Shown piece after piece: positions 1-64,000 of a DNA stretch of 64,000 bases. Position 1 is the first letter of the stretch. Each line of letters starts with the position of its first letter. The notes under the pieces are model-generated. The model was not told the origin of the DNA and did not search any database. It worked only from the letters and a program-made list of their open reading frames with translations. This stretch comes from Alphaproteobacteria bacterium GWF2_58_20 (GTDB lineage: Bacteria; Pseudomonadota; Alphaproteobacteria; UBA1247). Location: contig MEMB01000007.1 of the NCBI GenBank assembly GCA_001768735.1, positions 23,612-87,611 of the forward strand. The letters run 5' to 3'. The position numbers and the translations under genes are program-made.

Positions 1-8
1 GCCAGCCG

Positions 9-224
9 GTGTCGAAGGAAACTTTCCTGCGCCAGCAGGTGGCCCAGGCCGAGGCGGAACTTTCGCTGATCGACCAGGAAGGGCAGATTGTCGGTTACAT
101 GGCGCGTCTGGTGGCGCTTGATGCCATGGCGCTTTCGGAAGCCGTGGCGGGGGAAGACCTGCCGGAAAACCTTGAGGGGATGGATGGGCTGGCGGATGCC
201 GTGAGCCTGTTTGTGCCGGAATGA
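9..224 (+). CDS. small acidic hypothetical protein; first gene of a coupled operon (overlaps next ORF)
   Basis: ATG ORF of 71 aa, acidic, no recognisable motif. 3' end overlaps the next gene, which suggests coupling. Confidence 0.3.
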   Translation: MSKETFLRQQVAQAEAELSLIDQEGQIVGYMARLVALDAMALSEAVAGEDLPENLEGMDGLADAVSLFVPE

Positions 225-624
225 GATGGGGAAGAAAATGACAATGCGGAAAACCGTCCTGATGGCTTGCCTTGGAATAACGTTCCTGGCCAGTCCTGCC
301 TTTGCGGGCAGTGTGGAAAATCTTGAGCGTGAGCGGGCAGAGCTGGTGGCAACCATGCTGGATCCCGGCCTTTCGGCTGCCGAAAGGCAGGAGACGCTTG
401 CGGCGGGTGCGCGACGCCTGGTGGATTTTGAGCGCATGGTGCTGCGTGACCGTACCCTGCCTGGGCGTGAAACCCCGGCGGTGAAGATGGCTTTTGCCAA
501 TGATGACCTGACGTTCCTTGTGCTGGCTTCCGGCGAAAAAGGCTTGTGGATTGTCGATCACTGGCTGGACCATATGGGGCTCTCGAGCGCCTCGCTGGAA
601 ACCGCGCGCCGGGGGCGGAGATGA
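211..624 (+). CDS. secreted hypothetical protein (signal peptide)
   Basis: N-terminal signal peptide LMACLGITFLASPAFAGS. Its stop overlaps the next start (ATGA at 621-624). Confidence 0.45.
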   Translation: MCRNEMGKKMTMRKTVLMACLGITFLASPAFAGSVENLERERAELVATMLDPGLSAAERQETLAAGARRLVDFERMVLRDRTLPGRETPAVKMAFANDDLTFLVLASGEKGLWIVDHWLDHMGLSSASLETARRGRR

Positions 625-1142
625 AAGGCCTTCCGGGCTTTGCATCTTCCGGTCTTGCCTTGTCCATCTTGCGGGGGGGAAGCGCCCTTCTGGGAGGCGT
701 TGTCCTTGCCCTGGCGCTGGCCTCAGCGCTTTCCGGGCAGGGGCCGGATGCGGTGCTGCGTTGGGCGTTCGACATTCTGGGGGGTGGGTTCATTGTCCTT
801 TTGTTGACGTTGTCGCTGGTGGCGCTGACCGCATGGGCGCGTCCATCAGGGGCCGCCGATGCCCGCTGGTGGGCGGAAGCCGGCATGCAGGCCACAAATG
901 GCATTGCCGCCCTGGCGCTGACCTATACCCTGCTTGGCATCAGCCTTGGGATTGAAAGCCTGGCAGGCCAGCCGCTGGATGCCCATTCGGCCCCCGTCCT
1001 CATCATGGACCTCACACGCCGTTTCAGCATGGCTTTCATGACCACTGTCATTGGCTTGCCCTTGTCCACCTTGTTGCGGTCGATGCTGCTGGTGAGTGCC
1101 GCCCGCTCGAAACCTGTATCAAAAATGGGAGATCCCTCATGA
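621..1142 (+). CDS. polytopic membrane protein, distantly MotA/TolQ/ExbB-like
   Basis: Four hydrophobic helices. The C-terminal pair (LGISLGIESLAG ... FMTTVIGLPLSTLL) resembles the conserved channel helices of the MotA/TolQ/ExbB family. ATGA overlap at both gene ends. Confidence 0.4.
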   Translation: MKGLPGFASSGLALSILRGGSALLGGVVLALALASALSGQGPDAVLRWAFDILGGGFIVLLLTLSLVALTAWARPSGAADARWWAEAGMQATNGIAALALTYTLLGISLGIESLAGQPLDAHSAPVLIMDLTRRFSMAFMTTVIGLPLSTLLRSMLLVSAARSKPVSKMGDPS

Positions 1143-1795
1143 AATTCCTTGTCTTCAATCTCGCGGTCATCGCTGCTCTGGCCTATCTGGTGATGGCACA
1201 CGGGCCCGGATTTCCGGGGCTGGTGCAAACGGCGCAGGAGGCGGTTGCCGCTGTCCAGCCGTCCATGCCTGCCGGGGAAACGGCGGCCAAAAGGGAAAAC
1301 GATTCCCCCATGCCGGAGCAGGACGCGGAAGGGGAAGCATCCGGTTCCCGCATGGCGCGATTGGAAGAGGCCATGGCGTCTCTTGCCAGAACACAGCAGG
1401 AGCTTGCCGTGGCCATGGAAAAGCTGGCCCGGTTGCCTGAAGCCGCATCCTTTCCTGTTGAAATGCCTGCCCGTGTGGCGGATATGCCTCCCCCTGCCCT
1501 TGCCGGGGCGGACGTGGAAAACCCGGAAACTTCAATGGCTGAATCCTTGCCCGTGGGGTTGGACCTCTCCGGGCCGCGTTCCCTGCTGCCTTCTTCCGCG
1601 CAGCTTTCTCCCCCCGCGCTTCCCATGCTGATGGATGCCTTGCCTGTGTCGCCGGTGGTTGTTGCCGATGACATGGATTTTGGGTTTGCTGACAAGGAGG
1701 ATGCTCCGGGTCTTTCTGTCCGTGATCGGCAGGTGGCGCTGGGCGCGATGGCTGAAGACATGGAAATGCTTTACGCCCGCAAACTTGGGGAGTGA
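1139..1795 (+). CDS. bitopic membrane protein with coiled-coil and acidic low-complexity region
   Basis: N-terminal TM helix (FLVFNLAVIAALAYLVMA), then a coiled-coil-like and Pro/Ala/Glu-rich segment. Start overlaps the previous stop by 4 bp. Confidence 0.4.
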   Translation: MKFLVFNLAVIAALAYLVMAHGPGFPGLVQTAQEAVAAVQPSMPAGETAAKRENDSPMPEQDAEGEASGSRMARLEEAMASLARTQQELAVAMEKLARLPEAASFPVEMPARVADMPPPALAGADVENPETSMAESLPVGLDLSGPRSLLPSSAQLSPPALPMLMDALPVSPVVVADDMDFGFADKEDAPGLSVRDRQVALGAMAEDMEMLYARKLGE

Positions 1796-1801
1796 GGCGG
1801 C

Positions 1802-2783
1802 CATGGCAGGATGGCGCACGCCTGACAGGGTGTCGGTGGGTGTCTCCCTCCTGCTGGGGGGCATCGCCTGTGGCGCTTTGGTCCTGCAGGTTCCATCCCC
1901 TGAAAAAACGATGCCGGACGTGCCTGCAGAAAGGGAAATATTCCGGCCCGCGCCGCCCCTGCTTGCGCAGGAGGGGGTGCAAGCGGACGTGTTGCGCTTG
2001 CCTCCACCGCCGGAACGGAGCTTGCCACCGCCTGATGCTCCATCTGTCCTTTCTCCTGCGGTCTTTCCTGTGAAGGTTGCTGCGCCCCCCTTGCCAAAAG
2101 GGAAGGAGATTGCAAAACGGCGTCCGTCCGTCTTGCCTCCCCAAGAAAAGCCGGCATCCCCGCCTTCCCTGCCTGTCCATTCCCTTCCGCGTCCGGAAAG
2201 GAACATGAGGCCCGATCCGGCCCCTGTTTCACCGCCTGTTCCGGAGATCGACCTGGCCCGGACAGCGGCGCCCGAGGTGGTGTCCATGGCGGCGGAGGGA
2301 CGTGTCCTCCTGCGGTTGCTGGAACAGGATGCGGGGCCGGAGGTGGAGATTGCCTGGCCCGATGATGCTGGCGCGCGTGAACGGCTGTACCAGATGCTGG
2401 CCGGGCGGATGGGCATGCGGTCCGGTCTGCTCGATGTGACCACCGGAATTTTTTATGATGCCAAGGGAAGTGGCCCGCTTGACCTTGACCGTTACAGCCG
2501 GTTTGTCCGCTATCCGGAAGGGGCGGGAATTGTGGGCGAACAGCAAGCCTTGCGCATGGTCCGTGCGCAGGGGGGCGCGGGCATGGCCCAGCCTGTGCGG
2601 GTGTTTCCGCGTGCGGCGGATGCACTCCTGCTGGGGGGGCTTGCCCGTTTGGTGGGGAAAGGTTTCGGGCGGGCGCAGGTCTTGCGTGCCCGTTATCGTT
2701 TTTCACCGGAAGGGGTGCTGGTGGGGGATATTGTGGCTGATGGGCGTTCCGTGCCCGGGAATATCCGCCTCATCCGTCCATAA
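1802..2783 (+). CDS. TonB/TolA-like bitopic protein: TM anchor, long Pro-rich spacer, C-terminal globular domain
   Basis: Internal ATG at 1802 with a GGGGAG-like RBS. TM helix VSVGVSLLLGGIACGALVL. About 150 aa extremely Pro-rich (PPPPERSLPPPDAPS...PASPPSLPVHSLPRPE), then a ~200 aa C-terminal domain. Confidence 0.4.
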
Positions 2784-2836
2784 AACCGCATGAAGGGCCG
2801 GATGGTTTGGCCCGCATGGCCTTGAGGGAGGTTTTG

Positions 2837-3745
2837 ATGTCCTTGTCCAAACATGTGACCATTCTTGGCGTATTGCTGGCGCTTTCTGCACCTGCCCATG
2901 CCCAGCGCACGGCCTTGGTTGTGTTGTCTGGCCCGCAGGAAGAAGCGCTTGCGCGGGCGGAACGCATCCAGGCGGTTTTGCTGGATGAGCGGCCATTTGA
3001 CCAGGTGGATGTGAAACTCGATGTTGAACCGGCGGAGACGGGTGAGGTCCTTGCGGCTTTTCTTTCCGCGCCCGGAGAGTCCGATGATTTTCGCATGGCC
3101 CTTGTGCTGGCACCGGAAGCGGGGCTCTGTCAGGGGGATGATGTTGCGCCAGTGGTTTCGGCGGTTCCCTCCCTTGTGCTGGCACCGGAATGCCTTGTGG
3201 ATCGCATGGCCTTTCCCGCATCGCCCGCGGTGTATGACATGGATCCCAGCGGTCTTTCGCGCGACCTTTCCGGCGATCCGTGGTCGGGCGAACTTTTTGC
3301 TGGCGACATGGCCTTTCTTGCCATTCCTTTTGCGCAGGACATTCTTGCGCCGGAAGTGGAAGGGCTGCTGCTCCAGATGCTGGCTGCGGGCGGCGATGTC
3401 TCTCCGCTGGGCCTTTTGGAGATGTTCCGGTTGGGCCTTTCCGGGGATGGCAGTGATTTTACCCCTGTCCTTTATGCCACCCGCGATCTTGTCGCGCGCA
3501 CGGTGATCCTGTCCGGAAGCCCTGGAATCGGAGAAGATTTCCGGCAACGCAGACAGGTCTGGCCGCAGGTATTGTCCCTGGATGTCTATGCCGCGCCCAG
3601 TCTGGCAGAAGGGGCGGTAGCCCAGCTTCATGGAGGGTACAGGATAGAGCCCCTGCGCCGCGACCATAGTGGCCGCATGGTATATGTCCGTACCTTTTCC
3701 GGCCATTATGGCTGGGTGCGCGTGAGGGATCTTGGGCGTTCCTGA
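2837..3745 (+). CDS. secreted hypothetical protein
   Basis: ATG at 2837 preceded by GGGAGG. Signal peptide ILGVLLALSAPAHAQ. C-terminal segment SH3-like (GRMVYVRTFSGHYGWVRV). Confidence 0.45.
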   Translation: MSLSKHVTILGVLLALSAPAHAQRTALVVLSGPQEEALARAERIQAVLLDERPFDQVDVKLDVEPAETGEVLAAFLSAPGESDDFRMALVLAPEAGLCQGDDVAPVVSAVPSLVLAPECLVDRMAFPASPAVYDMDPSGLSRDLSGDPWSGELFAGDMAFLAIPFAQDILAPEVEGLLLQMLAAGGDVSPLGLLEMFRLGLSGDGSDFTPVLYATRDLVARTVILSGSPGIGEDFRQRRQVWPQVLSLDVYAAPSLAEGAVAQLHGGYRIEPLRRDHSGRMVYVRTFSGHYGWVRVRDLGRS

Positions 3746-3774
3746 CGGGGATTCATAATTCCCTTGTATGAAGG

Positions 3775-3812
3775 TATGAAATGGTCATATGCTGGTTTAT
3801 GACGGTTTCATA
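3775..3812. promoter_or_regulatory. two tandem inverted repeats TATGA-N5-TCATA upstream of the MarR gene; putative MarR operator
   Basis: tatgaAATGGtcata at 3775-3789 and tatgaCGGTTtcata at 3798-3812, 23 bp centre to centre, 20-55 bp upstream of the MarR start. Confidence 0.45.
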
Positions 3813-3831
3813 GCCATGACAGGGGGGAAAG

Positions 3832-4305
3832 ATGCAAGACCTGCTTGGAAGATATATTGGATTTGTGCTGAGCGATGTTGCGCGGTTGCTGAAGCATGAT
3901 TTTGACAGGTATGCCGCAGACCTTGGCGTGACCCGGGCGCAGTTCCGGGTTCTTGTTTGCCTGTGGTTTCAGGACGGGGTGCGGCAAAAGGAACTGGCCG
4001 ACATTCTGGAGATTTCCCCGATGACCCTTGCGCGCCTGCTGGACAGGCTGGAAACCTGGAAATGGGTTGAACGCAGGCCTGATCCTGGTGACCGCAGGGT
4101 GCGGCGGGTTCATCTCGTGGGCGATCATCCTGAATTGCGTGGCAAGATGCTCTTTTTTGCGGAAAACATCCAGGCCAAGGTTTTTGGCGGAATTTCCGAG
4201 ACGGAAAAGGAAAACATGTTTGATGTGCTTCAGCGCATGCGGGCCAATCTGGGAAATCCGGGCCTGATGCCGGACAGCATGTGTGGGGCGCGGCTTAGCG
4301 CCTGA
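3832..4305 (+). CDS. MarR family transcriptional regulator
   Basis: Winged-HTH MarR signature region (RAQFRVLVCLWFQDGVRQKELADILEISPMTLARLLDRLE ... DRRVRRVHLV). 157 aa. Confidence 0.8.
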   Translation: MQDLLGRYIGFVLSDVARLLKHDFDRYAADLGVTRAQFRVLVCLWFQDGVRQKELADILEISPMTLARLLDRLETWKWVERRPDPGDRRVRRVHLVGDHPELRGKMLFFAENIQAKVFGGISETEKENMFDVLQRMRANLGNPGLMPDSMCGARLSA

Positions 4306-5185
4306 GGAAAATGAAATCTCCACCATCATGCCCGGCTGCGGGAATGTTGGCATATTCAGGCTCTTGGCCTGCCGTGTCCATCCTGCCTGTGGCGGAGAGG
4401 TAGAGCTGGGTTCCGGTGAGAGGCCCACGGCCCTGCTGCCCGAGGGTTTCCAGAAGCGCTGAAGCAAAGACGGAATGTCCGCCCCGGCCATCGCTGACAG
4501 GTTCAAGGCCGCCAGAGGTGAGGGCAATGCGGGAGCGCTGGCGCAGTTTCTGCCCCAGGATTCCGGAAATGTCCGCAGGGTCATCTTTCACGGTCCGGGT
4601 CATGGTGCCCGCATAACAGCTATCCGAGATGACCAGGATCTTGCGGGCCGCACTCTGTTCCAGCAGGGCGGTAATGTCTGAAATGGAAATCCAGCTTTCC
4701 GGGGAATCCGCATGGGAATCGCGGGGCAGCCAGTAGCCTCCCCCGTGATCCCGTATGCCATGCCCCGCATAGTAGATGACCAGATTGTCGCTGGCTCCGG
4801 CGCTGGCGGAGAATTTCCGCAAGGCTGTCATCATCTCCTGCCGTCCGGGATCCGTAAGCAGGCGGGTTTCAAATCCATAATCCTTTTCCAGCTGTCGGGC
4901 CACCGCACGCGCATCGTTGCCGGCATTGGCCAGGCGCGGGACAGATGTGTAGGCATCAATGCCAATGGACAGGATGCGGAATGGCCCCAGCTGTTCCGGC
5001 GTCAGCGATGCCGACAGGTCAAAGGCCGGACGGGCGGCAAGGGTTCCATCTTCCCGGCCCGTCTCCCCCGTCTCCTGCCGTCCGCCGCTGCCCATCATGC
5101 CCCCAAGGCTGCCCCACTGGGCGTGCGCTGGCCATGCCACGGCCATCATGAGGAGCAAAAGCGGGACAAGTACGGGCTTTGACAT
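4295..5185 (-). CDS. secreted caspase-like cysteine peptidase (peptidase C14 / orthocaspase)
   Basis: Signal peptide LLLLMMAVAWPAHAQ. Caspase catalytic His (VIYYAGHGIRD) and Cys (ILVISDSCYAGTM) motifs are present. Convergent with MarR, 11 bp overlap. Confidence 0.75.
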   Translation of the reverse strand: MSKPVLVPLLLLMMAVAWPAHAQWGSLGGMMGSGGRQETGETGREDGTLAARPAFDLSASLTPEQLGPFRILSIGIDAYTSVPRLANAGNDARAVARQLEKDYGFETRLLTDPGRQEMMTALRKFSASAGASDNLVIYYAGHGIRDHGGGYWLPRDSHADSPESWISISDITALLEQSAARKILVISDSCYAGTMTRTVKDDPADISGILGQKLRQRSRIALTSGGLEPVSDGRGGHSVFASALLETLGQQGRGPLTGTQLYLSATGRMDTAGQEPEYANIPAAGHDGGDFIFLRR

Positions 5186-5205
5186 GATGCGCTTCCTTTC
5201 CGGCC

Positions 5206-6156
5206 TTATTTGCAGCCCGGTGTCCCCTTGATGTAGTCATTCAGGGTGCATTGTTTCTGGGGCGGCGTGGTTGGCTGGGTGGGCTGCACCGGCGGTGGTG
5301 TCGGTTTGTCCGGCTTGGTTGGCTTGTCGGGTTTTGTGGGTTTTTCGGGCGGGGGCGTGACGGTGGTGGTGCCGTTGTCCTGTCCAGCCTGTGAAACAGT
5401 CACCACATCCACTTCCACCTGCGGGGTCTGGACATAGGTCTGCCCCTGCTGGCTGACCCTGATGGGGGTCTTGGCCTGGCTCATGACGCCAATCCAGGTG
5501 GGGTTGTCGCGCGCGCCCTGTTCGTGCAGCGCGCCGAGGAAGTTTATGGTATAGCGGCCACCATTGGTATCGTCGCCCCAGGAGTATTCACCGGGGCTGG
5601 AACCGGAGGCGGCAATGAAGCCCTTGTAACCCAGGAACAGGGTACGGTAGCTGGAGGCCTTGGGCTGGCTGGCCCGCGGAATGGCCCGGTTGCGGCCCTC
5701 ATCGACAAAACTGTTGCAGGAATCGGACGTGGCGATGACGAGGCGCGCGCCCTTTGTCCGCAGCTTTGCCAGAATGTCGGAAAAATCCATGGGCTGGTCC
5801 TTGATGTACATCATGGGCCATTTGGTGGGGGTTTGCTTGGTGCGGTACCCGTGCCCGGAATAGTAGAAAAACAAGACATCGTCCTTGCCTGGACTGGCAT
5901 CGGCAATGGCGCGGGTGATGCCGGCGTTGGTCATCTGGCTTCCCACCAGCTCATTGATGTTGAGGGTCATGCCGGTGGCCTGCGCGATGTTGCGCAGTTC
6001 ATCCTTGATGTTGCCGGCATCAATAGCCACCGAAGTTCCAATGGAAGAGTCACTGGTGTCGGCGATGACGATGGCGTGCAGGCTGGCGGCGTGTGACATG
6101 CCGGACAGGCACAGGGCTACAAGCGCGGAAAGGAGGGGGCGAAGATGTCTGGTCAT
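5206..6156 (-). CDS. secreted caspase-like cysteine peptidase (C14) with C-terminal Pro/Thr-rich linker
   Basis: Signal peptide ALVALCLSGMSHAAS. His motif FFYYSGHGYRT and Cys motif LVIATSDSCNSFVD. C-terminal KPTKPDKPTKPDKPTPPPVQPTQPTTPP repeats. Confidence 0.75.
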   Translation of the reverse strand: MTRHLRPLLSALVALCLSGMSHAASLHAIVIADTSDSSIGTSVAIDAGNIKDELRNIAQATGMTLNINELVGSQMTNAGITRAIADASPGKDDVLFFYYSGHGYRTKQTPTKWPMMYIKDQPMDFSDILAKLRTKGARLVIATSDSCNSFVDEGRNRAIPRASQPKASSYRTLFLGYKGFIAASGSSPGEYSWGDDTNGGRYTINFLGALHEQGARDNPTWIGVMSQAKTPIRVSQQGQTYVQTPQVEVDVVTVSQAGQDNGTTTVTPPPEKPTKPDKPTKPDKPTPPPVQPTQPTTPPQKQCTLNDYIKGTPGCK

Positions 6157-6168
6157 GTTTAAAACCTG

Positions 6169-6660
6169 TCAGTTCTGGGGGAAAAGTTCATCAAGAAGGG
6201 ATTTCATGGTATCTGCGGCAGGATCAAAATCCTCGATGATCGAGCGGTCTTTGTCTTCAAAACGCCATAGGGCGCAGCCGGGCGCGACAAGGATGGAAAA
6301 GCTTTCCGCATTCCGCGTGAGGCGAAAGCCATATGTGGGCAGGAAAGGGCAGCGTTTGGAAGCGTCGAGGACATAGCTTGTTTCCGAAGATGCCATGAAG
6401 GCAAGCCGGTGGGCCTGTTCCGTGGAAAGGATGGGGCCGGCCTGCAAGACGGTGTGTTCCCCAATTTTCTGTGGGGCATTTTCGTCCATTTCGGCAGATA
6501 TCCTGAAACTTTCTATCCGGTCGGGCGCTTGCAGGATGCCGGAAATTTCCGGGCCAAGCAGCTTTGCGATGCTTGGCGAAAGGGCCGATGGCGCGCCCGC
6601 GCATCCCGGGAGCAGCATGCAGGAAACGAAAAGGCAGCAGAGGGAGGCATGTTTTTTCAT
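6169..6660 (-). CDS. lipoprotein, unknown function
   Basis: Start MKKHASLCCLFVSCMLLPGCAG, a lipobox-type signal. Within the same-strand gene string. Confidence 0.5.
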   Translation of the reverse strand: MKKHASLCCLFVSCMLLPGCAGAPSALSPSIAKLLGPEISGILQAPDRIESFRISAEMDENAPQKIGEHTVLQAGPILSTEQAHRLAFMASSETSYVLDASKRCPFLPTYGFRLTRNAESFSILVAPGCALWRFEDKDRSIIEDFDPAADTMKSLLDELFPQN

Positions 6661-6675
6661 GGGAGCATGAACCAC

Positions 6676-7266
6676 TTAACGGAATTTGATGCCATCGCCG
6701 CCCCGTGTTCCGGTGGCAGCGGGGGAAGCCTGCGGACGGCCCAGATTGGTGATTTCCACGCGGCGGTTGACGCCGGAGGCCGGATTTTCTGGATCCTTGA
6801 GTTTTTCGGATCCCCAGCCGACTGTGGTCAGGCGTTCGGGATCCATGTCAAACGTTTCCACAAGATAGGTCTTGACCGATATGGCGCGCGCCAGCGAGAG
6901 CCGCTTGTTCAGATCGGCCGGGCCTGTGGCGTCGGTGTGGCCGGCGATTTCGATTTTGGCGTTCGCAAGGGTTTCCGAGACCAGTGCCATTCCCAGCTCG
7001 CCCAGCTGGATGGTGGCATCCGGTGACAGTTCGGCCGAGCCGATGCGGAACCGGATGTCGAGATCAATCGCCTGCCGGATGTCCTGTCCGGGCCGGTTGA
7101 TGGGAGCGAGACTGCGGATGATGGTGTTGAGGTCGGCCACGCCCGGCTGGACATTGCGTGGGGTGGTGTCCGCCGGTGGGGTGCGGGTTTGCGTCAGGAA
7201 GCCTTGCGCGTGGGCCGCCGGGCTGGCCAGCAGGCACATCAGGGAAAAGGCAATCATGCGTTTCAT
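6676..7266 (-). CDS. OmpA-family peptidoglycan-binding protein
   Basis: Signal peptide MKRMIAFSLMCLLASPAAHAQG. OmpA C-terminal-like signature (FRIGSAELSP ... IEIAGHTDATGPADLNKRLSLARAISVKTYL ... NRRVEI). An alternative start at 7293 would give a 4-bp overlap with the upstream gene. Confidence 0.75.
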   Translation of the reverse strand: MKRMIAFSLMCLLASPAAHAQGFLTQTRTPPADTTPRNVQPGVADLNTIIRSLAPINRPGQDIRQAIDLDIRFRIGSAELSPDATIQLGELGMALVSETLANAKIEIAGHTDATGPADLNKRLSLARAISVKTYLVETFDMDPERLTTVGWGSEKLKDPENPASGVNRRVEITNLGRPQASPAATGTRGGDGIKFR

Positions 7267-7289
7267 GTCAGGTGTCCTTGTGCAAAGGG

Positions 7290-8630
7290 TCATGCGTCAT
7301 CGAACAGGTCTTCGGCTTCGTCGGGGGTGACGGTGCCGTCCTGCACGAGGGCGCGCTTTTTCTGTTCGTCGCTGGGCTGCGGAATCTTGTTTTCCTGCAT
7401 GTAGTCGCCCAGCATCGACATCCAGTTGCCGGCCTTTTCAATGTGCGAGGGCAGGCCGGTGAGTCCCAGGTCAAGGACGGTGCCCAGCTTGTCGGCATTC
7501 ATCAGCATTTCGGCAAGGTTGGGGCCCTTCCTGAACATTTTCTGGGCCATGTTGAACGCCTTGATGTCGGCATTGACGGCAAGGCCGACCCGGATCCACG
7601 AATTGACCATCTGCACGCCCCCCCTTTCAGCGGGAACCTGCGCAAGGTCCTCACGGCTGATGGTGGACTGGTCGATGACCGCAAAGGCCTTCTTGTAATC
7701 CTCGGAGGTGGCTGTGCCGGTTTCTCCGCCGCGCTTGAGCGATGCGGCCTGCGCCATGATCTGCTCGGCCAGTTCCTTGTTGCCGGTGGCCGCCTGCATG
7801 TTGGCCAGTGCCTTGAGCAGGTTGACCGTGCCGATGTTCATGTTGCGGATGAAGGCATCCGACTGGCCGCTGAAGGTCTGCGGAGCGCTGTCATCCTCGG
7901 TGAAGGCAGAAAACAGGGAGCCAAAGGCCAGGCCGTCATCTGCGGTGTTTGTGTCGCGGGCATCGTCCTGAGGGGCTGTCATGCTCCCCAGAAACGCCGC
8001 AAAGGGGTTGAAGTCACTGGAAGGGGCTGACGATCGCGATGGCATGGGCGCGTTGCGTCCGGTGCCCCTGCCGGATGTCATGGTGATGGGTTCGGATATA
8101 TGGAACTTGTCCTTGGGGGCCCAGCATTCGTTGGCGGAGATGCGTGTGCCACAATCTATCTGGTACCAGTCGCCCTGTTCCGCCACAATGTTTACGGCAT
8201 CGCCGCCGCGCAGGTCGCCTACACGTCCGCTGCCGGGCTTGTTCATCACCATCACGCTGCTGCGGGCCTTGCCGCGCAGGTTGATGTTTTTTGATGCCTG
8301 TATTTTTGGCTGGCTGAGGAGTTCACTGCTGATCCAGCCGGTTTTTCCGGAATCGAGGCAGTTGACCTGCGTCCAGCCCTTTTTCTGTCCAAGGACCGTG
8401 ACTCTCGCGCCAGCGGGAAGAATGGCAATGGCCGCATTTTCACGCCCCGGGCCGCTCCGCAGGTTGGAGGCCTTGGCAACGGTTGTGCCGGAGGCGGCAG
8501 TGCTGTTGCCAAAGTCCCCAAAGCTGGAAAGGGAGAACTGTTCATTCATTTCAGGCGTACAGGCCGCCAGAAAGCCAAGGGCGAGGAGGGCAAGAATGCG
8601 TTGCGTGTTTTTCATTGTCTGGAACCTCAC
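7290..8630 (-). CDS. lipoprotein with two bacterial SH3 (SH3b) domains and an unknown C-terminal domain
   Basis: Lipobox LALGFLAACT. Two SH3b-like segments (NLRSGPG ... VTVLGQKKGWTQV and NLRGKA ... DAVNIVAEQGDWYQI). 4-bp overlaps at both ends. Confidence 0.6.
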   Translation of the reverse strand: MRFQTMKNTQRILALLALGFLAACTPEMNEQFSLSSFGDFGNSTAASGTTVAKASNLRSGPGRENAAIAILPAGARVTVLGQKKGWTQVNCLDSGKTGWISSELLSQPKIQASKNINLRGKARSSVMVMNKPGSGRVGDLRGGDAVNIVAEQGDWYQIDCGTRISANECWAPKDKFHISEPITMTSGRGTGRNAPMPSRSSAPSSDFNPFAAFLGSMTAPQDDARDTNTADDGLAFGSLFSAFTEDDSAPQTFSGQSDAFIRNMNIGTVNLLKALANMQAATGNKELAEQIMAQAASLKRGGETGTATSEDYKKAFAVIDQSTISREDLAQVPAERGGVQMVNSWIRVGLAVNADIKAFNMAQKMFRKGPNLAEMLMNADKLGTVLDLGLTGLPSHIEKAGNWMSMLGDYMQENKIPQPSDEQKKRALVQDGTVTPDEAEDLFDDA

Positions 8631-9448
8631 AGGGCGTTGGCCTTGGCATAGGAGACAAGGCTGGTGTTGACTTTCTGCAGGAAACGCTGGGATGCCTCGG
8701 TGATGAGCCTGGTTTCCAGCTCGCGTTCAAGAATGTCGGGATTGGTTCCCGGAATGGAGGATGAAACAGAGACAACCTCGGAAGCAAGGGTTTTCTCCGT
8801 GGCGATATCCGTTTCAAGGAACAGAAGTTCAAAGGCGATGTCAAGTCCGCCTTCCTGTTTTTTTGTGAACTTGTTGTACTTGAAACCGACAAAATCCACG
8901 GCATTGACGGTAATGACAAAGCCGCGCGGCATGTTGGCCCTCGGGTCAAGGACAGTCAGGCTGTGGCCATAGGTTTCAAAATCGCGGCGCATGGTGGCAA
9001 TGAGCTTTTCATGCCGGGTGTCGCCGGGGGAACGGACCTGGAGGGAGAAGATTTCGTGCAGGCCGGTATCTTCCTTGATCATGCCCATGAGTTTGCGCAC
9101 ATCGGCGTCAATGGCGGCAAACTTGATCTCGGCGCTCACCACGCAGCGGAAGCCAATCACCTTTTTTTCCTTGCAGTTCATGTCGAAATCCGACGTGAAA
9201 TAGCGATCCCTTATGGTTTCGGGATCCCTGGCATACTTGGCCATGAAGCTGTCGCCAATGTCGCCAGCGGCCTGGTCGCCCGCTGCGGTTTCAATGGCCT
9301 GGACCAGAAGGTCCCTGAAGGCATTGTCGAGCGCCTGCTCTTCGGTTTTCCCGGTGGCAACGGTTTCCACCATTTCGGTCTTGCTTGTCTGTGCCAGGGC
9401 CGGAAAGGCGGAGGCCAGGATCATCAGGACGGCAAAAAAGCTTTTCAT
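8627..9448 (-). CDS. secreted hypothetical protein (273 aa)
   Basis: Signal peptide FFAVLMILASAFPALAQT. No motif recognised. Translationally coupled to the downstream gene. Confidence 0.5.
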   Translation of the reverse strand: MKSFFAVLMILASAFPALAQTSKTEMVETVATGKTEEQALDNAFRDLLVQAIETAAGDQAAGDIGDSFMAKYARDPETIRDRYFTSDFDMNCKEKKVIGFRCVVSAEIKFAAIDADVRKLMGMIKEDTGLHEIFSLQVRSPGDTRHEKLIATMRRDFETYGHSLTVLDPRANMPRGFVITVNAVDFVGFKYNKFTKKQEGGLDIAFELLFLETDIATEKTLASEVVSVSSSIPGTNPDILERELETRLITEASQRFLQKVNTSLVSYAKANAL

Positions 9449-9455
9449 GGGGACC

Positions 9456-10802
9456 TCAGCGGTTGGAGATGGGATCGTCGGCGATGATTTGCATCAGCGC
9501 CACAATTTTGGGGGCAAGGTCGTGTGCGGCGGCCCGAATGGCATCCATGGCGATTTCACGGGTGGTTGGGCGGATCACCCCCGTCACGACCTCAAACGCC
9601 TTGGCCCCTGAAGCGGTCGGCGTTTTGGCAGCCTTGTTCTCAATGGTCGTTGGCATCAGCTTGGGTTTTCCGCCAGGATTGGGGCGCTGGATGCGGGCCG
9701 CAAGGCCTGCGCTGAATTGCATCTGCCGTCCCAGCTTGTTTTCCGCCAGCACGGATGTGCCAGCCTTGGCGAGTCCTGCGGAAATGGTATAACCCAACAC
9801 CTGGCTTTTGCCTTTCATGCGCAGGGTTCCGGTTTCCTCAAGCGTGGAATCCACATAAAACCGCATCGGTTGTCCGTTGTCCATGCGGCCCATGCCCATG
9901 CGGTTGGCCAGCAGGCTGCCCACATTGGCCTGTGCCCATGGCGATGGCGGTGACATCAGGGCGATGCTGGAAAGGTTTTGCCGCCGCAATTCATCGGAAA
10001 CAAACTGGTGCAGGGTGTGCAGGAGTTCCAGTTTGAAGCGCTCGGTTTCCCAATTCCTGGCATCATCGCTTTCGGCACGGCCTTCGGCGCCGATGGCGCT
10101 TTCAACGAGCTGGCGGATTTCCGCAGGAGGGCCGGAGGACGGGAAATTGAAGGCGGTGAACTGAAAAACGGCATCCGCCGCATCCCGGTCCCATGTCCTG
10201 TCCGTGGCCACCCGGATGGCCAGCTCATGCAGGGTCTTTGCAAACAGGTCGCGGTAAGCAGTGGCAAGCTCGCTGCTGTTCATGGCGTGGTCGGTTACCA
10301 CGGACTGTTCGCCGACGAACAGTTTTGAGTAGATGGATTCCAGGCGGCGACGCTGGCTCATGGCCGCCTTGTCGGTAAAGATGTCCATGGTTAGCGCCAC
10401 GGAAAAGACGGTGAGGAACTGGCTTGGTGTGCCGGGGGCGGAGTAGGTCAGGGTTTCGTGTTGCGCGCGGGAAAGGTAAACGGCCACCGGATTGCCCTTC
10501 ATGGCCAAGGCGTCGGAGGCATCTGTCGGGGCCAGGACAAGATGCAGCTTTTTGACCAGATCCGTCTCCCGGGAAAGCAGGGATTGGGCCAAGGGAGTCA
10601 TTTCATCCCCGGCGAGTTCTCCGGCAACCTTGCTGACGGGCCGGACAAGGTATTTGGTCAGCTGGTTGTCGCGTCCCGGAGGCAGGTCAAAAAATGCCCC
10701 TGCGAAAAAGGTCTGTGAAATATCGGTGTTTCCGGCAGCGCGTGCCGAAAGGGGCAGGGCGAGGCTCAGGGCGAAGATCAGAGAGGCCAGACGATGTCTC
10801 AC
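9456..10802 (-). CDS. secreted hypothetical protein (448 aa), first gene of the operon
   Basis: Signal peptide LIFALSLALPLSARAAG. No motif recognised. Upstream intergenic region is divergent from the glycine-zipper lipoprotein gene. Confidence 0.5.
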   Translation of the reverse strand: MRHRLASLIFALSLALPLSARAAGNTDISQTFFAGAFFDLPPGRDNQLTKYLVRPVSKVAGELAGDEMTPLAQSLLSRETDLVKKLHLVLAPTDASDALAMKGNPVAVYLSRAQHETLTYSAPGTPSQFLTVFSVALTMDIFTDKAAMSQRRRLESIYSKLFVGEQSVVTDHAMNSSELATAYRDLFAKTLHELAIRVATDRTWDRDAADAVFQFTAFNFPSSGPPAEIRQLVESAIGAEGRAESDDARNWETERFKLELLHTLHQFVSDELRRQNLSSIALMSPPSPWAQANVGSLLANRMGMGRMDNGQPMRFYVDSTLEETGTLRMKGKSQVLGYTISAGLAKAGTSVLAENKLGRQMQFSAGLAARIQRPNPGGKPKLMPTTIENKAAKTPTASGAKAFEVVTGVIRPTTREIAMDAIRAAAHDLAPKIVALMQIIADDPISNR

Positions 10803-10934
10803 AAACAGTCTCCTTGGAAGATGGTCGCAGGTGTTTGTCCTCCCCCTTCATAACAGATGGAGAAAAAACTTTCACCCCCGTTCATATGCATGGATGAGGC
10901 TAAAAAGATCCGAGCGACAAAAAAAGAAGGAGAA

Positions 10935-11264
10935 ATGAAGATGACAAGGCATGATTTCAGGAAGGTTTCCATGGCTGTGGCGGCCTGCGCCCTGCTGGCA
11001 GGATGCGTGACCAGCGGCAACCAGCCCGGGAGCGCCATGGTTGGCGGCGTTCTGGGCGGGCTTGCCGGATCGCAGTTTGGTTCAGGAGAGGGACGGCTGG
11101 CAATGACCGCAGCCGGGGCCGCTCTCGGGGCTCTGGCCGGACAGTCTGCCGGGGAATCGCTTGACCGGGCGGATGCGGTTTATTATGGGCAGCAAGCCTA
11201 TCGCAATGAACGGCAGGACTACCGCTCCCACCACCATCCATCCAGGACATATCGGGCCTGGTAA
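10935..11264 (+). CDS. glycine-zipper outer-membrane lipoprotein (17-kDa antigen / SlyB-like)
   Basis: AAGGAGA RBS. Lipobox LLAGCVTSG. Gly-zipper GGVLGGLAGSQFGSGEG ... GAALGALAG. Confidence 0.65.
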   Translation: MKMTRHDFRKVSMAVAACALLAGCVTSGNQPGSAMVGGVLGGLAGSQFGSGEGRLAMTAAGAALGALAGQSAGESLDRADAVYYGQQAYRNERQDYRSHHHPSRTYRAW

Positions 11265-11370
11265 CAAAAAATGCGTCGGGGCTTGCCGAAAGACTCCGGC
11301 GCTGGCAGAATGAAGGGTATCCGCCACCATGGTGTGCGGATGCCCTTTTTGTTTTCACGGGATGGACATC

Positions 11371-11763
11371 ATGCTTGTCAGGATGCGTTTTTTCTTTTGT
11401 TGCGCGGTTGTTTTGGCGCTTTCGGCATGTGCGGTGCCGGATCAGGGTGCAGGCAGCATGGCGGGGTCTCCGATGGAAAATTCCGGGGGATCCGCGGTTT
11501 CGTTTCGTCATTATGCCATAGACTTTGTGGATTTTCGCGGCGATGAACTGGCCGAGGTTTCCTTCCGTCTTGAACAGCTCCCCGGTTATCGCAGCCTGCG
11601 CATTGCGGAGAGTACCGGCGCCACCTTGCGGATATGGTATGAAACCACCCTGCCTGCTCCGGTCCTGCGGAGCTTCATCAGCCGCATCATGACGTCCATG
11701 GGCCGCAATGTGAATATCCACATGGAAGGCGCTGATCATATCAGGGTGGAAACCCTTTATTAA
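11371..11763 (+). CDS. small lipoprotein, unknown function
   Basis: Signal/lipobox MRFFFCCAVVLALSACA. The start among the in-frame ATGs at 11329, 11371 and 11383 is uncertain. Confidence 0.45.
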   Translation: MLVRMRFFFCCAVVLALSACAVPDQGAGSMAGSPMENSGGSAVSFRHYAIDFVDFRGDELAEVSFRLEQLPGYRSLRIAESTGATLRIWYETTLPAPVLRSFISRIMTSMGRNVNIHMEGADHIRVETLY

Positions 11764-11778
11764 AGGAGAAGAACCGGC

Positions 11779-13104
11779 ATGAACGGGATCAGGCATTTGT
11801 GGCGACAGGGGTTTGCCTTGCTCCTGCTGGCGCTTGTCTGCCTTCCGGCGCAGGCCGCGCCTTTCGTGTCTGGGGTGCGTTTCGGCCAGCATCCCGACAA
11901 GTTGCGCATTGTTCTGGATGTGGGGGAAAAGGCCGGATTCCAGCCGGCCGTTTTTGAAGATCCGTGGCGGGTGGTTGTGTCTTTTGATGGCATGAAATCG
12001 GCCCACTTGCCGGCCACCCTTTCAGGGAAGGGGGCTTTGCCGGTGCTCCGCTATGGCGCGGATGAAAAAACCGACAGCCTGGTTTTTGAAACGCAAGGGC
12101 CAGTGCAAATCCTTGACAGTTTTTTCCTTCCCGGCGAAGGAGAAAAGTCTCCCCGCATTGTTCTGGACATTGCATCCCTTGCCAGCCTTTCCTCTGGAAA
12201 AAATGTCCTGTCTCCTGCCGCAAGGGGAGGGGAATCCACATCTTCGTCCCTTTCGCAATCCTCCGCGGGAGATGCCGCTGCGCTTTCGGCCATCATTGGC
12301 GGACTGGTGGATGGAGGAAAAGGCCAGGAGAAGACATCCCCGCCTGAACAGGAAGTGGTTCCTGCGCCTGCGGGTCAGGCCAGCATGCCTCCTCCTGCTC
12401 CGCGCGCGCGCAAGGTGGTGGTGCTGGATCCGGGGCATGGCGGACGCGATCCGGGCGCCATCGGAGCGGATGGGACATTTGAGAAAACCATTACGCTGGC
12501 CGTGGCGAAGTCCTTGCGGACGGAACTGGAGAAAAGCGGCAAATACAAGGTTCTTCTGACCCGCGAGGATGACCGGACGCTGCGCCTGTCAGACCGGGTG
12601 AAATTTGCCCGGAATGCCAAGGCCGACCTGTTCGTGTCGCTGCATGCCGATTCCATTGAGGCCGGACAGGCCTCCGGGGCTTCTTTTTATACCCTGTCCG
12701 ACAAGGCATCGGACGGGGCGACCGCGCGGCTGGTGGCCCGCGAAAATCGTGCCGACATCATTGCCGGGCTTGACCTGAGCGAGGAAAGCGCCGACGTGGC
12801 GGGCATCCTGATCGATCTTGCCATGCGCGAAACACAGAACCAGTCGCACCTGCTGTCGCGTCAGGTTGTGTCTGCCATGACGTCGGCGGGCATTACGCTG
12901 CTGGAAAACCCGCAACGTTCTGCGGGATTTGCGGTTCTCAAGGCGCCGGATGTGCCTTCGCTCCTGGTGGAAATGGGATATGTGTCCAGCCGCAAGGAAG
13001 TGGCGCTTTTAAAAAATCCCAAGCACCAGCACCGTCTGGCCGGGGCCCTGCACAACGGGCTTGATGGATATTTCTCCTGGCTGGAAGGGGTCAGTGGACG
13101 ATGA
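11779..13104 (+). CDS. amiC: N-acetylmuramoyl-L-alanine amidase with N-terminal AMIN domain
   Basis: Amidase_3 core (VVVLDPGHGGRDPGAIG ... ADLFVSLHADS) after a signal peptide and an AMIN-like domain. Confidence 0.85.
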   Translation: MNGIRHLWRQGFALLLLALVCLPAQAAPFVSGVRFGQHPDKLRIVLDVGEKAGFQPAVFEDPWRVVVSFDGMKSAHLPATLSGKGALPVLRYGADEKTDSLVFETQGPVQILDSFFLPGEGEKSPRIVLDIASLASLSSGKNVLSPAARGGESTSSSLSQSSAGDAAALSAIIGGLVDGGKGQEKTSPPEQEVVPAPAGQASMPPPAPRARKVVVLDPGHGGRDPGAIGADGTFEKTITLAVAKSLRTELEKSGKYKVLLTREDDRTLRLSDRVKFARNAKADLFVSLHADSIEAGQASGASFYTLSDKASDGATARLVARENRADIIAGLDLSEESADVAGILIDLAMRETQNQSHLLSRQVVSAMTSAGITLLENPQRSAGFAVLKAPDVPSLLVEMGYVSSRKEVALLKNPKHQHRLAGALHNGLDGYFSWLEGVSGR

Positions 13105-15539
13105 GGGTCCGGGATTTTTTCCTTTCCGCAATGTCCTGGGGATTGCTTTGCCTTATCCTGGTGCTGGCCACGGGGTGGTTTGTGCTGGCGCGTTTCACCA
13201 GGGACATTCCCGATTATCGCCAGCTTGTAGGGTACCAGCTTCCGGTGGTTACCCGGGTACATGCCGGGGATGGCCGACTCATGGTGTCCTTTGCCAAGGA
13301 AGACCGGGCCTTTGTGCCGATTTCCGCCATTCCGCCGCTGGTACGGCAGGCCTTTATTTCCGCCGAGGACAAGAATTTCTATCACCATGCGGGCGTGGAT
13401 CCGACAGGAATCCTGCGGGCGGTGGCCACCAACCTGAAGCACTTGGGCCAGGCGCGGCGTCTGGTGGGGGCTTCCACCATTACCCAGCAGGTGGCCAAGA
13501 ACTTTCTCCTGACCAGCGAAGTTTCGGTGGAGCGAAAGGTCAAGGAAGCCATTCTGGCTTTCCGTATCGAGCAGGCGCTTTCCAAGGAAACCATCCTCGA
13601 GCTTTATCTCAACAAGATTTATCTCGGGGCGGGGTCTTATGGCGTGGCAGCGGCAGCGCTGGACTATTTCGACAAGTCGCTGGATGAACTGACCATTGCC
13701 GAAATGGCCTATCTGGCGGGGTTGCCCAAGGCACCCAACAACTACAATCCTGTCCGTAACCATGATGCCGCTGTCATCCGCCGCAATTATGTGGTTGACC
13801 GCATGCGCGAGGATGGGGCGATCAGCACGGAAGCGGCAGAGGAAGCCAAGGTCCAGCCGCTGGGCGTGAAGCCACGCAAGGGGGCGGATACCGTGGAAGC
13901 GGGCTATTTCCTGGAGGAGGTCCGGCGCGAGCTGATGGATGCCTATGGGGAATATGGCCTTTATTCCGGAGGACTGTCCGTACGGACCACGCTGGATTCC
14001 CGGCTGCAGGATGTGGCCGATACGTCCCTCGCATGGGGACTTGAGGAATATGACCGTCGGCGCGGGACATGGCGCGGACCTGTGGCGCGTCTGGCTAGCC
14101 TCTATGATTGGCAGCCTGCGCTGGCCCAGATGGTGGTGCCGCCAGGAGGGGAACGTTTTGCGCTGGCCGTGGTTCTGGAAGTGCGTGCCGACCATGCGTC
14201 CATCGGCCTGGTGGACGGAAAAACCGGAAACATTCCGCTGGAGGAGGCCAAATGGGCGCGCCGCCTGAACCGGGATGGAACGCGCGGGCCTGTTCCTTCC
14301 AGCATGGACGATGTGCTTTCGCCCGGGGATATCGTGTATGTGCGGGCTGTGGAAGGCAAGCCGGAACAGTTTTCCCTGCGGCAGGTTCCACGGGTGGAGG
14401 GGGCGATTGTGGCACTGGATCCACATACCGGGCGCGTCCTTGCCATGAGCGGCGGCTGGAGCTACCGGGTCAGCCAGTACAACCGCGCCATCCAGGCCAG
14501 CCGGCAAACAGGGTCTTCCTTCAAGCCGTTTGTATTTCTGGCTGCGCTGGATGCCGGGTTGACGCCTGCAACCCTGGTGCTGGATGCGCCGCTGGAAATG
14601 GATCAGGGGCCCGGGCTGCCCATGTGGGCGCCGAAGAATTACCATGATGAATACCTGGGGGCCGTTCCCTTGCGCGTTGGTCTTGAAAAATCGCGCAACC
14701 TGATGACCGTGCGGCTGGCCCAATATACCGGCATGGAGAAGATTGTCGATTACGCCAAGCGTTTTGGCGTGGTGCGGAACATGCCGCCCCATTATGCCAT
14801 GGCCCTGGGCGCGGGGGAGAGCACGGCGCTGCGCATGGCCAGCGCTTATGCCGTGTTTGTCAATGGCGGCAAGCAGATTGTTCCCACCCTGATTGACCGG
14901 GTGCAGGACCGGAGCGGCCATACACTTTACCGGCATGACCAGCGGCCCTGCCCGAATTGTGACGATGTGTCGTGGGGGCGGCAGAATGCTCCGGAAATTC
15001 CCGACATGCGGGCGCAGATCGCCGACCCGGTGTCGGCCTACCAGATTGTTTCCATGCTGCAGGGCGTGGTGCAGCGCGGTACGGCCGCTTCGGTGGGCTG
15101 GAAGCTGAAACGTCCGCTGGCGGGCAAGACCGGCACCACGAATGACAGCCGCGATGCCTGGTTTGTCGGTTTTTCTCCCGATCTCGTCGTGGCCACCTAT
15201 ATCGGTTATGACGCCCCGGAATCCCTTGGCAAGCAGGAAACCGGTTCTTCGGTAGCCGTGCCGGTGTTTGCGCGGTTCATGGAGGCAGCGTTGGCGGATA
15301 CGCCAGCCACGCCCTTCCGGGTGCCGCCGGGGGTGCGCATGGTCAAGATCAACCATGATACGGGGGAACTGGCCAGGCCGGGAGACAAGACGGTGATCTG
15401 GGAAGCCTTCCGCAGCGGAACCGAGCCTGGCGCCGATTCGCCACAGGGTGTTCTTGGGGAAGAAGGATTCATGGTGCCGCAAAAAGGCCATCCCACCATG
15501 CGTCCGGATGCAACCACCGGTACGGGCGGGCTTTACTGA
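13101..15539 (+). CDS. mrcA: penicillin-binding protein 1A (bifunctional transglycosylase/transpeptidase)
   Basis: Glycosyltransferase motifs (ISAEDKNFYHHAGVD, ITQQVAKN) and transpeptidase motifs (SSFKP, SRN, KTGTT). 4-bp overlap with amiC. Confidence 0.9.
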   Translation: MRVRDFFLSAMSWGLLCLILVLATGWFVLARFTRDIPDYRQLVGYQLPVVTRVHAGDGRLMVSFAKEDRAFVPISAIPPLVRQAFISAEDKNFYHHAGVDPTGILRAVATNLKHLGQARRLVGASTITQQVAKNFLLTSEVSVERKVKEAILAFRIEQALSKETILELYLNKIYLGAGSYGVAAAALDYFDKSLDELTIAEMAYLAGLPKAPNNYNPVRNHDAAVIRRNYVVDRMREDGAISTEAAEEAKVQPLGVKPRKGADTVEAGYFLEEVRRELMDAYGEYGLYSGGLSVRTTLDSRLQDVADTSLAWGLEEYDRRRGTWRGPVARLASLYDWQPALAQMVVPPGGERFALAVVLEVRADHASIGLVDGKTGNIPLEEAKWARRLNRDGTRGPVPSSMDDVLSPGDIVYVRAVEGKPEQFSLRQVPRVEGAIVALDPHTGRVLAMSGGWSYRVSQYNRAIQASRQTGSSFKPFVFLAALDAGLTPATLVLDAPLEMDQGPGLPMWAPKNYHDEYLGAVPLRVGLEKSRNLMTVRLAQYTGMEKIVDYAKRFGVVRNMPPHYAMALGAGESTALRMASAYAVFVNGGKQIVPTLIDRVQDRSGHTLYRHDQRPCPNCDDVSWGRQNAPEIPDMRAQIADPVSAYQIVSMLQGVVQRGTAASVGWKLKRPLAGKTGTTNDSRDAWFVGFSPDLVVATYIGYDAPESLGKQETGSSVAVPVFARFMEAALADTPATPFRVPPGVRMVKINHDTGELARPGDKTVIWEAFRSGTEPGADSPQGVLGEEGFMVPQKGHPTMRPDATTGTGGLY

Positions 15540-15677
15540 AAATTTCCCTTTTCCTGACGGGAAATGCCGGCAATGTTTTCCGGCATGATTCGACGGGCCG
15601 CGCGTTTTTCCGGACGTCCTTTCTTTGGCGGCAATGTCAAGAAAAAATTTTCAAAAAAAATGCTTGCAGCGGGCATC

Positions 15678-15730
15678 ATGGCATATATGATGTGTATATC
15701 AACTCTTTTGCCATACAACATATAGTAGGT
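15678..15730. promoter_or_regulatory. two NrdR-box-like AT palindromes upstream of nrdD (weak)
   Basis: atggcATATATgatgt (15678-15693) and acaacATATAgtaggt (15715-15730) resemble the ACACwATATATwGTGT NrdR box. Spacing of 37 bp is atypical. Confidence 0.25.
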
Positions 15731-15848
15731 CGTGCAAGCGACGGAAAACTGGAAACCCTTGTTTCCTTATGGTGAATCCCAGACGTACGGGATGCCTTGG
15801 TTCCAGTTCTTGTATGTCCGGACAGACGAAGAAGGAGAATCAGGGGTC

Positions 15849-17903
15849 ATGGAAACAGGCGAGCAGGCACTTCTTTTCCAGTTGCCGGAAACCCCGCTTC
15901 CCGAGCTTGTTGTCAAGCGTGACGGAACCAAGGTTGTTTTTGATGAAAGCCGAATCCTTGCCACAATCCGCAAGGCGGCTTTTGAGACCCGTGAATTTGG
16001 CGAGGAAGATGCCAACATGCTGGCCGCGCAGGTGGTCAAGGTGGTGCGGCATCGGTTTACCGGACGCCAGCCATCGGTTGAGCAGGTGCAGGATGTTGTC
16101 GAGCAGTGCCTGATTTCCGCCAACCACATGGAAACCGCGCGCGCCTTCATCGTTTACCGCGAGCAGCACAGCCGCCTGCGCGGTGAGCGCAAGGTGCATG
16201 TCGATGCGGTGGCATCGGTCAATGAATATCTCGAGAGGATCGACTGGCGGGTGAACGCCAACGCCAACCAGGGCTATTCCCTTGGCGGGATGATTCTCAA
16301 CGTGGCGGGCAAGGTGACAGCCAATTACTGGCTCAGCCATGTCTATCCGCCCTATGTGGGCGAGGCGCACCGCAATGGCGATGTGCATATTCATGATCTC
16401 GACATGCTGTCGGGCTATTGCGCGGGCTGGTCGTTGCGCAACCTTCTGAATGAAGGCCTCAATGGCGTGCCCGGAAAGATCGAGGCCAAGCCACCCAGCC
16501 ACCTGTCAAGCGCGCTGGGGCAGGCCGTCAATTTCCTGGGGTCGCTGCAGAACGAATGGGCGGGCGCGCAGGCCTTCAGTTCGTTCGACACCTATCTTGC
16601 GCCCTTCGTCCGCAAGGACAAGATGTCCTATGAGGAAGTGAAGCAGAATATCCAGGTGTTCATCTACAACATGAACAGCCCGTCGCGCTGGGGCACGCAG
16701 ACACCGTTCACCAATCTCACCCTTGACTGGACCTGTCCCGAGGACGTGAAAAACCAGGTTCCGCTCATCGGCGGCAAGGAAATGCCGTTCACCTATGGTG
16801 AATTGCAGGCCGAGATGGACATGATCAACCGCGCCTACATCGAGGTGATGACTGCGGGCGACGCCAAGGGCCGCATTTTTACCTTTCCCATTCCCACTTA
16901 CAACATCACGCCCGATTTTACCTGGGATTCGGAAAATGCGAACCTGCTGTTCGAGATGACGGCGAAATACGGGCTGCCCTATTTCCAGAATTTCCTCAAC
17001 TCCGACCTCGCGCCCAACATGGTGCGCTCCATGTGCTGCCGGTTGCAGCTGGACCTGCGCGAGCTGCTCAAGCGCGGCAACGGCCTCTTTGGTTCCGCCG
17101 AGCAGACAGGCTCCGTGGGTGTGGTCACCATCAACTGCGCGCGTCTTGGCTACCTCTATTCCGGCAATCTTGACGGCATGCTGGAACGTCTGGGCGAACT
17201 GATGGACCTGGGCAAGGTCAGCCTCGAGATCAAGCGCAAGACCATCCAGCGCGGAATTGACATCGGCCTGTACCCGTTTACCAAGCGGTATCTTGGCACG
17301 TTGCGCAACCATTTCTCGACCATTGGCATCAATGGCGTCAACGAGATGATCCGCAACTTCACCAAGGATGCCTATGACATCGCCACGGTTGATGGCAAGG
17401 CCCTGGCCGAGCGTGTTCTGGATTTCTGCCGCGAGCGGCTGGTGGCCTATCAGGAAGAAACCGGCCATCTCTACAATCTTGAAGCGACGCCGGCGGAAGG
17501 CACCACCTACCGTTTTGCGCGCGAAGACAAGAAGCGTTATCCCGACATTCTGCAGGCCGGTGAGCCGGATGCGCCCTATTACACCAATTCTTCCCAGCTT
17601 CCGGCGGGATTCGGGGATGATCCGATCGCTGCGCTCGACCATCAGGAAACCCTGCAGCGCAAATATACGGGGGGCACCGTGTTCCACATGTTCCTGACCG
17701 AGCGGGTGACGGATTCTTCCGCCTGCAAGGCGCTGGTGCGCCGGGTACTGGAGCGTTACCGGATTCCCTACCTCACCATCACCCCCACCTTTTCAGTTTG
17801 TCCGCGCCACGGCTACATTGCGGGCGAACACAAATACTGCCCGAAATGCGATGCCGAGCTGATTGCACGCAAGCGGGCGGACATTGCAGCAGCGAGTTCA
17901 TGA
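15849..17903 (+). CDS. nrdD: anaerobic ribonucleoside-triphosphate reductase large protein (class III RNR) lacking the C-terminal glycyl-radical motif
   Basis: ATG at 15849 with a GAAGGAGAA RBS; the track ORF runs from 15732. N-terminal ATP-cone (VVKRDGTKVVFDESRIL). The ORF ends right after a Cys/His zinc ribbon (CPRHG ... CPKCD), with no RVxGY motif. Confidence 0.85.
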   Translation: METGEQALLFQLPETPLPELVVKRDGTKVVFDESRILATIRKAAFETREFGEEDANMLAAQVVKVVRHRFTGRQPSVEQVQDVVEQCLISANHMETARAFIVYREQHSRLRGERKVHVDAVASVNEYLERIDWRVNANANQGYSLGGMILNVAGKVTANYWLSHVYPPYVGEAHRNGDVHIHDLDMLSGYCAGWSLRNLLNEGLNGVPGKIEAKPPSHLSSALGQAVNFLGSLQNEWAGAQAFSSFDTYLAPFVRKDKMSYEEVKQNIQVFIYNMNSPSRWGTQTPFTNLTLDWTCPEDVKNQVPLIGGKEMPFTYGELQAEMDMINRAYIEVMTAGDAKGRIFTFPIPTYNITPDFTWDSENANLLFEMTAKYGLPYFQNFLNSDLAPNMVRSMCCRLQLDLRELLKRGNGLFGSAEQTGSVGVVTINCARLGYLYSGNLDGMLERLGELMDLGKVSLEIKRKTIQRGIDIGLYPFTKRYLGTLRNHFSTIGINGVNEMIRNFTKDAYDIATVDGKALAERVLDFCRERLVAYQEETGHLYNLEATPAEGTTYRFAREDKKRYPDILQAGEPDAPYYTNSSQLPAGFGDDPIAALDHQETLQRKYTGGTVFHMFLTERVTDSSACKALVRRVLERYRIPYLTITPTFSVCPRHGYIAGEHKYCPKCDAELIARKRADIAAASS

Positions 17904-17922
17904 CATTCAAGGGAGAAAAAAC

Positions 17923-18108
17923 ATGACACCACCCAACCAGAATGGCGCGGTCGAGATTATCCTGAAGGACGAGGAACGCCAGCCCTGTGAAATCTGGACG
18001 CGTGTGATGGGTTATCATCGCCCGGTGTCGGAATTCAATATCGGCAAGAAGGCGGAGTTCCGCGAGCGCGTGGCCTTCCGCGAGAGCCGTTGTGAAACCA
18101 GCGCCTGA
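17923..18108 (+). CDS. stand-alone glycyl-radical domain protein (NrdD C-terminal module encoded separately)
   Basis: Own RBS AAGGGAG 8 nt upstream of ATG 17923. Contains RVMGYHRPVSEFNIGKKAEF, the glycyl-radical loop of class III RNRs. 61 aa. Confidence 0.65.
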   Translation: MTPPNQNGAVEIILKDEERQPCEIWTRVMGYHRPVSEFNIGKKAEFRERVAFRESRCETSA

Positions 18109-18763
18109 ACTGCTGGTTGGCGGGCTCGTTCCGTTTACCACCATTGATTTTCCGGGGCGGCTGGCCGCTGTGGTGTTCTGCCAGGGGTGTCCGTGGCAGT
18201 GCGATTACTGTTATAACCGCCACCTTTGGCAGGCTTCGGGGGAGAACATGATCCCCTGGGCTGAGGTTCTGGCTTTTCTGGAAAAGCGGCAGGGCATGCT
18301 GGATGGTGTGGTTTTCAGCGGGGGCGAGGCCAGTGTCCAGCCGGGTTTGCCAGAAGCGCTGAAGCAGGTGCGGGCGCTGGGATATGCCACGGCCCTGCAT
18401 ACCAATGGCGTGGTGCCGGAGCGGCTTGAAACCCTGTTGCCCCTGCTGGACTGGGTGGGGCTCGACATCAAGGCGCCCTTTGACCTTTATGAAAAAGTGA
18501 CAAAGATTCCCGGCTCCGGACAGAAAGCCCGCCGGGCGCTGGATATCCTGTTGCGTTGGGGCGGGGCGTTTGAAACCCGAACCACGGTGGATCTCGCCCT
18601 GCTTTCGGCGCAAGACCTTGAAGCCATGGCCCGCGACCTGTCGGAAAGCGGCGTGAAAGCGTGGGCGTTGCAACCCTGCCGCCGGGATGATGGAGTGGCG
18701 GTGCTGGATGAAGGCCTGCTCGCAGGGGCACGTGCCTTCATGCCGGATCTTGTTATCCGCTAA
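18092..18763 (+). CDS. nrdG: anaerobic ribonucleotide reductase activating protein (radical SAM)
   Basis: CQGCPWQCDYC radical-SAM cluster motif. GTG start that overlaps the preceding small gene by 17 nt. Confidence 0.8.
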   Translation: MKPAPELLVGGLVPFTTIDFPGRLAAVVFCQGCPWQCDYCYNRHLWQASGENMIPWAEVLAFLEKRQGMLDGVVFSGGEASVQPGLPEALKQVRALGYATALHTNGVVPERLETLLPLLDWVGLDIKAPFDLYEKVTKIPGSGQKARRALDILLRWGGAFETRTTVDLALLSAQDLEAMARDLSESGVKAWALQPCRRDDGVAVLDEGLLAGARAFMPDLVIR

Positions 18764-18776
18764 GGGGTGATGGCGC

Positions 18777-19616
18777 ATGCCCGAGCTTCCGGAAGTTGAA
18801 ACCATCAGGCGGGGGCTTGTGGCGGCCCTTTGTGGCCAACGCATCCTGTCGGCTGAGTTGCGGCGGCATGATTTCCGGCGCAAGGCGCAGGCCGATATGG
18901 AGGGTCATCTTTCGGGACGTGGGCTTTCCGGCATTTCCCGGCGCGGCAAATACATGATCTTCCATTTTGAAGACGGAGGCGAAGCCCTGCTGGCGCATCT
19001 GGGGATGTCAGGGCGCTTTTTGTATTTTCCGCCGGGTGCCGGTGGTGGAGATGGGCGGCACGACCATCTTGTCCTGCATATGTCCGGCGGGGGGCGTGCC
19101 GTATTTTGTGATCCGCGCCGGTTCGGTTTTGTGGAACTTGTTCCGGAAGAAAAATTGCCAACGCATCCGGCGCTGGCGGTTCTCGGGATGGAGCCATTGT
19201 CCGGGGATTTTACGCCGCAGGCGCTGCTGCGGGTTCTCAAGGGGCGGACGTCCATCAAGGCGGCGCTGCTGGACCAGGGGCGCATTGCGGGCCTTGGCAA
19301 CATCTATGTGTGCGAGGCCCTTTTTGAGGCAGGGATTTCCCCGTTCCGCATGGCGGGAAGCCTCGGCAAGGCGGAAGGGGACAAACTGCATGCGGCGATT
19401 CGGGCGATTCTGGAGAGGGCGATTGCCGCCGGAGGCAGTTCTCTGCGGGATTATGTGCATGCGGATGGGAGTGTCGGACGCTTTCAGGAGCATTTTTCGG
19501 TTTATGGACGTACCGGGCAGCCGTGTCCCCGTTGCCATTTGCGGCGCGGAGGGGTAGTTTCACGAAAGGTCCAGTCGGGACGCTCGAGTTTTTTCTGCCC
19601 CTCATGCCAGGAGTGA
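18777..19616 (+). CDS. mutM: formamidopyrimidine-DNA glycosylase
   Basis: N-terminal MPELPEVE catalytic Pro2/Glu3 motif and a C-terminal zinc finger (CPRCHLRRG ... FCPSCQ). Confidence 0.9.
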   Translation: MPELPEVETIRRGLVAALCGQRILSAELRRHDFRRKAQADMEGHLSGRGLSGISRRGKYMIFHFEDGGEALLAHLGMSGRFLYFPPGAGGGDGRHDHLVLHMSGGGRAVFCDPRRFGFVELVPEEKLPTHPALAVLGMEPLSGDFTPQALLRVLKGRTSIKAALLDQGRIAGLGNIYVCEALFEAGISPFRMAGSLGKAEGDKLHAAIRAILERAIAAGGSSLRDYVHADGSVGRFQEHFSVYGRTGQPCPRCHLRRGGVVSRKVQSGRSSFFCPSCQE

Positions 19617-19624
19617 AACGGAAG

Positions 19625-19996
19625 ATGCGCTTTGTTGTTCTTGTTGCTTGCGGAATTTTGTTGTCCCTGTCACCGGTTAGGGCTGGTGAGACGGCTTACC
19701 TGTCCACCATGGAAGATGTTCCCCTTTTGCCGGGACTTTTTGAAGTTCCGGAAGAAGGCATGGTGTTTGACCAGCCGGAAGGGCGGATTGTTCTGGCTGT
19801 CGCACGCTGCGAATCGTGCGGGGAAGAGGTGGCATCCTATTATGGGGGGCTTTTGCCAGCCCTTGGATGGCAGACAGAGGATGCTTCGGGCGGGCTTGTG
19901 TTTCTGCGGGATGGAGAGCGCCTTGTCATTGATGTGCAGGCCGCCGTGGATGGGGGCAGTGTGGTTTCCTTTACCTTGGCGCCGGGGGGCATGTGA
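19625..19996 (+). CDS. secreted hypothetical protein
   Basis: Signal peptide MRFVVLVACGILLSLSPVRAGE. 4-bp overlap with the downstream gene. Confidence 0.45.
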   Translation: MRFVVLVACGILLSLSPVRAGETAYLSTMEDVPLLPGLFEVPEEGMVFDQPEGRIVLAVARCESCGEEVASYYGGLLPALGWQTEDASGGLVFLRDGERLVIDVQAAVDGGSVVSFTLAPGGM

Positions 19997-20772
19997 TGTC
20001 TGAAGAAATGGTGGTTCTGGAAAAGCATGGCCGGGTTGGTTCTTTGGAAATGAGCCGGACGCAGCAGGGTGGACAGGTTTGTCTCGAAATGTTGCAGGGG
20101 CTGGTGAAGGCTTTTGCCGATTGCGATGCCGATCCGGATATTGGGGCCATTTTGCTGACCGGTTCAGAAAAGGCGTTTGCCACCGGTCCTGATGCGGCAG
20201 AAATGCTGGCGGTGGATTTTGCGTCCGGGCTTGTGCGGGATGAGGTCTCTGACCTATGGCAGGCGCTTGCGTCACATCGCAAGCCCTTGGTGGCCGCAGT
20301 TTCTGGCTATGCCATGGGGGCTGGATGCAGCCTTGTCCTTCTTTGTGATGTTGTGGTGGCTTCTGAAACCGCGCGTTTCGGGCAGCCGGATTTGACCATG
20401 GGATCATTGCCTGCGGTGGGAACCCTTAATCGTCTGGCGCGAATCGTTGGGCGAATCAAGGCCATGGACATGGCCTTGACGGGCCGGATCATGACGGCGG
20501 ATGAAGCGGAACTGGCGGGTCTTGTGAGCCGGATTGTCCCGGCGCCGGATCTGGCCGATGAGGCCCGGGAACTGGCGGAACGCATCGCCTCCATGTCGCT
20601 TCCCCTGGTTCTCATGGCCAAGGAATCCATTGACAAGGCTTCGGAAACCGGCGTTTTGGAAGGGCAGGTTCATGAACGTCGCCTGATCGAGGAATCCCGT
20701 GTCCTTGATGACCACCGGGAAGGCCTTTCTGCGGTTTTGGAAAATCGGCAGCCCGCTTTCCAGAATAAGTGA
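19993..20772 (+). CDS. enoyl-CoA hydratase/isomerase (crotonase) family protein
   Basis: Crotonase fold motifs (AAVSGYAMGAGCSLVLLCDVVVASETARFGQPD). Confidence 0.8.
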   Translation: MMSEEMVVLEKHGRVGSLEMSRTQQGGQVCLEMLQGLVKAFADCDADPDIGAILLTGSEKAFATGPDAAEMLAVDFASGLVRDEVSDLWQALASHRKPLVAAVSGYAMGAGCSLVLLCDVVVASETARFGQPDLTMGSLPAVGTLNRLARIVGRIKAMDMALTGRIMTADEAELAGLVSRIVPAPDLADEARELAERIASMSLPLVLMAKESIDKASETGVLEGQVHERRLIEESRVLDDHREGLSAVLENRQPAFQNK

Positions 20773-20773
20773 C

Positions 20774-20803
20774 TTGACTTGCGCGGCAACCACCCTGTAT
20801 AAG
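20774..20803 (+). promoter_or_regulatory. sigma70-type promoter for rpsT
   Basis: TTGACT (20774-20779), 18 nt spacer, TATAAG (20798-20803), about 70 nt upstream of the rpsT ATG. Confidence 0.5.
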
Positions 20804-20873
20804 CCCCCCCTGTCGCCGCCTTTCAATGTGTGCGGCGGAGTTTTTGGATTCATCTCAGCTATCAAGGGTCAAC

Positions 20874-21137
20874 ATGGCTCAACATCAGTCAGCAAAGAAG
20901 CGGGCACGCCGCACCATCCGGGCAACGGGCGTCAACAAGGCGCGTGTGAGTCGTATCCGTACCTATGTGAAAAAGGTCGAGGAAGCCATCACCAAGGGTG
21001 ATAGCGCCGCCGCCAAGGCAGCCCTGCAGGTTGCCCAGCCGGAAATGCATCGTGGCGCCCTCAAGGGTGTCTTGCATCCCAATACGGTTGGACGCAAGCT
21101 TTCCCGTCTTGTGGCCCGCATCAAGAAGCTGGGCTAA
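20874..21137 (+). CDS. rpsT: 30S ribosomal protein S20
   Basis: [39 protein letters not shown] is a canonical S20 N-terminus. Confidence 0.9.
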
Positions 21138-21249
21138 GGCGTCTTTTCGCCAAAGTGGCGTTTTGCGGAATCCGCGGCACACGCTTGCGTGTGTGCCGCG
21201 ATACGCATTTAAGTTATTGATAAAAAAATCAAAAAATCACTTGCCTGCC

Positions 21250-21258
21250 TGTGGATAA
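21250..21258. promoter_or_regulatory. consensus DnaA box (TGTGGATAA = complement of TTATCCACA) in the dnaA leader
   Basis: Perfect 9-mer 60 nt upstream of the dnaA ATG. An AT-rich stretch TTATTGATAAAAAAATCAAAAAATCAC lies just upstream. Confidence 0.6.
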
Positions 21259-21317
21259 CTGTTTTATGACCTTTCTTGTCTCAATTTTTTCGGGCAGGTG
21301 TTTAGGGGGTCTCTTTC

Positions 21318-22703
21318 ATGCAGGAAACCATCAGGGCGGAATGGCGGCAGGTCTGTGACCTCATGCGCAGGGACATTGGTGAAAGTGATGTCCGCTTTTG
21401 GCTTGAGCCGTTGGAAATTGCCCCCGTTGAGAATCAAGATGGCCACCTGAAAGTTGTTCTGCTGGCACCCAATACGTTTGTGCGTGATTCGGTGGACCAG
21501 AAGCATGGAGACCAGCTGGGACGTATCTGGCGCAACATCAATCCGGAGGTGGTGCGCGTGGCGTTTGGGGTGCGCGATGCAGGTGCCAGCCCGGATGAGC
21601 TTGGCAAGAACAAGAAAAAAGCCCAGCCTGCCGGGAAGAAGGGTTCCGCATTGGCGGATCAGAATGATGGTCTGGAATCCTTCGGGATTCCGGTGGATCC
21701 CCGATATACTTTTGCCAATTTTGTGGTTGGGAAACCCAACGAATTTGCCGTTTCTGCCGCCCGGCGCGTTGCCGAATCGCCCGAGATCAAGTTCAATCCC
21801 CTGTTTCTTTACAGCGGCGTCGGCCTTGGCAAGACGCATCTCATGCATGCCATTGCCGATTCGGTTCGTCAGCAGACTCCAGAACGTCGGGTGCTTTACA
21901 TTTCCGCCGAGAAGTTCATGTACCACTACGTGCATGCGCTCCGCTCCAACAGCGCGCCGGATTTTCGGGCCAAGATGCGCAGCGTGGACGTTCTGCTGGT
22001 GGATGACATCCAGTTCATCTGCGGCAAGGAAGCCACACAGGAAGAATTTTTCAACACCTTCAACGATCTGGTGTCGCGCAACCGGCAGATCGTCCTTTCG
22101 GCCGACCGCAGCCCGTCCGATCTCGACCAGCTCCAGGAGCGTGTCAAATCCCGCCTCAACTGGGGCCTTGTCGCCGACATCCACAAGACCACCTATGAAC
22201 TGCGACTGGGTATCCTTGCCGCCAAGGCGGATGCGCGCAGCGTTTTTGTGCCGCAGGATGTCATGGAATTTCTGGCCCACCGGATTGATTCCAACGTCCG
22301 CGAGCTGGAAGGGGCCCTCAATCGCATCATCCATTACGCTGACCTCATCGGACAGCCGATAGCCCTCTCCACCTGTGAGGAGGTTTTGCGCGACCTGCTG
22401 CGGTCCAGCCAGAGGATTCTGACCATTGAGGATATCCAGCGCAAGGTGGCGGAGCATTACAGCATCCGGATTGCCGACCTGTCTTCAGACCGGCGTGCGC
22501 GGGCAGTGGCCCGGCCCCGGCAGGTTGCGATGTTCCTGTGCAAGGCGCTCACCTCCCTCTCCCTGCCCGAGATCGGGCGCAAGTTTGGCGGCCGTGACCA
22601 CACCACGGTCCTGCATGCGGTTCGCAAGGTTGAGGAGTTGATGGAGCTGGATCAAGTCATGGCCTCGGATGTCGCCATGCTGCGTCGAACCCTTTCAGAC
22701 TGA
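21318..22703 (+). CDS. dnaA: chromosomal replication initiator protein DnaA
   Basis: AAA+ Walker A ([14 protein letters not shown]), Walker B (LLVDDIQF) and C-terminal DNA-binding domain ([11 protein letters not shown]). Confidence 0.95.
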
Positions 22704-22824
22704 CGTAAAGCCGTTCTGGATACATGTCGCCAGAATTTTGGACGCGCATGGAAACATTTCCTGCCAGGCTGGGGATGTTTTTTCTGGGGTGCGTGGGGGA
22801 ACCGGATCCGGGATCAGGATTTTA

Positions 22825-24039
22825 TCAGGCCTTTACGGCCATGACGGCGGGATCTTCGGGCTGCTCATGTCGCCGGGCAAAATCCACAACCTTTTCCCGC
22901 ATGTCGGGCCAGCCTTCCATCAGCGTATCAAAATCATCCAGATCCAGCACCAGAAGCCGGCAGGGACGGGTGGCCGTCACGTTGCGGGAGCGTTTGGCTT
23001 CGCGGTCGATCAGGTTGACATCCCCGAAGAAATCGCCTTCGTGCAGCAGGGTGGTGTGTCCGCCGGGCAAATCGATTTCCACCTCGCCGGCGGTGATGAA
23101 ATAGACGGCTTCCGGTGTTTCACCGCGCCGGATGATGACGTAACGGGCGGGGACGACCAAGGGTTTGAGAAGGCCGGTGATCTGGGTGAGACGGCTGGCA
23201 TCCAGGTCGGCGAACAGGGGGACGCGGGAAACAATGCTGAAGGTGACGATGAAATTCTGCTTGCCGATCTCGCGGGCGAAACCGGTGGCAAGAATGGCGG
23301 CTGGCAGGGAAATCATGCTGACGCCGGCAATGGAGACTATGCCGCCCAGGATCTTGCCCAGGGGCGTGATGGGAACGATGTCGCCATAGCCCAGGGTGGT
23401 GATGGTGCTGACGGCCCACCACATGGCATTCGGGATGCTGTTGAAGGCCTTTGGCTGGGCACGGCATTCCAGCCCCCACATGAGGGTGGCAGATGATATC
23501 AGGATGGAAACCATGATGAAGCTGGCGGCGATGACCGTTCGGCGTTCGGCCCTGATGACGTCGCCCAGGGTGCGCAAGGCGGAGGAATAGCGGGCCAGCT
23601 TGAGCATGACGAAGATATGGCTGGTATAGGCAATGATGGTGTGTCCAGGCAGGAAGATGGCACAGGCCAGGGGTGTCAGGGCCAGCAGGTCAACCAGGGC
23701 CATGGGGGTGATGAGGTAATGGAGGCGCCCGGTTGTACGCCGGTTGAAGCGCCTGGAACGATCTTCCGGTGCGCTCCACAGGCGCAGGATGTATTCCAGC
23801 GTGAAAACGGTCATGGACATGCTGGAGATGAGGCGGAACAGGGCCTGCCAGATGCCGCCAAGAGCATCGGATGTGCCGATGATCATGGTGGAGATGTCCA
23901 CAAAGATGAAGGAAAAGATGATGCCTGTCAGTCCCCATTCCAGCGGTGTCTCAATGCTGGTGGGGTCCAGGAGTTCAAAAACCCTGCGTCTCAGGCGTCG
24001 TTTCATGGCGCCGACTTTGGAAAAACGTGCATCATGCAA
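22825..24039 (-). CDS. cyclic-nucleotide-gated potassium channel (pore TTLGYGD plus C-terminal cNMP-binding domain)
   Basis: Voltage-sensor-like helices, the K+ selectivity filter TTLGYGD and a CNBD (FGDVNLIDREAKRSRNVTATRPCRLLVLD). Located between dnaA and dnaN on the opposite strand. Confidence 0.8.
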   Translation of the reverse strand: MHDARFSKVGAMKRRLRRRVFELLDPTSIETPLEWGLTGIIFSFIFVDISTMIIGTSDALGGIWQALFRLISSMSMTVFTLEYILRLWSAPEDRSRRFNRRTTGRLHYLITPMALVDLLALTPLACAIFLPGHTIIAYTSHIFVMLKLARYSSALRTLGDVIRAERRTVIAASFIMVSILISSATLMWGLECRAQPKAFNSIPNAMWWAVSTITTLGYGDIVPITPLGKILGGIVSIAGVSMISLPAAILATGFAREIGKQNFIVTFSIVSRVPLFADLDASRLTQITGLLKPLVVPARYVIIRRGETPEAVYFITAGEVEIDLPGGHTTLLHEGDFFGDVNLIDREAKRSRNVTATRPCRLLVLDLDDFDTLMEGWPDMREKVVDFARRHEQPEDPAVMAVKA

Positions 24040-24085
24040 CGATTTTTGCCCTATTTTCCGCCACTTGTCCAGACTTCTCCGGAAA

Positions 24086-24176
24086 TGTGGAAAAAAAAGT
24101 GGTTTGAATGTGGAAAATCGTAGGCTTTTGATGCGGGTGTGCTATAATGGCAAACGTTAAGGGATGTTATTCACTA
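24086..24176. promoter_or_regulatory. dnaN upstream region: two TGTGGAAAA DnaA-box-like repeats, extended -10 TGcTATAAT, weak TTATTCACT box
   Basis: TGTGGAAAA at 24086-24094 and 24109-24117. TATAAT at 24144-24149 with TG at -15/-14. TTATTCACT at 24167-24175. Confidence 0.4.
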
Positions 24177-24240
24177 ACATCCTGTAAAACAAAGATAAAA
24201 GACCTTCTTTTCTGGATTGTGACATTCAAGGTGACACAGC

Positions 24241-25356
24241 ATGAAAATCACGATTGAACGCGAAGCCCTTCTCAAGGCCCTTGGCCATGCCCAGAGCGTT
24301 GTTGAACGCCGGAATACCATTCCGATCCTTTCAAACGTCCTGCTTCGGGCAAATGGGGAAAAGCTGGCCCTGACCGCCACCGATATGGATATCGAGATTG
24401 CCGAGGCGGTTTTGTCTCAGGTGGATGAGGCGGGAGAGACGACGGTTCCTGTCCACATGCTTTACGACATTGTCCGCAAGCTGCCGGATGGTTGCCAGGT
24501 TGGCCTGGAAGGTGATGACGCGCATGGCATGAAGATCAAGTCCGGCCGTTCCAACTTCCGTCTTGGGTGTTTGCCGGTTGCGGATTTCCCGCAGATGGCA
24601 GGCGGCGAGATGTCACACAGTTTTGTGCTTGCGGCCACGGAACTCCGGGCGCTCATTGATCGCACGAAATTCGCGATTTCCACCGAGGAAACGCGCTATT
24701 ACCTCAATGGCATCTACCTGCATGCGGCCACGGGCGGGGAATTCCCTGTCCTGCGGGCGGCGGCCACGGACGGCCATCGCCTTGCGCGTGCGGAAAGCCC
24801 CTTGCCGCAGGAAGCTGCGGGCATGCCGGGCATCATCATTCCGCGCAAGACCATTCAGGAATTGCGCAAGCTGGTGGAGGATGCCGGGGGAGAAGTGACT
24901 TTGTCCCTGTCGGAAACCAAGATCCGCTTCGCTTGCGGGGATACGGTGCTGACATCGAAACTGATTGATGGGTCGTTTCCGGATTATGAACGGGTCATTC
25001 CGACAGCCAACGACAAGCAGGTCGAGCTGGATCCGAAGGTGTTTGCGGCGGCAGTGGACCGTGTGGCCATCATTACCTCCGACAAGTCCCGGGCGATTCG
25101 CATCAGCCTCGATCCGGGGCTGCTGGTGATTGAGGCAACCAGCGCGGAAAATGGCAGCGCCCGCGAGGAAATCGACATTTCCTATGATGGTTCGCCCCTG
25201 CAGATCGGGTTCAATGCCCGCTACCTGCTGGAAATCATGCAGCAGGTGCAGGGGGATGTGTGCCGCCTGTCCATGGCGGATGCTTCCATGCCGACCATCA
25301 TTCAGGATGTTGCGGACGAAAGCGCGGTTTATGTCCTGATGCCGATGCGGGTTTAA
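24241..25356 (+). CDS. dnaN: DNA polymerase III beta sliding clamp
   Basis: Typical DnaN N-terminus (MKITIEREALLKAL ... VVERRNTIPILSNVLL) and length (371 aa). Confidence 0.95.
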   Translation: MKITIEREALLKALGHAQSVVERRNTIPILSNVLLRANGEKLALTATDMDIEIAEAVLSQVDEAGETTVPVHMLYDIVRKLPDGCQVGLEGDDAHGMKIKSGRSNFRLGCLPVADFPQMAGGEMSHSFVLAATELRALIDRTKFAISTEETRYYLNGIYLHAATGGEFPVLRAAATDGHRLARAESPLPQEAAGMPGIIIPRKTIQELRKLVEDAGGEVTLSLSETKIRFACGDTVLTSKLIDGSFPDYERVIPTANDKQVELDPKVFAAAVDRVAIITSDKSRAIRISLDPGLLVIEATSAENGSAREEIDISYDGSPLQIGFNARYLLEIMQQVQGDVCRLSMADASMPTIIQDVADESAVYVLMPMRV

Positions 25357-25365
25357 GAAACCGGA

Positions 25366-29003
<3,638 letters not shown>

Positions 29004-29036
29004 TTCAAAACGGGCTGGTTTGTGACTTGCAAAAAA

Positions 29037-29075
29037 GGGGAGACGGCTTGCGGGCCATCTCCCCTTTTTGTTTTC
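29037..29075. terminator. bidirectional rho-independent terminator between convergent gyrB and the FGE-like gene
   Basis: Stem GGGGAGACGGC/GCCATCTCCCC with one mismatch, flanked by an A6 tract upstream and TTTTTGTTTT downstream. Confidence 0.6.
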
Positions 29076-29092
29076 TTTTAGCGCAGGTTGGA

Positions 29093-30106
29093 TCAGGGCG
29101 TGTCCAAGTGGCTCGCTTCATCCGGCGTTGGTGGGTTGTTCAGGGCGCAGCGGCAACCCGCGCTTGTTACGGCATAATCGGCTGTGAAGGCGAAAATGCC
29201 GCGGGAGGCACTAATGCCGCGGGTGATGTAGGCATAAAAACCTGCTGCAGTGCATGTTGACCGTTGATAGAAATTGCCAGCATTGTTGGCAGTTGTATAG
29301 CTGCTGGAAGGTTTGCAATCTGTCGTGGAGGGAGTGAAGGGAACTGCGGATGTTTCCTTTGTGGTGGCTACTGTATTGGAATAGCAGCGGCAATTGTATC
29401 CGGTGTAATAGGTGGAATCAGCCACACATCCTGTGCTGGCGTTGTTGATGCCGACCCGGATCTGTCCGGTGCCCGTAGCTCCGGTACGGCCATCGTCGGC
29501 GTAAGTCCATTCGCCCCGACCGCCAGCGATATCCCAGAGGACTTCGCCGGTGGAAGTCACCATGGTGCGGCGGTTGAACTGGTCATAGCCTGGTGTGGGT
29601 GCATTGTGGTAGCCATTGACGTCATTAGTCGAGGAAGCTTCCGCGGTGGACAGGCCATAGAAGAGCTTTCCTGAGCCAACGGCACCTCCGCTCCAGTTGG
29701 CGGGCTGATCCACAATATCCTGGGTGATGCGGTTCCATTGGCTTTCCTTGATCATGTCATAGCCGGGACCGATGGCCTGGCAGGCGCTGCGGCAGCTGGC
29801 CCAGCTATAAGTGTCCGAAAGCTGGCCGGCGGCAGGTGTGGCAGGGGAGGTGCCGGACATTTCATATTTTGAGACGGCAAAGGCGGGCACGGTAAAGCCA
29901 CTGACGTTGCTTTCCGGCAGATACACCCACTCGGAGTGGGTGGGGGTGGTGACTGTCAGGGTGTAAGCCTGTTCAGCGGATTGTCCCAGCTGGTTGGAGA
30001 CCCGCAGGCGGACGGGAAAGGTTTCCTGCGCAAGGGCGGGCAAAGCCGCCATGGCGATGCAGAAGGTGCTCGCAGCGAGAACGCTGGAACGAAGCCGATG
30101 GGACAT
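29093..30106 (-). CDS. secreted FGE/SUMF1-like (C-type-lectin fold) domain protein
   Basis: Signal peptide AASTFCIAMAALPALAQE. FGE-like motifs (FAVSKYEMS ... SWASCRSACQAIGPGYDMIKESQWNRI ... GRGEWTYAD). Confidence 0.55.
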   Translation of the reverse strand: MSHRLRSSVLAASTFCIAMAALPALAQETFPVRLRVSNQLGQSAEQAYTLTVTTPTHSEWVYLPESNVSGFTVPAFAVSKYEMSGTSPATPAAGQLSDTYSWASCRSACQAIGPGYDMIKESQWNRITQDIVDQPANWSGGAVGSGKLFYGLSTAEASSTNDVNGYHNAPTPGYDQFNRRTMVTSTGEVLWDIAGGRGEWTYADDGRTGATGTGQIRVGINNASTGCVADSTYYTGYNCRCYSNTVATTKETSAVPFTPSTTDCKPSSSYTTANNAGNFYQRSTCTAAGFYAYITRGISASRGIFAFTADYAVTSAGCRCALNNPPTPDEASHLDTP

Positions 30107-30121
30107 GGGACAATCTCCTGT

Positions 30122-31522
30122 TTATTCGACCGTGATGGTGAAAATTTGTGTGGCAGTGGCACCGGATGCGTCGTGGATCGTCAGGACAACCGAATGGCTT
30201 CCGGCCGGGGCATTGTTGCCGGAAAGGGTTCCCGTGCGCAGCCAGTTGCCGTTGTAGGTAAAGGAAAGCCATGCGGGCAGGGTGGTGGCTTCCATGACCA
30301 CAACGTCCACGGTGTTGTCGTCCTCGGCGCTGGCCGTATAGTTGAAATCGCTGCCAATGGCAACGGTGCTGGATGGCGCGGAGCTGGTGAAAGTGGGCGC
30401 GGTATTGGCCTCGGGCGGGGTGGGGGGAACACCGGCGATGACCAGCTTTCCAGCCTCGTTGAAATCATGCGCGAAGCTTTGCTGGATACCCAGCCATTCC
30501 GGCGCTTCAACGAGGTTGGCCATGAGGAGGATGTCGGCGTGGCCGGCATTGGCCGTGAAATCATATGTGTATATTCTGCCATGCTGTGCGGCGGTGGGCG
30601 CGGATGTTGTGATGGTGGGGGCATCCGTTCCGACAAAATTGCGTTGGGGGATTCCCGAAATTACGAAGTTCCCGGATTCATTGAAATCACTTCCGAATGT
30701 CTGCTGGATATGGAGCCATTCCGGTGCTTGTACCAGTGTCGGGAACAACATGGCGGAGGTGCTGCCAGCATCGGCCGTAAAATCATAGTTGTATGGCATG
30801 CCTTCCTGTGCAGCGATGGGCGCGGATGTTGTGATGGTGGGAGGGGAGAGGGTGAAGGGCACAGATGGGTAGGAGCCGGAGAGCTGTGCCGTCCAGTCGC
30901 CGTTGTCGATGAAGGTGAGCCATGGAGGGAAATCGAGCGCTTCAAGGGCCAGGATGGCAGCTGGGTTTCCGGAATAGGCTTCAACCAGATATCCATAGGG
31001 AAATCCGGTATAGGCCACGGTTTGCGGTGTGGAGGCAAACATGATTCCGTCTTCCGCCAGTGTGGAGACCAGCCATGTTGCGGTAGTGCCGTCGCCAAGG
31101 TGGAAAAGGATGGTGAAGCTTGTGCCTCGCGTGTCGGGGCTGGTGGCTGTCAGCATGACTACGGATGATTCCGTAATATCCACCGGAGCATCCCCTGCTG
31201 CGTACAGTGTGCCATCCAGAAGGAAGGTGGCGGTGGCTTCGGCAGGGGCTTCAAGCCAGGCTGTGGTCGGTGCGGCAAGGCCGGTCAGATAGGTGTTTTC
31301 AGAGGAGACAATGCTGGAAGGAGTGGGAGATATGGCCGGTGGGAAGACAAGCGCGAATCCTTCATCCTGTGTGTTCCCGGCACTTTGTGGGCAAACAGAA
31401 TCCGTATTGTAATCACAGATCTTTTTGCGGATGCGATAGCGCAGGGATGCGGCTTCTGATGGTGTGGATAATGCTGCGGAGAGCAGAATGATTATCAGCA
31501 CGGCCTTGAGTGAAGATTTCAT
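30122..31522 (-). CDS. secreted protein with three tandem Ig-like (putative Ig / cadherin-like) repeats
   Basis: Signal peptide. Three ~75-aa repeats (PTITTSAP.AAQ.G..Y.YDF.A ... APEWL.IQQ.F...FNE.G..VI.G.P). Confidence 0.55.
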   Translation of the reverse strand: MKSSLKAVLIIILLSAALSTPSEAASLRYRIRKKICDYNTDSVCPQSAGNTQDEGFALVFPPAISPTPSSIVSSENTYLTGLAAPTTAWLEAPAEATATFLLDGTLYAAGDAPVDITESSVVMLTATSPDTRGTSFTILFHLGDGTTATWLVSTLAEDGIMFASTPQTVAYTGFPYGYLVEAYSGNPAAILALEALDFPPWLTFIDNGDWTAQLSGSYPSVPFTLSPPTITTSAPIAAQEGMPYNYDFTADAGSTSAMLFPTLVQAPEWLHIQQTFGSDFNESGNFVISGIPQRNFVGTDAPTITTSAPTAAQHGRIYTYDFTANAGHADILLMANLVEAPEWLGIQQSFAHDFNEAGKLVIAGVPPTPPEANTAPTFTSSAPSSTVAIGSDFNYTASAEDDNTVDVVVMEATTLPAWLSFTYNGNWLRTGTLSGNNAPAGSHSVVLTIHDASGATATQIFTITVE

Positions 31523-31623
31523 GCAACTCCTCCCATCTGTGATGGAAATCATAGGAGGTTTCCAAGAAAATCACAAGCGATGAAAAACATGGCGGAAATG
31601 ATCACGCAAGAAAAAAGGGAGCC

Positions 31624-34116
31624 TCAGGTCTCATCCTTCTTTTCGCGGGCTTTTTTGGTTTTGTCGGCAGGCTCTTCGCGGCCGGAGAGTTCCGATGACA
31701 TCATGTCGGCCAGAGCCTGGAGTTGGGCCTCGATTTCCGGGGCAAGTCCGGCGTCTTCTGCCGGACGTGATGTGGACGGTTTTTCCGACGGTTCTGTTGT
31801 TTCCTGCGCGGCAAAAAAGTCTTCAGGTGCAGGGGTTTCTTCCGAAGGCGCGGGCTGTGCGTTTTCCTTTGGCGCAGGCGCGTCTCCGGTTTCCGTTTCG
31901 TCCTCTCCGGTTTCCTCGTCCGTATCCGCATCATCCATGGAGGCGCCCAGCAGTTCGGCCCAGTTCAGGGGACCGCCTTCCAAAACGGGTTTCGGTTCAT
32001 CCTTCATGGCCGCCCCCATGATGTCGGCCCAGCTCAGGCTGCCCGCCGGGGTTTCCGCGGCAAGGTTGGCGCTGGCTTCCGCCAGGGCGTCTTCAATCCC
32101 CGGCTTTTCGGTGCCGGCATGTTCTTCCGCCTTTTTGTGGATCATGTGGCTGACCGATGCCACCGAAAGGGCACCACATGTCAGGGCACCTTCTCCGGCC
32201 TTCTGTCCCGCCTGGAAGCCTGAAATCAGGGTTTCGATGATCTCGTTTTCCGGGGTTTCCGGGCCTGATGCCGCCACACTCCAGCGGGGGTTGTGCATGT
32301 TGCGGTCAAGCTGGTCAATGGTTGGCGAACTCGGCTGGACGCGGACATCATTGGGAGAAATGCGCAGGTAGTGCTGGACACGCAGGGCCTTCACCTTCTT
32401 GGGATCGGAATAGAAGATGTTGGCAGCCCATGAAGAGCCGTTGAACAGCAGGATGATCTCGCCCTGCTTGAGTTTTTTGAGGTCGCTGTAACCAAAGGCC
32501 GTGATGCTGCTGACCGAAGTGGCTTCATCCTTCAGGTTGTAACCGCCAAAGGTGCCATCGCTGAAGGCGTAACTCTTGGTTTCTGCGATCTTGATGTTGT
32601 TGACGGACTTTTCAAAAAATTCGCGGGTGGAGCGCGGATCCTCGATCTTGCCGAAAATCTTGAGGTTGCAGTTGGCGGCGATGGAATAGGCTTCTTCCTT
32701 GATGCGCTTTTCCATGGCGGCCATGTCCTGCGCGGCGAAAATGAGCGAGAAGCCAAGGCTTCGCGCCTGCGCCGCCATGACGCCCATGCCGGAGACGGTA
32801 TAGTAACCGACTTCGTCAAACACGGTCATGAACGGGGTGGAGGCGTTGGTGGGCTTGTTCTCGATGACCGATCCCCACTGGCCTTCCACCGAATTTCCGA
32901 GGGTGGATCCCATCATGCCCTTGAGCGAAGCGACAGCAATCTTGCCAAGGTTGGCGGCCTCGTCGCCCGATTTTTCCAGCGCCGGGATGAGGACGACCAG
33001 GAGGCGGCGGTTGAGCACCACGTCGGTCATGTCGATGTCGGCGAGCTGGATGTTGAAGATGTAGCCGTAGTCATCCGCCAGCGATCCCAGCGAGCGGGTG
33101 AACTGCATGGACAGGTAGCCATGCTGCTGGCTGGGCGTGGACATGTCCATCATGGGTTCGCCCGGGCCGGCCGGCTTCTGGTTGCCTTCGTCGTCATAGG
33201 CCTCGTCCACATAGCCCGGCAGGGTGTCGAGATAGCCGTGCAAGGCGCGGCGAAGGCGCTCCGGCAGTTCCTGATCACGCGAGAGCTTGATGATGGCAGG
33301 CAGGGACAGGTGGTCGCGCACCACGCCCACATCCAGCAAAACGCCCTGGTTGTCACGTTTCCAGGTGAGGGCGGGCATCATGGCGCCCATGAGGGCCACG
33401 GCGCGCTCTTTCCACATGGCGTTGTCGCCCTGCACTTCCGGCATCAGGCTGACCATCATGTTGGTGAGGTAGGAAGCGGAGCCCGAGGAAAACGGGTTCA
33501 TGGTGTTGGACATGGCCGGCATGTCGCTGTTCGCGGTCATGTAATTGAGGACCAGAAGGTCGTCGTCACGGCCAAAGCGGCGGGCCAGGGCGTAGAGGGA
33601 AGCCCACAGGTTGGTATCGGCCTTGCCGTCGATGTAGATGAATCCGCTGCCCCAGGTCATGGCGTTGGTGACAAGGGATTTGAGGCCTTCGGTTTTGCCG
33701 GCGCCAGTGGTGCCGAAGAAGAGGATGTGCGTGCGGGCATCGCTGTTGGAAACCCACATTTCCGTCTTGTCATCGCTTTCATTGCCGAGGAAGAGGATGC
33801 CATCAGGCTTCTTTTTGTCGGCGTTCTTGCGTTTCATGAAAGACGGCATCTTGAGGGGGATGCCGAATTTCTGTTTCATGATCCAGCGGAAATAGAGCAG
33901 GCCGATGAAAAACAGGACATCGGCGATGCGGGCCATAACATCAAGATCCTGCAGCAGGCTGGTGCCAAGGAGCAGGCCGCCGGTGGCGCCAAGGGCGACC
34001 GTGGCGTTCTGGGGCTGGGCGATGGACTGGAAGAATTTTGTTGTTGATGAACGGGTGTCGCGCATGAGCGCGTTGCCCTTGACATGATATTTCTTCTCAA
34101 CGCCTGGCATGGTCAA
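31624..34116 (-). CDS. type IV coupling protein family ATPase, DotL/IcmO(TrbC)-like with acidic C-terminal tail
   Basis: Two N-terminal TM helices, Walker A FFGTTGAGKT, Walker B VFDEVG, ~830 aa with a Glu/Asp-rich C-terminal extension. 4-bp overlap with the upstream DotM-like gene. Confidence 0.55.
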   Translation of the reverse strand: MTMPGVEKKYHVKGNALMRDTRSSTTKFFQSIAQPQNATVALGATGGLLLGTSLLQDLDVMARIADVLFFIGLLYFRWIMKQKFGIPLKMPSFMKRKNADKKKPDGILFLGNESDDKTEMWVSNSDARTHILFFGTTGAGKTEGLKSLVTNAMTWGSGFIYIDGKADTNLWASLYALARRFGRDDDLLVLNYMTANSDMPAMSNTMNPFSSGSASYLTNMMVSLMPEVQGDNAMWKERAVALMGAMMPALTWKRDNQGVLLDVGVVRDHLSLPAIIKLSRDQELPERLRRALHGYLDTLPGYVDEAYDDEGNQKPAGPGEPMMDMSTPSQQHGYLSMQFTRSLGSLADDYGYIFNIQLADIDMTDVVLNRRLLVVLIPALEKSGDEAANLGKIAVASLKGMMGSTLGNSVEGQWGSVIENKPTNASTPFMTVFDEVGYYTVSGMGVMAAQARSLGFSLIFAAQDMAAMEKRIKEEAYSIAANCNLKIFGKIEDPRSTREFFEKSVNNIKIAETKSYAFSDGTFGGYNLKDEATSVSSITAFGYSDLKKLKQGEIILLFNGSSWAANIFYSDPKKVKALRVQHYLRISPNDVRVQPSSPTIDQLDRNMHNPRWSVAASGPETPENEIIETLISGFQAGQKAGEGALTCGALSVASVSHMIHKKAEEHAGTEKPGIEDALAEASANLAAETPAGSLSWADIMGAAMKDEPKPVLEGGPLNWAELLGASMDDADTDEETGEDETETGDAPAPKENAQPAPSEETPAPEDFFAAQETTEPSEKPSTSRPAEDAGLAPEIEAQLQALADMMSSELSGREEPADKTKKAREKKDET

Positions 34117-35246
34117 GCCCTCCCGGCTGCAGCCAGAGGCGGCAGTTTGATTTCAGGGTCTTTCATGTAGCCCTGCATGGCGATGATGGCCGCATCGAGT
34201 TTTGGATTTGGCAGGGGGCGGCCGGATTTCTGCTCCGCCATGAAGTGGGTGACGGAAGCGGCTGCTTCGGCATGGAAGGAATGGCGACCGAGGTTGTTGA
34301 GCGGATACCAGAGTGGACGGGCAACGGCCCGCAGCCAGAGGAACTGGGCAGGCGCGAGGACGCCGCCATTGGATCGGGCCCATTCCAGCACGGCCATCAT
34401 GGCTGTGGTGAGGTAAGCATGGGTGGCGGCAATCTTGAGGGCCTTGCCACCCACTTCCGGATCCTTGAGGATTTTGGTGATGCGGCGGCGCAGGTTGCCA
34501 GGAACGGAAAGTCCTTTTTCCGGCGACCAGCAGGCGGAGATTTCACCCAGCAGGTCATCACTTTCCTGACGTTTGCAAATGCCCTTGAGCGCGAATGCGG
34601 CCAGCAGGCACTGGGCATAAAGCGGCATGCGTTCCGGGCCGCGCCAGCGGGGGCCAATATCGCGCAGCATGGCCGTGCGCATGGCATCGGGATCAGGTGT
34701 GTTGCCCATCATGGGGATATGGTTGAAAACCAGCCATTCTTCCGGGGAAAGGGCTTCCGCGAAGGGGGGGAGGACATCCGGCACCGGGGAGCCTGGCGAA
34801 CGGGCGTTCTTGTCGCCGGGATTGAACTTGAGGATGGGGGTGATGATCGGGAAGGCATCGGCCTGCTGGGAAATGAAGCTTTCAATGCCATACTGGCGGC
34901 GCAGCAGGTTTCCGGGCGCGCGGAAGGTTGCCATGACAGCCATGCCGATCAGGGCGAGGCCGATGGGCCAGCGCAAGACATTGCCGACGATGAGCGAGGC
35001 TTGGCCCAAAATGGTGGTGGTGAGGGCGCGGGAGGGGATGGTGGACAAGGTATCGGCCATCTCGGCGTATTTTGGCGAGAAAAACCCCAGCATCGACAGC
35101 TCGCCGACCTTGAGCCAGCGCAGGGCATTGAGGATTTGTTCATGGCCAGTGAGCCAGATGGCCCATGAACCACCGACAATGACAATGAACAGGAGAACGA
35201 TGATCATGATGGTATCATCGCCTTTTTTGCCGGATGAGGGCGCCAC
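34113..35246 (-). CDS. DotM/IcmP-like inner-membrane partner of the coupling protein (inferred)
   Basis: ~377 aa with N-terminal TM helices and a large cytoplasmic domain. Position and size match the dotM-dotL (icmP-icmO) pair of type IVB systems. No diagnostic motif verified. Confidence 0.35.
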   Translation of the reverse strand: MAPSSGKKGDDTIMIIVLLFIVIVGGSWAIWLTGHEQILNALRWLKVGELSMLGFFSPKYAEMADTLSTIPSRALTTTILGQASLIVGNVLRWPIGLALIGMAVMATFRAPGNLLRRQYGIESFISQQADAFPIITPILKFNPGDKNARSPGSPVPDVLPPFAEALSPEEWLVFNHIPMMGNTPDPDAMRTAMLRDIGPRWRGPERMPLYAQCLLAAFALKGICKRQESDDLLGEISACWSPEKGLSVPGNLRRRITKILKDPEVGGKALKIAATHAYLTTAMMAVLEWARSNGGVLAPAQFLWLRAVARPLWYPLNNLGRHSFHAEAAASVTHFMAEQKSGRPLPNPKLDAAIIAMQGYMKDPEIKLPPLAAAGRA

Positions 35247-35413
35247 CGCTTCAATCTCCGTATAAATTAATCCAGTGTTTCATTCTCATAAACGATTTTG
35301 GGTCTGGATGGCAATGATTTTTGCATGTTGGCCGCGGCTTTTCCTGCCGGCGGTTTCCCTGCCGGACAAAAGAGGCTTGCCTGACGGCTTTTTTCGGGGT
35401 ATTGCAGGCGTGT

Positions 35414-35489
<76 letters not shown>

Positions 35490-35573
35490 TTTTTTGCGCA
35501 TTTGTTGCCATTTGGGAAAAATCCATATAGAATGTAATCTGTCATACCGGGGCCTACCTTTCAGGGAGTTTTT

Positions 35574-37271
35574 TTGCGCATGTCCGTTTTTGTTTGCCGC
35601 CGTAGCGGGGGAGTTTTCTGGGGTGTGCTGTTTTTGTCATGCCTTGCCATTCTTTCCTTGTCCGGATGCTCCGGGGTTCATGATCCTGAACTTGGCCTGA
35701 ACCGGGACGCCTATCGCAACATGACCGATCCTGTGCCGGATGCGTTCAAGACATCCCGCAAGGAAGCGCCTCCCATTCCGGATTTGTCCCCAACGATTGC
35801 CCGCCCGGCGATGCCGTTGCTGACGCCAAACCGCACGGTCAGCCTTTCCGTGACAAGCGCATTGTCCCTCAAGGATGTCATGTTTGAGCTTGCCCGCCAG
35901 GCGGAAGTGGATATTGAAATTGACCCGCGGATTGCCGGGGGGGTGGATTTTTCCGCCCACAACCGGCCTTTCCTGGATGTGATTGATCGCCTGTGTGACC
36001 TTGCCGGCCTGCGTTTCCGTATCCGCAACAATGTGGTCCGGGTGGAAATTGACGATCCCTATGTTTTCAATTATGAAGTTCCTTACCTGTCCATCATCCG
36101 CCAGACCCGCAGCAATATTGGTGTTTCCACGGATGTTGTGACGCCTGGCAGCAGCGCGGGGAGCGGGGATACCCGTTCAACGGCAAGCATCAGCGGAGAA
36201 TCGGATTCCAATTTCTTTGGGGAACTGGAAACCGGTCTCAAGGCCCTTCTGGCCAACACCACTCCGGCCGGCCTTTCTGCAACGCGTCCGGCAGACCAGC
36301 CAGCGGTTGTCCTGCACAAGCAGACAGGTATCATTTCGGTTTTCGGAACCCTCAAACAGCATCAGGCCGTGGCGGAATATCTCAAGCCACTGGTGGAAGC
36401 CTCCATGGCGCAGGTGCAGATTGATGCCCGGATCATCGAGGTCAATCTGGATGACCGTTACAAGAGCGGTGTTGACTGGACTTTTGTCATGCAGCAGGGG
36501 ACCATTTATACGCTGGGGTCAACCCTGACCAACTTCAATGACCCGAGTCCGCTCAACAACACATTTCAGGCGACGATTGACGGTTCGGATGTGGATCTGC
36601 TGGTCAACCTGATCCAGAAGTTTGGCACCACGCGCACCCTGTCCAGTCCGCGCGCCACGGTTCTCAACAACCAGTCCGCCATTCTCAAGGTTGCCCGGAA
36701 TTATGTGTATTTTGATGTGCAGGTGGATCGTGAAACCACGACGGATACCACGACCAGCAACAACCTGCCCCTGCTGACCGTCAGCAGTGACATCCGCACC
36801 ATTCCAATTGGTCTTGTCATGGCGGTCCAGCCTTCGGTGGATATGCGCACCAATGAAATTGTCCTCACGGTGCGTCCCACGGTGACAGAACTGGATTCAA
36901 CCGTCTCGGATCCGGCCGTGCAGTATATCAACAGCACGCTTGATCCCAATGCGGTGCGTGTGGAATCCCAGATCCCGGTCGTGCGCGTGCGGGAAATTGA
37001 CAGTGTGCTGCGCCTCCAGTCCGGAGAGGTTGCCGTTCTGGGCGGCCTGATGCAGGACAAGAGTGTCCTGGATGACGAGGGGCTGCCCGGTCTGGGAGAA
37101 ACCCCGGTTCTGGGCGATCTGGTCACCAAGCGTGAAAAGCTGCGGGATACCACGGAAATGGTGGTGTTGCTCAGGGCCCAGGTCCTGAAGAACGCATCTT
37201 CTGGAGTGACCGATGCCGACCGCCACCTTTACAAGACATTTGTCCGCGATCCGCGTCCGTTCAACTTTTAA
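35574..37271 (+). CDS. type IV pilus lipoprotein secretin (MshL/PilN-type)
   Basis: Lipobox LSLSGCSG. Secretin C-domain (VLRLQSGEVAVLGGLMQD ... GLPGLGETPVLGDLV ... TEMVVLLRAQVL). Confidence 0.8.
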   Translation: MRMSVFVCRRSGGVFWGVLFLSCLAILSLSGCSGVHDPELGLNRDAYRNMTDPVPDAFKTSRKEAPPIPDLSPTIARPAMPLLTPNRTVSLSVTSALSLKDVMFELARQAEVDIEIDPRIAGGVDFSAHNRPFLDVIDRLCDLAGLRFRIRNNVVRVEIDDPYVFNYEVPYLSIIRQTRSNIGVSTDVVTPGSSAGSGDTRSTASISGESDSNFFGELETGLKALLANTTPAGLSATRPADQPAVVLHKQTGIISVFGTLKQHQAVAEYLKPLVEASMAQVQIDARIIEVNLDDRYKSGVDWTFVMQQGTIYTLGSTLTNFNDPSPLNNTFQATIDGSDVDLLVNLIQKFGTTRTLSSPRATVLNNQSAILKVARNYVYFDVQVDRETTTDTTTSNNLPLLTVSSDIRTIPIGLVMAVQPSVDMRTNEIVLTVRPTVTELDSTVSDPAVQYINSTLDPNAVRVESQIPVVRVREIDSVLRLQSGEVAVLGGLMQDKSVLDDEGLPGLGETPVLGDLVTKREKLRDTTEMVVLLRAQVLKNASSGVTDADRHLYKTFVRDPRPFNF

Positions 37272-37286
37272 AGAGAAGGGGCGGAG

Positions 37287-38051
37287 ATGCTGCCGACACT
37301 GCGCTATCTCTTCCTGACGGCACGTCGTGACCGGTTGTTTCTGGCCATGATGGCGGCTTTTGGCCTTGTTGCCCTGCTGGGGAGCTTTATTGGCGACCAG
37401 TCCGTGATTGAGGGGCGGGAAGCGACAGCGGCGTTTGTCGCATTTTCCGGGCGCATGGTGCTGGTTTTCGGCATGGTGCTTTTTGTGGCAACCCATATTC
37501 GTCGCGCCTTTGAAAGCCGCGAAATCCTCATGATCCTGTCCCGGCCGGTGTCCCGCCATGGGTTTGTGCTGTCCTGCTGGGCAAGCTTTTCCATCATTGC
37601 CATCCTCCTCCTGGCTGTCTTTGGGGGGCTTCTTTATGTTGTTGCCCATCCGCCAGCGATGGGGCTTGTGTTGTTCATGGCCGGAATGCTGCTGGAAACC
37701 ACCCTGATGATCGGTGTGGCCCTGTTTTTCTCCCTGGGCATGGAAAGCGTGGTTGGGGTTGTGTTCTCCAGCTTTGGTTTTTATATGCTGGCCCGCATGA
37801 TGGGGGTTCTGGTTGCCATCGCCAATTCCGAATTCCGTGGGGTTGAATTGCCCATGGCGCTGGCGCTGGACCAGGTTGCCAACCTGATGTCCTTCATTTT
37901 TCCAAGGCTGGACCAGTTTGGCCAGTCGTCATGGCTGGTGTATGGCCGTGGACTTGACCTGTCTCTTGCGGGCATGGCCCTGCAGGTTGGGCTTTATACT
38001 GCCCTGGTGCTTGCTGCCGCGATTTTTGATTTCCGGCGCAAGCGGTTTTGA
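37287..38051 (+). CDS. ABC-2-type transporter permease-like membrane protein
   Basis: Six predicted TM helices, 254 aa. Immediately downstream of the secretin gene, with a 4-bp overlap to the next gene. Confidence 0.45.
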   Translation: MLPTLRYLFLTARRDRLFLAMMAAFGLVALLGSFIGDQSVIEGREATAAFVAFSGRMVLVFGMVLFVATHIRRAFESREILMILSRPVSRHGFVLSCWASFSIIAILLLAVFGGLLYVVAHPPAMGLVLFMAGMLLETTLMIGVALFFSLGMESVVGVVFSSFGFYMLARMMGVLVAIANSEFRGVELPMALALDQVANLMSFIFPRLDQFGQSSWLVYGRGLDLSLAGMALQVGLYTALVLAAAIFDFRRKRF

Positions 38052-38746
38052 TGGTTTTTCGCATGCGGTCATCGGGGAATGTTGTGTTGGGCTTCCTGCT
38101 GGTGGCCCTGACTGTGGCGCAAGGGGGGCTTGGATACCTGCTGCGCAAGGTTCCGCCCCATTACCACACGTTGTCTGCGCCTCCGGGGCATCAGGCCTTC
38201 GTGGCGCAAACCCTTGGAGATCCACAGTTCGGTTTTCGCATGGCCGGCTTGCGCCTTCAGCATGAGGGAAACCTGGATGGACGGATTTTGCCGTACAAGT
38301 CCATGGACTACAAGAGACTGGCGGACTGGTTTTCCTTGCTGGACAGGATGGATGCCACTTCCAGCGTGACGCCAACCATGGCGGCGTTCCTGTTTGTTTC
38401 ATCACAAACTCCGGAAGACACCCGTTACCTTGTGGATTACCTTGAACGGCATGCCATGCGCGATCCCCAGCACAAATGGCGCTGGCTGGCCCAGGCTGTG
38501 CATATTGCCTGGTATCGTCTTGGGGATCGGGACCGTTCCCTTGGCCTGGCGAAGGAACTGGCCGATCTTCCAGTGTCCGACCTGCCTTACTGGGCGCGCC
38601 AGATGCAGGTGTTTATCCTGATGGATTTGGGGGAAAAGCCGTCCGCGCGGGCCATTCTGGAAAAAATTGCCGAAACAGACCATAACCTGCCGGAAAATGA
38701 ACGGTTGTGGATGCAGCGGTTCATCCAGCGCCATCTTTCAGATTGA
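38048..38746 (+). CDS. membrane-anchored hypothetical protein
   Basis: N-terminal TM helix (VVLGFLLVALTVAQGGLGYLL) and a soluble domain with no motif recognised. Confidence 0.4.
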   Translation: MMVFRMRSSGNVVLGFLLVALTVAQGGLGYLLRKVPPHYHTLSAPPGHQAFVAQTLGDPQFGFRMAGLRLQHEGNLDGRILPYKSMDYKRLADWFSLLDRMDATSSVTPTMAAFLFVSSQTPEDTRYLVDYLERHAMRDPQHKWRWLAQAVHIAWYRLGDRDRSLGLAKELADLPVSDLPYWARQMQVFILMDLGEKPSARAILEKIAETDHNLPENERLWMQRFIQRHLSD

Positions 38747-38750
38747 GGGA

Positions 38751-39854
38751 ATGATGGAAGGGCTGCTCAATCTTGCAAACGGCCTTCAGGTCGCCGGACT
38801 TCTGGAAGGGTTGGTCCTGCTGGCTTTTATCCTGCGGCGCATTTGTGACCGGCGTCTCCTGGTTTTCCCTGTGGCGTATGTTGTTGCGGTTTCGGCGGGG
38901 TTCCTCATGCCGCTGTCGCAGCGTATCGACATGCAGGTGCCGGAAGCCGTCCTGATTGTCCTGAATGCCACCCTGTCGGGGTTCGGGTACCTTTTCATTC
39001 TCCAGCTTCTGGATGGACAGCCGCCGCGTCGCCTGCACCTGCTCGTGCTGATTCCGGCCTTGCTGGTTGTTCCTGGGGCGCTGGTAACTGCGGCCTCAAA
39101 GGGGCAGATGATGTGCTGGGGCGATGTCTGCATCATCCCGGCCGATTTTCTTCGGGTTTATGATGTCCTTGCAGGGGGGATGCTGCTTTTGGCCCTGCTG
39201 CTGGTTGCCGGGCGTCGTCTGGAAGCGCTGGTGGGGCGTCCCATGGGGCGTGAAAAACAGGCCTTGGTTTTGGCCATTGCCATGATGCAGGCCGCCCTGC
39301 TGGGGTTGGGGCTCGTTTTCCTTTCCGGCAGGATCGACCGGGCTGAAGCCGAAGTGGTGGATGCCATCTTGCGCCTGACCTTCCTTTATCTTCTGGCGTC
39401 TTCGGTGTTTCGCGTGTTCCAGTCGGCGTTTGACTTGCCGGAGCTTTCGGGGAACGAAAACCAGGAACATGCGCCGGGCCTGTCGGATGAGGATCTCAAG
39501 GTCATGGATGCCATCAGGGCGCTGATGACCATGGACAAGCTTTATCAGGAACAGGGGTTCAGCCGTGCGGACCTTGCCCGTGAACTCGCCCTTCCCGAAT
39601 ACCAGGTGAGCCGGATCATCAATGCCGGATTTGGGCAGACTTTTTCCGAAATGGTAAACGGGTATCGCCTGGACGAAGCGCGCCAGCTCCTGAAGGAAAC
39701 GGAGCAGCCTGTTGGCAGCATCGCTTTTGATGTCGGGTTTAATAGTCTGGCCTCCTTTAACCGGGTTTTCAAGGTGGGCACAGGCCAAAGCCCCACAGCC
39801 TTCCGGCAGGGCATCAAAATGGAATCGAAAATGGAGACCCCGGGTAAGTCTTGA
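38751..39854 (+). CDS. membrane-embedded AraC-family transcriptional regulator (about 7 TM helices plus C-terminal AraC HTH)
   Basis: Seven hydrophobic helices, then the AraC HTH (FSRADLARELALPEYQVSRIINAGFGQTFSEMVNGYRLDEARQLL ... SIAFDVGFNSLASFNRVFK). Confidence 0.7.
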   Translation: MMEGLLNLANGLQVAGLLEGLVLLAFILRRICDRRLLVFPVAYVVAVSAGFLMPLSQRIDMQVPEAVLIVLNATLSGFGYLFILQLLDGQPPRRLHLLVLIPALLVVPGALVTAASKGQMMCWGDVCIIPADFLRVYDVLAGGMLLLALLLVAGRRLEALVGRPMGREKQALVLAIAMMQAALLGLGLVFLSGRIDRAEAEVVDAILRLTFLYLLASSVFRVFQSAFDLPELSGNENQEHAPGLSDEDLKVMDAIRALMTMDKLYQEQGFSRADLARELALPEYQVSRIINAGFGQTFSEMVNGYRLDEARQLLKETEQPVGSIAFDVGFNSLASFNRVFKVGTGQSPTAFRQGIKMESKMETPGKS

Positions 39855-39966
39855 AAAGCGTTGGTTGCAAGAGATTTTGGGATATCCTCAGGCCGTGGTT
39901 TTCCGGTAGCCTTGCGGGTATGGCGAGGGGTGTCGCGGGAAAGAGCGCAGGGAAGGGAAGAAGGAC

Positions 39967-40755
39967 ATGAATCCGTTGAATTTGGCTTGGGGCGCGGCCT
40001 TTGCCCTTTTAGGTATGGTTTTTGGGAGTTTTTCCAGCCTTCTGTCCTATCGTCTTCCGCGCGATCTGCCGGTGGGCATGACCCGCTCGGCCTGTCCCTC
40101 CTGTCATCATGTCCTTGCCGCCCGCGATCTTGTCCCTTTGCTGGGATATGTTTTCCAGCATGGGCATTGCCGCTGGTGCCAGAAGGCGATTTCGCGCCGC
40201 TATCCCCTGATGGAACTGACCTGTGCGCTTCTTTTTGTCGTGGCATTCATGGCGTTCGGGGCGTCCTTGTCCGGGGTGCTTTTTGCGGGGCTGTCTTTTG
40301 CCCTTCTGGTGGTTGTGGTCAGTGACCTTGAAACCTATATCATTCCGGATACCATGGTGATTCTGGTTGGTGTGCTGGGGATCCTGTGGCGCTGGAAAGT
40401 TGTTCCAGGCTTTGGGGATGCGTTTCTCGGGGCTTTGTTGGGGGGAGGGTTGACCCTTGGGTTGCGTGCCTTGTTCCTGCTGCTGCGCCGCAAGCAGGGG
40501 TTGGGGCTCGGAGATGTGAAATTTATTGCGGTAGCCGGGATCTGGCTGGGATTTGAAGCCCTTCCATGGCTTCTGGTTCTGGGCGGGAGTTTCGGCGTGG
40601 TGTTTGGCATGGCATGGCAGGCGCGCAACAGGCTGTGCAGAAAGAAGCGGACATCCCGTCGCAAGCTGCCATCTTATTTCCCGTTTGGCCCCGCCCTTGC
40701 TTTTGCGCTTTATCTTCTGGTCCTGATCCAGCAACGCGGTTATCCATGGTTTTGA
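39967..40755 (+). CDS. pilD: prepilin peptidase (A24 family, PilD type with N-terminal zinc-binding CxxC pairs)
   Basis: CPSCHHVL ... CRWCQKAIS. Polytopic, with the catalytic Asp region (VVVSDLETYIIPD) and GLGDVKF. Confidence 0.85.
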   Translation: MNPLNLAWGAAFALLGMVFGSFSSLLSYRLPRDLPVGMTRSACPSCHHVLAARDLVPLLGYVFQHGHCRWCQKAISRRYPLMELTCALLFVVAFMAFGASLSGVLFAGLSFALLVVVVSDLETYIIPDTMVILVGVLGILWRWKVVPGFGDAFLGALLGGGLTLGLRALFLLLRRKQGLGLGDVKFIAVAGIWLGFEALPWLLVLGGSFGVVFGMAWQARNRLCRKKRTSRRKLPSYFPFGPALAFALYLLVLIQQRGYPWF

Positions 40756-40988
40756 AATCCTTTTTCCACACCGTGTGGCAAGGTTTTTTTTGAGGGAACT
40801 TTCCAAGGGAAACCGGTGCAGCCTGCATTCCTCATCTTGTAAAATGACGGATTTGGCACGCATTTTCCCAAGACAGCCCCGTTTTTTTGCGATATGATGC
40901 GGCCAGATTAGGTTTTGTGCGCAAGCGTGCGCATGGCGTTTGTGGGTATGCGGGGCCTTTCTCCGCAGAACATTTTGAGGAGAGTAAC

Positions 40989-41699
40989 ATGACGACAAAT
41001 GGCAAGCAGACACAGGCTGGTTTCAGTCTTGTCGAACTGGCAATCGTGCTGATCATCATCGGTCTGATTGTTGGTGGCGTTCTGAAGGGGCAGGACCTTG
41101 TGGAAAGCGCCCGCGTGAATTCCATCCAGACACAGCTGAACGAAGTTCGTGTCGCATCTTCGACCTTCCTGAACAAGTATGATGATCTGCCGGGCGACAT
41201 CAGCGCTGCGGATGCGGTGCTTGTGCAGGCGGGCCTCAGCAGCACGGGTGACGGCAATGGCCGCGTTGGTGGCACGGGCGTCAATCGTCTTGGCTCCACG
41301 GCAACGGAACCCACCTGGTTCTGGCAGCATCTGCGCGCCGCCGGTCTTCTTGGCGGCATTGCCACGGAATCTACGGGCGTTCTTCCGGCGTCTTCCGGCT
41401 TGCAGAGCCGCGTGGGTGGTCTTTACACCATCAATTATGAAACCATCAATGGAATCAGCAGCCACTGGATCCGTCTTGGAACCACAACGGGTGCGGCGCC
41501 GACCGACAACAATGTTGCGGTTCTCTCGCCCAACCAGCTGCGCAGCGTCGACACCAAGGGTGATGATGGCCTGCCGAACACCGGCAAGGTGGGTGGCGCA
41601 GGTTCAGGTACCGCTTGCGCGACAGGCGTGACCTCCACCAGCACCTACCAGACCACCAATCCGGATACGGTTGCCTGCTGGGGTCACTTCCAGCTCTAA
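40989..41699 (+). CDS. type IV pilin (probable major pilin), short leader
   Basis: MTTNGKQTQAG|FSLVELAIVLIIIGLIVGG class-III signal with Glu5. C-terminal Cys pair. Followed by a strong terminator. Confidence 0.8.
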   Translation: MTTNGKQTQAGFSLVELAIVLIIIGLIVGGVLKGQDLVESARVNSIQTQLNEVRVASSTFLNKYDDLPGDISAADAVLVQAGLSSTGDGNGRVGGTGVNRLGSTATEPTWFWQHLRAAGLLGGIATESTGVLPASSGLQSRVGGLYTINYETINGISSHWIRLGTTTGAAPTDNNVAVLSPNQLRSVDTKGDDGLPNTGKVGGAGSGTACATGVTSTSTYQTTNPDTVACWGHFQL

Positions 41700-41732
41700 T
41701 CGTTCTGTTTCCTGAACAACAGGAATGGGAAA

Positions 41733-41768
41733 GGGCCCTGCAAATGCAGGGCCCTTTCTTGTTTTTTT
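41733..41768 (+). terminator. rho-independent terminator after the pilin gene
   Basis: AAGGGCCCTGCAAATGCAGGGCCCTT hairpin, then TCTTGTTTTTTT. Confidence 0.7.
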
Positions 41769-41903
41769 CGGGAATCCTTGCAAGGATAAGGAATCTTCCT
41801 GCCGGATGTTTTGGGTTCCCCCTTTTCAAGGGCAGACATTCAGGGTAGAGTAAAAATGTGATATTGTGCGAAACTTGTGAATGGTTTGTAATGGGGGGAT
41901 GAC

Positions 41904-44300
41904 ATGAAAGAATTTCAAAGGCGCGGGCGTGATGGGATCGTTTTCCTGTTTGCGGCAGGTGTGGTGATTGCTGTGGGGGCGATGGCCCTTCTCGGACGCA
42001 CGGCATTGGACCAGGCACGCCAGGAAACATCATCCCGCATTGTGACTTCCAAGGACATGTTGCGCATTCAGGATGCGATGCGCCTGTTTGTCAAGCGCAA
42101 CCAGCGCCTGCCTTGCCCGGCTGACGGGGCGGAATCCCTTTATTCGGATAATGGCAGTACGGAACGCTGGACGGCGGGCTACCGGAAATGCACTTTTGCC
42201 AGTGGCCATGACATGAGTTATGGTACCTTGCCGTGGCGGACGCTGGGCCTTCAGCCTGAGGATGCGCTCGACCGTTGGGGCCGACGCATTTCCTATCGCG
42301 CCTATGATGGCGATGGGGCTGGCATTGGCAGTTTGACATACGGGGAAGACATTTCCCCGACCTCCATCAAGCGGGGCATGAATTTCCTGGCGTGTGCCAA
42401 GGAAACCCTGGTGAGGGATCCTTCCCAATCCCCCACCTCCTCATTTAATACAACCATGCCGCCCACCAGCCACTGCGCCCAGGCGGCCATGACCGTTTAT
42501 ACAAATGATCTGGACAATCTTGACTTGTCCCTGCCGGCAACGGATCCCAGCTACGATGCGACCGGCTATGGCTGGCTTTACAACGAATTCCAGCGGCAGG
42601 AACTGATTGTTCCGCAGGTGGGGGGGCATGTCATCATCGGGACGGATGACCTGACCAGTGGAACGGAAGCCAATGATTACCGGCCCGCACTCGGCACCGG
42701 CACCGCCTACATGCTGATCTCGCATGGGGAAAACGGTCGTGGGGCCTGGCAGACATCCGGTGGGCAGAACAAGATGCCGGATTCTACGGATGAAAGCGAA
42801 AACGTGAATGCGAACACGGATTATATCGATCCGGGGTTCCGGGCCATCCACACCCTCAATGGAACGCAGGCGTTTGATGATATTGTGTTGACGGTTTCCG
42901 TTGAAAACCTGGCCAAGGAAGCTGGTCTCTGGATCAGCGATACTTATGATCCGGATGAATGGTCGCAGGCCATGCTGGACTATCTGGAAAGTGGTGGTGG
43001 GCCACAATATTTCGAAGACATGGATTTTGTGTATTTCCGAAAATCGGGTACGGCAAAGTCCGACCAGATCTCCTTCAATGAGAGCACCAGTCCGGAGGAG
43101 AACTTTATTGATTTTGGTTCGCCGACCACCGTGGGAACCAGCAATGACGGAATTGGCAGCGAGGTGATCCTGCGCAATTACCAGAGTGGCTGCGTGTGGC
43201 TGGACTTTCCTTTCCGCTGGACCCGGCAAACCATGAGGGCTTACTGGGAATTCCGGGTTTATGGTGGATCGGATTCGGCTGACGGTTATACCTTTGTCAT
43301 GGTGCCGGGAACAACAGTGACAACACCGGATGATTCGCCGTGCGGCAATTCCAAGGAAGGTGCGCTGTTTAGTTATTCGGATTATGTCAATGGCCTCATA
43401 CCGCCGGATTATGATCCCGCTCCTCCGGGCTATTCCTGGCCACACAAGCCGGTTGGTACCGATCTTGGTGCGATTGGTGCCAAGCCGTCAGATCCCCGCT
43501 ACAGTCCGCTTTATGAAGACAAGTTTCCCCAGCGGAAGATGGGGGTGGAGTTTGACTTTTACGCCTATGGCAATATTCGCAATGACCCGGCGAACAACCA
43601 CATCGCCGTGTTCCGGGAAAACTCCAACATCCATGGCAATCGCCTGTGCAGTGTGAATGCGCCTGGTTCGCCGCCGCAATCCTGCACGAATGACTGGACC
43701 TGGCAGGAAATATGGGGCACCAATCCCACCTGCTCTTTCGTCAGCAGTACGCCAGGGCAGCGCGGATGCGATATCGGCAATAATACCACCTGGATGGAAG
43801 ATCGTGATTATTGCAACATCAGTACGGATTTTTGCTGCATGCCGGGCACGGCAGGGAATAGCTGCAGGCACGATCATCCCAGCTGGGATGCCTGCAATTG
43901 CTGCATGGAGGACGATACTGCCTGCATCAATTATTTCAAAAGCCTGCGTCGTCCGCGTGTGACGCCGGACATCAGCGAATATCCCTACCGGGTGCGCATT
44001 GATGCCGACCGCTATTGCAACAGCAATTGCACGGTGTGCGGCGGCAGTGGCGGAGAATATGTCCATTTCAAATTGTGGACGGATTGCTCCACGGCAGCAT
44101 GTGCAGACATCCATACCCCTGCCAGCGCGTCCTTCGACAGTATTCCCGGCGTCAAGAGGCTGGATTATTGTTTCCGCGATCCGGGGATGGATGATGGCAA
44201 CATCAACCTGTTTGACACAGTCAAGGTCGGCTTTACCTACGGGACGGGTGCCAATATCAGCGGCATGCAGCTCAGCGGATTCAAAGTGGGGTCTGAATGA
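41904..44300 (+). CDS. large pilin-like / pilus-associated protein with Cys-rich C-terminal region (adhesin candidate)
   Basis: Hydrophobic pilin-like N-terminus. A shared domain with the next pilin (RLPCPADG ... LPWRTLGL). About 25 Cys in the C-terminal 300 aa. Confidence 0.55.
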   Translation: MKEFQRRGRDGIVFLFAAGVVIAVGAMALLGRTALDQARQETSSRIVTSKDMLRIQDAMRLFVKRNQRLPCPADGAESLYSDNGSTERWTAGYRKCTFASGHDMSYGTLPWRTLGLQPEDALDRWGRRISYRAYDGDGAGIGSLTYGEDISPTSIKRGMNFLACAKETLVRDPSQSPTSSFNTTMPPTSHCAQAAMTVYTNDLDNLDLSLPATDPSYDATGYGWLYNEFQRQELIVPQVGGHVIIGTDDLTSGTEANDYRPALGTGTAYMLISHGENGRGAWQTSGGQNKMPDSTDESENVNANTDYIDPGFRAIHTLNGTQAFDDIVLTVSVENLAKEAGLWISDTYDPDEWSQAMLDYLESGGGPQYFEDMDFVYFRKSGTAKSDQISFNESTSPEENFIDFGSPTTVGTSNDGIGSEVILRNYQSGCVWLDFPFRWTRQTMRAYWEFRVYGGSDSADGYTFVMVPGTTVTTPDDSPCGNSKEGALFSYSDYVNGLIPPDYDPAPPGYSWPHKPVGTDLGAIGAKPSDPRYSPLYEDKFPQRKMGVEFDFYAYGNIRNDPANNHIAVFRENSNIHGNRLCSVNAPGSPPQSCTNDWTWQEIWGTNPTCSFVSSTPGQRGCDIGNNTTWMEDRDYCNISTDFCCMPGTAGNSCRHDHPSWDACNCCMEDDTACINYFKSLRRPRVTPDISEYPYRVRIDADRYCNSNCTVCGGSGGEYVHFKLWTDCSTAACADIHTPASASFDSIPGVKRLDYCFRDPGMDDGNINLFDTVKVGFTYGTGANISGMQLSGFKVGSE

Positions 44301-45184
44301 GGATACGTAAACGCAAGGATGCAGGGTTTTCGCTGGTTGAACTGGCGGTGGTGCTCATTATTGTCGGTATCCTGACCGGTATGGGCATTACCAGCCTTTA
44401 TGCCTATATGGAACGGGAAAGCCGGGCCACCACCTTTGTGCGTCTGGATGCTGTTGAACAGGCCTTGTACCTTTATGCGGCCCGCAACAAGCGCCTGCCC
44501 TGTCCGGCAGATGGATCGCTTGCGGAAACCAATGCCAGTGCGGGGATTGAACAGCGCAGCGGCAATGTCTGCACCTCCGGTCTCCAGTACAGCACGGTTC
44601 CGTGGCGGGATCTGGGTCTTGCGCAAGGCGCCAGCTATGACGGCTGGAACCGCAAACTGACCTACCGGGTGTTTTATGATGCCACGGGAACGCCTGCGGG
44701 CCAGCGCGGGCTTGTGCGGCCGGGCGGAATGGACATGTCGCAGTGTGTTGCCAGTGCGGCCGACGATGGTGGGGCCATCACGGATTGTGCATCTGATGGC
44801 AGTACAGCCCCCATTGAGTTCCTGCGCAACAAGGGGTTGACCATACGCACCAATGTTGCACCGGCCGGTTCGGTCATTCGTTCGTCATCCACACCGGAAT
44901 ATGGTGGGGGGGCGGCTTTTGTCCTTGTCAGTCACGGGAAAAACGGCACTGGGGGGTATATCAAGTCGGGTGCCAATCCGGGACGGTCGGAATCCCCGCC
45001 GCTGAGTTCCCTGTCAGGGTATGTGATGGAGCTTGAAAATCTCGATTTTACAACGGATGACATTTACATTGATAGCCGCATGAGTGATGCACAAAATGCC
45101 GTGCCGGCGAATTTTTTCGATGACATCATCCGTGCCCCCAGCATTCACTGGGCGTCCGACAAAGCCAATTTGGGGCCGCAATAA
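44297..45184 (+). CDS. minor type IV pilin
   Basis: RKRKDAG|FSLVELAVVLIIVGIL prepilin signal. Paralogous to the previous gene (KRLPCPADG, VPWRDLGL). ATGA overlap. Confidence 0.75.
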   Translation: MRIRKRKDAGFSLVELAVVLIIVGILTGMGITSLYAYMERESRATTFVRLDAVEQALYLYAARNKRLPCPADGSLAETNASAGIEQRSGNVCTSGLQYSTVPWRDLGLAQGASYDGWNRKLTYRVFYDATGTPAGQRGLVRPGGMDMSQCVASAADDGGAITDCASDGSTAPIEFLRNKGLTIRTNVAPAGSVIRSSSTPEYGGGAAFVLVSHGKNGTGGYIKSGANPGRSESPPLSSLSGYVMELENLDFTTDDIYIDSRMSDAQNAVPANFFDDIIRAPSIHWASDKANLGPQ

Positions 45185-45513
45185 TGAAATGTCTTCTTGC
45201 CATGGTGCTGACGCTCCTGGTTCTGGAATCTGCCCCGGCCGTGGCCCTGGATGCGGGCATGGTCTGGGATGTGGCGCATCGCTGCTTTCGTCAGAAAGAT
45301 GGCGATGGCTCAAGCTGTGGTCTGACATGGCATGTGGATGTGCGGAACTATAGCGGGGACGAGGTAAAAATCACGCCACCGGAAACCGCCAAGGATATAG
45401 GGGCGCGTCTGGATGCCCAGATGGCAACCGAACAGAAACAGGTTGAAACGTTGCAGAAAAATGAAAATGTGGAGAAGGTCCGGGTATTGTTTACCGACGA
45501 AAAAATGCCATGA
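45184..45513 (+). CDS. small secreted protein
   Basis: Signal peptide LLAMVLTLLVLESAPAVALD. 109 aa. Confidence 0.4.
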   Translation: MKCLLAMVLTLLVLESAPAVALDAGMVWDVAHRCFRQKDGDGSSCGLTWHVDVRNYSGDEVKITPPETAKDIGARLDAQMATEQKQVETLQKNENVEKVRVLFTDEKMP

Positions 45514-45606
45514 GGCGGGATGGGGTTTCGAAGAAAAACAAGAGTGGATTTTTTTACGAATTTGCTTTAGATTTCAAAAGTTGAGCCATGATGGGATTGG
45601 AGACTC

Positions 45607-46971
45607 ATGAGTAGCCTTTTTGATGCCTTGGAAAAGTTGAAAAGAACCGGAAGCCGGGAGGAAACAAATATTTCCTCTCTGGATTATGACCGGCAATCGG
45701 CTGCGTCCATGGCGCTTAACATCACGCCAGAACCCCTCGCGCGCCTGAAATGGCGGCGGCGAATCCTGGTCCTTTTGCTGTTTGTCATTGCCCCCGTGAC
45801 GGTTGCCTATGTGGCGCATGTTTATGATGAAACCCTTCGTCGCCCAGGATCGCCGTCCCTCATGAACCGGATTGTTGCATTTGTCTCCGGAGAAGATGGG
45901 GTAAAGGATTATGTCCGCCAAGGCGTTGATTCGGCCAGAAGTGTCGCTACAGGAGTGGTTGGAAACCTTGACAAGCTGGTGGATCCCTATGGAAACCTGC
46001 CGGTTTCTGATACCTCTGTTCTGGTTCCGAAACCTCCAGCGCCTTCCGCAGCAGATGTTGCCGTGCCGGAGTTTGTTGTCCAGGAAGTTGGCGTCCCTGT
46101 CCAGAAATTGCCCGCGTCTTTCCAGAATGTCACGGCATCCTCCAATGATGGCGCTGCCTCTTCGATGGCGGGACCGTCCCTGAAGCCTCCTGTCCTTCCC
46201 GGCACAGCCAATCTTGACATTGACCGGTTGATTGGGGATCTTGCTCCGGCAGAAGATGGATCCGCTTTCGTGCCCACGATGACCGGGGTGCCTTTGCCGG
46301 ATGCCTATTCTCCCGTTCCGGATCATGTGGAACTGAAGCGCGGAACGGTTCCGGCCATTGGGGGCGAGGATGCTTCCCTTTCCGTTTCCTACCAGAAATC
46401 GATTGCCATGCGCGGTCTTTACGAAAATGCACAGGCGGCACTGGATGCGGGGGACAACCTGCAGGCGATGGATTTGTTCTCCCGGATCCTGGAACGCAAC
46501 CGGGATGATGAAGTGGCGCTCTTTGCGCTTGCGGTTTCGCAGCAAAAAGCGGGCATGCGCAAGGAAGCCATGACCTCTTATGCGCGCCTGCTGTCCTTGG
46601 AACCACAGAACCTTGATGCGCAGGCGAACAGGCTGGTCTTGCTTGGCCAGGAGAATCCCGTTGAAGCCACCGCCCGCCTGGAAATGCTGGTCAAAGGGAA
46701 CCCGGACTTTGTCTCCGGCTGGTCACAGCTTTCCGACCTTTATGCCCAGCAGGGGAATTTTGGGGCCGCCATTGCCGCTCGGCGACAGGTCATGTCCTTG
46801 CGTCCCCAAAGCCTTCCTGACCTTTATAACCTTGCTGTCCTTTATGACCGCAACAATGACCGTGATGCGGCCATATCCGCTTATCGGGCCGTCCTGAGGG
46901 CGGCGGGACGTGGGGGAGACGGATTGCCGCTGACCGAAATCCGCCAGCGTCTTGGCTATTTGGTGCAATAG
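45607..46971 (+). CDS. TPR-repeat pilus biogenesis protein (MshN-like)
   Basis: TM helix (ILVLLLFVIAPVTVAYVAHV) plus C-terminal TPR repeats. Directly abuts the ExeA-like gene. Confidence 0.6.
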   Translation: MSSLFDALEKLKRTGSREETNISSLDYDRQSAASMALNITPEPLARLKWRRRILVLLLFVIAPVTVAYVAHVYDETLRRPGSPSLMNRIVAFVSGEDGVKDYVRQGVDSARSVATGVVGNLDKLVDPYGNLPVSDTSVLVPKPPAPSAADVAVPEFVVQEVGVPVQKLPASFQNVTASSNDGAASSMAGPSLKPPVLPGTANLDIDRLIGDLAPAEDGSAFVPTMTGVPLPDAYSPVPDHVELKRGTVPAIGGEDASLSVSYQKSIAMRGLYENAQAALDAGDNLQAMDLFSRILERNRDDEVALFALAVSQQKAGMRKEAMTSYARLLSLEPQNLDAQANRLVLLGQENPVEATARLEMLVKGNPDFVSGWSQLSDLYAQQGNFGAAIAARRQVMSLRPQSLPDLYNLAVLYDRNNDRDAAISAYRAVLRAAGRGGDGLPLTEIRQRLGYLVQ

Positions 46972-47826
46972 ATGCTTTATCTTGATCACTTCCGCCTGAA
47001 ATCCGAGCCTTTTGGCCTGACCCCCAACCGTGCGCTTTATTATCCTGAAAACCATGCCCAGATCCTTGCTGCGCTGATGTATGCGATTGAGCGCGGAGAA
47101 GGGATCGTGAAGGTTGTCGGTGAGGTGGGAACCGGAAAAACCATGCTCTGCCGCCTGCTGTTGCAGGCTTTGGATGATTTTGCCGAAGTGGCCTACATCA
47201 CGGCGCCGCGCACGGATCCCCTGGCCATTGTCAAGAATGTTTGCAAGGATTTCGGAATCAAGGTTTCAGGGCATCAGGATCCGTTTGACCTCCTGTCTCA
47301 GCACCTCATTGATGTGCGCAAAACCGGGCGCAAATCCATCCTCGTGGTAGATGAATCGCAGGCGCTGGGCGCCCGTGGGCTTGAAGCGGTCCGTCTTCTC
47401 ACCAATTATGAAACGGATGATTCCAAACTTTTGCAGGTTGTCCTGTTTGGCCAGCCGGAACTGGATGACCTCCTGCGCCAGCGCGATTTGCGCCAGCTGG
47501 CCCAGCGCATCACCTTCAGCCTTTATACCCGCGCCTTTGACCGGGATGCCGTTGGCCGCTACATCCACCACCGGGTTTCCCTCTGCACCTATGCGGAATC
47601 GCCGCATTACCTGTTTTCCAAGGTGGCTCTTGACATGATTGCCCGGGAAAGCCGTGGGGTGCCGCGTGTCGTCAATATCCTGGCAGATCGTTCCTTGCTG
47701 GCCGCTTATGCCGAAGGGGCCAAACAGGTGCAGCGTCGCCATGTGCGTGTGGCGGTTCAGGAAGGCATGCTGTGGCCCGAGTCTCCGTCCTTCTGGGCCC
47801 GCATGGTGGAAGCCATCCTGCCCTGA
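46972..47826 (+). CDS. ExeA/GspA-like AAA ATPase (MshM-like)
   Basis: LYLDHFRLKSEPFGLTPN ... VGEVGTGKTMLCRLL is the ExeA family N-terminus with Walker A. Confidence 0.8.
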   Translation: MLYLDHFRLKSEPFGLTPNRALYYPENHAQILAALMYAIERGEGIVKVVGEVGTGKTMLCRLLLQALDDFAEVAYITAPRTDPLAIVKNVCKDFGIKVSGHQDPFDLLSQHLIDVRKTGRKSILVVDESQALGARGLEAVRLLTNYETDDSKLLQVVLFGQPELDDLLRQRDLRQLAQRITFSLYTRAFDRDAVGRYIHHRVSLCTYAESPHYLFSKVALDMIARESRGVPRVVNILADRSLLAAYAEGAKQVQRRHVRVAVQEGMLWPESPSFWARMVEAILP

Positions 47827-47859
47827 CGGGGAATTTCCCCTTGCTCTGGAGGTAAACCC

Positions 47860-48972
47860 GTGTTTGCACTTAATGACATCCTGCGTGAAGCGGTTCGGCA
47901 AAAGGCATCGGATATCCATCTTTCCAGTGGAAATCCGCCGATCCTGAGACTGGATGGCTTGCTTTCACCAATGCCCGGCGTGTTGGCGCGAACAGATGTC
48001 ATGCAGGCGCTCAAGGAAGTGGCGACGACACAACAGCTGGAAGATTTTGAAGGTAAGGGCGAGATTGACTTTTCCTTCGATTTTGACGGCCTGATGCGGT
48101 TCCGCGTGAATGCGTTTGAGACGCTGGAAGGCCCGGCCATGGTCATGCGGCTCATCCCCATGTCTCCGCCGACATTGCAGCAGATTGGTGCTCCGGCTGT
48201 CCTCAAGCAGATGGCGCATTTGCGAAAAGGGCTGGTGCTGGTGACAGGCCCAACGGGGTCGGGAAAATCCACCACGCTGGCCGCGATGATCAACTACATC
48301 AATGATGTCCTGCCCAGCCATATCCTCACGATCGAAGACCCCATAGAATACATTCACAAAAGCCGGCGTGCGCTGATCAACCAGCGGGAAGTGGGCCGGC
48401 ATTCCAGTTCTTTCCATAATGCGCTGCGTGGGGCATTGCGTGAGGATCCCAACGTGATCCTTGTCGGAGAAATGCGGGATCTTGAAACCATTTCGCTGGC
48501 GCTTACGGCTGCGGAAACCGGACATCTTGTGTTTGCCACCCTGCATACATCATCGGCTGCCAAGGCGGTGGATCGCATCATTGACGTTTTCTCGGCCAAT
48601 GAAAAGGCGCTGATGCGTACCATGGTGGCCAGTTCCCTGCAGGCGGTGGTCGCGCAGACACTTCTGCCAAGGGCAGGCGGTGGGCGCGTGGCGGCTTTCG
48701 AGGTGCTGGTTGCCAATCAGGCGGTGCGCAACCTCATTCGTGAAAACAAGATTTTCCAGATGGAAAGCATGATCCAGCTGGGGGCCAAGCATGGCATGCA
48801 GGGCATGAAGGAATCCATTCAGGAGCTGGTATCTTCCGGACAGGTGCGGGTTGAGGATGCCGAGGATCTCCTGCACGAGATAGAAGCTGACAAGAACGCC
48901 GGAGATGACGCCGGGGGCCGTGCGGGCGGATTGCATCAGCATCATCCAATGTCTGGGATGCCGCATCGCTAG
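47860..48972 (+). CDS. pilT: twitching-motility (retraction) ATPase PilT
   Basis: PilT N-terminus (NDILREAVRQKASDIHL), Walker A GPTGSGKSTT, His box and the AIRNLIRE-like motif. Confidence 0.85.
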   Translation: MFALNDILREAVRQKASDIHLSSGNPPILRLDGLLSPMPGVLARTDVMQALKEVATTQQLEDFEGKGEIDFSFDFDGLMRFRVNAFETLEGPAMVMRLIPMSPPTLQQIGAPAVLKQMAHLRKGLVLVTGPTGSGKSTTLAAMINYINDVLPSHILTIEDPIEYIHKSRRALINQREVGRHSSSFHNALRGALREDPNVILVGEMRDLETISLALTAAETGHLVFATLHTSSAAKAVDRIIDVFSANEKALMRTMVASSLQAVVAQTLLPRAGGGRVAAFEVLVANQAVRNLIRENKIFQMESMIQLGAKHGMQGMKESIQELVSSGQVRVEDAEDLLHEIEADKNAGDDAGGRAGGLHQHHPMSGMPHR

Positions 48973-49069
48973 AGCCTTGAGCGTTCATCTTGAATACCCC
49001 TGTTGCCTTGCGGCGGACTCATCCCAAGATCAACAGGAATTGTTCCATCCAAATGTTAAAGGCTTCAGC
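48969..49069. repeat. MITE-like element, short (internally deleted) copy
   Basis: Shares both ends (AGAGCnTTnAnCGTTCATCTTGAATACCCCTGTTGCCTT ... CATCCCAAGATCAACAGGnATTGTTC ... GTTAAA.GCT) with the element at 63595-63761. Confidence 0.6.
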
Positions 49070-49289
49070 GCTTCCGTTTTTCACATTTACGGGATTGACA
49101 GCCTTGCGATCATGCATGTTATGCTGATGGCCATGAACATGCATTCAGCAATATCCCTTGCCGGTTTCGGCATGGCGAAGATCTGGTGGGCCTTCTAACA
49201 GGCTCGCTGCTTTTGGACGTGTGTACGAATGGCTGCGGGAGATAAAAATTCCGCAGTCTTTTTTTATTTAAAATCAAAGGGAGGTCAGG

Positions 49290-50489
49290 ATGATGTCCGG
49301 AAAGAAAGAACAGGTTGAACATGGGTATTTTGGCGCCTACGGGGGGAAATTTGTTCCCGATGCGTTGGCTTCCCTGCTGGAGGGCCTGGGGCAGGTTTTC
49401 ACCGGAGCCATTGCAGAGGACTCCTTTCGGGAGGAACTGCAGGAGCTGCTGAAAGATTATGTCGGACGGCCATCCGCCCTGACCGAATGCCGCAATTTGT
49501 CTGAAGAATGTGGCGGGGGACGCCTTTTCCTGAAAAGGGAAGACCTCAACCATACAGGGGCACATAAAATCAACAATGCCCTTGGCCAGGCATTGTTGGC
49601 AAAACGGATGGGCAAGAAACGTCTGATTGCGGAAACCGGGGCGGGCATGCATGGCACAGCCACCGCAACGGTTGCTGCGCTCATGGGGATGGAATGCGTT
49701 GTGTATATGGGCGCTGTGGATGTGGCCCGGCAGGCGCCCAATGTGGCCCGGATGCGTGTTCTGGGAGCCAGGGTGGTTGCGGTTCATGATGGGCAGGGAA
49801 CCTTGAAGGAAGCGGTGGATGCTGCCTTGCAGGCATTCATTCAGGATCCGGAAGCCTTTTACCTGTTGGGTTCGGCGGTTGGTCCTGCGCCTTATCCAGA
49901 GATTGTCCGGTATTTTCAGAGTGTCATTGGAAGCGAGGCGCGGGCCGAAATCCTGCGACGGGAAGGGCGTCTTCCCGATGAGGTGGTGGCGTGTGTGGGC
50001 GGGGGCAGCAATGCCATTGGGTTGTTTTCCGCCTTCATGGATGATCCGGGGGTTGTCATGACAGGGGTTGAACCTGCCGGGAAAGGGCTCCAGTTTGGGC
50101 TTGGCGCACATGCGGCGACACTTTCAGCGGGTGCGCCCGGCATCATTCATGGTTTCCGGACGTATGTTCTTTCCGATGCGGACGGTAATCCTGCGCCCGT
50201 TCATTCTGTGGCTCCGGGGCTGGATTATCCCGGCGTCGGGCCGGAACATGCGTACCTCAAGGATATTGGGCGGGCGCAGTATGTTTCCGTTACGGATGCC
50301 GAGGCGCTGGCGGCTTTTTCACGCTTGTGCCGGAAGGAAGGGATCATCCCTGCGCTGGAGAGTGCGCATGCGCTGGCATATGCCCTGAAAGTGCTGCCGG
50401 AAATGAAAAAGGACCAGATTCTGCTTGTGAACCTTTCCGGTCGTGGCGACAAGGACCTGGAAACGGTACTGCCCATGCTGGGTCTCTGA
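49290..50489 (+). CDS. trpB: tryptophan synthase beta chain (stand-alone)
   Basis: GYFGAYGGKFVPD, the PLP-lysine motif HTGAHKINN and GGGSNAIG. No trpA adjacent. Confidence 0.85.
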   Translation: MMSGKKEQVEHGYFGAYGGKFVPDALASLLEGLGQVFTGAIAEDSFREELQELLKDYVGRPSALTECRNLSEECGGGRLFLKREDLNHTGAHKINNALGQALLAKRMGKKRLIAETGAGMHGTATATVAALMGMECVVYMGAVDVARQAPNVARMRVLGARVVAVHDGQGTLKEAVDAALQAFIQDPEAFYLLGSAVGPAPYPEIVRYFQSVIGSEARAEILRREGRLPDEVVACVGGGSNAIGLFSAFMDDPGVVMTGVEPAGKGLQFGLGAHAATLSAGAPGIIHGFRTYVLSDADGNPAPVHSVAPGLDYPGVGPEHAYLKDIGRAQYVSVTDAEALAAFSRLCRKEGIIPALESAHALAYALKVLPEMKKDQILLVNLSGRGDKDLETVLPMLGL

Positions 50490-50544
50490 AAAAGAAGGGG
50501 TGGGGCACGACAGGAGAAGATGGCGCGCTGCCCCATCCGCCGTT

Positions 50545-51270
50545 TCACTCCGGCGTTTTTTCCGAGATGACCTTGAGAAAGGCGCGTTCCAGCGTGGGTT
50601 CCCCATGCATGGTGCGCAATTCATGCGGACTGCCAACATAACGGATGCAGCCTTCGTGCAGAACGGCAATGCGGTCGCAGAGTTCTTCCATGTCCGCAAG
50701 AATATGGGAGCTGAAAAAAATGCTGTGGCCGGCATTTCGATAGCTGGTGAGGGCATCCTTGAGACCAATGCGGACCAAGGGATCAAGGCCACTCATGGGT
50801 TCGTCAAGAATGAGGAGAGGCCGTTTGGTCATCAGGGTGCCGATGAGGCCGATTTTCTGTCCCATTCCCTTGGAGAACGTGGTGATCTTGCGGGAAAGGG
50901 CCGTCTCATCCAGTCCCATCTTGTGTGCAAGGGTGATGGCGGCATCACGGTCGAGTGGCAGATGGTAATAGGCAAGGGTCAGCTGCAGGAATTCCCAGCC
51001 CCGCAAGTGGAGGGATGGCAGAAACTGTTCAGGCAGGAAAGCAAGGTTTTCCCGGCTCTTCTGATCTTCTGCGCTGTGGGAAAAGACGGAGATTTTTCCG
51101 GAATCAATGGCGTGGAGACCTGTCAGGGTTTTGATCAGGGTGGTTTTCCCTGCACCATTCAAGCCAACCAGGCCAAAAATTTCTCCGGGCATCACCGCAA
51201 GGTTGACATCATGCAGGATGCGTTTGCGGCCATAACCAGCCACAACATTTTCCATGGACAGGATGCTCAT
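50545..51270 (-). CDS. ABC transporter ATP-binding protein (last gene of the pilus assembly operon)
   Basis: Walker A GLNGAGKTTL, ABC signature LSGGMGQKIG-like (FSKGMGQKIGL) and Walker B LILDEP. ATGA overlap with the upstream PilP-like gene. Confidence 0.8.
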   Translation of the reverse strand: MSILSMENVVAGYGRKRILHDVNLAVMPGEIFGLVGLNGAGKTTLIKTLTGLHAIDSGKISVFSHSAEDQKSRENLAFLPEQFLPSLHLRGWEFLQLTLAYYHLPLDRDAAITLAHKMGLDETALSRKITTFSKGMGQKIGLIGTLMTKRPLLILDEPMSGLDPLVRIGLKDALTSYRNAGHSIFFSSHILADMEELCDRIAVLHEGCIRYVGSPHELRTMHGEPTLERAFLKVISEKTPE

Positions 51271-51830
51271 GGGGTGGGAGCCCCTGCTGTCGTTGTGTCT
51301 GCGGCGGCGCGGGCATCACCATCCACGATGGCGTCCTGATCGGGCAGGAAAGTCTGCCGGGGCCGCAGGACAAAATGATAGATGCCACGGTACATCACGG
51401 GCTTCCAGATCAGTTCCACGCCATGGCGGTTGATGGATACGATTTCAAATTCCCCAATGGGATGGCCGCTGCGCAGACGGGTGTCATTAAGCCAAAGGCT
51501 CCAGGTTTCCGGGCCTTCATAAGACATCCCGGCCAGGAAAAGGGGCGGAGGGAGCTGAAGCTCGCCTGGAGCCAGCGGTTTTCCCTCTTCCGACATCGAT
51601 CCTGCGGGTTCAGTGTAGAGATCCGGGCTCAGGGCATGGTTGATGGCCTGGCGTTCCTGTTCCGTGAACATGAAGTGAAGTCCGGCAAGGGGAACAACCT
51701 GCGGGAAAACGATTTCACTGTTGCCATGCCGCTGCGCATTTTCCATCAGCTGCTCATCAAGGGTTTGCTGGGCGAAAGCGGAACTTGTGGCCAGCAGGGC
51801 TGCCATGGGCAGGAGGAATTTCCGTGTCAT
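51267..51830 (-). CDS. PilP/MshK-like periplasmic pilus assembly protein
   Basis: Signal peptide, 187 aa. Sits between the PilO-like gene and the ABC ATPase, with 4-bp overlaps. Confidence 0.45.
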   Translation of the reverse strand: MTRKFLLPMAALLATSSAFAQQTLDEQLMENAQRHGNSEIVFPQVVPLAGLHFMFTEQERQAINHALSPDLYTEPAGSMSEEGKPLAPGELQLPPPLFLAGMSYEGPETWSLWLNDTRLRSGHPIGEFEIVSINRHGVELIWKPVMYRGIYHFVLRPRQTFLPDQDAIVDGDARAAADTTTAGAPTP

Positions 51831-52519
51831 GGCGCACCTCCCGTTCCGGGTTCTCTGGGGGTGCCTTCGTTTGCGGCCGGATAGGCTGCGATGGTGGACC
51901 AGTCCAGAACCGCCCGCGCCTCTATGATGGTTGGCCGCTGGCCCCGCATGATGCTGCGGATGGCTTCAGAGATGTCATTGCCGATGCGGTTCAGGGTCAG
52001 GGACCGAATGGTAATGAAACCTTCTCCCTGTTTCCTCAAGGCATCAATGAAAGTGAAGACGTCTTCATCTGTCAGGGCTTCGATGTTGAGGGTGAGGGGA
52101 ACGGTGGAAAGCATGACGCGCGTATCTTCGAGGGCGTTCATGCGGATTTTTTCTTCCATGCCGAATTCATAGGACATCTTGTTGATGGCATATTTGACAG
52201 AAAGGCTCTTGATGGCCTGGGTCGCTGTCAAGCGGCTCAGCGGCGTGAGGATGCCCTGGGTCTTGATGGCCATGTAATCCGGGATCTTCTGTTTGAAAAT
52301 TTCGGAATTGGCGCGGAGATTGCGGATCTCCCGTGTCAGGTCAAGGGTTTCAGCCTGCAGGTTCTGGGCCGTTCCGGTATCGTTTTCCAGCCGGGTACGG
52401 GTATAGAAAAGAAGGGGCAGGAAAACCACCAGGACGATGATCATCATGCCGCCGGGCACGATCAGGCGCTTGAAAAGACGGGAGTAGGACCCGAGGGTGA
52501 TGTGAATGTCCATGCTCAT
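51827..52519 (-). CDS. PilO/MshJ-like bitopic pilus assembly protein
   Basis: N-terminal TM helix (MMIIVLVVFLPLLFY), a coiled-coil segment and a periplasmic domain. 230 aa. Confidence 0.5.
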   Translation of the reverse strand: MSMDIHITLGSYSRLFKRLIVPGGMMIIVLVVFLPLLFYTRTRLENDTGTAQNLQAETLDLTREIRNLRANSEIFKQKIPDYMAIKTQGILTPLSRLTATQAIKSLSVKYAINKMSYEFGMEEKIRMNALEDTRVMLSTVPLTLNIEALTDEDVFTFIDALRKQGEGFITIRSLTLNRIGNDISEAIRSIMRGQRPTIIEARAVLDWSTIAAYPAANEGTPREPGTGGAP

Positions 52520-54153
52520 GGCTGTGGCCCCGTCAGTGTGTATTCAGCTTCCACGAAACTTGGCAGGCTGTTGACGTTGCGGTCAATGTCCAGGCCTACA
52601 GATCCCTTGAGGAGTTGTCCTGCCGCAAAGGAAAAGGGGATTTGGCTGAGGATGACCTGGTATTTTGGCAGGGTTTCCTGAAGTTTTAGCAGCAGGGTGT
52701 TGAATTTTTGTTCGGTGGCTTCACGGCTGGAAAAGGGACCCGGCAGGTAAATCTTGAGGGAGATTTTCATGGGGGTCTGGGGAGGGGCATCTGTCCAGGG
52801 CAGGTTTTGCTCATTGCTGAAGAACCGCGCAGGGATGCTGCCATCTCCATCACTTGTTCCGATGTTGACGCGGGTAATGCGCATTTCCTGGGGAACCAGA
52901 AGGCTGAATTCGGCCAGCACATTGCCAAATTCCGGCGAAATCAGGCGGAGCCCATCATAAACATTCATGACAGCATTCAGTTCGGATGGGGGGACCTCAA
53001 GGGATCCGACATCGATCCTGAGTTCATCGCGGGTGACGATCAGGGATGTACGTTCCGCTTCGTCGCGGGTGATGAGGCTGTCCTGTTTCTGGATCTTGTA
53101 CCAGTTGATGGCGATGGAAAACATTGTAAAGAGGAAAATGAGGCTTGCCATGGCGTAAAGGGCGCGCGGCAGCAGGTGGATCAGCCGGCTTTGCCGCATC
53201 TGGGGCGTGTCAATGACCAGTTTGGGTCGCATGCGGCCGGCAAACCATGCCGCGCACAGGACATCGCTATCGCCATCATTCGGATCTACCGCATGCTCAA
53301 TGCCAAGGTGCTGGGCAACGTCATATGGCGAGACCGCCCGCAGGGTGCGGATGCGCAGGCGTCGTGGATCTATGCCCTTGCAGACATCCGGCTCGGCAAT
53401 GATGAGAAGTTCAATGCGGTCCGCTTCGCTGAAAGACAGGCGCCGCAGGTAGCTCACGGTGGAGGCAAATTCCCGCTCAATGTTTTCAATGATGGTGGCG
53501 AGCGGAGCCCCTTCTTCCATGCCCGGTGTCAGGCGGGTGAAGACCAGGCGATTGTTGTTGATGATGATTTGCCGGAAGCCGCTGGTGCGGTTGTGCATCA
53601 GCAACAGCTTCCATTGGTGGCCATGGCTGTCTGTCTGACGGGTGGGAGAGGGAACGTTTTGGGAGCCGGTATCGAGGGCCGCACTGAGCGCAACGGTTTC
53701 CACCGGCAGGAGGGACATGCCGTCAATCGGATTGCCGGCCCGGTCCAGCACATCAAGCCAGAAGGTAATGGCGGCGCTGCCCGGAACGGCAGCCACGAGA
53801 AAATGCTGTTCGTTCGAGTCACCGCCGGGTTCATCAAACGGAATGGATCCGGTCAGGGGTTCATCCGGAAAGGTGAGGGCGATTTTGCGGCGCAGAACTT
53901 TTGGGCGGTCCAGCATGTTGACGCTGGGGAGTTCGATTTCGCGGTATTGCTGTTCCAGCACATCCACCAGCACAAAGACCGGGCAATGCGGATCTTCGGC
54001 CAGCATGTTGAGGACTTCCGTGTCCGATTCTGGTGCGGACATCCGGACAAAAAGCCTGCGGGCCACGGTTTTGCCAGTCATGAGGAGAAGGAGAAGGCCT
54101 TCGTCCCCAATCATTGCTACAAATTTTCTTCTTCCAAAACGCAGGTTGAACAT
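52516..54153 (-). CDS. PilM-PilN fusion-like (MshI-like) pilus assembly protein
   Basis: ~330-aa cytoplasmic N-domain, central TM helix (LYAMASLIFLFTMFSIAINWY) and a periplasmic C-domain. Positioned between the PilC-like and PilO-like genes. Confidence 0.5.
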   Translation of the reverse strand: MFNLRFGRRKFVAMIGDEGLLLLLMTGKTVARRLFVRMSAPESDTEVLNMLAEDPHCPVFVLVDVLEQQYREIELPSVNMLDRPKVLRRKIALTFPDEPLTGSIPFDEPGGDSNEQHFLVAAVPGSAAITFWLDVLDRAGNPIDGMSLLPVETVALSAALDTGSQNVPSPTRQTDSHGHQWKLLLMHNRTSGFRQIIINNNRLVFTRLTPGMEEGAPLATIIENIEREFASTVSYLRRLSFSEADRIELLIIAEPDVCKGIDPRRLRIRTLRAVSPYDVAQHLGIEHAVDPNDGDSDVLCAAWFAGRMRPKLVIDTPQMRQSRLIHLLPRALYAMASLIFLFTMFSIAINWYKIQKQDSLITRDEAERTSLIVTRDELRIDVGSLEVPPSELNAVMNVYDGLRLISPEFGNVLAEFSLLVPQEMRITRVNIGTSDGDGSIPARFFSNEQNLPWTDAPPQTPMKISLKIYLPGPFSSREATEQKFNTLLLKLQETLPKYQVILSQIPFSFAAGQLLKGSVGLDIDRNVNSLPSFVEAEYTLTGPQP

Positions 54154-54163
54154 GAAGATCCAC

Positions 54164-55372
54164 TCAGATGGGCAGTTGCGAGAAGCTGTTGTAAACCGGG
54201 CCGAGAACCGAAACGATAATCCAGATCATGACGGCGCCAACCACAATAGTCAACAAAGGCTGGATGCTGGCCACCATGCCATCCACCGCCTCGTTGACGT
54301 CACGGTCATAGAAATAGCTGATATTGCCCAGACTTTCGCCCAGGTTGCCGGTTTCTTCACCAATCCGGATCATGCGCAGGATGAGTTCAGGGAATTCCCC
54401 GGAGCTTTTCATGGCGTTGGTGAGGGAATTTCCGCCTTCAACCATTTTGCGGACGATGTCAAGCGAAGTGGCCAGCGAGCGGTTGGCCACCACCCGGCTT
54501 GAGGTTTCCAGGCACTGCAAAACGCCGATGCCGCTCTGGAACATGATGGAGAAGAAGTGGGAAAACCGGGAGAGGGCAATTTTGCGCGCCGTGGGGCCAA
54601 TCAGGGGAATGCGGTACATGTAATGATCAAACGTATAAGCAGCGGTGGGGCTGAAACGGTACAGCAGGCGCGCCCCGATCACCACGACAAAAGGCAGCGA
54701 AATCACCAGCCACCAGTACGACTGGATGAAATCGGAGGCCTTGATGAGGATGCGGGTGGAAAGCGGCAGTTCAAGTCCGATGGTGGACAGGAAGCTGGTG
54801 AGCTGCGGGACCAGGAAGAACATCATCGACATCATCATGGCGAACATGGTGACAAGGAGGAAGAGGGGGTAACGGACAGCCTTCTTGATTTTCTTGCTGA
54901 TTTCATCGTTCCACTTGAGGTGGTGGACGAGATGGCCGAAAGATTCCGACATGTTTCCGGTTTGCTCGCCGGCAGCAATGAGGCCAACGAAAACCTGGTT
55001 GAATACAGCGGGATGCAGGGCAAAGGCTTCCGAAAGGAGTTTGCCGTTGCCCACATCACGGCAGACATCATTGAGGACGTCCCGCATGCGCGGGCTTTCC
55101 GTGGAATCCCGGATGTCCGAAAGGCTGTCCAGAATGGGGACGCCAACTTTTTCCAGTTGTTCAAGGTGTATGCACAGTTCAATGATGTCGCGTGTGCGGA
55201 TGGGGCGCGAGAGAATGGTCAGAAGGCGGTTTTCCTTGACTTCGCCGGCATCGACAAGGTCAAGGCCAATCTGCTTGAGCTGGAAATAAAGGTCGGTTTC
55301 ATTGACAGCCGTGATCTGTCCGCTGAGTTTGCGTCCGGCGGCGTTCATGGCCCGATAACGGTAACGTGCCAT
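54164..55372 (-). CDS. pilC: type IV pilus platform protein (GspF/PilC family, MshG-like)
   Basis: Two T2SS-F repeats, polytopic, ~400 aa. Confidence 0.8.
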   Translation of the reverse strand: MARYRYRAMNAAGRKLSGQITAVNETDLYFQLKQIGLDLVDAGEVKENRLLTILSRPIRTRDIIELCIHLEQLEKVGVPILDSLSDIRDSTESPRMRDVLNDVCRDVGNGKLLSEAFALHPAVFNQVFVGLIAAGEQTGNMSESFGHLVHHLKWNDEISKKIKKAVRYPLFLLVTMFAMMMSMMFFLVPQLTSFLSTIGLELPLSTRILIKASDFIQSYWWLVISLPFVVVIGARLLYRFSPTAAYTFDHYMYRIPLIGPTARKIALSRFSHFFSIMFQSGIGVLQCLETSSRVVANRSLATSLDIVRKMVEGGNSLTNAMKSSGEFPELILRMIRIGEETGNLGESLGNISYFYDRDVNEAVDGMVASIQPLLTIVVGAVMIWIIVSVLGPVYNSFSQLPI

Positions 55373-55374
55373 TG

Positions 55375-57255
55375 TCAGAGCCTCTCGACCATGTTGATGG
55401 TGCCAATGAGTTCCTCAAGGCTTGTTTCGCCTCCCAGAACCTTGCGCAGGCCATTCTCCTGCATGGTTTCAACGCCCTCATTGCGTGCCTGCTTGAGAAT
55501 GGTGCCGCGGGTGGCATTTTCCGAAACCAGTTCATCGAGGGCGGACGTAAAGGGAACCACCTCCACAACGGCCGTCCGGCCCTTGTAACCGGTGTTGCGG
55601 CACTTGGGACATCCAACAGCCTTGTAAAGGGTTGGCGGGGTTGCCGCATCCACCCCGATGATTCCGCACTCCCGTGCGTCTGCCGTGTAGGACTGGCGAC
55701 AATCCCGGCAGAGCCTGCGGATGAGGCGCTGGGCCATGACCAGGATGATGTTGCCCGCCAGCATGGGGGGCGGCAGGCCAAGGTCCACAAGGCGGCTGAT
55801 GGCGGAAATGGCATCATTGGTGTGCAGGGTGGTGAAAACCTGATGGCCGGTCATGGCGGCGCGCAGGGCCATGGTGGCGGTTTCCGTGTCACGGACTTCG
55901 CCGACAAACACGATGTCAGGGTCCTGTCGCAGGATGGAACGGACGCCTTCCGAAAATCCCATGCCGCCCACATCGCGCACGTCCGACTGGCGAATGAGCG
56001 CAAGCTGGTATTCGACCGGCTCTTCGAGCGTCATGATGTTGACGTCCATCGAATTGAGGTAGTTGAGGATGGAATAGAGCGTGGTGGTTTTACCGGAACC
56101 GGTAGGACCCGTGACGATGATGATGCCTTCGGGCCTCAGGAGCTGCTTCTTGAGCAGGGCTACAATGCTTTCATCATAGCCGAGGGTCTCAAGCGGCACC
56201 AGGGACTTGGCCTTGTCCAGAACGCGGATGACAATGTTTTCGCCATGGATGGTGGGGTGGGAAGCCACGCGGAAATCCACCTCGCGGGAGCCGACATTGA
56301 AGGAAAAACGGCCATCCTGCGGGTTCCGGGTTTCCGCGATATTCATGCCTGCCATGATTTTGAGGCGCACGCAGACGGAAGCCCAGTAATCCTTGTGAAA
56401 AGTGCGGATTTGCGTCATGACGCCGTCGATGCGGTAACGCAGGCGGACAAACATGGCGTCCGGTTCAAAGTGAAGATCGGATGCGTTGGTCTTGATGGCG
56501 TCAAGGATGAGGGCATTGACGAGGCGGACGGTCGGGTTCACGAACCCTTCCTCGCCGGTCATGACGGCGGAGGCCGCATCGCCCTTTTCAATTTCCCTGA
56601 GCAACCCGTCAATCGACATTTCGTAGCCGTAATAGGTGTCGATGGCGTCGGCGAGTTCGGTGTCGGATGCGACCAGCGGGATGATTTCAATGCCCTTGGG
56701 GAAGTAGCGGCGGGCCTGGTCAATCGCCAGCACGTTGAACACGTCGGCCATGGCGAGGCGAACCTCGCGCTCGGTCAGGGCCACGGGCAGGATCTTGTAG
56801 CGTTCGGCGATCTGGCGCGGAATGATCTTGACGATGTCGGCATCCAGCACGGAATGCCGGAAGTCAAAGCGTTCAAGGCCGCTGCTTTCGGAAAGGGTGG
56901 CGGCCAACGCATTTTCGGTGATGAACCCAAGGTCCACCATGACTTCGCCGAGCAGTTTCTGGGTGCGTTTCTGCTCCAGCAGGGCGACTTCAAGCTGGTC
57001 TCCGGAAATGAGGCCTTTCTCCACCAGCCATTCGCCGATGCGGATTTTCTGGCCCTGGGCGCTGACCAACCCATGGGGGGGCGGCATGTGCCCTGTGAGC
57101 GTATGGGGCGTTGGGCGTGCGGCTGCCTGTTGGACATCCTCAATCGAAACAGGAGAAATGTGTTCCCGTTTTTGCGCGCCAAGGCTATTGAAAAGCGATG
57201 GTTTTGGGGCATTTCCCGGCGGTTTGCCCGGGGGCGGCGGAGGGGTCATGGCCAT
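55375..57255 (-). CDS. pilB: type IV pilus assembly ATPase (GspE/PilB family) with MshEN-type N-terminal c-di-GMP-binding motif
   Basis: Walker A GPTGSGKTTT and a tetra-Cys zinc motif (CRDCRQ ... CPKCRNTG). The N-terminal RIGEWLVEKGLISGDQLEVALLEQ matches the 24-residue MshEN motif RLGxxLVxxGLIxxxxLxxxLxxQ. Confidence 0.85.
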   Translation of the reverse strand: MAMTPPPPPGKPPGNAPKPSLFNSLGAQKREHISPVSIEDVQQAAARPTPHTLTGHMPPPHGLVSAQGQKIRIGEWLVEKGLISGDQLEVALLEQKRTQKLLGEVMVDLGFITENALAATLSESSGLERFDFRHSVLDADIVKIIPRQIAERYKILPVALTEREVRLAMADVFNVLAIDQARRYFPKGIEIIPLVASDTELADAIDTYYGYEMSIDGLLREIEKGDAASAVMTGEEGFVNPTVRLVNALILDAIKTNASDLHFEPDAMFVRLRYRIDGVMTQIRTFHKDYWASVCVRLKIMAGMNIAETRNPQDGRFSFNVGSREVDFRVASHPTIHGENIVIRVLDKAKSLVPLETLGYDESIVALLKKQLLRPEGIIIVTGPTGSGKTTTLYSILNYLNSMDVNIMTLEEPVEYQLALIRQSDVRDVGGMGFSEGVRSILRQDPDIVFVGEVRDTETATMALRAAMTGHQVFTTLHTNDAISAISRLVDLGLPPPMLAGNIILVMAQRLIRRLCRDCRQSYTADARECGIIGVDAATPPTLYKAVGCPKCRNTGYKGRTAVVEVVPFTSALDELVSENATRGTILKQARNEGVETMQENGLRKVLGGETSLEELIGTINMVERL

Positions 57256-57337
57256 GTCAGGTACCGTTTTTCATGCAGCATCATGTGAATATCATACTCG
57301 AAAATCCTTATGGAAACAAAACGTTTTTCCATATGGG

Positions 57338-61594
<4,257 letters not shown>

Positions 61595-61674
61595 GGCTGT
61601 CCCCGTCCGCCGGCAGGCGGATGCAGCGTGGAAATGTTCCTGTTGCTGCGGCATGCCATCCGGTTTGGATTCCT

Positions 61675-62493
61675 TCAGTCCAGAAGGGAATCAAGGGTCT
61701 TGCGAACCCAGGATTTGGGTTTTGGTGGTGCGCCCTTTTCCACCAGCAGGCGATAGCTGTCCTCATACCATGTGCTGCCGGGGAAATTGTAGCCAAGGAC
61801 GGCGGCCACCTTGGCAGCTTCCTCCGTCAGGCCGAGGGCCAGGTTGGCCTCCACCAGGCGGTGCAGGGCCTCAGGAACGTGGCTTGTGGTCTGGTAATCG
61901 GCGATCACGCGGCGGAAACGGTTGATGGCGGCCGCATAATTGCCGCGCTTGAGGTAATAGCGGCCAATTTCCATTTCCTTGCCGGACAGATGGTCATGGG
62001 CAAGGTCAATCTTGATCTGGGCATCCCTTGCATAATTGGTTTCCGGGAATCGCCGGACAATGTCGGTCAGGGCATTCACGGCCTGGCGGGTTATTTCCTG
62101 GTCCCGGTGGATATCGGTGATGCGTTCATAAAGGCAGAGGGCCCGCAGGTAATGGGCATAAGCGATGTCGGGATGCCCCGGGTGCAGCTGGATGAAACGG
62201 TCAAGCGCCAGCAGGGCGTCATCATATTTGAGGGCCTGGTACTGCGCATAGGCCGCCATGAGCTGGGCGCGTGTCGCATAAGGGGAATACGGATGCAGGC
62301 GCTCCACATCATCAAAGAGGATGGCCGCGTCGGCGTATTTGCTCGCTTCCAGTTTTTGGGAGGCTTCGGTGAACAGGGCATCAGCCGGACGGTCCGGCAG
62401 GTCCTTCACGGGAGCAGGTTTGAAGATGCCGCACGCGGCGATGAGCAGGGTGGCGGCAAGGGCAATGGCGCGCAAACATGTTTTCATGTCCAT
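61675..62493 (-). CDS. bamD: outer membrane protein assembly factor BamD
   Basis: Lipobox LLIAACG and TPR-like repeats. Conserved position between lpxC and recN. Start at the internal ATG 62493. Confidence 0.8.
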   Translation of the reverse strand: MDMKTCLRAIALAATLLIAACGIFKPAPVKDLPDRPADALFTEASQKLEASKYADAAILFDDVERLHPYSPYATRAQLMAAYAQYQALKYDDALLALDRFIQLHPGHPDIAYAHYLRALCLYERITDIHRDQEITRQAVNALTDIVRRFPETNYARDAQIKIDLAHDHLSGKEMEIGRYYLKRGNYAAAINRFRRVIADYQTTSHVPEALHRLVEANLALGLTEEAAKVAAVLGYNFPGSTWYEDSYRLLVEKGAPPKPKSWVRKTLDSLLD

Positions 62494-62539
62494 GCTATAG
62501 CATGAGATGGCCCACAAGGAAACCCGGTTTTGATGAAAA

Positions 62540-63430
62540 TCAGGCGCAGGCGGCGAGGGGTGTGGAAACCTTCGGGCAGTCCACCAGATGCCACGCATCT
62601 GGTCGGGAGAACAGGGTGCGCACCAATTCGTTGTTGAGGGCGTGTCCTGATTTCCATCCATGATAATGGCCAATGATGGGGTAACCAGCCAGGTAGATGT
62701 CGCCCACGGAATCGAGGATCTTGTGGCGGACAAATTCATCCGGGAAACGCAGGCCATCCTCGTTCATCACGCCTTCATCGCTCAGGACAATGGCGTTGTC
62801 CATGGTGCCGCCGCGGGCCAGGCCCATCTTGCGGAGTTTCTCGATGTCGGACAGGAAGCCGAAGGTGCGGGCGCGGCTGATTTCTGCCCGCAACGCTCCG
62901 GTATCGCGGCGCACGGACTGCGATTGGCGTCCGATGGCGGGATTTGGGAACTCGATTTCAAAGCTGAAACCGCTTTCCACGGAGGGACTGAGGCTGGCGG
63001 TCTTTTCCGCATTGCCCACAGTAACCGATTTCAGGATCTTGATGGCTTTGCGTGTGGCTTTCTGGGGCACGGTGCCTGTGCATTCGATGAGGAACAGGAA
63101 AGGTTCCGCGCTGCCATCCATGATGGGGACTTCCGGCCCGTCGATTTCAATGCGGGCATTGTCGATCTCGCTGGTGGACAGGGCAGCCATGAGATGTTCG
63201 ATGGTGGCCACCGTGACGCCATCCCCATTTCCGATGACGGTGCAGAGGCGGGTATCCACGACATGGTCATACCGGGCGGGAATGACATTGTCCCGTCCGG
63301 AAATGTCCGTGCGGACAAACACTACGCCGGTATTCGGCTCGGCCGGATGCAGGGTCATCGACACCCGCGCGCCACTGTGCAGGGCGATGCCTGAACAGGT
63401 GATCCAGCTCTTGAGGGTGTGTTGCTGCAT
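62540..63430 (-). CDS. lpxC: UDP-3-O-acyl-N-acetylglucosamine deacetylase
   Basis: MQQHTLKS ... GIALHSG N-terminus, the HKILD ... GD motif and HALNNELV. Confidence 0.95.
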   Translation of the reverse strand: MQQHTLKSWITCSGIALHSGARVSMTLHPAEPNTGVVFVRTDISGRDNVIPARYDHVVDTRLCTVIGNGDGVTVATIEHLMAALSTSEIDNARIEIDGPEVPIMDGSAEPFLFLIECTGTVPQKATRKAIKILKSVTVGNAEKTASLSPSVESGFSFEIEFPNPAIGRQSQSVRRDTGALRAEISRARTFGFLSDIEKLRKMGLARGGTMDNAIVLSDEGVMNEDGLRFPDEFVRHKILDSVGDIYLAGYPIIGHYHGWKSGHALNNELVRTLFSRPDAWHLVDCPKVSTPLAACA

Positions 63431-63594
63431 GGCGTGAAAGGGTTTTCCGGCTGGTGGACAAAAGAATGCACAAGATGTTTACCAACTGGATTCTTTCAGG
63501 ACAAATCACGAATTGTTGCAAATTGTAACAAAGGGTTTGTTTTTCAAGGTTTTCAGGGAAAAAAGGCATAAAAAAACGGGATACCGGAGGCAAT

Positions 63595-63761
63595 CTAGAG
63601 CATTTAACGTTCATCTTGAATACCCCTGTTGCCTTTTGATGGCCATCCGCCGCGCGTTCAAACCTTGGACGATGCCCGCATCGCCCTGCGGTTTGTGCCT
63701 TGCGGTCTGGCGCATCCCAAGATCAACAGGCATTGTTCAATCTAAACGTTAAATGCTCTAG
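63595..63761. repeat. MITE-like element (full-length copy) with 17-bp perfect terminal inverted repeats
   Basis: CTAGAGCATTTAACGTT ... AACGTTAAATGCTCTAG termini with subterminal imperfect IRs (TTGAATACCCCTGTTG / CAACAGGCATTGTTCAA). Intergenic between lpxC and ftsZ. Confidence 0.7.
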
Positions 63762-63908
63762 TTTTGAGGATAATCCGTTTTATGTCAATGGGTTGGTTGA
63801 GATTGAGAAACAGGGCGTGGGGAGTCCGTCATGAAGACGGATCTCCCCGCCGCTTGCGGCAGGCCGCGGAGGCGCCTGCCGAAGGGTGTCCTGTTTTTCC
63901 TGTTTCGT

Positions 63909-64000
63909 CAGTTGGCCTGACGACGCAGGAAGGCCGGGATGTCGAGCGTGTCGTCATCGGCCCGCGCGGGCTTGGCGCTTTCCATCGGTTCAATGGAAAG
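63909..64000 (-). CDS. ftsZ: cell division protein FtsZ (3' end only)
   Basis: Minus-strand translation ends DTLDIPAFLRRQAN*, the conserved FtsZ C-terminal peptide. Lies upstream of lpxC as in the dcw cluster. Confidence 0.8.

What the first reader, a model, noticed from the sequence alone, without database searches (positions are those of the whole stretch)
4295..10802. Seven-gene operon of exported proteins built around two caspase-like (C14) peptidases, an OmpA-like and a double-SH3b lipoprotein: candidate envelope-localised orthocaspase system
Seven consecutive minus-strand genes (10802 to 4295) have short or 4-bp-overlapping junctions, and every product carries a signal peptide or lipobox. 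Two of them are caspase-fold peptidases with intact His/Cys dyads. Two carry peptidoglycan-binding modules (OmpA-C, 2x SH3b). Three (448 aa, 273 aa, 168 aa) have no recognisable domain. Bacterial orthocaspases are mostly cytoplasmic, multi-domain and poorly understood; a dedicated periplasmic, cell-wall-anchored caspase module with its own accessory proteins is not a described system as far as I know. It could be a regulated envelope proteolysis, cell-death or defence device.
Basis: partly seen in the sequence, partly recalled or inferred. Interest (0 to 1): 0.75.

Follow-up and report, generated by a model that had tools for sequence, protein, structure and literature searches.

The report
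Rare exported envelope module with caspase-like peptidases
Seven back-to-back genes of an uncultured alphaproteobacterium encode exported proteins, and the part conserved elsewhere is three previously uncatalogued proteins, one of them with an outer-membrane-lipoprotein fold like CsgG or LptE, with two caspase-like proteases and cell-wall anchors as optional add-ons rather than the centre of the system.

Summary
Seven tightly packed minus-strand genes (10802-4295) all start with signal-peptide or lipobox sequences. Two are Peptidase_C14 proteins with intact His/Cys dyads, one is OmpA-like, and one is a lipoprotein with two SH3b domains. Three have no Pfam or NCBIfam match.

Eleven related loci were examined for gene content. 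The conserved core in them is g448, g273 and the C-terminal helical domain of g446, in the same order wherever all three are in view. The caspases are not the core. C14 genes lie near this triad in 4 of 7 lineages and inside the operon in only 2.

A confident AlphaFold model of g448 (pLDDT 83) resembles the CsgG, LptE, PelC and FlgT lipoproteins that sit under the outer membrane. The triad is very rare: 2 of 185,579 species genomes.

The locus is also larger than reported. A diverging lipoprotein gene and g312 have relatives beside the triad elsewhere, and a gene fusion links g312 to the plus-strand operon on its left.

The most likely function is a scaffold tethered to outer membrane and peptidoglycan, with accessory periplasmic proteolysis. 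The mechanism is inferred. Exported C14 proteins with OmpA neighbours were already catalogued in 2012.

The parts
9456..10802 (-). g448: exported 448-aa protein and first gene of the operon. Founding member of an uncatalogued family (F448). Predicted to have two tandem alpha/beta domains of the CsgG/LptE/PelC/FlgT type.
8627..9448 (-). g273: exported 273-aa protein, second member of the conserved triad (F273 family). It has two invariant cysteines, C92 and C102.
   Evidence: It always follows the F448 gene in related loci. Alignment A3 shows the invariant cysteines. There is no Pfam match for any of 10 members and no PDB sequence match. Only 2 clusters appear in the word-indexed search.
7290..8630 (-). 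g446: lipoprotein (lipobox LAAC) with two SH3b domains (about residues 50-170, window about 8121-8483), a disordered linker, and a C-terminal helical domain F446C (residues 244-445, window 7296-7901). F446C is the third member of the triad.
   Evidence: SH3_3 matches in two stretches. The F446C domain occurs as a stand-alone lipoprotein or exported protein of 232-249 aa after the F273 gene in groups B and C.
6676..7293 (-). g205: exported OmpA_C-like peptidoglycan-binding protein.
   Evidence: Pfam OmpA, E = 2.2e-18, covering profile positions 2-96 of 98. The GHTD...NKRLSLARA and NRRVEI motifs are visible in the sequence. A 51%-identical homologue lies next to the distant triad in L023.
6169..6675 (-). 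g168: small lipoprotein (LPGC lipobox). It is an orphan and is specific to this lineage.
   Evidence: No family match in any library. It is absent from the 83%-identical relative L018, where the OmpA and C14 genes are about 40 bp apart. Its cluster has a single member.
5206..6156 (-). g316: exported Peptidase_C14 protein with H102 (codon 5851-5853) and C147 (codon 5716-5718). It has a Pro/Thr/Lys-rich C-terminal tail.
   Evidence: Pfam PF00656, E = 1.7e-13 against a cutoff of 21.4 bits. A homologue at 31-33% identity sits in the operon of L007.
4295..5185 (-). g296: exported Peptidase_C14 protein with H142 (codon 4760-4762) and C190 (codon 4616-4618). It is the last gene of the operon.
   Evidence: Pfam PF00656, E = 6.2e-21. 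The best PDB relative is GSU0716 (3bij), with the dyad motifs aligned. A homologue at 35% identity, C14 fused to TPR, lies near the triad in L023. The orthologue in L018 is intact apart from a run of N.
3832..4305 (+). MarR-family regulator, converging on g296 with an 11-bp overlap. It is the last gene of the plus-strand operon.
   Evidence: Pfam MarR, E = 8.8e-17. Its role in this locus is inferred from position only.
2837..3745 (+). g312: exported protein of an uncatalogued family with a weak SH3-like C-terminus. It is a conserved neighbour of the triad.
   Evidence: 33% identity over 273 aa to the C-terminal part of the L023 544-aa lipoprotein. Its N-terminal domain is also found fused to an M23 peptidase beside the L007 triad. 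SH3_3 matches only weakly, E = 0.032.
226..2783 (+). Four genes of the plus-strand operon: a 132-aa exported protein (226-624), a 173-aa polytopic membrane protein (621-1142), a 218-aa protein with an N-terminal TM segment (1139-1795), and a 326-aa protein with an N-terminal TM segment and a Pro-rich region (1803-2783).
   Evidence: The gene calls are and the sequences. There is no Pfam match. The 132-aa protein, the off-window 190-aa protein and g312 map colinearly onto one L023 protein.
10840..10900 (-). Conserved block in the intergenic region upstream of g448. It is a candidate promoter or operator.
   Evidence: Alignment of the window, L012 and L018 shows a conserved core, TGAACGGGGGTGAAAGTTTTTT..CCATCTG.TAT.AA. 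The consensus promoter scan did not report it. Coordinates are approximate.
10941..11264 (+). Glycine-zipper lipoprotein of 107 aa, diverging from g448.
   Evidence: Pfam Rick_17kDa_Anti, E = 1.2e-7. It is conserved in the same position in L012. Its link to the system rests on position only.
11371..11763 (+). F130: lipoprotein of 130 aa. Its domain recurs as the C-terminal domain of accessory proteins, and as stand-alone lipoproteins, in triad loci of other lineages.
   Evidence: The iterated profile gives E = 1.2e-31. The homology chain is window F130 to the L012 165-aa protein (1e-22), then to the C-terminus of the L009 296-aa protein and the L011/L016 128-129-aa lipoproteins (about 1e-10 to 1e-11).
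11779..15539 (+). An AmiC-like N-acetylmuramoyl-L-alanine amidase (11779-13104) and a class A PBP with an OB domain (13101-15539). These are adjacent cell-wall enzymes whose functional link is possible but not shown.
   Evidence: Pfam Amidase_3 at 1.4e-45, and Transgly, PCB_OB and Transpeptidase. The L007 triad is also flanked by a class A PBP, which lacks the OB domain, and by M23 and SLT enzymes.

Best explanation
The seven genes form one operon that encodes an exported multiprotein module sitting between the outer membrane and the peptidoglycan.

Its conserved core is a triad:
- g448, predicted to have two CsgG/LptE/PelC/FlgT-like alpha/beta domains.
- g273, whose two invariant cysteines suggest a disulfide bond.
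- The helical C-terminal domain of g446.

By analogy with other proteins of this fold, the triad most likely assembles into an oligomeric scaffold or ring under the outer membrane. In this lineage the scaffold would be fixed to the outer membrane by the lipid anchor of g446. It would be fixed to the cell wall by the two SH3b domains of g446 and by the OmpA-like g205.

The two C14 peptidases keep their His/Cys dyads and are exported. They are optional, lineage-specific add-ons. They would cut scaffold components or client proteins in the periplasm, for maturation, turnover or release. They would not act as cytoplasmic cell-death executioners.

What is shown: gene order, domain families, export signals, purifying selection, conservation of the triad, recurrent but facultative linkage to C14, OmpA, SH3b, M23 and SLT genes, and the g448 fold.

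What is inferred: that the proteins form a complex, that it oligomerises, where it sits, and what the peptidases cut.
For: - Tight junctions and export signals on all seven products.
- C14, OmpA and SH3_3 matches above the Pfam cutoffs, with the dyads present.
- dN/dS of 0.09 to 0.22 for six genes.
- The triad keeps the same order in all ten loci searched that hold enough sequence to show all three.
- g448 homologues in Desulfosarcina carry lipoboxes, and some distant relatives carry Tat-type signals.
- Accessory genes in other triad loci score as CsgG above the Pfam cutoff, with weaker LpoB, FlgT_N, FlgT_C and DUF6844 matches.
- Peptidoglycan-related partners recur. SH3b is fused in group A and is a separate 96-98-aa gene in group B. 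M23 and SLT occur in L007. A CsgG-PG_binding_1 protein occurs in L016. An OmpA-like protein occurs in L023.
- C14 genes lie within 10 kb of the triad in 4 of 7 lineages: A, B, C (L016 only) and F (L023).
Against: - There is no direct evidence for a complex, for oligomerisation or for location. AF-multimer could not be run.
- g448 in this window has no lipobox.
- C14 genes are absent from most triad loci, so proteolysis cannot be essential to what the triad does.
- The lineage count is small, many contigs are short, and I did not compute a background frequency for C14 genes.
- No substrate is identified.
Confidence: 0.55

Rival explanations
1. The locus is a regulator or adaptor of peptidoglycan synthases and hydrolases. 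In this reading the triad, anchored to the outer membrane, reaches the wall like LpoA, LpoB or NlpD. It would control the neighbouring class A PBP, amidase, M23 or SLT enzymes, and the C14 peptidases would tune the regulators or wall-bound proteins.
For: The window operon diverges from an Amidase_3 and PBP1A gene pair. The L007 triad, at 41% g448 identity, is flanked by a different class A PBP (670 aa, no OB domain), an M23 peptidase carrying the g312-type N-domain, and an SLT gene. SLT is also present in L013. SH3b, OmpA-like and PG_binding_1 modules recur. The fold class includes LpoB and the TolB N-terminal domain.
Against: PBP adjacency is seen in only two lineages, both probably alphaproteobacterial, so shared ancestry is not excluded. 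The Desulfosarcina, L019, L021 and L023 loci have no PBP or hydrolase neighbour. No LpoA or LpoB HMM matches any window protein.
Confidence: 0.2
2. The locus is a CsgG-like (type VIII-like) secretion or assembly channel. In this reading g448 oligomerises into an outer-membrane pore that exports an unknown substrate, with g273 and g446 as periplasmic and surface adaptors and the C14 peptidases as processing enzymes.
Against: No member of the F448 family matches PF03783. The window g448 is not a lipoprotein. No candidate cargo, whether amyloid subunit or repeat protein, is encoded in the locus. The same fold is used by non-pore proteins such as LptE, PelC and FlgT.
Confidence: 0.12
3. The locus is an envelope-located defence or regulated cell-death device, in which the caspase-like peptidases are triggered by envelope damage or phage attack.
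For: g296 and g316 give weak matches to the PADLOC caspase model (E = 6.7e-13 and 6.4e-7). g296 matches NF047832, the EACC1-associated caspase type. One distant triad, L021, lies beside an MmeI-type restriction-modification gene, a resolvase and other island-like genes. Gene content is patchy: g168 and the plus-strand operon are missing from L018.
Against: The NF047832 score of 81.7 bits is far below its 140-bit cutoff. No NTPase, sensor or effector domain typical of conflict systems is present. All products are exported. There is no relative on 72,556 plasmids or in IMG/VR. The core genes are under purifying selection in a stable chromosomal position between prfC and cell-wall genes.
Confidence: 0.08
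4. The grouping is fortuitous: unrelated exported proteins that merely share a strand.
For: C14 genes are lacking in most triad loci. g168 is an orphan.
Against: The triad order is conserved down to about 25-30% identity. C14, OmpA, SH3b and g312-type genes recur in lineages A, B and F. SH3b is fused in A and separate in B. A gene fusion links the neighbouring operon.
Confidence: 0.05

Closest known systems
CsgG (curli secretion channel), LptE, PelC and PqiC: outer-membrane lipoproteins of the CsgG/LptE-like alpha/beta fold
   Different: There is no sequence-level membership: no PF03783, LpoB or LptE HMM match for any of 29 family members. g448 has two tandem domains. It has no lipobox in this lineage. 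Its partners (g273 and F446C) and its C14, OmpA and SH3b add-ons have no counterpart in the curli, Lpt or Pel systems.
Vibrio flagellar H-ring and T-ring proteins: FlgT, FlgO, FlgP and the OmpA-like MotY
   Same: FlgT and an LPHT-ring chain are among the fold matches. Accessory proteins of other triad loci give weak FlgT_N and FlgT_C matches. Both combine a periplasmic ring scaffold with an OmpA-like wall binder.
   Different: There are no flagellar genes in the locus. The FlgT matches are below the Pfam cutoffs. Peptidases are not part of the H-ring or T-ring.
Prokaryotic metacaspases or orthocaspases (Peptidase_C14), for example GSU0716 (PDB 3bij) and the survey in PMC3501461
   Same: The Pfam family, the His/Cys dyad and the D-x-C motif are shared. 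That survey already lists single-domain proteins with an N-terminal hydrophobic segment, OmpA genes in the operon, and multi-C14 operons in Alphaproteobacteria.
   Different: The studied orthocaspases are cytoplasmic cyanobacterial enzymes. Here both enzymes are exported and embedded in an operon with an uncatalogued triad. No function or substrate is known for any exported C14 protein in the papers I could search.
Tol-Pal and LpoA/LpoB-type trans-envelope assemblies
   Same: Both have an OmpA-like wall binder, a fold related to the TolB N-terminal domain and LpoB, and neighbouring inner-membrane proteins including a Pro-rich protein with one TM segment. There is also genomic proximity to a PBP and an amidase.
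   Different: No TolQ, TolR, TolA, TolB, LpoA or LpoB HMM matches. The 173-aa membrane protein looks like MotA/ExbB only by eye, and Pfam and PDB searches do not support that.

Membership tests
Peptidase_C14 (caspase, metacaspase, orthocaspase; Pfam PF00656) | HMM match above the family's gathering score | tested here: met
   g316 scores 51.3 bits and g296 scores 75.6 bits against a cutoff of 21.4.
Peptidase_C14 (caspase, metacaspase, orthocaspase; Pfam PF00656) | Catalytic His and Cys in the conserved (Y/F)(S/A)GHG and D-x-C motifs | tested here: met
   g316 has H102 and C147. g296 has H142 and C190. They align with GSU0716, MALT1 and metacaspase-9 and with the C14 proteins of L007, L016 and L018.
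Peptidase_C14 (caspase, metacaspase, orthocaspase; Pfam PF00656) | Peptidase activity, with Arg/Lys specificity as in metacaspases | not testable with these tools
   The Asp two residues before the Cys (SDSC) fits a basic S1 pocket, from general knowledge of metacaspase structures.
EACC1-associated caspase (NCBIfam NF047832) | Score above the curated cutoff of 140 bits | tested here: not met
   g296 scores 81.7 bits and g316 scores 23 bits. No EACC1 partner is present, and the proteins are exported.
OmpA_C-like peptidoglycan-binding domain (PF00691) | HMM match above cutoff, with the conserved GHTD...N..LS..RA motif | tested here: met
   g205 scores 66.8 bits against a cutoff of 27.2, covering profile positions 2-96 of 98. 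The motif GHTDATGPADLNKRLSLARA is visible in the sequence. Peptidoglycan binding itself was not tested.
Bacterial SH3 (SH3_3, PF08239) | HMM match above cutoff | tested here: met
   g446 scores 63.6 bits against a cutoff of 27, in two stretches.
CsgG family (PF03783) and the curli-type secretion channel | Sequence membership by HMM | tested here: not met
CsgG family (PF03783) and the curli-type secretion channel | N-terminal lipidation and membrane-spanning hairpins that form an oligomeric barrel | tested here: inconclusive
   The window g448 has a plain signal peptide, while the Desulfosarcina homologues have lipoboxes. Long hairpins are predicted, but I had no coordinates or multimer model to inspect.
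Known anti-phage defence systems (PADLOC-DB 2.0) | Match of the gene set to a defined system | tested here: not met
   Only weak matches to the generic caspase model and to the MotB/ZorB OmpA region. g448, g273, g446 and g168 give nothing.
Tol-Pal, Ton and Mot-type energised envelope systems | MotA/TolQ/ExbB-family membrane protein and TolR, TolA or TonB partners detectable by HMM | tested here: not met
   No Pfam match at E up to 10 for the 173-, 218- and 326-aa proteins. No PDB sequence match for the 173-aa protein.

The most novel reading that the evidence does not exclude
The locus from prfC to PBP1A would encode a previously unrecognised trans-envelope machine. Its parts would be inner-membrane proteins (173, 218 and 326 aa), a triad under the outer membrane with the one modelled member (g448) of CsgG/LptE-like fold, lipoprotein and peptidoglycan anchors, and exported caspase-family peptidases as built-in effectors. 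Such a machine would carry out regulated proteolysis at the cell wall, for example release or remodelling of links between outer membrane and wall, or controlled lysis. That would be the first assigned role for periplasmic C14 peptidases.
Probability: 0.2. Interest if true: 0.8.

Novelty: new variant of a known kind. Interest (0 to 1): 0.5.

Why it matters
Exported bacterial C14 peptidases have been counted in surveys, but I found no paper that assigns them a partner, a substrate or a role. This locus gives them a defined, partly conserved genetic context. That context is an uncatalogued three-protein core, one member of which is predicted to have an outer-membrane-lipoprotein fold, plus peptidoglycan anchors.

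The conserved unit is the triad, and the caspases are add-ons.

The triad occurs without caspases in a cultured organism, Desulfosarcina variabilis Montpellier, so its basic function can be tested experimentally. The value is limited by rarity: 2 of 185,579 species genomes and about 40 protein clusters. There is also no functional evidence yet.

Tried and rejected
- **g312 N-domain as a degenerate caspase.** I suspected this by eye from ALLIG-like and APxC motifs. hhalign against a C14 alignment gave probability 0.1%, so I dropped it.
- **The 173-aa membrane protein as MotA/ExbB/TolQ-like.** There is no Pfam match at E up to 10 and no PDB match, so this is unsupported.
- **The C-terminal extension of F273 in L019 and L021 as an F130 domain.** hhalign and hmmsearch were negative.
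- **Internal duplication of g448, and relatedness among the families.** hhalign found nothing significant among F448, F273, F296N and F446C. The one weak signal was F273 N-terminus against F373 N-terminus, E = 0.006.
- **PDB sequence searches.** Profiles for F448, F273 and F446C found nothing.
- **Mobile or phage origin.** PADLOC and PHROGs gave nothing for the unknown proteins. Plasmid tblastn for g448 found nothing. The IMG/VR scan found nothing.
- **First g448 model.** The 10-sequence alignment gave pLDDT 55, which was too poor to use. I replaced it with the 29-sequence model.
- **AFDB Foldseek library.** It was not available.
- **Promoter and terminator scan.** Results were at background level.
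- **Rfam scan of 1-20000.** No matches.
- **The apparent truncation of g296 in L018.** This is a run of N in the scaffold, not a pseudogene.

Full report
**Observation**

- g448: 9456-10802
- g273: 8627-9448
- g446: 7290-8630
- g205: 6676-7293
- g168: 6169-6675
- g316: 5206-6156
- g296: 4295-5185

The junctions are +7, -4, -4, 0, +12 and +20 bp. Public gene callers chose slightly shorter starts for three of the genes (441, 196 and 163 aa), which turns the overlaps into gaps of 11 to 23 bp.

A simple N-terminal analysis shows a charged start and a hydrophobic core in all seven products. g446 (LAAC) and g168 (LPGC) have lipoboxes. SignalP and LipoP were not available, so export is inferred from sequence features.

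**Domains**

Pfam places g316 (E = 1.7e-13) and g296 (E = 6.2e-21) in Peptidase_C14. It places g205 in OmpA (2.2e-18) and g446 in SH3_3 (two stretches, 1.9e-17). All four are above the gathering scores.

The catalytic residues are H102 and C147 in g316 and H142 and C190 in g296. They lie in YSGHG/YAGHG and SDSC motifs. These align with GSU0716 (3bij), MALT1 and metacaspase-9 and with C14 proteins from related loci.

g448, g273 and g168 match nothing in Pfam, NCBIfam, PADLOC or PHROGs.

**Source and rarity**

The sequence is from an uncultured alphaproteobacterium. The records are GCA_003485165.1 'Rhodospirillaceae bacterium' and 'Alphaproteobacteria bacterium GWF2_58_20'. The six products found by exact look-up in the protein collection are all named 'hypothetical protein' in the NCBI records, g296 among them; the exact g316 sequence was not in the collection.

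The unknown proteins are very rare:
- g273 has 2 clusters and g448 has 10 clusters among 5.8 billion sequences in the word-indexed search.
- An exhaustive HMMER search with a g448 profile over 1.84 billion cluster representatives finds 40 proteins at E up to 1e-3.
- Among one genome for each of 185,579 species, only two have the g448 family: Desulfosarcina variabilis Montpellier and an uncultured Desulfosarcina.
- The JGI metagenome scan added four loci.

**What is conserved**

I compared ORFs of all fetched loci using iterated profiles. Three genes recur in the same order in all ten loci searched that hold enough sequence to show all three: a g448 homologue, a g273 homologue, and a protein homologous to the C-terminal 200 residues of g446 (F446C).

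The lineages are as follows. Percentages are g448 identity to the window.

| Lineage | Loci | g448 identity | Gene content |
|---|---|---|---|
| A | window, L018, L012 | 76-83% | triad, with 2 SH3b domains fused to F446C; OmpA; g168 (window only); two C14 |
| B | L007, L013 | about 41% | LuxR; triad; 322-330-aa protein; g316-type C14 (L007 only); separate 96-98-aa SH3b lipoprotein; SLT |
| C | L009/L010, L011, L016, L017 (Desulfosarcina) | about 50% | two accessory proteins of 373 and 296 aa; triad; 128-129-aa lipoprotein (L011, L016); no C14 in the operon |
| D | L019 | distant | triad with CsgG-family and DUF6844 proteins; no C14 |
| E | L021 | distant | triad with CsgG-family proteins; no C14 |
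| F | L023 | about 30% | see below |
| G | P0031 contig | about 27% | gene table only, with no DNA held; four further genes after the g448 homologue, one with a weak DUF6844 match; no C14 in view |

L012 holds only the diverging genes and the g448 homologue, and L023 ends inside the gene after the F273 homologue, so the full triad is not in view there.

L016 has a C14-FGE-sulfatase gene and two CsgG-domain genes about 3 to 8 kb downstream.

In L023 the genes that diverge from the triad are:
- a 544-aa lipoprotein
- a 242-aa protein related to a neighbour of the L007 triad
- a protein whose N-terminus resembles LPP20/FlgP lipoproteins by eye only, with no Pfam match
- a DUF4384 protein with a weak CsgG match at its N-terminus (E = 0.029)
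- a g296-type C14-TPR protein (35% identity)
- a g205-type OmpA protein (51% identity)

So the triad is the core. The C14 genes are near it in 4 of 7 lineages and inside the operon in 2. SH3b, OmpA, M23, SLT and PG_binding_1 modules recur around it. I did not compute a background frequency for C14 genes, and the number of independent lineages is small.

Six of the genes compared with L018 give dN/dS of 0.09 to 0.22. g168 is missing from L018. The apparent truncation of g296 in L018 is a scaffold gap.

**Structure of g448**

A model built from 10 sequences was poor, with pLDDT 55. With 29 diverse relatives the model reached pLDDT 82.9 and pTM 0.82. It shows two alpha/beta domains with long hairpins.

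Foldseek returns the same group plus FlgT. These are all periplasmic proteins attached to or working at the outer membrane, and many form rings. Identities are 5-12%. No member of the family matches the CsgG, LpoB or LptE HMMs. This is therefore fold-class similarity, not family membership.

Other observations:
- The g273 family has two invariant cysteines.
- Desulfosarcina homologues of g448 and F446C carry lipoboxes, and some distant g448 relatives have Tat-type signals.
- Accessory proteins of distant triad loci score as CsgG above the Pfam cutoff, with weaker LpoB, FlgT_N, FlgT_C and DUF6844 matches.

**The locus is larger than the finding**

- The lipoprotein gene at 11371-11763 (+) diverges from g448. 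It carries a domain that recurs as the C-terminal domain of the 296-, 322- and 373-aa accessory proteins and as the stand-alone 128-129-aa lipoproteins of groups B and C.
- On the other side, g312 (2837-3745, +) is 33% identical over 273 residues to the C-terminal part of the L023 544-aa lipoprotein. Its N-domain is fused to an M23 peptidase beside the L007 triad.
- The L023 protein is a colinear fusion of three families that are separate genes here: the 190-aa lipoprotein just off the left end of the window, the 132-aa protein (226-624), and g312.
- That fusion ties the plus-strand operon to the same island. The operon runs 190, 282, 132, 173 (polytopic), 218 (N-terminal TM), 326 (N-terminal TM plus Pro-rich region), g312, MarR.
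- L018 lacks this operon, so it is optional too.
- A conserved block upstream of g448, at about 10840-10900, may hold the operon's promoter or operator.

**Mechanism**

The best-supported reading is an exported complex whose triad forms a scaffold under the outer membrane. In this lineage g446's lipid anchor would tether it to the outer membrane. The SH3b pair and the OmpA-like g205 would tether it to peptidoglycan. The two C14 enzymes would act as accessory periplasmic peptidases on scaffold components or clients.

The gene content, fold, export signals and co-occurrence are shown. The assembly, its location and its substrates are inferred.

I considered four rival readings:
- **A regulator of cell-wall enzymes.** Class A PBPs of different types flank the triad in lineages A and B, together with amidase, M23 and SLT genes. 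The other lineages show no such link.
- **A CsgG-like secretion pore.** The top fold hit and the long hairpins favour it. There is no HMM membership, no lipobox here and no cargo gene.
- **A defence or cell-death device.** The only support is weak caspase matches and one island-like neighbourhood. There are no plasmid or viral relatives.
- **Chance juxtaposition.** This is contradicted by the recurrent gene sets.

**Comparison with what is known**

As enzymes, g316 and g296 are ordinary members of Peptidase_C14. The 2012 survey of prokaryotic caspase homologues (PMC3501461) already reported:
- N-terminal hydrophobic segments likely to be signal peptides
- cell-wall-binding domains
- OmpA in 14 metacaspase operons
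- multi-metacaspase operons in Alphaproteobacteria

A secreted Bradyrhizobium C14 protein with putative wall-binding YARHG domains is also described (PMC3355149). So exported, wall-associated C14 is catalogued. I found no paper that assigns such proteins a function.

What is new is the triad, which has no Pfam, NCBIfam or PDB sequence match, and its recurrent but facultative association with C14, OmpA and SH3b modules.

**Verdict**

The feature is real. It is best classed as a new variant built from known kinds of parts. Interest is moderate (0.5): the finding is rare, has no functional data and is found mostly in uncultured organisms. It does give exported caspase homologues a defined genetic context, and it points to a cultured organism in which the core can be studied.

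**Not done**

- Multimer modelling.
- SignalP and LipoP.
- Expression data.

Noticed in passing
window 15732-17903 and 17863-18108 (+): The anaerobic ribonucleotide reductase NrdD appears split. A 684-723-aa ORF is followed by an overlapping ORF of 61-81 aa in another frame. The short ORF carries an NRDD Pfam match and ends in a sequence that looks like the glycyl-radical C-terminus (RVMGYHRPVSEFNIGKKAEF). The same split is called in three independent assemblies. It could be a real two-piece enzyme or a programmed frameshift.
   Followed up: partly
window 1-3745 (+), and L002 19225-20657 just off the left end of the window: This is an operon of seven uncatalogued exported or membrane proteins of 190, 282, 132, 173, 218, 326 and 302 aa, ending in MarR. 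Three of them (190, 132 and g312) occur fused, in the same order, in one 544-aa lipoprotein next to a distant g448/g273 pair in L023. The closest relative, L018, lacks the whole operon.
   Followed up: partly
window 621-1142 (+): The 173-aa polytopic membrane protein has stretches (TLLGISLG, AFMTTVIGLPLS) that look like MotA/ExbB/TolQ helices by eye. The next two genes have a single TM segment, and one of them is Pro-rich like TonB or TolA. Pfam and PDB searches gave no support.
   Followed up: partly
window 6109-6675 (g168): g168 is an insertion, or a deletion in the other lineage, relative to the 83%-identical relative L018. In L018 the OmpA and C14 genes are about 40 bp apart. No homologue was found anywhere.
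   Followed up: partly
window 5206-5390 (C-terminus of g316): g316 ends in a Pro/Thr/Lys-rich tail with KPTKPD repeats, followed by a Cys-X12-Cys motif (QCTLNDYIKGTPGCK). The tails of its homologues in L018 and L007 are also disordered but differ in sequence.
   Followed up: no
L016 14360-19471: Downstream of a Desulfosarcina-type triad lie a CsgG-PG_binding_1 protein, a CsgG/LpoB-PEGA protein, two small unknown proteins and a C14-FGE-sulfatase protein on the other strand. This may be a separate module pairing C14 with CsgG-like proteins.
   Followed up: no
L021 1-9001 and L022: The most distant triad examined sits next to an MmeI-type restriction-modification gene, a DEAD-like helicase, T5orf172, VRR-NUC and a resolvase. 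This is an island-like context not seen at the other loci.
   Followed up: no
proteins P0018, P0020, P0024, P0026, P0035 (g448 family): Several distant g448 relatives start with twin-arginine (Tat-type) signal sequences. The window protein has a Sec-type signal, and the Desulfosarcina proteins have lipoboxes.
   Followed up: no
L023 1-2232: The L023 neighbourhood also holds a PP2C phosphatase, a Ser/Thr kinase-like protein with a C-terminal membrane segment and Pro-rich region, and a bPH_2 protein. These lie next to the OmpA and C14-TPR genes.
   Followed up: no
window 35414-35489 (+): tRNA-Thr (TGT) is the only tRNA gene in the 64-kb window.
   Followed up: no

What the first reader, a model, noticed from the sequence alone, without database searches (positions are those of the whole stretch)
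4295..6156. Tandem paralogous secreted caspases, both with intact HG...DSC dyad; second copy carries a PT-rich (KPTKPD)n tether
Both proteins keep the catalytic His (YYAGHG / YYSGHG) and Cys (SDSCYAG / SDSCNSF) in the caspase spacing, so both are predicted active. The downstream copy ends in a Pro/Thr-rich repeat (nt ~5255-5350 encode KPTKPDKPTKPDKPTPPPVQPTQPTTPP) followed by a short Cys-containing tail (QKQCTLNDYIKGTPGCK). That layout is typical of cell-surface tethers or O-glycosylated stalks. The duplication suggests a heterodimer or a zymogen/activator pair.
Basis: seen in the sequence. Interest (0 to 1): 0.55.

Follow-up and report, generated by a model that had tools for sequence, protein, structure and literature searches.

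The report
Two exported bacterial caspase-like proteases
Two neighbouring genes of an uncultured alphaproteobacterium encode exported caspase-family proteases with intact active sites, which is fairly ordinary, but one of them belongs to a clade that is encoded across many phyla next to a small, undescribed lipoprotein that is probably its regulator.

Summary
The sequence features are real. Two minus-strand genes, A (5206-6156, 316 aa) and B (4295-5185, 296 aa), both match Pfam Peptidase_C14. Both have signal peptides, the His/Cys dyad, and an Asp two residues before the Cys, as in Arg/Lys-specific metacaspases and paracaspases.

- The PT-rich gene (A) is the upstream gene, not the downstream one.
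- A and B are not recent duplicates. They share 39% identity over 64 residues and belong to different C14 lineages.
- None of 80 other A-type loci has a B-type neighbour, so a conserved heterodimer or zymogen/activator pair is unsupported.

The PT-rich stretch is a disordered linker to a 13-residue Cys-loop. A-type proteins in general are built as caspase domain, linker, then a variable C-terminal module.

The main new result concerns gene X (6169-6660), a small lipoprotein 12 nt upstream of A. It belongs to an unannotated family of about 308 clusters. X abuts the A-type gene in 46 of 80 loci from at least five phyla and is fused to caspase domains in two proteins. I infer that X binds A, most likely as a membrane-anchored inhibitor; this is untested.

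A and B are the last two genes of a seven-gene operon of exported envelope proteins.

The parts
5206..6156 (-). Caspase A: exported C14 peptidase, 316 aa. Layout: signal peptide (aa 1-24, nt 6085-6156); caspase domain (aa 25-254); disordered PT-rich linker (aa 255-298, nt 5263-5394); C-terminal Cys-loop tail C303-C315 (nt 5209-5259). Catalytic His102 is at nt 5851-5853, Cys147 at nt 5716-5718, and the S1-pocket candidate Asp145 at nt 5722-5724.
   Evidence: Pfam PF00656 E 1.7e-13. H102, C147 and D145 are invariant in 22 family members. AlphaFold pLDDT is 81.7, and Foldseek matches MALT1, GSU0716 and caspases-3/7/9 at E 1e-8 to 1e-6.
4295..5185 (-). Caspase B: exported C14 peptidase, 296 aa, with no C-terminal accessory domain. 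His142 is at nt 4760-4762 and Cys190 at nt 4616-4618. Acidic residues are D91, D188 and E228.
   Evidence: Pfam PF00656 E 6.2e-21. The search returned 786 homologues. H142, C190, D188, D91 and E228 are invariant in 26 sequences. The family profile hits yeast metacaspase-1 at 4e-10, MALT1 at 7e-8 and GSU0716 at 3e-7.
6169..6660 (-). Lipoprotein X, 163 aa from the ATG at 6660 (lipobox LLPG-C). It founds an unannotated domain family and is the conserved partner of A-type caspases. In the numbering of the 168-aa GTG ORF, the near-invariant residues are K107, C109, P113, C134, D149 and D151 (EDFDP motif).
   Evidence: 12-nt gap to A. 308 cluster representatives at E<=1e-3. No Pfam or NCBIfam match. 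AlphaFold pLDDT 90.3. No significant PDB or BFVD fold match. Adjacent to the A-type gene in 46 of 80 loci. Fused to caspase domains in P0180 and P0251.
6676..7293 (-). OmpA-family peptidoglycan-binding protein with a signal peptide (205 aa, or 196 aa from the second Met).
   Evidence: Pfam OmpA E 2.2e-18. OmpA-X-A synteny is also present in the Rhodospirillales locus L034.
7290..8630 (-). Lipoprotein with an N-terminal bacterial SH3_3 domain and a C-terminal region of about 300 aa with no family match.
   Evidence: Pfam SH3_3 E 1.9e-17. The lipobox LAAC is read. SH3_3 is a frequent C-terminal fusion partner in B-family homologues.
8627..9448 (-). Exported protein of 273 aa with no family match.
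   Evidence: No Pfam, NCBIfam, PADLOC or PDB match. The signal peptide is read.
9456..10802 (-). Exported protein of 448 aa with no family match. It is the first gene of the co-directional cluster.
   Evidence: No Pfam, NCBIfam, PADLOC or PDB match. The signal peptide is read. Gaps between the seven genes are 20 nt or less, or overlaps.
3832..4305 (+). MarR-family regulator, convergent with B. Its 3' end overlaps the 3' end of B by 11 nt. It is a possible regulator of the cluster.
   Evidence: Pfam MarR E 8.8e-17. B-MarR synteny is kept in the relatives L009/L010.

Best explanation
A and B are two Sec-exported cysteine peptidases of family C14 (metacaspase/orthocaspase type). They come from two different lineages of that family. 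They are the last two genes of a seven-gene operon whose products all carry export signals: an unknown 448-aa protein, an unknown 273-aa protein, an SH3_3 lipoprotein, an OmpA-like protein, lipoprotein X, A and B. The host is an uncultured Rhodospirillaceae-like alphaproteobacterium.

Both enzymes keep the His-Cys dyad and an Asp two residues before the Cys. They therefore most likely cleave after Arg/Lys in the periplasm or at the cell surface.

A is built as caspase domain, disordered Pro/Thr-rich linker, then a small disulfide-closed C-terminal loop. This is the minimal version of a family-wide layout of caspase domain, linker and variable targeting module.

The functional partner of A is lipoprotein X, encoded 12 nt upstream, not B. 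I infer that X binds the caspase domain of A at the membrane and holds it latent or localised. The likely contact is an exposed, disulfide-braced loop carrying a near-invariant Lys-Arg/Lys that fits an acidic S1 pocket.

B is a common stand-alone periplasmic caspase homologue recruited to this operon. Its relatives often carry SH3_3 or peptidoglycan-binding domains in cis. Here such domains are supplied by separate operon genes, which suggests action at the cell wall or outer-membrane interface.

Shown: family membership, fold of A, dyad conservation, export signals (read from sequence), linker disorder, X-A co-occurrence and the fusions. Inferred: Arg/Lys specificity, co-transcription, X-A binding and its inhibitory sign, and the cell-wall context.
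For: - Family and dyad.
- Fold of A: pLDDT 81.7. Foldseek top hits are MALT1, GSU0716 and caspases.
- Acidic S1 candidates: A D145 is invariant. B D188, D91 and E228 are invariant. B D91 aligns with the Asp of MALT1 'PLVD' and yeast metacaspase 'CIND'.
- Linker: pLDDT is below 50 over 258-297. The relative L009/L010 has a different linker (TN repeats plus poly-Pro) but a conserved tail, KKCSMNDYLRNAPGCRR.
- C-terminal modules in other A-type proteins include DM9, a Cys-bracketed helical domain, PPC-like repeats, a LamG-like region and a thioredoxin-like region (DM9 Pfam hit).
- X-A module: the X profile hits an ORF in 46 of 80 A-type loci. The hit always abuts the A gene on the same strand and never lies elsewhere in the +-6 kb flanks.
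- By group, with X upstream: Spirochaetota 15/17, Alphaproteobacteria 7/8, SAR324 2/2, Gammaproteobacteria 2/2. With X downstream: Cytophagales 14/14.
- From the X side, 3 of 5 sampled X homologues are followed by a C14 gene within 16-149 nt.
- Fusions: P0180 is a canonical C14 domain plus X. P0251 is an A-type domain with His replaced by Tyr, a linker, then X.
- X structure: pLDDT 90.3, with K107 in the coil 100-114 next to C109. The Leptospiraceae X lost C109 and C134 together but kept K-R, which argues for a C109-C134 disulfide.
- Operon: all seven N-termini read as signal peptides or lipoboxes, and gaps are 20 nt or less.
Against: - No biochemical data exist for either lineage, and specificity is inferred from a few residues.
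- For A, the second acidic position (D46) is only partly conserved (D, N or E).
X resembles no known inhibitor.
- In the fusions, X sits where targeting modules sit in other A-type proteins. It could therefore be a targeting or anchor domain rather than an inhibitor.
- 22 of 23 Chitinophagales/Sphingobacteriales A-type loci show no X.
- Two sampled X homologues are not next to a caspase.
- Co-transcription is inferred from spacing only. The promoter/terminator scan was uninformative.
Confidence: 0.6

Rival explanations
1. A and B arose by tandem duplication. They work together as a heterodimer, or as a zymogen and its activator.
For: The two genes are adjacent, co-directional and 20 nt apart. 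Both have intact dyads. The A-B-MarR arrangement is kept in one related organism, where the B homologue is 57% identical. Both have Arg/Lys-rich loops after the catalytic Cys that an Arg/Lys-specific partner could cleave (read from sequence).
Against: A and B share only 39% identity over 64 residues. The nearest relatives of A are in Leptospirales, SAR324 and other Alphaproteobacteria, not in the B family. None of 80 A-type loci has a B-family neighbour; only two have weak hits to other C14 genes, at 42 and 24 bits. B relatives occur alone.
Confidence: 0.12
2. X is a positive partner of A, not an inhibitor. It could be a membrane anchor or scaffold that positions A. Alternatively it could be the physiological substrate, or an activator cleaved at its conserved Lys-Arg loop.
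For: The co-occurrence and fusion evidence is the same as for the best explanation. X is a lipoprotein and A is soluble. In the fusions, X occupies the position of targeting modules. The conserved dibasic loop could be a cleavage site.
Against: A fusion of X with a His-to-Tyr pseudo-caspase (P0251) suggests the interaction does not need catalysis, which argues against a pure substrate role. Otherwise nothing here separates this reading from the inhibitor reading.
Confidence: 0.25
3. A is a secreted antagonistic effector, a protease aimed at other cells through its variable C-terminal module. X is the producer's periplasmic immunity lipoprotein.
For: The pairing is a tight bicistronic protease plus small lipoprotein, and gene order flips between phyla. 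A-type proteins carry hypervariable C-terminal binding modules, including the lectin-type DM9 domain. Chlamydiota have tandem arrays of up to five A-type genes with one X (L041). One X homologue lies next to a VgrG-like gene.
Against: A has a classical Sec signal peptide, and no dedicated secretion system lies nearby in the window. In this window the C-terminal module is only a 13-residue loop. The operon neighbours are housekeeping-type envelope proteins. No mobile-element or polymorphic-toxin features were seen.
Confidence: 0.12
4. One or both proteins are non-catalytic caspase-fold scaffolds (pseudo-proteases), or catalyse transpeptidation rather than hydrolysis.
For: Pseudo-orthocaspases are known (PMC6426788). 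One A-type fusion (P0251) has His replaced by Tyr. Clan CD includes transamidases (own knowledge).
Against: His, Cys and the flanking Gly/Asp are invariant in both families, including the window proteins.
Confidence: 0.05

Closest known systems
Bacterial orthocaspases / metacaspase-like C14 peptidases (e.g. Microcystis MaOC1; Geobacter GSU0716, PDB 3BIJ)
   Same: Both proteins have the p20-type caspase domain, the His-Cys dyad and an Asp at -2 of the Cys, and both occur in bacteria. GSU0716 is among the best sequence and fold matches. Orthocaspases cleave after basic residues (PMC6426788 abstract).
   Different: A and B are Sec-exported. A belongs to a separate clade with a short beta1-alpha1 loop (ADTxDxxIG), extra invariant residues (H27, D33, R105, R138, N148) and a dedicated lipoprotein partner. 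No member of either clade has been characterised.
MALT1 paracaspase and eukaryotic metacaspases (Yca1, AtMC4, AtMC9)
   Same: The fold and catalytic motifs match. B has counterparts of the S1 Asp after beta1 and of the Asp at -2 of the Cys.
   Different: Those proteins are eukaryotic and cytosolic with other accessory domains. Sequence identity is only 11-18% in the fold alignments.
Multi-metacaspase operons and OmpA-containing metacaspase operons surveyed by Asplund-Samuelsson et al. 2012 (PMC3501461)
   Same: That survey reports 20 operons with more than one metacaspase (including in Alphaproteobacteria), OmpA in 14 metacaspase operons, Lactamase_B as a frequent neighbour, and N-terminal helices that may be signal peptides. 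The window cluster fits this description.
   Different: The survey relied on Pfam domains. A partner with no Pfam match, such as X, could not be recognised, and no X-like partner is mentioned.
Secreted protease plus adjacent cognate inhibitor pairs (Listeria metzincin with a TIMP-like lipoprotein, PMC8235301; staphopain-staphostatin and AprA-AprI from own knowledge)
   Same: An exported protease and a small exported protein or lipoprotein are encoded side by side on the same strand. The pairing is conserved across taxa.
   Different: The protease class here is clan CD, C14. X has no sequence or fold similarity to any known inhibitor. Inhibition is only inferred.
EACC1-associated caspases of NTP-dependent conflict systems (NCBIfam NF047832)
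   Same: This is the best NCBIfam hit for B (81.7 bits).
   Different: The score is well below the cut-off of 140 bits, and A scores 23 bits. Those proteins are cytoplasmic components of conflict systems; A and B carry signal peptides and have no such neighbours.

Membership tests
Peptidase family C14 (Pfam PF00656, clan CD) | Match to the family profile above the curated threshold | tested here: met
   A scores 51.3 bits and B 75.6 bits against a cut-off of 21.4.
Peptidase family C14 (Pfam PF00656, clan CD) | Catalytic His (…SGHG, end of a beta-strand) and Cys (D-x-C, end of the next core strand) conserved and aligned to those of solved members | tested here: met
   H102/C147 and H142/C190 are invariant in their families. 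They align to the MALT1, GSU0716, AtMC9 and Yca1 motifs. In the model of A, the His follows strand 94-101 and the Cys follows strand 139-146.
Peptidase family C14 (Pfam PF00656, clan CD) | Caspase-haemoglobinase fold | tested here: met
   For A, Foldseek probability is 1.00 to MALT1, GSU0716 and caspases-3/7/9 at E 1e-8 to 1e-6. B was not modelled; it is supported by sequence only.
Peptidase family C14 (Pfam PF00656, clan CD) | Peptidase activity | not testable with these tools
   This requires enzyme assays.
Arg/Lys-specific C14B type (metacaspase, paracaspase, orthocaspase) | Acidic S1 pocket: Asp at -2 of the catalytic Cys, plus an Asp after beta1 | tested here: inconclusive
   The -2 Asp is invariant in both (A D145, B D188). 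The post-beta1 Asp is present and aligned in B (D91). In A the candidate D46 is D, N or E across the family.
   39% identity over 64 of about 300 residues. The two have separate homologue sets. No B-type gene lies beside A-type genes elsewhere.
EACC1-associated caspase (NCBIfam NF047832) | Score above the curated cut-off of 140 bits | tested here: not met
   B scores 81.7 bits and A 23 bits.
Protease plus cognate inhibitor gene pair (functional class, for X-A) | Conserved adjacency and co-orientation of the two genes across taxa | tested here: met
   46 of 80 loci, always abutting on the same strand, in at least five phyla. 3 of 5 sampled from the X side. Two gene fusions.
Protease plus cognate inhibitor gene pair (functional class, for X-A) | Physical binding and inhibition of the protease by the partner | not testable with these tools
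Biochemistry is needed.
Protease plus cognate inhibitor gene pair (functional class, for X-A) | Homology or fold similarity of X to a known inhibitor family | tested here: not met
   No Pfam or NCBIfam match for 49 members. The best PDB fold hit is an uncharacterised Clostridium lipoprotein, 4r7r, at E 2.7e-3. BFVD gave nothing.

The most novel reading that the evidence does not exclude
Lipoprotein X founds a new, widespread family of dedicated protein inhibitors or latency factors for caspase-fold (C14) peptidases in bacteria. There are about 300 clusters at 50% identity, in Spirochaetota, Alpha- and Gammaproteobacteria, SAR324, Chlamydiota and Bacteroidota. In this reading X docks a disulfide-braced Lys-Arg loop into the protease S1 pocket. 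The X-A pair would then be a self-contained, horizontally mobile 'exported caspase plus guard' module, possibly used as an effector-immunity pair.
Probability: 0.3. Interest if true: 0.65.

Novelty: new variant of a known kind. Interest (0 to 1): 0.4.

Why it matters
Bacterial caspase homologues are numerous. Almost none has a known substrate, regulator or cellular role, and most discussion has centred on cytoplasmic 'programmed cell death'.

The two proteins flagged here are, taken alone, ordinary exported members of that family. Their value lies in the context.
- One of them defines a clade that is genetically locked to a small lipoprotein of unknown fold across several phyla. The lipoprotein domain is also found fused to caspase domains.
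- That gives a concrete two-protein system to test: does X bind, inhibit or anchor A, and what is A's specificity?
- It also gives a handle for annotating about 300 clusters of 'hypothetical' lipoproteins.

If X proves to be an inhibitor, it would be, as far as the literature I could search shows, the first dedicated bacterial inhibitor family for C14 peptidases.

Tried and rejected
- The word-index homologue search for X returned only X itself. The exhaustive HMMER search was needed.
The X-to-caspase direction was therefore sampled with five contig look-ups instead.
- The look-up of the Magnetofaba B homologue found no record.
- PADLOC gave only a generic 'caspase' hit, and nothing for X or the other operon genes. 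I rejected a defence-system reading on that basis, and because all products are exported.
- Membership of the EACC1-type caspases was rejected.
- The promoter/terminator scan was uninformative: 0 promoter-like sites, and terminator-like sites no more frequent than in shuffles.
- PDB sequence searches for the 448-aa and 273-aa proteins found nothing.
- Foldseek of X against PDB and BFVD gave no significant match.
- Strain-level length variation of the KPTKPD repeat: the seven contigs recovered were found by exact match to protein A, so they cannot show variation. A is not in the 90% cluster table, so variant alleles could not be listed. Only a more distant relative shows a different linker.
- tRNA and Rfam scans of the window found only one tRNA-Thr, far from the locus.
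Full report
**What is in the sequence**

On the minus strand there are two adjacent ORFs: A (5206..6156, 316 aa) and B (4295..5185, 296 aa). They are separated by 20 nt containing a Shine-Dalgarno-like GGAAAGGAAG.

Both exceed the Pfam Peptidase_C14 gathering score. A scores 51.3 bits (E 1.7e-13) and B scores 75.6 bits (E 6.2e-21).

- A has YYSGHG (H102) and SDSC (C147).
- B has YYAGHG (H142) and SDSC (C190).
- A carries the Pro/Thr-rich stretch at aa 255-298, with 14 Pro and 10 Thr in 44 residues.
- A ends in QKQCTLNDYIKGTPGCK.

Because the genes are on the minus strand, the PT-rich protein is the first gene of the pair, not the 'downstream/second' one.

The KPTKPD unit occurs about 2.5 times. 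Its copies use different synonymous codons (AAACCCACA, AAACCCGAC, AAGCCAACC, AAGCCGGAC, AAACCGACA), so it is not a clean slippage-prone DNA repeat (TRF score 38).

**Source organism**

The exact proteins occur on contigs of MAGs named 'Alphaproteobacteria bacterium GWF2_58_20' and 'Rhodospirillaceae bacterium' (GCA_003485165.1), and in several metagenomes.

**Are they caspase-fold enzymes with the dyad in the right place?**

Yes.
- In a 22-member alignment of A's family, H102, C147 and D145 are invariant.
- In a 26-member alignment of B's family, H142, C190, D188, D91 and E228 are invariant.
- B's motifs align with MALT1 (YYAGHG, LDMC) and GSU0716.
- B's family profile hits yeast metacaspase-1 (4e-10), MALT1 (7e-8), GSU0716 (3e-7) and AtMC4 (4.5e-7).
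- A's His motif aligns to AtMC9.
- A single BLAST alignment puts A's GHG and DSC opposite B's.
- The AlphaFold model of A has mean pLDDT 81.7, with the His and Cys at the C-terminal ends of consecutive core strands. It matches MALT1, GSU0716 and caspases-3/7/9 with Foldseek probability 1.0.

**Specificity (inferred)**

Both proteins have Asp two residues before the catalytic Cys. From established knowledge, this is the position of an S1-pocket Asp in MALT1 and metacaspases, and of Gln in Asp-specific caspases.

B also has the Asp after strand beta1. It aligns with MALT1 'PLVD' and yeast 'CIND'. In A the corresponding candidate, D46, is only partly conserved.

I therefore predict Arg/Lys specificity, more firmly for B than for A. 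Both have Arg/Lys-rich, low-confidence loops just after the Cys (A residues 149-166, pLDDT about 57). These are plausible autoprocessing sites.

**Not a recent duplication**

- A and B align over only 64 residues at 39% identity.
- In the word-index search, A's relatives are few and at most 41% identical. They come from Leptospiraceae and similar groups.
- A profile-guided scan of one genome per species found 410 relatives of A. These are in Spirochaetota, SAR324, Alpha- and Gammaproteobacteria, Chlamydiota and Bacteroidota.
- B belongs to a large family (786 hits). Its members commonly carry C-terminal SH3_3, PG_binding_1, TPR or other modules.
- In the 80 A-type loci fetched, every tblastn hit of B falls on the A-type gene itself.
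- With family profiles, only two neighbouring ORFs score better as 'B-like', and only weakly, at 42 and 24 bits.
- A close B homologue sits alone among unrelated genes.
- The A-B-MarR arrangement recurs only in one relative, L009/L010, whose B homologue is 57% identical.

A conserved heterodimer or zymogen/activator relationship is therefore unsupported, though it is not excluded for this lineage.

**The linker and tail**

The PT-rich region is predicted to be disordered, with pLDDT below 50 over 258-270 and 279-297.

In L009/L010 the equivalent protein has a quite different linker (…TNTNTNTNSNTN…TPTPPPPPPPPPPPPP) followed by a clearly homologous tail, KKCSMNDYLRNAPGCRR. The linker is evolutionarily plastic, while the 13-residue Cys-bracketed loop is conserved.

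Other A-type proteins carry other modules at this position:
- two DM9 repeats (Alphaproteobacteria);
- a helical domain of about 110 residues bracketed by a first and a near-terminal Cys (Leptospirales, Turneriella);
- PQ-rich tails ending in QWxPIN (Rhodospirillales);
- Cys-rich regions, repeated domains, and LamG-like and thioredoxin-like regions.

No strain-level length variation could be shown. The seven contigs recovered were found by exact match to A, so they cannot reveal variants, and A is absent from the cluster table.

**The unexpected part: lipoprotein X**

Twelve nucleotides upstream of A lies a 163-aa lipoprotein gene, X (6169..6660; lipobox LLPG-C).

Homologues of X precede A-type genes in an alphaproteobacterial contig (L005) and in Leptospiraceae (L006).

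An exhaustive HMMER search found 308 cluster representatives at E<=1e-3. None of 49 members matches Pfam or NCBIfam.

A profile of X hits an ORF in 46 of the 80 A-type loci. In every case the hit abuts the A-type gene on the same strand, and it never lies elsewhere in the +-6 kb flanks. The breakdown by group is:

| Group | X upstream | X downstream | No X found |
|---|---|---|---|
| Spirochaetota | 15 | 0 | 2 |
| Alphaproteobacteria | 7 | 0 | 1 |
| SAR324 | 2 | 0 | 0 |
| Gammaproteobacteria | 2 | 0 | 0 |
| Cytophagales | 0 | 14 | 0 |
| Chlamydiota | 1 | 1 | 1 |
| Chitinophagales/Sphingobacteriales | 0 | 1 | 22 |
| Other Bacteroidota | 0 | 1 | 5 |
| Unclassified | 2 | 0 | 3 |

From the X side, three of five sampled X homologues are followed by a Peptidase_C14 gene within 16-149 nt. 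The other two lie next to a DUF1579 gene and a VgrG-like gene.

Two proteins fuse the domains:
- P0180 is signal peptide, canonical C14 domain, then X.
- P0251 is signal peptide, an A-type domain whose catalytic His is replaced by Tyr, a long linker, then X.

The AlphaFold model of X is very confident (pLDDT 90.3; alpha+beta). It has only a marginal PDB match, to an uncharacterised Clostridium lipoprotein (4r7r, E 2.7e-3), and no BFVD match.

The near-invariant residues are K107 (usually followed by R or K), C109, P113, C134 and the EDFDP motif. K107 lies in a long coil (residues 100-114) next to C109.

In Leptospiraceae both Cys are lost together while K-R is retained. This argues that C109 and C134 form a disulfide.

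**Mechanistic reading (inference)**

X and A interact physically in the periplasm. My preferred model is that X is a membrane-anchored latency factor or inhibitor. It would present a disulfide-braced Lys-Arg loop to the acidic S1 pocket of A, in the manner of canonical protease inhibitors.

The fusion with a catalytically dead A-type domain suggests that binding matters more than turnover. However, the same data fit an anchor, an activator or a substrate, and partly fit an effector-immunity pair. These rivals are listed with probabilities in the report sections.

**Operon context**

Seven co-directional genes span 4295-10802, with gaps of 20 nt or less, or overlaps:
- a 448-aa unknown protein;
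- a 273-aa unknown protein;
- an SH3_3 lipoprotein;
- an OmpA-like protein;
- X;
- A;
- B.

All have signal peptides or lipoboxes by inspection.

OmpA-X-A synteny recurs in a Rhodospirillales MAG, L034. The three upstream genes are not found next to other A-type genes.

B lacks the SH3_3 or peptidoglycan-binding domains that many of its relatives carry in cis. The operon supplies such domains in trans. This hints at action at the wall or outer-membrane interface, but the evidence is weak.

A MarR gene converges on B and overlaps its 3' end by 11 nt. Cell-wall genes (Amidase_3, PBP1A) lie just beyond the operon.

**Comparison with what is known**

Exported or membrane-associated prokaryotic caspase homologues are already documented in the 2012 survey (PMC3501461). 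So are operons with two or three metacaspases, and OmpA or Lactamase_B neighbours. The tandem caspases as such are therefore new members of a known kind.

I found no paper describing the X family or its linkage to caspases. The library searched is limited to open-access texts.

The closest functional analogies are secreted protease plus adjacent inhibitor or lipoprotein pairs, such as the Listeria metzincin/TIMP-like pair (PMC8235301). X shows no homology to any of these.

**Verdict**

- The active-site and tether interpretations hold.
- The heterodimer/activator idea lacks comparative support.
- The more interesting feature of the locus is the conserved, uncharacterised X-A module.

Interest is moderate (0.4). 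Novelty: a new variant of a known kind.

Noticed in passing
window 7290-10802 (-): Three exported proteins head the same co-directional cluster: 448 aa, 273 aa, and a 446-aa lipoprotein with an N-terminal SH3_3 domain and an unassigned C-terminal region of about 300 aa. The first two have no Pfam, NCBIfam, PADLOC or PDB-sequence match. They are not found beside A-type caspases elsewhere.
   Followed up: partly
window 3832-4305 (+): A MarR-family regulator converges on caspase B, and the two 3' ends overlap by 11 nt. The same B-MarR arrangement occurs in the relatives L009/L010. It may regulate the cluster, or there may be antisense interference.
   Followed up: no
window 10857-15539: A cell-envelope neighbourhood lies next to the operon. 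It includes a glycine-zipper lipoprotein (10857-11264, +) and an Amidase_3 (AmiC-like) gene (11779-13104, +). A class A PBP (Transgly/Transpeptidase) follows at about 13101-15539, by correspondence with L001.
   Followed up: no
L041 5935-10800 (Parachlamydiales MAG); also L083, L053, L033: These loci carry tandem arrays of A-type caspase genes. L041 has five copies, with a single X gene after the first. L083 and L053 have three copies each and L033 has two. This points to lineage-specific expansions of the exported caspase.
   Followed up: no
P0251 (540 aa) and P0180 (430 aa), from the representative library: These are natural fusions of a caspase domain with the X domain. In P0251 the catalytic His is replaced by Tyr (FFHWTGYG) while the Cys is kept, so it is a pseudo-caspase tethered to X by a low-complexity linker of about 170 residues.
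   Followed up: partly
L006-L008 11140-11946 (Leptospirales): The A-type caspase gene overlaps a downstream Lactamase_B (metallo-hydrolase) gene by 13 nt. Lactamase_B was also noted as a frequent metacaspase operon neighbour in PMC3501461.
   Followed up: no
L095 486-2521; L093 4001-6510: These X-family genes are not next to a caspase. One lies 294 nt upstream of a VgrG-like (Phage_GPD) gene. A three-repeat X protein (460 aa) is followed by a DUF1579 protein. The X domain may therefore have partners other than C14 peptidases.
   Followed up: partly
window 5206-6156 (-): The exact sequence of protein A is absent from the 15-billion-protein cluster table, and its precomputed Pfam field is empty in the contig look-up. 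A direct hmmscan nevertheless gives Peptidase_C14 at E 1.7e-13. Public annotation probably leaves this gene as 'hypothetical'.
   Followed up: partly
window 35414-35489 (+): A single tRNA-Thr (TGT) is the only RNA gene detected in the window by ARAGORN and Rfam.
   Followed up: no

Follow-up and report, generated by a model that had tools for sequence, protein, structure and literature searches.

In published descriptions a glycyl-radical enzyme is a single chain, with a radical domain that has to swing out to an activase and back again. The locus analysed here raises the question of whether the chain of a class III (anaerobic) ribonucleotide reductase (RNR) also occurs naturally in two pieces. 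It lies in a stretch of 64,000 nt of contig MEMB01000007.1 from Alphaproteobacteria bacterium GWF2_58_20 (referred to below as the window), where an nrdD gene is followed by a gene for a protein of 61 amino acids and by nrdG. Our interpretation, to which we assign a probability of about 0.8, is that these genes form a naturally split class III RNR operon (nrdD core, small radical subunit and nrdG) in which the radical loop is supplied in trans.

Division of NrdD between two genes

The likely start of nrdD is the ATG at 15849, which has the ribosome-binding site AAGGAGA upstream (15831–15837), and 684 amino acids is also the length of the large protein called in public assemblies. The longer open reading frame (ORF) that starts with the GTG at 15732 is probably an over-extension. 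The large protein scores 1106.2 bits against NCBIfam PRK08270 (cut-off 548), 473.6 bits against TIGR02487 (cut-off 326) and 572.9 bits against Pfam NRDD (PF13597), and the Pfam ATP-cone is matched as well. Its finger-loop cysteines are present, with RSMCCRLQLD aligned by phmmer with ASCCRL of the Thermotoga maritima NrdD. A glycyl-radical loop (RVxGY) is absent from the large protein, the chain of which stops at position 658 of the 684 positions of PRK08270.

The loop is found in the small ORF, which runs from the ATG at 17923 to a stop at 18106–18108 in a frame that differs from that of nrdD and remains open upstream as far as 17863. RVMGY occupies residues 27–31 of the small protein and the codon of Gly30 is 18010–18012. 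The family profiles are shared out between the two proteins with a clean break at the junction: the large one matches positions 4–658 of PRK08270 and 2–529 of NRDD, the small one positions 649–682 and 531–562 (of 562), the latter with 33.6 bits compared with a gathering score of 26.2. NRDD is its only match in Pfam, where no match to Gly_radical is obtained. PDB searches with the full large protein and with the small-protein profile gave alignments to the T. maritima and Prevotella copri enzymes, the profile pairing the small protein with residues 617–646 of T. maritima NrdD (MRIVGYLVPVSAFN...). No matches were returned by a PDB search with a fused C-terminal construct. For the small protein alone AlphaFold2 predicts no fold (pLDDT 55.5, pTM 0.14), which is consistent with folding on a partner but is weak evidence for it.

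A reading of this DNA from its sequence alone had already pointed to much of this arrangement. Its small ORF with an AAGGGAG ribosome-binding site of its own in another frame, its radical loop within the 61 amino acids and its overlap of nrdG with the small gene are all found as described (Table 1), and the CxxH in place of the first CxxC of the zinc ribbon can be read directly as CxxH...CxxC. In two respects the sequence-only reading needs adjustment. NrdD does stop after the zinc ribbon, but not immediately: 17 residues lie between the last zinc-ribbon cysteine and the end of the protein, which reads ...TFSVCPRHGYIAGEHKYCPKCDAELIARKRADIAAASS before the TGA at 17901–17903. Nor is the whole glycyl-radical domain separate. 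In known single-chain NrdD the zinc site, glycyl loop and tail make up one C-terminal domain (residues 676–739 in P. copri; PMC11226230); here the large subunit retains the zinc ribbon, and the detached piece is only the half of the canonical domain that holds the glycyl loop and the tail.

The zinc-ribbon histidine is nearly invariant in relatives, fused and split alike, and T. maritima NrdD binds zinc via CxxxHx6CxxC, a Cys/His/Cys/Cys site (PMC4493059). The CxxH is a family-wide Cys3His trait that is not tied to the split.

Table 1. Features of the split nrdD locus (positions in the window)
Feature	Position	Strand	Remarks
nrdD core (large) subunit	15849..17903	+	684 aa; ATP-cone, class III RNR barrel, Cys3His zinc ribbon, basic tail AELIARKRADIAAASS
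Zinc-ribbon codons	17799..17849	+	CPRH-x9-CPKC, Cys3His site, read directly; metal binding inferred
Intergenic spacer, 19 nt	17904..17922	+	Shine–Dalgarno AAGGGAG at 17909–17915
Small subunit gene, 61 aa	17923..18108	+	Conserved head LKDEERQPCEIW, TRVMGY loop, C-terminal tail
nrdG activase (radical SAM)	18092..18763	+	GTG start 18092; 17 nt overlap with small gene

The third gene encodes an activase of the NrdG2 type (185.9 bits against TIGR02495, cut-off 131.15), with matches to Pfam Radical_SAM and Fer4_12. An Rfam scan of the window returned a single tRNA, with no element at the junction and no intron model, and in a promoter and terminator scan of 15450–19700 no + strand signal near the operon rose above background. 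NrdR boxes were suspected in the AT-rich region upstream of nrdD (about 15650–15730); this idea was dropped because the consensus ACACWATATATWGTGT has no match with up to three mismatches anywhere in the window.

Conservation and origin of the split

The gene arrangement was surveyed in 80 bacterial loci and the window, 81 in total, with nrdD adjacent to the small gene in 69 (the window included). The split is present in all 69 nrdD-linked loci. All but one of the 81 small genes have an ATG of their own and 77 an SD-like motif upstream, nrdG lies 3' of the small gene in 68 loci and the small gene is accompanied by both nrdD and nrdG in 67. Finished genomes are represented by Rhodospirillum centenum (CP000613), where the split operon encodes proteins of 675, 59 and 217 amino acids, and by the megaplasmid of Ralstonia solanacearum, whose annotation lists three CDS for it. 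With the small protein as query, tblastn also matched Paracoccus denitrificans and plasmid or chromid records of Cupriavidus, these being matches of the small protein only, and a small-protein match was obtained in Magnetospirillum as well. The split is shared by hundreds of bacterial species.

The small protein is under purifying selection, with 23 invariant columns across 24 homologues. A collection clustered at 90% identity holds 3214 small-protein clusters at E ≤ 1e-3, of which the best 120 are all 53–76 amino acids long; the 50% identity collection has 1859 representatives, and all but one of the best 150 are 53–114 amino acids long. Stand-alone homologues number in the thousands.

Two explanations would turn the two ORFs back into one chain. 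A sequencing or assembly error, or a recent pseudogenizing mutation, could have interrupted a continuous nrdD; a single +1 or −2 shift between 17863 and 17903 would join both ORFs, and linkers of similar length are known from fused relatives. However, three assemblies agree exactly in the DNA of the junction, and a second sample contains the same 61-residue protein and 19 nt gap in DNA that is not identical. Together with the uniformly split loci, finished genomes among them, and with a small gene that has its own ATG, SD motif and invariant columns, this effectively refutes an error, and both the independent assemblies and the related genomes, which had been proposed as checks, support the view that the two-gene architecture is genuine. 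Alternatively, programmed recoding, by frameshifting or stop-codon read-through, could yield a single-chain NrdD without the small ORF being translated on its own. The two genes share a reading frame in 19 of the 69 loci, about 14 of these 19 have only a single stop codon between them, and TGA is the commonest nrdD stop (35 of 69). Against this, the frame offsets are spread over all three possibilities (19/24/26), the gaps lie anywhere between −41 and 221 nt and in seven cases the genes overlap in the ATGA manner. These relations are too varied for any single recoding mechanism to fit the family, and the conserved frame relation and recoding signal at the junction that would mark recoding across relatives are missing from the 69 loci. 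The start codon and SD-like motif are nearly universal in the small genes, the region has no Rfam element, and the orphan copies of bacteria and phages lack an nrdD upstream with which they could be fused. We consider recoding extremely unlikely as a general explanation, although in the single-stop in-frame loci a degree of read-through that yields a fused protein remains possible.

Fused relatives indicate where the gene was divided. They have a linker of 6–50 residues between the CxxC and W-T-R-V-M-G-Y, at the same position as the split, and those with long linkers retain the 'E.LA.K' start as well as the 'L.DE.RQ.CE' end. Because of this shared position we place the fission point within a long linker, inside which the gene broke. 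In a short neighbour-joining tree (139 columns) the smallest clade holding all split sequences also contains 25 fused ones, and the largest purely split clade comprises 15 of 67 sequences, leaving single and multiple origins unresolved.

Free-standing copies and known parallels

The small subunit gene is autonomous, with orphan copies in bacteria, a prophage and viruses. It occurs without nrdD in 11–12 of the 80 bacterial loci, and the MAG that contains the window has a second copy in a prophage-like block. Homologues are found on 279 viral contigs, and in 70 of the best 80 there is no nrdD or nrdG nearby. Cellular and phage copies show no variation in the TRVMGY motif or in the tail that flanks it. 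The phage protein corresponds to PHROG 4132 ('unknown function'), no model in NCBIfam or PHROG names the small protein, and public annotation calls these ORFs 'hypothetical protein' or gives them the name of the large subunit.

Such orphan and phage copies resemble free-standing spares, and they raise the possibility that the small protein only repairs a full-length NrdD encoded elsewhere, with the adjacent truncated nrdD inactive or otherwise employed. GrcA/YfiD and T4 Y06I, which serve pyruvate formate-lyase in this way, are a known precedent (PMC13450708). This is nevertheless very unlikely: the truncated nrdD is highly conserved (1106 bits against the equivalog model), still has its ATP-cone, its finger-loop cysteines and its zinc ribbon and occurs together with the small gene and nrdG in the large majority of loci given above, and no second nrdD, full-length or otherwise, and no second small gene are present elsewhere in the window. 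A further alternative sees in the small protein not the catalytic radical carrier but a regulator or decoy, which might for example titrate NrdG or block the large subunit, the phage copies perhaps being anti-host inhibitors. Phage small proteins that mimic parts of host enzymes often inhibit, the isolated protein is predicted to be disordered and there are no activity data to contradict such a role. Yet a decoy would not need every residue of the catalytic loop, which together with the tail is kept without exception in cells and phages, and the operon minus the small protein encodes no radical glycine. We regard a decoy as very unlikely and retain the interpretation of a split enzyme.

By its matches to PRK08270, TIGR02487 and NRDD this enzyme belongs to the same family as the single-chain NrdD/NrdG systems of phage T4, Escherichia coli, T. 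maritima and P. copri. It has in common with them the ATP-cone, the barrel, the RVxGY loop with its tail and an adjacent NrdG2 activase, and it resembles T. maritima NrdD in its CC finger-loop cysteines and Cys3His zinc site. Unlike in all of these, a break separates the zinc ribbon from the glycyl loop, and the loop and tail form a separate gene product. Class III RNR has been described as an α2 enzyme with the glycine in α (PMC2795772).

As a small stand-alone protein with a radical-glycine loop that is also phage-borne, the small subunit resembles GrcA/YfiD of E. coli and Y06I of phage T4, and like GrcA it is presumably activated by the activase of the parent enzyme. Unlike GrcA, which is homologous to the C-terminus of pyruvate formate-lyase (Pfam Gly_radical), it is homologous to the C-terminus of NrdD. 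GrcA moreover rescues a full-length enzyme after oxygen damage, whereas the partner NrdD here has no glycyl loop of its own, for which reason the small protein would be obligate in this operon rather than a spare. The 'GrcA/YfiD-like' label of the sequence-only reading is thus apt for the way of working, but neither for homology nor for a spare role in this operon. A review of June 2026 knows spare-part radical proteins only for formate lyases (PMC13450708).

Another parallel is the split class II RNR NrdJa/NrdJb of Pseudomonas aeruginosa and Thermus phage phiYS40, encoded by two consecutive genes whose products must reassemble, with the zinc finger and turnover elements on the C-terminal piece (PMC4520616, PMC9669993). 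Both systems distribute an RNR catalytic polypeptide naturally over two consecutive genes; NrdJa/NrdJb belongs to another RNR class with adenosylcobalamin as cofactor, and what is detached there is a large folded domain that does not carry the radical. Phage nrdD can also be broken into more than one ORF by group I introns, inteins and homing endonucleases, as in T4 sunY/nrdD and Aeromonas phage phiAS4 (PMC3653736). Those are spliced or recent breaks, unlike the present 19 nt spacer with a ribosome-binding site between two independently translated genes conserved across phyla. A gene split by an intron, intein or homing endonuclease is ruled out here, the spacer being so short, occupied by an SD motif and without a match to an intron model. 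In the interrupted phage nrdD genes group I introns gave no Rfam matches; the interruptions are continuous ORFs with Cys...His-Asn/Cys-type boundaries and are therefore inteins.

A proposed two-subunit enzyme

We propose that the 684-residue protein would provide the ATP-cone, the zinc ribbon and a catalytic barrel that holds the finger-loop cysteines, and that the 61-residue protein would contribute in trans the Gly30 loop (TRVMGY) and the C-terminal tail, equivalent to the last ∼35 residues of single-chain NrdD. NrdG, translationally coupled to the small gene, would abstract the Gly30 hydrogen with SAM, and the glycyl loop would sit inside the barrel of the large subunit and face the finger-loop cysteine as in the fused enzymes. 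An acidic head on the small protein (L-x-D-E-E-R-Q-P-C-E) and a basic tail on the large one (E-L-I-A-R-K-R) may act as docking element in place of the lost linker; such charge-complementary docking is inferred from conserved motifs only. Likewise, the association of the two proteins, activation on the small protein, the Gly30 radical and anaerobic NTP reduction are inferred, and no biochemical, proteomic or genetic evidence is available for them.

Oxygen cuts glycyl-radical enzymes at the radical glycine, so a split enzyme would lose only a 61-residue cartridge that can be resynthesized or exchanged. Replacing it would follow the same functional logic as GrcA/YfiD for pyruvate formate-lyase. 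This advantage in oxygen repair is an inference and lacks clean ecological support, because fused relatives occur both in strict anaerobes and in actinomycetes. More tentatively still, with odds that we place somewhat below even, the small protein may be a free, exchangeable and horizontally mobile radical cartridge with which cells re-arm the large core after exposure to oxygen, and of which phages inject their own copy to keep or boost host dNTP synthesis. If this holds, it would be the first GrcA-like system outside the formate lyases, and the phage gene, now filed as PHROG 4132, would represent a new class of auxiliary metabolic gene.

No account of a class III RNR divided in this way came to light in the literature, although an earlier mention cannot be excluded. 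The split enzyme is best regarded as a variant within the known NrdD/NrdG system, its biochemistry being inferred rather than demonstrated. A radical loop that is naturally separate, widespread and only 61 residues long offers a ready-made system for studying how the activase recognizes the loop, and it suits questions of how the loop enters the barrel and what follows cleavage by oxygen. The phage-borne orphan copies point to an unrecognized auxiliary gene, and the arrangement bears on DNA synthesis in facultative anaerobes and denitrifiers at oxic–anoxic boundaries.

The nrdD locus and the position of the cut

Three closely packed genes encode a large NrdD protein, a 61-residue protein carrying the radical loop TRVMGY, and NrdG. 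The earliest possible start of the large gene is GTG 15732; public gene calls use ATG 15849, preceded by AAGGAGA, which gives 684 residues. The sequence-only reading had described a small gene with its own AAGGGAG ribosome-binding site, in a frame different from that of nrdD and overlapped by nrdG, and all of this is found in the window.

Coordinates of features in the window and in related loci
Feature	Sequence	Position	Strand	Remarks
Large ORF (nrdD)	window	stop TGA 17901–17903	+	ends ...TFSVCPRHGYIAGEHKYCPKCDAELIARKRADIAAASS; read from sequence
Spacer, nrdD stop to small-gene ATG	window	AAGGGAG 17909–17915	+	19 nt; read from sequence
Small ORF	window	ATG 17923; stop 18106–18108	+	61 codons; encodes MTPPNQNGAVEIILKDEERQPCEIWTRVMGYHRPVSEFNIGKKAEFRERVAFRESRCETSA
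nrdG ORF	window	GTG 18092	+	223 codons; 17-nt overlap with small gene
Orphan small gene; class I RNR pair	L008, Magnetospirillum fulvum DSM 13234	3956–4153; 4217–7251
Orphan small gene; adjoining rubrerythrin gene	L005	3998–4180; 4217–4753
Decayed nrdD locus	L003, Betaproteobacteria MAG	3223–3322, 3992–4177, 6124–6402
P0014 gene (second small-gene copy)	L081–L083; GCA_003485165.1 contig DNAY01000010.1	6001–6189 (L081–L083)		contig other than that of the window
Phage nrdD with intein-like inserts	L088; L089; L093; L135	994–3918; 1410–3794; 1413–3911; 323–3943
Two radical-SAM genes; orphan small gene	L143, gut phage contig	1737–3991; about 3956–4141

Against the NCBIfam equivalog PRK08270 ('ribonucleoside triphosphate reductase') the large protein scores 1106 bits (cut-off 548), over positions 4–658 of 684 only, and in Pfam it matches the ATP-cone and positions 2–529 of the 562 of NRDD. 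The small protein corresponds to exactly the absent ends (PRK08270 649–682; Pfam NRDD 531–562, 33.6 bits, above the gathering score). The third protein is an NrdG2-type activase, scoring 185.9 bits with TIGR02495 (cut-off 131). The large protein aligns with the structurally characterized NrdDs of P. copri, T. maritima and T4 as far as the zinc ribbon's second CxxC, and its SMCCRL finger loop falls on T. maritima ASCCRL. When a profile of the small protein is aligned to T. maritima NrdD, it covers residues 617–646, MRIVGYLVPVSAFNKERREIEYPRRQFY, which form the radical loop and tail. The canonical glycyl-radical domain consists of a zinc site, a buried Gly loop and a surface tail (P. copri residues 676–739; PMC11226230). 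These lie in one domain in P. copri, whereas in the window the domain is divided between two proteins; the cut falls inside it, leaving the zinc ribbon on the core and detaching the loop with the tail. The proposal that the glycyl-radical domain forms a separate gene is therefore right for the Gly loop and tail but not for the zinc ribbon.

The CxxH noted in place of the first CxxC is indeed present, but it has no tie to the split: fused (single-chain) and split relatives alike have an almost invariant His in C-P-x-H-G-Y, so that this is a trait of the family. In T. maritima NrdD zinc is bound by CxxxHx6CxxC, a motif present in 87 of 1502 NrdD sequences according to the same study (PMC4493059).

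An AT-rich stretch (15650–15730) in GC-rich surroundings lies upstream of nrdD. Its imperfect repeats, CATATATGATGTGTAT and ACAACATATAGTAG, are spaced by about 32 bp, and the stretch has no match to the NrdR-box consensus at up to three mismatches. Downstream of the operon, mutM/fpg, enoyl-CoA hydratase, rpsT and dnaA follow at about 18777–22100 (gene calls of locus L167), so that the operon lies about 3 kb from the probable replication origin region. The sole Rfam match at the gathering score in the window is a tRNA gene (35414–35486).

Conservation of the split

An ENA metagenome assembly, the NCBI MAG GCA_003485165.1 (Rhodospirillaceae bacterium, contig DNAY01000005.1) and a Logan assembly all carry the junction DNA (17800–18120) unchanged, and a contig of another sample encodes the same 61-residue protein after the same 19-nt gap in non-identical DNA. 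Stand-alone homologues are numerous: 3214 clusters at E ≤ 1e-3 in a 90%-identity collection (the best 120 all 53–76 residues long) and 1859 matches among 50%-identity representatives (53–114 residues in 149 of the best 150). Across 24 aligned sequences, 23 columns are invariant, including L-x-D-E-E-R-Q-x-C-E-x-W-T-R-V-M-G-Y-x-R-P.

When one genome per species was scanned, a relative turned up in at least 583; the best 80 of these and the window make up the 81 loci analysed. In 69 of the 81 nrdD is immediately upstream, and it is split in all 69, which also confirms the two-gene architecture proposed earlier over a stop-codon error. The small gene starts with ATG in 80 loci, is preceded by a Shine–Dalgarno-like motif (at least 4 nt, 3–12 nt upstream) in 77 and is followed by nrdG in 68. 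Finished sequences agree: Rhodospirillum centenum SW encodes proteins of 675, 59 and 217 residues, and the Ralstonia solanacearum megaplasmid has three annotated CDS with an ATGA overlap. With tblastn the small protein matches 162 plasmid or chromid records, 132 of them from Ralstonia, the architecture being established for the Ralstonia locus alone; the others include Paracoccus denitrificans, P. versutus, Cupriavidus and Bradyrhizobium. Recoding across the family would call for a constant signal, and the nrdD-linked loci have gaps of −41 to 221 nt (median 30) and all three frame relations (19, 24 and 26 loci). Taken together, the junction, homologue and locus evidence excludes sequencing error, recent pseudogenization and a family-wide recoding signal.

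Fission and independent small genes

Geobacteraceae, Propionibacteriaceae, Streptomyces, Legionellales and others have fused members of the family, and for 85 such proteins the stretch from the last CxxC to W-T-R-V-M-G-Y ranges from 6 to 50 residues, from short linkers (CPTCGAE-CEVWTRVMGY) to long ones such as CPCCDQEILARRKQAPVLEGEESIGDDAGLLSDEQRQICEVWTRVMGY in the protein P0121. Long-linker forms retain both the end motif of split large subunits (E-x-L-A-x-K) and the head motif of small subunits (L-x-D-E-x-R-Q-x-C-E), and the 17-residue large tail and 24-residue small head of the window add up to a 41-residue linker. Accordingly, the split is a fission mid-way through a long-linker variant. 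A short neighbour-joining tree does not resolve a single from a repeated origin.

The small gene also exists independently and is mobile. No nrdD lies within 4 kb in 11–12 of the best 80 bacterial loci. In M. fulvum, one of these, it directly precedes class I (aerobic) nrdA-like (640 residues) and nrdB (376 residues) genes; in L005 it adjoins a gene for rubrerythrin, an oxidative-stress protein of anaerobes; one further orphan locus appears prophage-like. At the decayed locus of the Betaproteobacteria MAG (L003), nrdD is reduced to short remnants and nrdG to a truncated fragment, with the small gene intact. The MAG of the window has a second copy (P0014, 62 residues, 76% identical). Its gene overlaps one for a DNA methylase, and the prophage-like block around it also holds GapR, an HTH protein, DNA ligase and a weak match to a phage P22-family Pfam domain. 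In the metagenomic protein P0361 (526 residues) the radical-loop motif (residues 306–349) is embedded between an N-terminal Nudix-like motif, assigned by eye, and a Pfam nucleoside 2-deoxyribosyltransferase domain.

Relatives of the small subunit are encoded on 279 viral contigs (IMG/VR) and belong to phrog_4132 of PHROGs, 'unknown function'. Because neither nrdD nor nrdG is found in the available flanks (often 4 kb per side) in 70 of the best 80 (L087–L166), phages carry the small subunit as an orphan gene. Its neighbours include tail fibres, an endolysin-like ORF (assigned by eye without a family search) and radical-SAM genes. The two on the gut phage contig (336 and 432 residues; Pfam Radical_SAM and Fer4_12), directly upstream of the orphan gene, may be a phage-specific activase. 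The remaining ten loci have a phage nrdD that is likewise split. Several of their large subunits contain inteins: the inserts are in-frame, about 120–310 residues long and have intein-like boundaries. L135 has two inserts, and among the inserts as a whole one lies exactly between both finger-loop cysteines (SMC|...THN|CRL). Group I intron models gave no match in the interrupted genes.

A two-chain enzyme and its possible working

Full-text literature searches gave no account of a split class III RNR, with some older work outside their coverage. The split forms named in reviews and surveys of RNR diversity are only class II NrdJa/NrdJb and phage genes divided by introns or inteins (PMC9669993, PMC3653736), and RNRdb describes class III as α2 with the glycine in α (PMC2795772). 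Specialists may have noticed the genes already, since thousands of public annotations show them. The genetics of the split are solid; the biochemistry is without experimental data.

The sequences show that the operon encodes all parts of a class III RNR spread over two chains, both of them conserved. The overlap of the ORFs suggests coupled translation of the small gene and nrdG. The small protein would be the substrate of NrdG and carry the radical on Gly30, and its loop would enter the barrel of the core as in fused enzymes, docking possibly through the acidic head of the small protein and the basic tail of the large one. In isolation no fold is predicted for it (pLDDT 55.5), which is compatible with folding on its partner but is weak evidence. 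The comparison with GrcA/YfiD made in the sequence-only reading is apt for the inferred working logic, which T4 Y06I also follows, both serving pyruvate formate-lyase; the small protein is, however, no homologue of GrcA, and it is obligate in this operon rather than a spare. Oxygen cleaves glycyl-radical enzymes at the radical glycine (PMC3019208), and because this cut would fall in the small protein, the split may limit oxygen damage to a cheap, replaceable subunit.

What the first reader, a model, noticed from the sequence alone, without database searches (positions are those of the whole stretch)
31624..35246. Orphan DotM/DotL-like (type IVB) coupling-protein pair adjacent to tRNA-Thr with no other T4SS genes in sight
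An 830-aa T4CP-family ATPase (2 TM helices, Walker A FFGTTGAGKT, Walker B VFDEVG, long Glu/Asp-rich C-terminal tail like DotL/IcmO) is preceded, with a 4-bp overlap, by a 377-aa inner-membrane protein. That protein has the size, topology and gene order of DotM/IcmP. In Legionella/Coxiella and IncI plasmids this pair is embedded in a full T4BSS. Here the neighbours are instead an Ig-repeat surface protein, an FGE-like protein, gyrB and a type IV pilus locus. A chromosomal stand-alone DotLM-like module suggests either a remnant of an integrated element or a repurposed substrate-recruitment ATPase.
Basis: partly seen in the sequence, partly recalled or inferred. Interest (0 to 1): 0.65.

Follow-up and report, generated by a model that had tools for sequence, protein, structure and literature searches.

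The report
DotM/DotL coupling genes, scattered secretion system
The two genes really are the DotM/DotL "coupling" proteins of a Legionella-type (type IVB) secretion system. Standing apart from the other secretion genes, next to tRNA-Thr and gyrB, is the ordinary inherited arrangement in Micavibrio-like Alphaproteobacteria, not an orphan or a relic of a mobile element.

Summary
ORF 34113-35246(-) is a full-length DotM/IcmP homologue. ORF 31624-34110(-) is a DotL/IcmO-type coupling ATPase, E=9e-131 to Legionella IcmO, with intact Walker A and B motifs and an acidic tail. No other type IV secretion gene is recognisable in the 64-kb window.

The interpretation as a remnant or a repurposed stand-alone module is not supported. 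The genome is the MAG 'Alphaproteobacteria bacterium GWF2_58_20', and NCBI already names the ATPase IcmO. At least 577 species with Micavibrio-like record titles carry a chromosomal icmL-(K)-E-G-C/D-J-B-like operon. In 50 of 68 evaluable species that operon has no DotM/DotL within reach.

In a complete 2.46-Mb chromosome (CP066681.1) the order is tRNA-Thr(UGU)-DotM-x-DotL-...-gyrB-recF-dnaN-dnaA. That is the backbone seen in this window, and it lies about 265 kb from IcmB. A second Micavibrio contig and two closer relatives share the arrangement.

The pair is under purifying selection (dN/dS 0.11-0.24). Its composition is normal and there is no att-like repeat of the tRNA.

The best reading is therefore the substrate-recruiting module of a dispersed chromosomal T4BSS. 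I could not search the rest of this genome, so a true orphan remains possible (about 10%). Ordinary; low interest.

The parts
34113..35246 (-). dotM/icmP homologue, 377 aa, GTG start. N-terminal membrane segments plus a C-terminal cytoplasmic DotM_C domain.
   Evidence: Pfam DotM_C scores 148.8 bits against a cut-off of 27. NCBIfam DotM_IcmP_IVB scores 164 bits, below its equivalog cut-off of 230. The full-length match to L. pneumophila IcmP (6sz9_B) has E=2.8e-26. dN/dS is 0.14 against L012 and 0.24 against L095.
31624..34110 (-). dotL/icmO homologue, the type IV coupling ATPase. It is 828 aa from ATG 34110; the longest ORF starts at TTG 34116.
   Evidence: Residues 1-587 align to residues 2-593 of L. 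pneumophila IcmO/DotL (6sz9_A), E=8.9e-131. Pfam hits are TrwB_AAD_bind and TraG-D_C; NCBIfam TrbC_conju scores 372 bits, below its cut-off of 800. NCBI names it IcmO. dN/dS is 0.19 for the full length and 0.11 for the core.
34118..34124 (-). Shine-Dalgarno-like GGGAGGG inside the 3' end of dotM, with 7 nt between it and the dotL ATG. This suggests translational coupling.
   Evidence: Read directly from the sequence.
33691..33714 (-). Walker A motif GTTGAGKT, DotL residues 133-140.
   Evidence: The surrounding block is 82% identical to clade homologues.
32812..32823 (-). Walker B motif VFDE, DotL residues 430-433.
31627..32349 (-). DotL C-terminal extension, residues 588-828. It is acidic and poorly conserved, and contains an internal repeat SLSWADIMGAAM / PLNWAELLGASM. 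It is the presumed adaptor- or substrate-docking tail.
   Evidence: It is not alignable to the Legionella DotL tail and is at most 25% identical to clade homologues. It is still constrained: dN/dS is 0.26 against L095.
35414..35489 (+). tRNA-Thr(UGU), a conserved divergent neighbour of dotM. It is a backbone marker, not an attachment site for the pair.
   Evidence: ARAGORN. The same tRNA sits upstream of dotM in L012, L095, L096 and L097. No second copy of its 3' end occurs in the window.
29093..31552 (-). Two Sec-signal-bearing genes, He_PIG/Ig-like (476 aa) and a 337-aa protein, lying between dotL and gyrB. They are a lineage-specific insertion and not part of the coupling module.
   Evidence: Both have signal peptides. 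Both genes are absent in L095, where dotL is followed by a terminator hairpin and then gyrB.

Best explanation
The pair encodes the inner-membrane coupling (substrate-recruitment) module of a chromosomal Dot/Icm-type type IVB secretion system. The other genes of that system lie elsewhere in the genome, as is usual in this Micavibrio-like alphaproteobacterial clade.

Inferred mechanism, by homology with Legionella:
- DotL forms the membrane-anchored ATPase ring.
- DotM sits beside it in the membrane and offers a cytoplasmic docking surface.
- DotL's acidic C-terminal tail binds adaptor proteins and substrates.
- ATP hydrolysis feeds substrates to a DotO/IcmB-powered channel built from DotI, DotH, DotG and DotF.

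What is shown and what is inferred:
- Shown: the identity of the two proteins, intact ATPase motifs, purifying selection, the ancient conserved position beside tRNA-Thr and gyrB, and a physically separate core operon in relatives.
- Inferred: that this genome also carries that core operon, and that the substrates are proteins, possibly delivered to prey or host cells.
For: Identity:
- DotL is homologous to Legionella IcmO over its whole ATPase and all-alpha region (E=9e-131), and DotM to Legionella IcmP over its full length.
- Pfam DotM_C scores above its gathering threshold.

Clade context:
- Hundreds of homologues occur in Micavibrio, Alphaproteobacteria and 'Bdellovibrionales' MAGs, at 40-46% identity for DotM and 53-58% for DotL.
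- Relatives have DotN and IcmB.
- At least 577 GTDB species carry this IcmB.
- The conserved operon is IcmL/DotI (189 bits, cut-off 175) - 397 aa - DotG/TraO-like - DotF-like - 2 x ~157 aa - DotN - IcmB.

Scattering is normal:
- 50 of 68 evaluable species have no DotM/DotL near IcmB.
- In CP066681.1, DotL lies at about 555 kb and IcmB at about 290 kb.
- DotL and IcmB share a contig but are more than 10 kb apart in three more genomes. This is inferred from matching contig lengths.

Synteny: tRNA-Thr(UGU)-DotM-(x)-DotL-...-gyrB-recF-dnaN is found in L096, L097, L095 and L012 as in the window.

Functionality:
- dN/dS is 0.11-0.24, similar to gyrB at 0.13.
- The core is 65-89% identical to clade homologues.
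- A Shine-Dalgarno sequence couples the two genes.

Not mobile: GC is ordinary, there is no att repeat, and no integrase or relaxase label appears in the window.
Against: - The decisive check, finding IcmB/DotO, DotB, DotC/D/G/H/I and the rest in this same genome, could not be made. Its IcmB was not among the 120 best protein hits or the 80 best genome loci, but both lists were capped by score.
- This lineage's DotM and DotL are somewhat more divergent than typical within the clade: 42% against 51%, and 53% against 57%, median identity.
- It has lost the ~170-190-aa gene that separates dotM and dotL in the relatives examined. Either point could signal changed constraints.
- NCBIfam equivalog cut-offs are not reached.
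- No substrate or adaptor (IcmS/IcmW/LvgA-like) was identified.
Confidence: 0.77

Rival explanations
1. True orphan. This lineage lost the T4BSS channel genes but kept DotM/DotL, which now serve another machine, for example the adjacent MSHA-like pilus/secretin, or another membrane process.
For: - No T4BSS core gene lies within 64 kb.
- The MshL-like secretin operon is the divergent neighbour across tRNA-Thr, here and in the 88% relative.
- The lineage lacks the gene between dotM and dotL and is more divergent than its clade.
- Purifying selection shows that the pair still does something.
Against: - The same isolated position occurs in genomes that do have the core operon elsewhere.
- The secretin adjacency is not conserved. 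CP066681.1 has an integrase island there and L097 has amino-acid metabolism genes.
- The pilus genes are a self-sufficient T4aP set with their own ATPases.
- To my knowledge no coupling protein is known to work without a T4SS channel.
Confidence: 0.1
2. Remnant of an integrative conjugative element or IncI-like element that integrated at tRNA-Thr, now decaying.
For: It is adjacent to a tRNA gene. The best NCBIfam hit of the ATPase is the IncI-type TrbC model.
Against: - There is no att-like repeat, and no integrase or relaxase label.
- GC content is like that of the flanks.
- The arrangement is conserved from 88% down to 40% DotM identity, next to the dnaA-dnaN-recF-gyrB region.
- dN/dS of 0.11-0.24 with intact motifs is incompatible with decay.
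Confidence: 0.03
3. The pair is the coupling protein set of a chromosomal conjugative (DNA-transfer) MPF-I system rather than an effector-translocating Dot/Icm system.
For: TrbC_conju (IncI) is the top NCBIfam model for the ATPase. The clade's DotG is short and also matches TraO, and other genes weakly match TraP and TraQ.
Against: - The clade has DotN/IcmJ, and its IcmL/DotI scores above the Dot/Icm-specific cut-off.
- DotG scores higher on the IcmE model than on the TraO model.
- The genes are scattered in fixed backbone positions in hundreds of species, unlike a mobile element.
- Needham et al. 2022 classed Micavibrionales systems as pT4SSi, which they identified by the absence of a relaxase (PMC9418006).
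- I did not screen for relaxases myself.
Confidence: 0.08

Closest known systems
Legionella pneumophila type IV coupling complex, DotL (IcmO) and DotM (IcmP), PDB 6SZ9/7OVB
   Same: - Same gene order, dotM then dotL, tightly coupled.
- DotL is alignable over residues 1-587 (E=9e-131), including the N-terminal membrane region, Walker A and B motifs and the all-alpha domain.
- DotM is alignable over its full length (E=3e-26).

   Different: - Here the pair is not embedded in the icmTSRQPO-NMLKEGCDJB region (gene order from my own knowledge) but sits alone beside tRNA-Thr and gyrB.
- The DotL C-terminal extension, which in Legionella binds DotN and IcmS/IcmW/LvgA (my own knowledge), is not alignable.
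- NCBIfam equivalog cut-offs are not reached.
DotM-x-DotL modules of Micavibrio-like MAGs, for example CP066681.1 (QQG36698.1) and Micavibrio sp. (MFA5593352.1)
   Same: - Same family: DotL 53-58% and DotM 40-46% identical.
- Same chromosomal address: tRNA-Thr(UGU) upstream, gyrB-recF-dnaN downstream.
- Same separation from the IcmB operon.

   Different: - Those modules carry a 166-188-aa gene between dotM and dotL, and a ~230-240-aa gene after dotL. This lineage lacks both.
- Here two signal-peptide Ig-like genes are inserted before gyrB instead.
IncI1 (R64-type) conjugative TrbC coupling protein, with TrbA as the DotM counterpart
   Same: TrbC_conju is the best NCBIfam model for the ATPase: E=4e-111 over residues 96-588.
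   Different: - The score of 372 bits is far below the 800-bit cut-off.
- There is no plasmid or ICE context, relaxase or thin-pilus (PilN-type) genes.
- The neighbouring pilus is MSHA-like T4aP.
VirD4/TrwB/TraD coupling proteins of type IVA systems
   Same: Shared P-loop T4CP fold family. Hits are TrwB_AAD_bind, TraG-D_C and SXT_TraD.
   Different: The similarity is much weaker. The T4SS-DNA_transf (PF02534) match is below threshold at 15 bits. These proteins have no DotM partner.

Membership tests
Type IV coupling protein (T4CP) superfamily | P-loop NTPase domain with Walker A and Walker B motifs, plus an all-alpha / TraG-D_C region | tested here: met
   GTTGAGKT lies at residues 133-140 and VFDE at 430-433. 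Pfam TrwB_AAD_bind scores 37.1 bits (cut-off 20.5) and TraG-D_C 32.1 bits (cut-off 22).
Type IV coupling protein (T4CP) superfamily | N-terminal transmembrane anchor | tested here: met
   A hydropathy scan finds one strong segment at 56-74, preceded by a weaker hydrophobic stretch at about 37-55. This region aligns to the Legionella DotL N-terminus. No dedicated topology predictor was available.
DotL/IcmO (T4BSS coupling ATPase) | Sequence homology to IcmO across the whole N-terminal, nucleotide-binding and all-alpha regions | tested here: met
   phmmer against PDB 6sz9_A gives E=8.9e-131, query residues 1-587 to chain residues 2-593. It was the only PDB sequence matched.
DotL/IcmO (T4BSS coupling ATPase) | C-terminal extension that binds DotN and IcmS/IcmW/LvgA-type adaptors | tested here: inconclusive
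   A 240-residue extension exists and is acidic. It does not align to the Legionella tail and is at most 25% identical to clade homologues. It is under constraint, with dN/dS 0.26. Binding partners were not identified.
DotM/IcmP | DotM C-terminal cytoplasmic domain preceded by membrane helices | tested here: met
   Pfam PF23127 scores 148.8 bits against a cut-off of 27. The full-length alignment to 6sz9_B has E=2.8e-26. Hydrophobic segments lie at 12-30 and 86-104.
DotM/IcmP | NCBIfam equivalog NF033890 (DotM_IcmP_IVB) trusted cut-off | tested here: not met
   The score is 164 bits against a cut-off of 230. This is a divergent member rather than a Legionella/Coxiella-type equivalog.
IncI1 TrbC (NF041447 equivalog) | Score above the curated cut-off | tested here: not met
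   The score is 372.5 bits against a cut-off of 800.
Dot/Icm type IVB secretion system (system level) | Adjacent dotM-dotL gene pair in that order | tested here: met
Dot/Icm type IVB secretion system (system level) | Presence in the same genome of the channel and energising components: IcmB/DotO, DotB, DotC, DotD, DotF, DotG, DotH, DotI, DotA | not testable with these tools
   None is present in the 64-kb window. The rest of this genome could not be reached, and the capped searches did not list it. In relatives, IcmL, DotG, DotF-like, DotN and IcmB are present at another locus.
Integrative element at a tRNA gene | Direct repeat of the tRNA 3' end (att), an integrase, and a compositional difference from the flanks | tested here: not met
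   There is no second copy of the 22- or 32-nt 3' end with up to 3 mismatches. No integrase label appears in the window. GC is 0.56-0.61, within the window's range.

The most novel reading that the evidence does not exclude
This lineage (the window, the 88% relative and the 78% relative) may really have lost the T4BSS channel while keeping a selected DotM/DotL pair. The pair has shed the clade's intervening gene and diverged faster. It would then be a coupling ATPase working without a type IV channel, perhaps feeding the neighbouring MSHA-like secretin/pilus machine.

A milder but broader reading is that the Dot/Icm system pervasive in Micavibrio-like epibiotic predators is their prey-injection device. 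Its coupling genes would be anchored next to the replication origin.
Probability: 0.1. Interest if true: 0.7.

Novelty: new member of a known kind. Interest (0 to 1): 0.25.

Why it matters
For this window it matters little. It is a correctly recognisable DotL/DotM pair, already labelled IcmO by NCBI, in the position that is normal for its clade.

The wider context is worth a note. A Dot/Icm-type system appears to be a backbone feature of hundreds of Micavibrio-like species. The papers searched mention it only in passing. If the system serves epibiotic predation, the coupling pair described here would be its substrate gate.

Tried and rejected
1. Looked for T4BSS genes hidden in the adjacent 'pilus' locus. 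Rejected: the secretin is MshL-like, the 370-aa ATPase is PilT (451 bits, against 166 for DotB), and MshE- and GspF-like proteins are present.
2. Checked whether the unannotated cluster at 4295-10802, which includes an OmpA-like lipoprotein, could be DotK/DotH/DotG-like. There are no NCBIfam T4BSS hits and no tblastn hits from the clade's core proteins.
3. Tried to find this genome's IcmB.
   - The third homologue search listed only the 120 best hits. The one 'Rhodospirillaceae bacterium' UBA hit, P0361, belongs to a different MAG, GCA_003486725.1.
   - Both results are inconclusive, not negative.
4. L055 and L095 share the contig length of 5429 bp, which suggested a single contig. They are different records.
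5. Looked for att repeats of the tRNA-Thr 3' end. There are none.
6. Ran a promoter/terminator scan of 28.9-35.7 kb. The counts were close to those of shuffled sequence and not informative.
7. Tested the 'FGE-like' label for the 337-aa neighbour. There is no Pfam, NCBIfam or PDB support.
8. Checked whether the cultured strain M. aeruginosavorus ARL-13 has the pair. The cluster look-up returned only MAG accessions.
9. Did not use structure prediction, because sequence homology was already decisive.


Full report
**Observation**

The two minus-strand ORFs are real.
- ORF 34113-35246 encodes 377 aa. It has two hydrophobic segments (12-30 and 86-104) and a DotM_C domain (Pfam 148.8 bits, cut-off 27).
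- The second ORF runs from TTG 34116 to 31624.
  - ATG at 34110 is the likelier start. It is preceded by GGGAGGG at 34118-34124, is the start chosen by all gene callers, and matches the N-terminus of Legionella IcmO.
  - On that start the protein is 828 aa and the two genes are 2 nt apart rather than overlapping.
- The ATPase has Walker A GTTGAGKT (133-140) and Walker B VFDE (430-433). It has a hydrophobic N-terminus and a tail in which D+E make up 23% of residues 641-828.
- tRNA-Thr(UGU) lies at 35414-35489(+), divergent from dotM.

**Identity of the two proteins**

Against all PDB sequences the ATPase matches only L. pneumophila IcmO/DotL. The match has E=8.9e-131, residues 1-587 against 2-593.

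The 377-aa protein matches L. pneumophila IcmP/DotM over its full length, E=2.8e-26.

NCBIfam gives TrbC_conju (IncI-type, 372 bits) and DotM_IcmP_IVB (164 bits). Both are well below their equivalog cut-offs, so these are divergent members.

NCBI already names the ATPase 'type IV secretion protein IcmO'. The organism is the MAG 'Alphaproteobacteria bacterium GWF2_58_20', which is the same as the UBA MAG GCA_003485165.1.

**The rest of the window**

Precomputed Pfam labels and my own Pfam/NCBIfam scans give the following map.
- dnaA, a cNMP-gated channel gene, dnaN, recF and gyrB occupy 21.3-29.0 kb.
- Two signal-peptide proteins (337 aa with no family; 476 aa with a He_PIG Ig-like domain) occupy 29.1-31.6 kb.
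- The pair and tRNA-Thr come next.
- An MSHA-like type IVa pilus gene set follows. It comprises an MshL-like secretin, prepilin peptidase, pilins, an MshM-like ATPase, a TPR protein, PilT at 451 bits, and MshE- and GspF-like proteins.
- ligA and the division genes come after that.
- Cell-wall, nrdD and an unknown caspase/OmpA/SH3 cluster lie on the left.

None of these is a T4BSS component. tblastn with the clade's T4BSS proteins hits only dotM and dotL. 'No other T4SS genes in sight' is therefore true for these 64 kb.

**Relatives**

DotM has hundreds of full-length homologues at 40-46% identity, and DotL at 53-58%. The MAGs are titled Micavibrio, Alphaproteobacteria, Rhodospirillales or 'Bdellovibrionales', and many homologues lie on chromosome-sized contigs.

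In two such contigs the order is DotN(IcmJ)-IcmB(DotO)-DotM-~170 aa-DotL. IcmB is highly conserved in the clade, at 64-70% identity, and NCBI names it IcmB.

A scan of one genome per GTDB species found at least 577 species with this IcmB.

Clustering the neighbours in the 80 best loci, followed by NCBIfam annotation, gives a conserved operon:
- IcmL/DotI (189 bits, above its cut-off of 175)
- a 397-aa protein
- a short DotG/TraO-like protein
- a weak DotF/TraP-like protein
- two ~157-aa membrane proteins
- DotN
- IcmB
- a 178-aa protein

From my own knowledge this is the order icmL-K-E-G-C-D-J-B of Legionella region II. The clade therefore has a bona fide Dot/Icm-type core.

**Scattering is the rule**

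Sixty-eight loci held enough sequence to evaluate. In 18 of them DotM(-x-)DotL lay within the stretch held, directly after IcmB in most. In 50 it did not, and 32 of those 50 had at least 9 kb on both sides.

In the complete chromosome CP066681.1 (2,456,734 bp) DotN-IcmB lies at about 289-292 kb. DotM-181 aa-DotL lies at about 553-558 kb.

Matching contig lengths indicate that DotL and IcmB share a contig, yet are more than 10 kb apart, in three further genomes: 966,943, 889,960 and 1,925,773 bp.

**The address is ancient**

| Locus | Relation to the window | Order found |
|---|---|---|
| L096 (CP066681.1) | DotM 40% identical | tRNA-Thr(UGU), DotM, 181 aa, DotL, 240 aa, argS, 205 aa, gyrB, recF, dnaN, dnaA |
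| L097 (Micavibrio sp. contig) | DotL 58% identical | tRNA-Thr(UGU), DotM, 186 aa, DotL, 230 aa, a transposase, argS, thiE, gyrB, recF, an acetyltransferase, dnaN |
| L095 | DotL 78% identical | tRNA-Thr, DotM, DotL, a terminator hairpin, gyrB |
| L012 | DotM 88% identical | secretin operon, tRNA-Thr, DotM, DotL |

The window has this same backbone. The pair and its tRNA neighbour are thus inherited chromosome architecture near the dnaA region.

The signs of an integration event are all absent:
- There is no second copy of the tRNA 3' end.
- No integrase is labelled in the window.
- GC content is ordinary.

In CP066681.1 an integrase-bearing island does sit on the other side of the tRNA. That is where such elements would be expected.

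**The pair is functional**

| Comparison | Gene or region | dN/dS |
|---|---|---|
| 88% relative (L012) | DotM | 0.14 |
| 88% relative (L012) | DotL N-terminus | 0.12 |
| 78% relative (L095) | DotM | 0.24 |
| 78% relative (L095) | DotL, full length | 0.19 |
| 78% relative (L095) | DotL 1-580 | 0.11 |
| 78% relative (L095) | DotL tail | 0.26 |
| 78% relative (L095) | gyrB (for comparison) | 0.13 |

Residues 100-500 of DotL are 65-89% identical to clade homologues. A decaying remnant is excluded.

**Differences from relatives**

- This lineage (the window, L012 and L095) lacks the 166-188-aa gene that separates dotM and dotL in the other relatives examined. It also lacks the ~230-240-aa gene that follows dotL in the two Micavibrio loci, L096 and L097.
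- Its DotM and DotL are a little more divergent than is typical within the clade.
- The He_PIG and 337-aa genes are an insertion specific to this species group.
- The DotL tail aligns neither to Legionella nor well to the clade. It contains an internal repeat, SLSWADIMGAAM / PLNWAELLGASM.

**Mechanism**

The mechanism is inferred by homology with the Legionella coupling complex. The structural details below are from my own knowledge of the PDB 6SZ9 work.
- A DotL ATPase ring is anchored in the inner membrane.
- It is flanked by DotM, whose cytoplasmic domain helps to recruit substrates.
- The DotL tail docks adaptors.
- Substrates are handed to the DotO/DotB-energised channel.

The apparent Shine-Dalgarno sequence inside dotM suggests coupled translation of the two subunits.

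The nature of the substrates is not shown. Cell-wall-degrading proteins (Pesticin, NlpC/P60-CHAP) encoded after dotL in one relative hint at antibacterial cargo.

**What could not be done**

I could not search the remainder of this genome. The score-ranked caps of the protein search (120 hits) and the genome scan (80 loci) did not include it. The presence of the core operon here is therefore an inference from clade behaviour and from selection on the pair. I put it at about 0.8.

The main rival is a true orphan, repurposed pair, at about 0.1. It is weakened because the same isolated address coexists with a distant core operon in relatives. It is also weakened because the secretin adjacency is not conserved.

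**Literature**

- Needham et al. 2022 list seven marine Micavibrionales with a Legionella/Coxiella-type 'pT4SSi' system (PMC9418006).
- The 2011 M. aeruginosavorus ARL-13 genome paper reported no type IV secretion system (PMC3189940).
- A 2025 review of contact-dependent predation does not connect Micavibrio with type IV secretion in the passages I retrieved.

**Verdict**

The 'orphan/remnant' interpretation is not supported. This is a new member of a known kind, located where its clade normally keeps it. Interest is low for the finding itself. The clade-wide system is noted separately.

Noticed in passing
L015-L094 (IcmB loci); L009, L010: At least 577 GTDB species titled Micavibrio, 'Bdellovibrionales', Pseudobdellovibrionaceae, Rhodospirillaceae or Alphaproteobacteria carry a conserved chromosomal icmL-(K)-E-G-C/D-J-B-like operon. 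The papers searched mention this only once (Needham 2022). The 2011 ARL-13 genome paper reported no T4SS in Micavibrio aeruginosavorus.
   Followed up: partly
L010:14407-21236: In one relative, the genes after dotL include a 686-aa Pesticin-domain protein and a 597-aa NlpC/P60+CHAP protein. These are candidate cell-wall-degrading cargo of the system.
   Followed up: no
window 31624-35246 and 40989-41699, compared with L012: Synonymous divergence of dotM/dotL (dS 0.51-0.59) and of the 236-aa pilin gene (0.61) is about half that of the other neighbouring genes (1.17-1.63) in the same genome pair. Codon bias from high expression or a recombination event could explain it. It remains unexplained.
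   Followed up: no
window ~31936-32040 (DotL residues ~691-725): There is an internal repeat in the acidic tail of DotL, SLSWADIMGAAM and PLNWAELLGASM. These are possibly paired docking motifs.
   Followed up: no
window 4295-10802 (-): A seven-gene cluster consists mostly of unannotated proteins. It contains one caspase-like gene (Peptidase_C14, EACC1-associated type, E=5e-23) and a neighbouring gene with a weak match to the same model (E=4.5e-5), an OmpA-like lipoprotein and an SH3-domain protein. No T4BSS similarity was found.
   Followed up: partly
window 29093-31552 (-); L095:3927-4120: The He_PIG/Ig-like 476-aa gene and the cysteine-rich 337-aa gene both carry signal peptides. They are inserted between dotL and gyrB here but are absent in the 78% relative, where a terminator hairpin follows dotL. 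The 337-aa protein has no family or PDB match, so 'FGE-like' is unsupported.
   Followed up: partly
L096:1-7811: In CP066681.1, an integrase plus unannotated genes and a restriction-modification methylase lie on the far side of the same tRNA-Thr. This looks like a genomic island using the tRNA that neighbours dotM.
   Followed up: no
window 35574-57877: The MSHA-like type IVa pilus genes are split into two opposed blocks: 35574-48972 on the plus strand and 51267-57877 on the minus strand. A PALP enzyme gene and an ABC ATPase gene lie between them. An AraC-type regulator and a 798-aa unannotated protein sit inside the first block.
   Followed up: no
L009:11171-11686, L010:11233-11733, L096:9433-9978, L097:9434-9994: A clade-specific 166-188-aa gene sits between dotM and dotL in the relatives examined outside this lineage. 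It has no Pfam or NCBIfam match, and a C-terminal hydrophobic segment is visible in the L029 copy. It is missing in this lineage. It may be an unrecognised coupling-complex subunit.
   Followed up: partly
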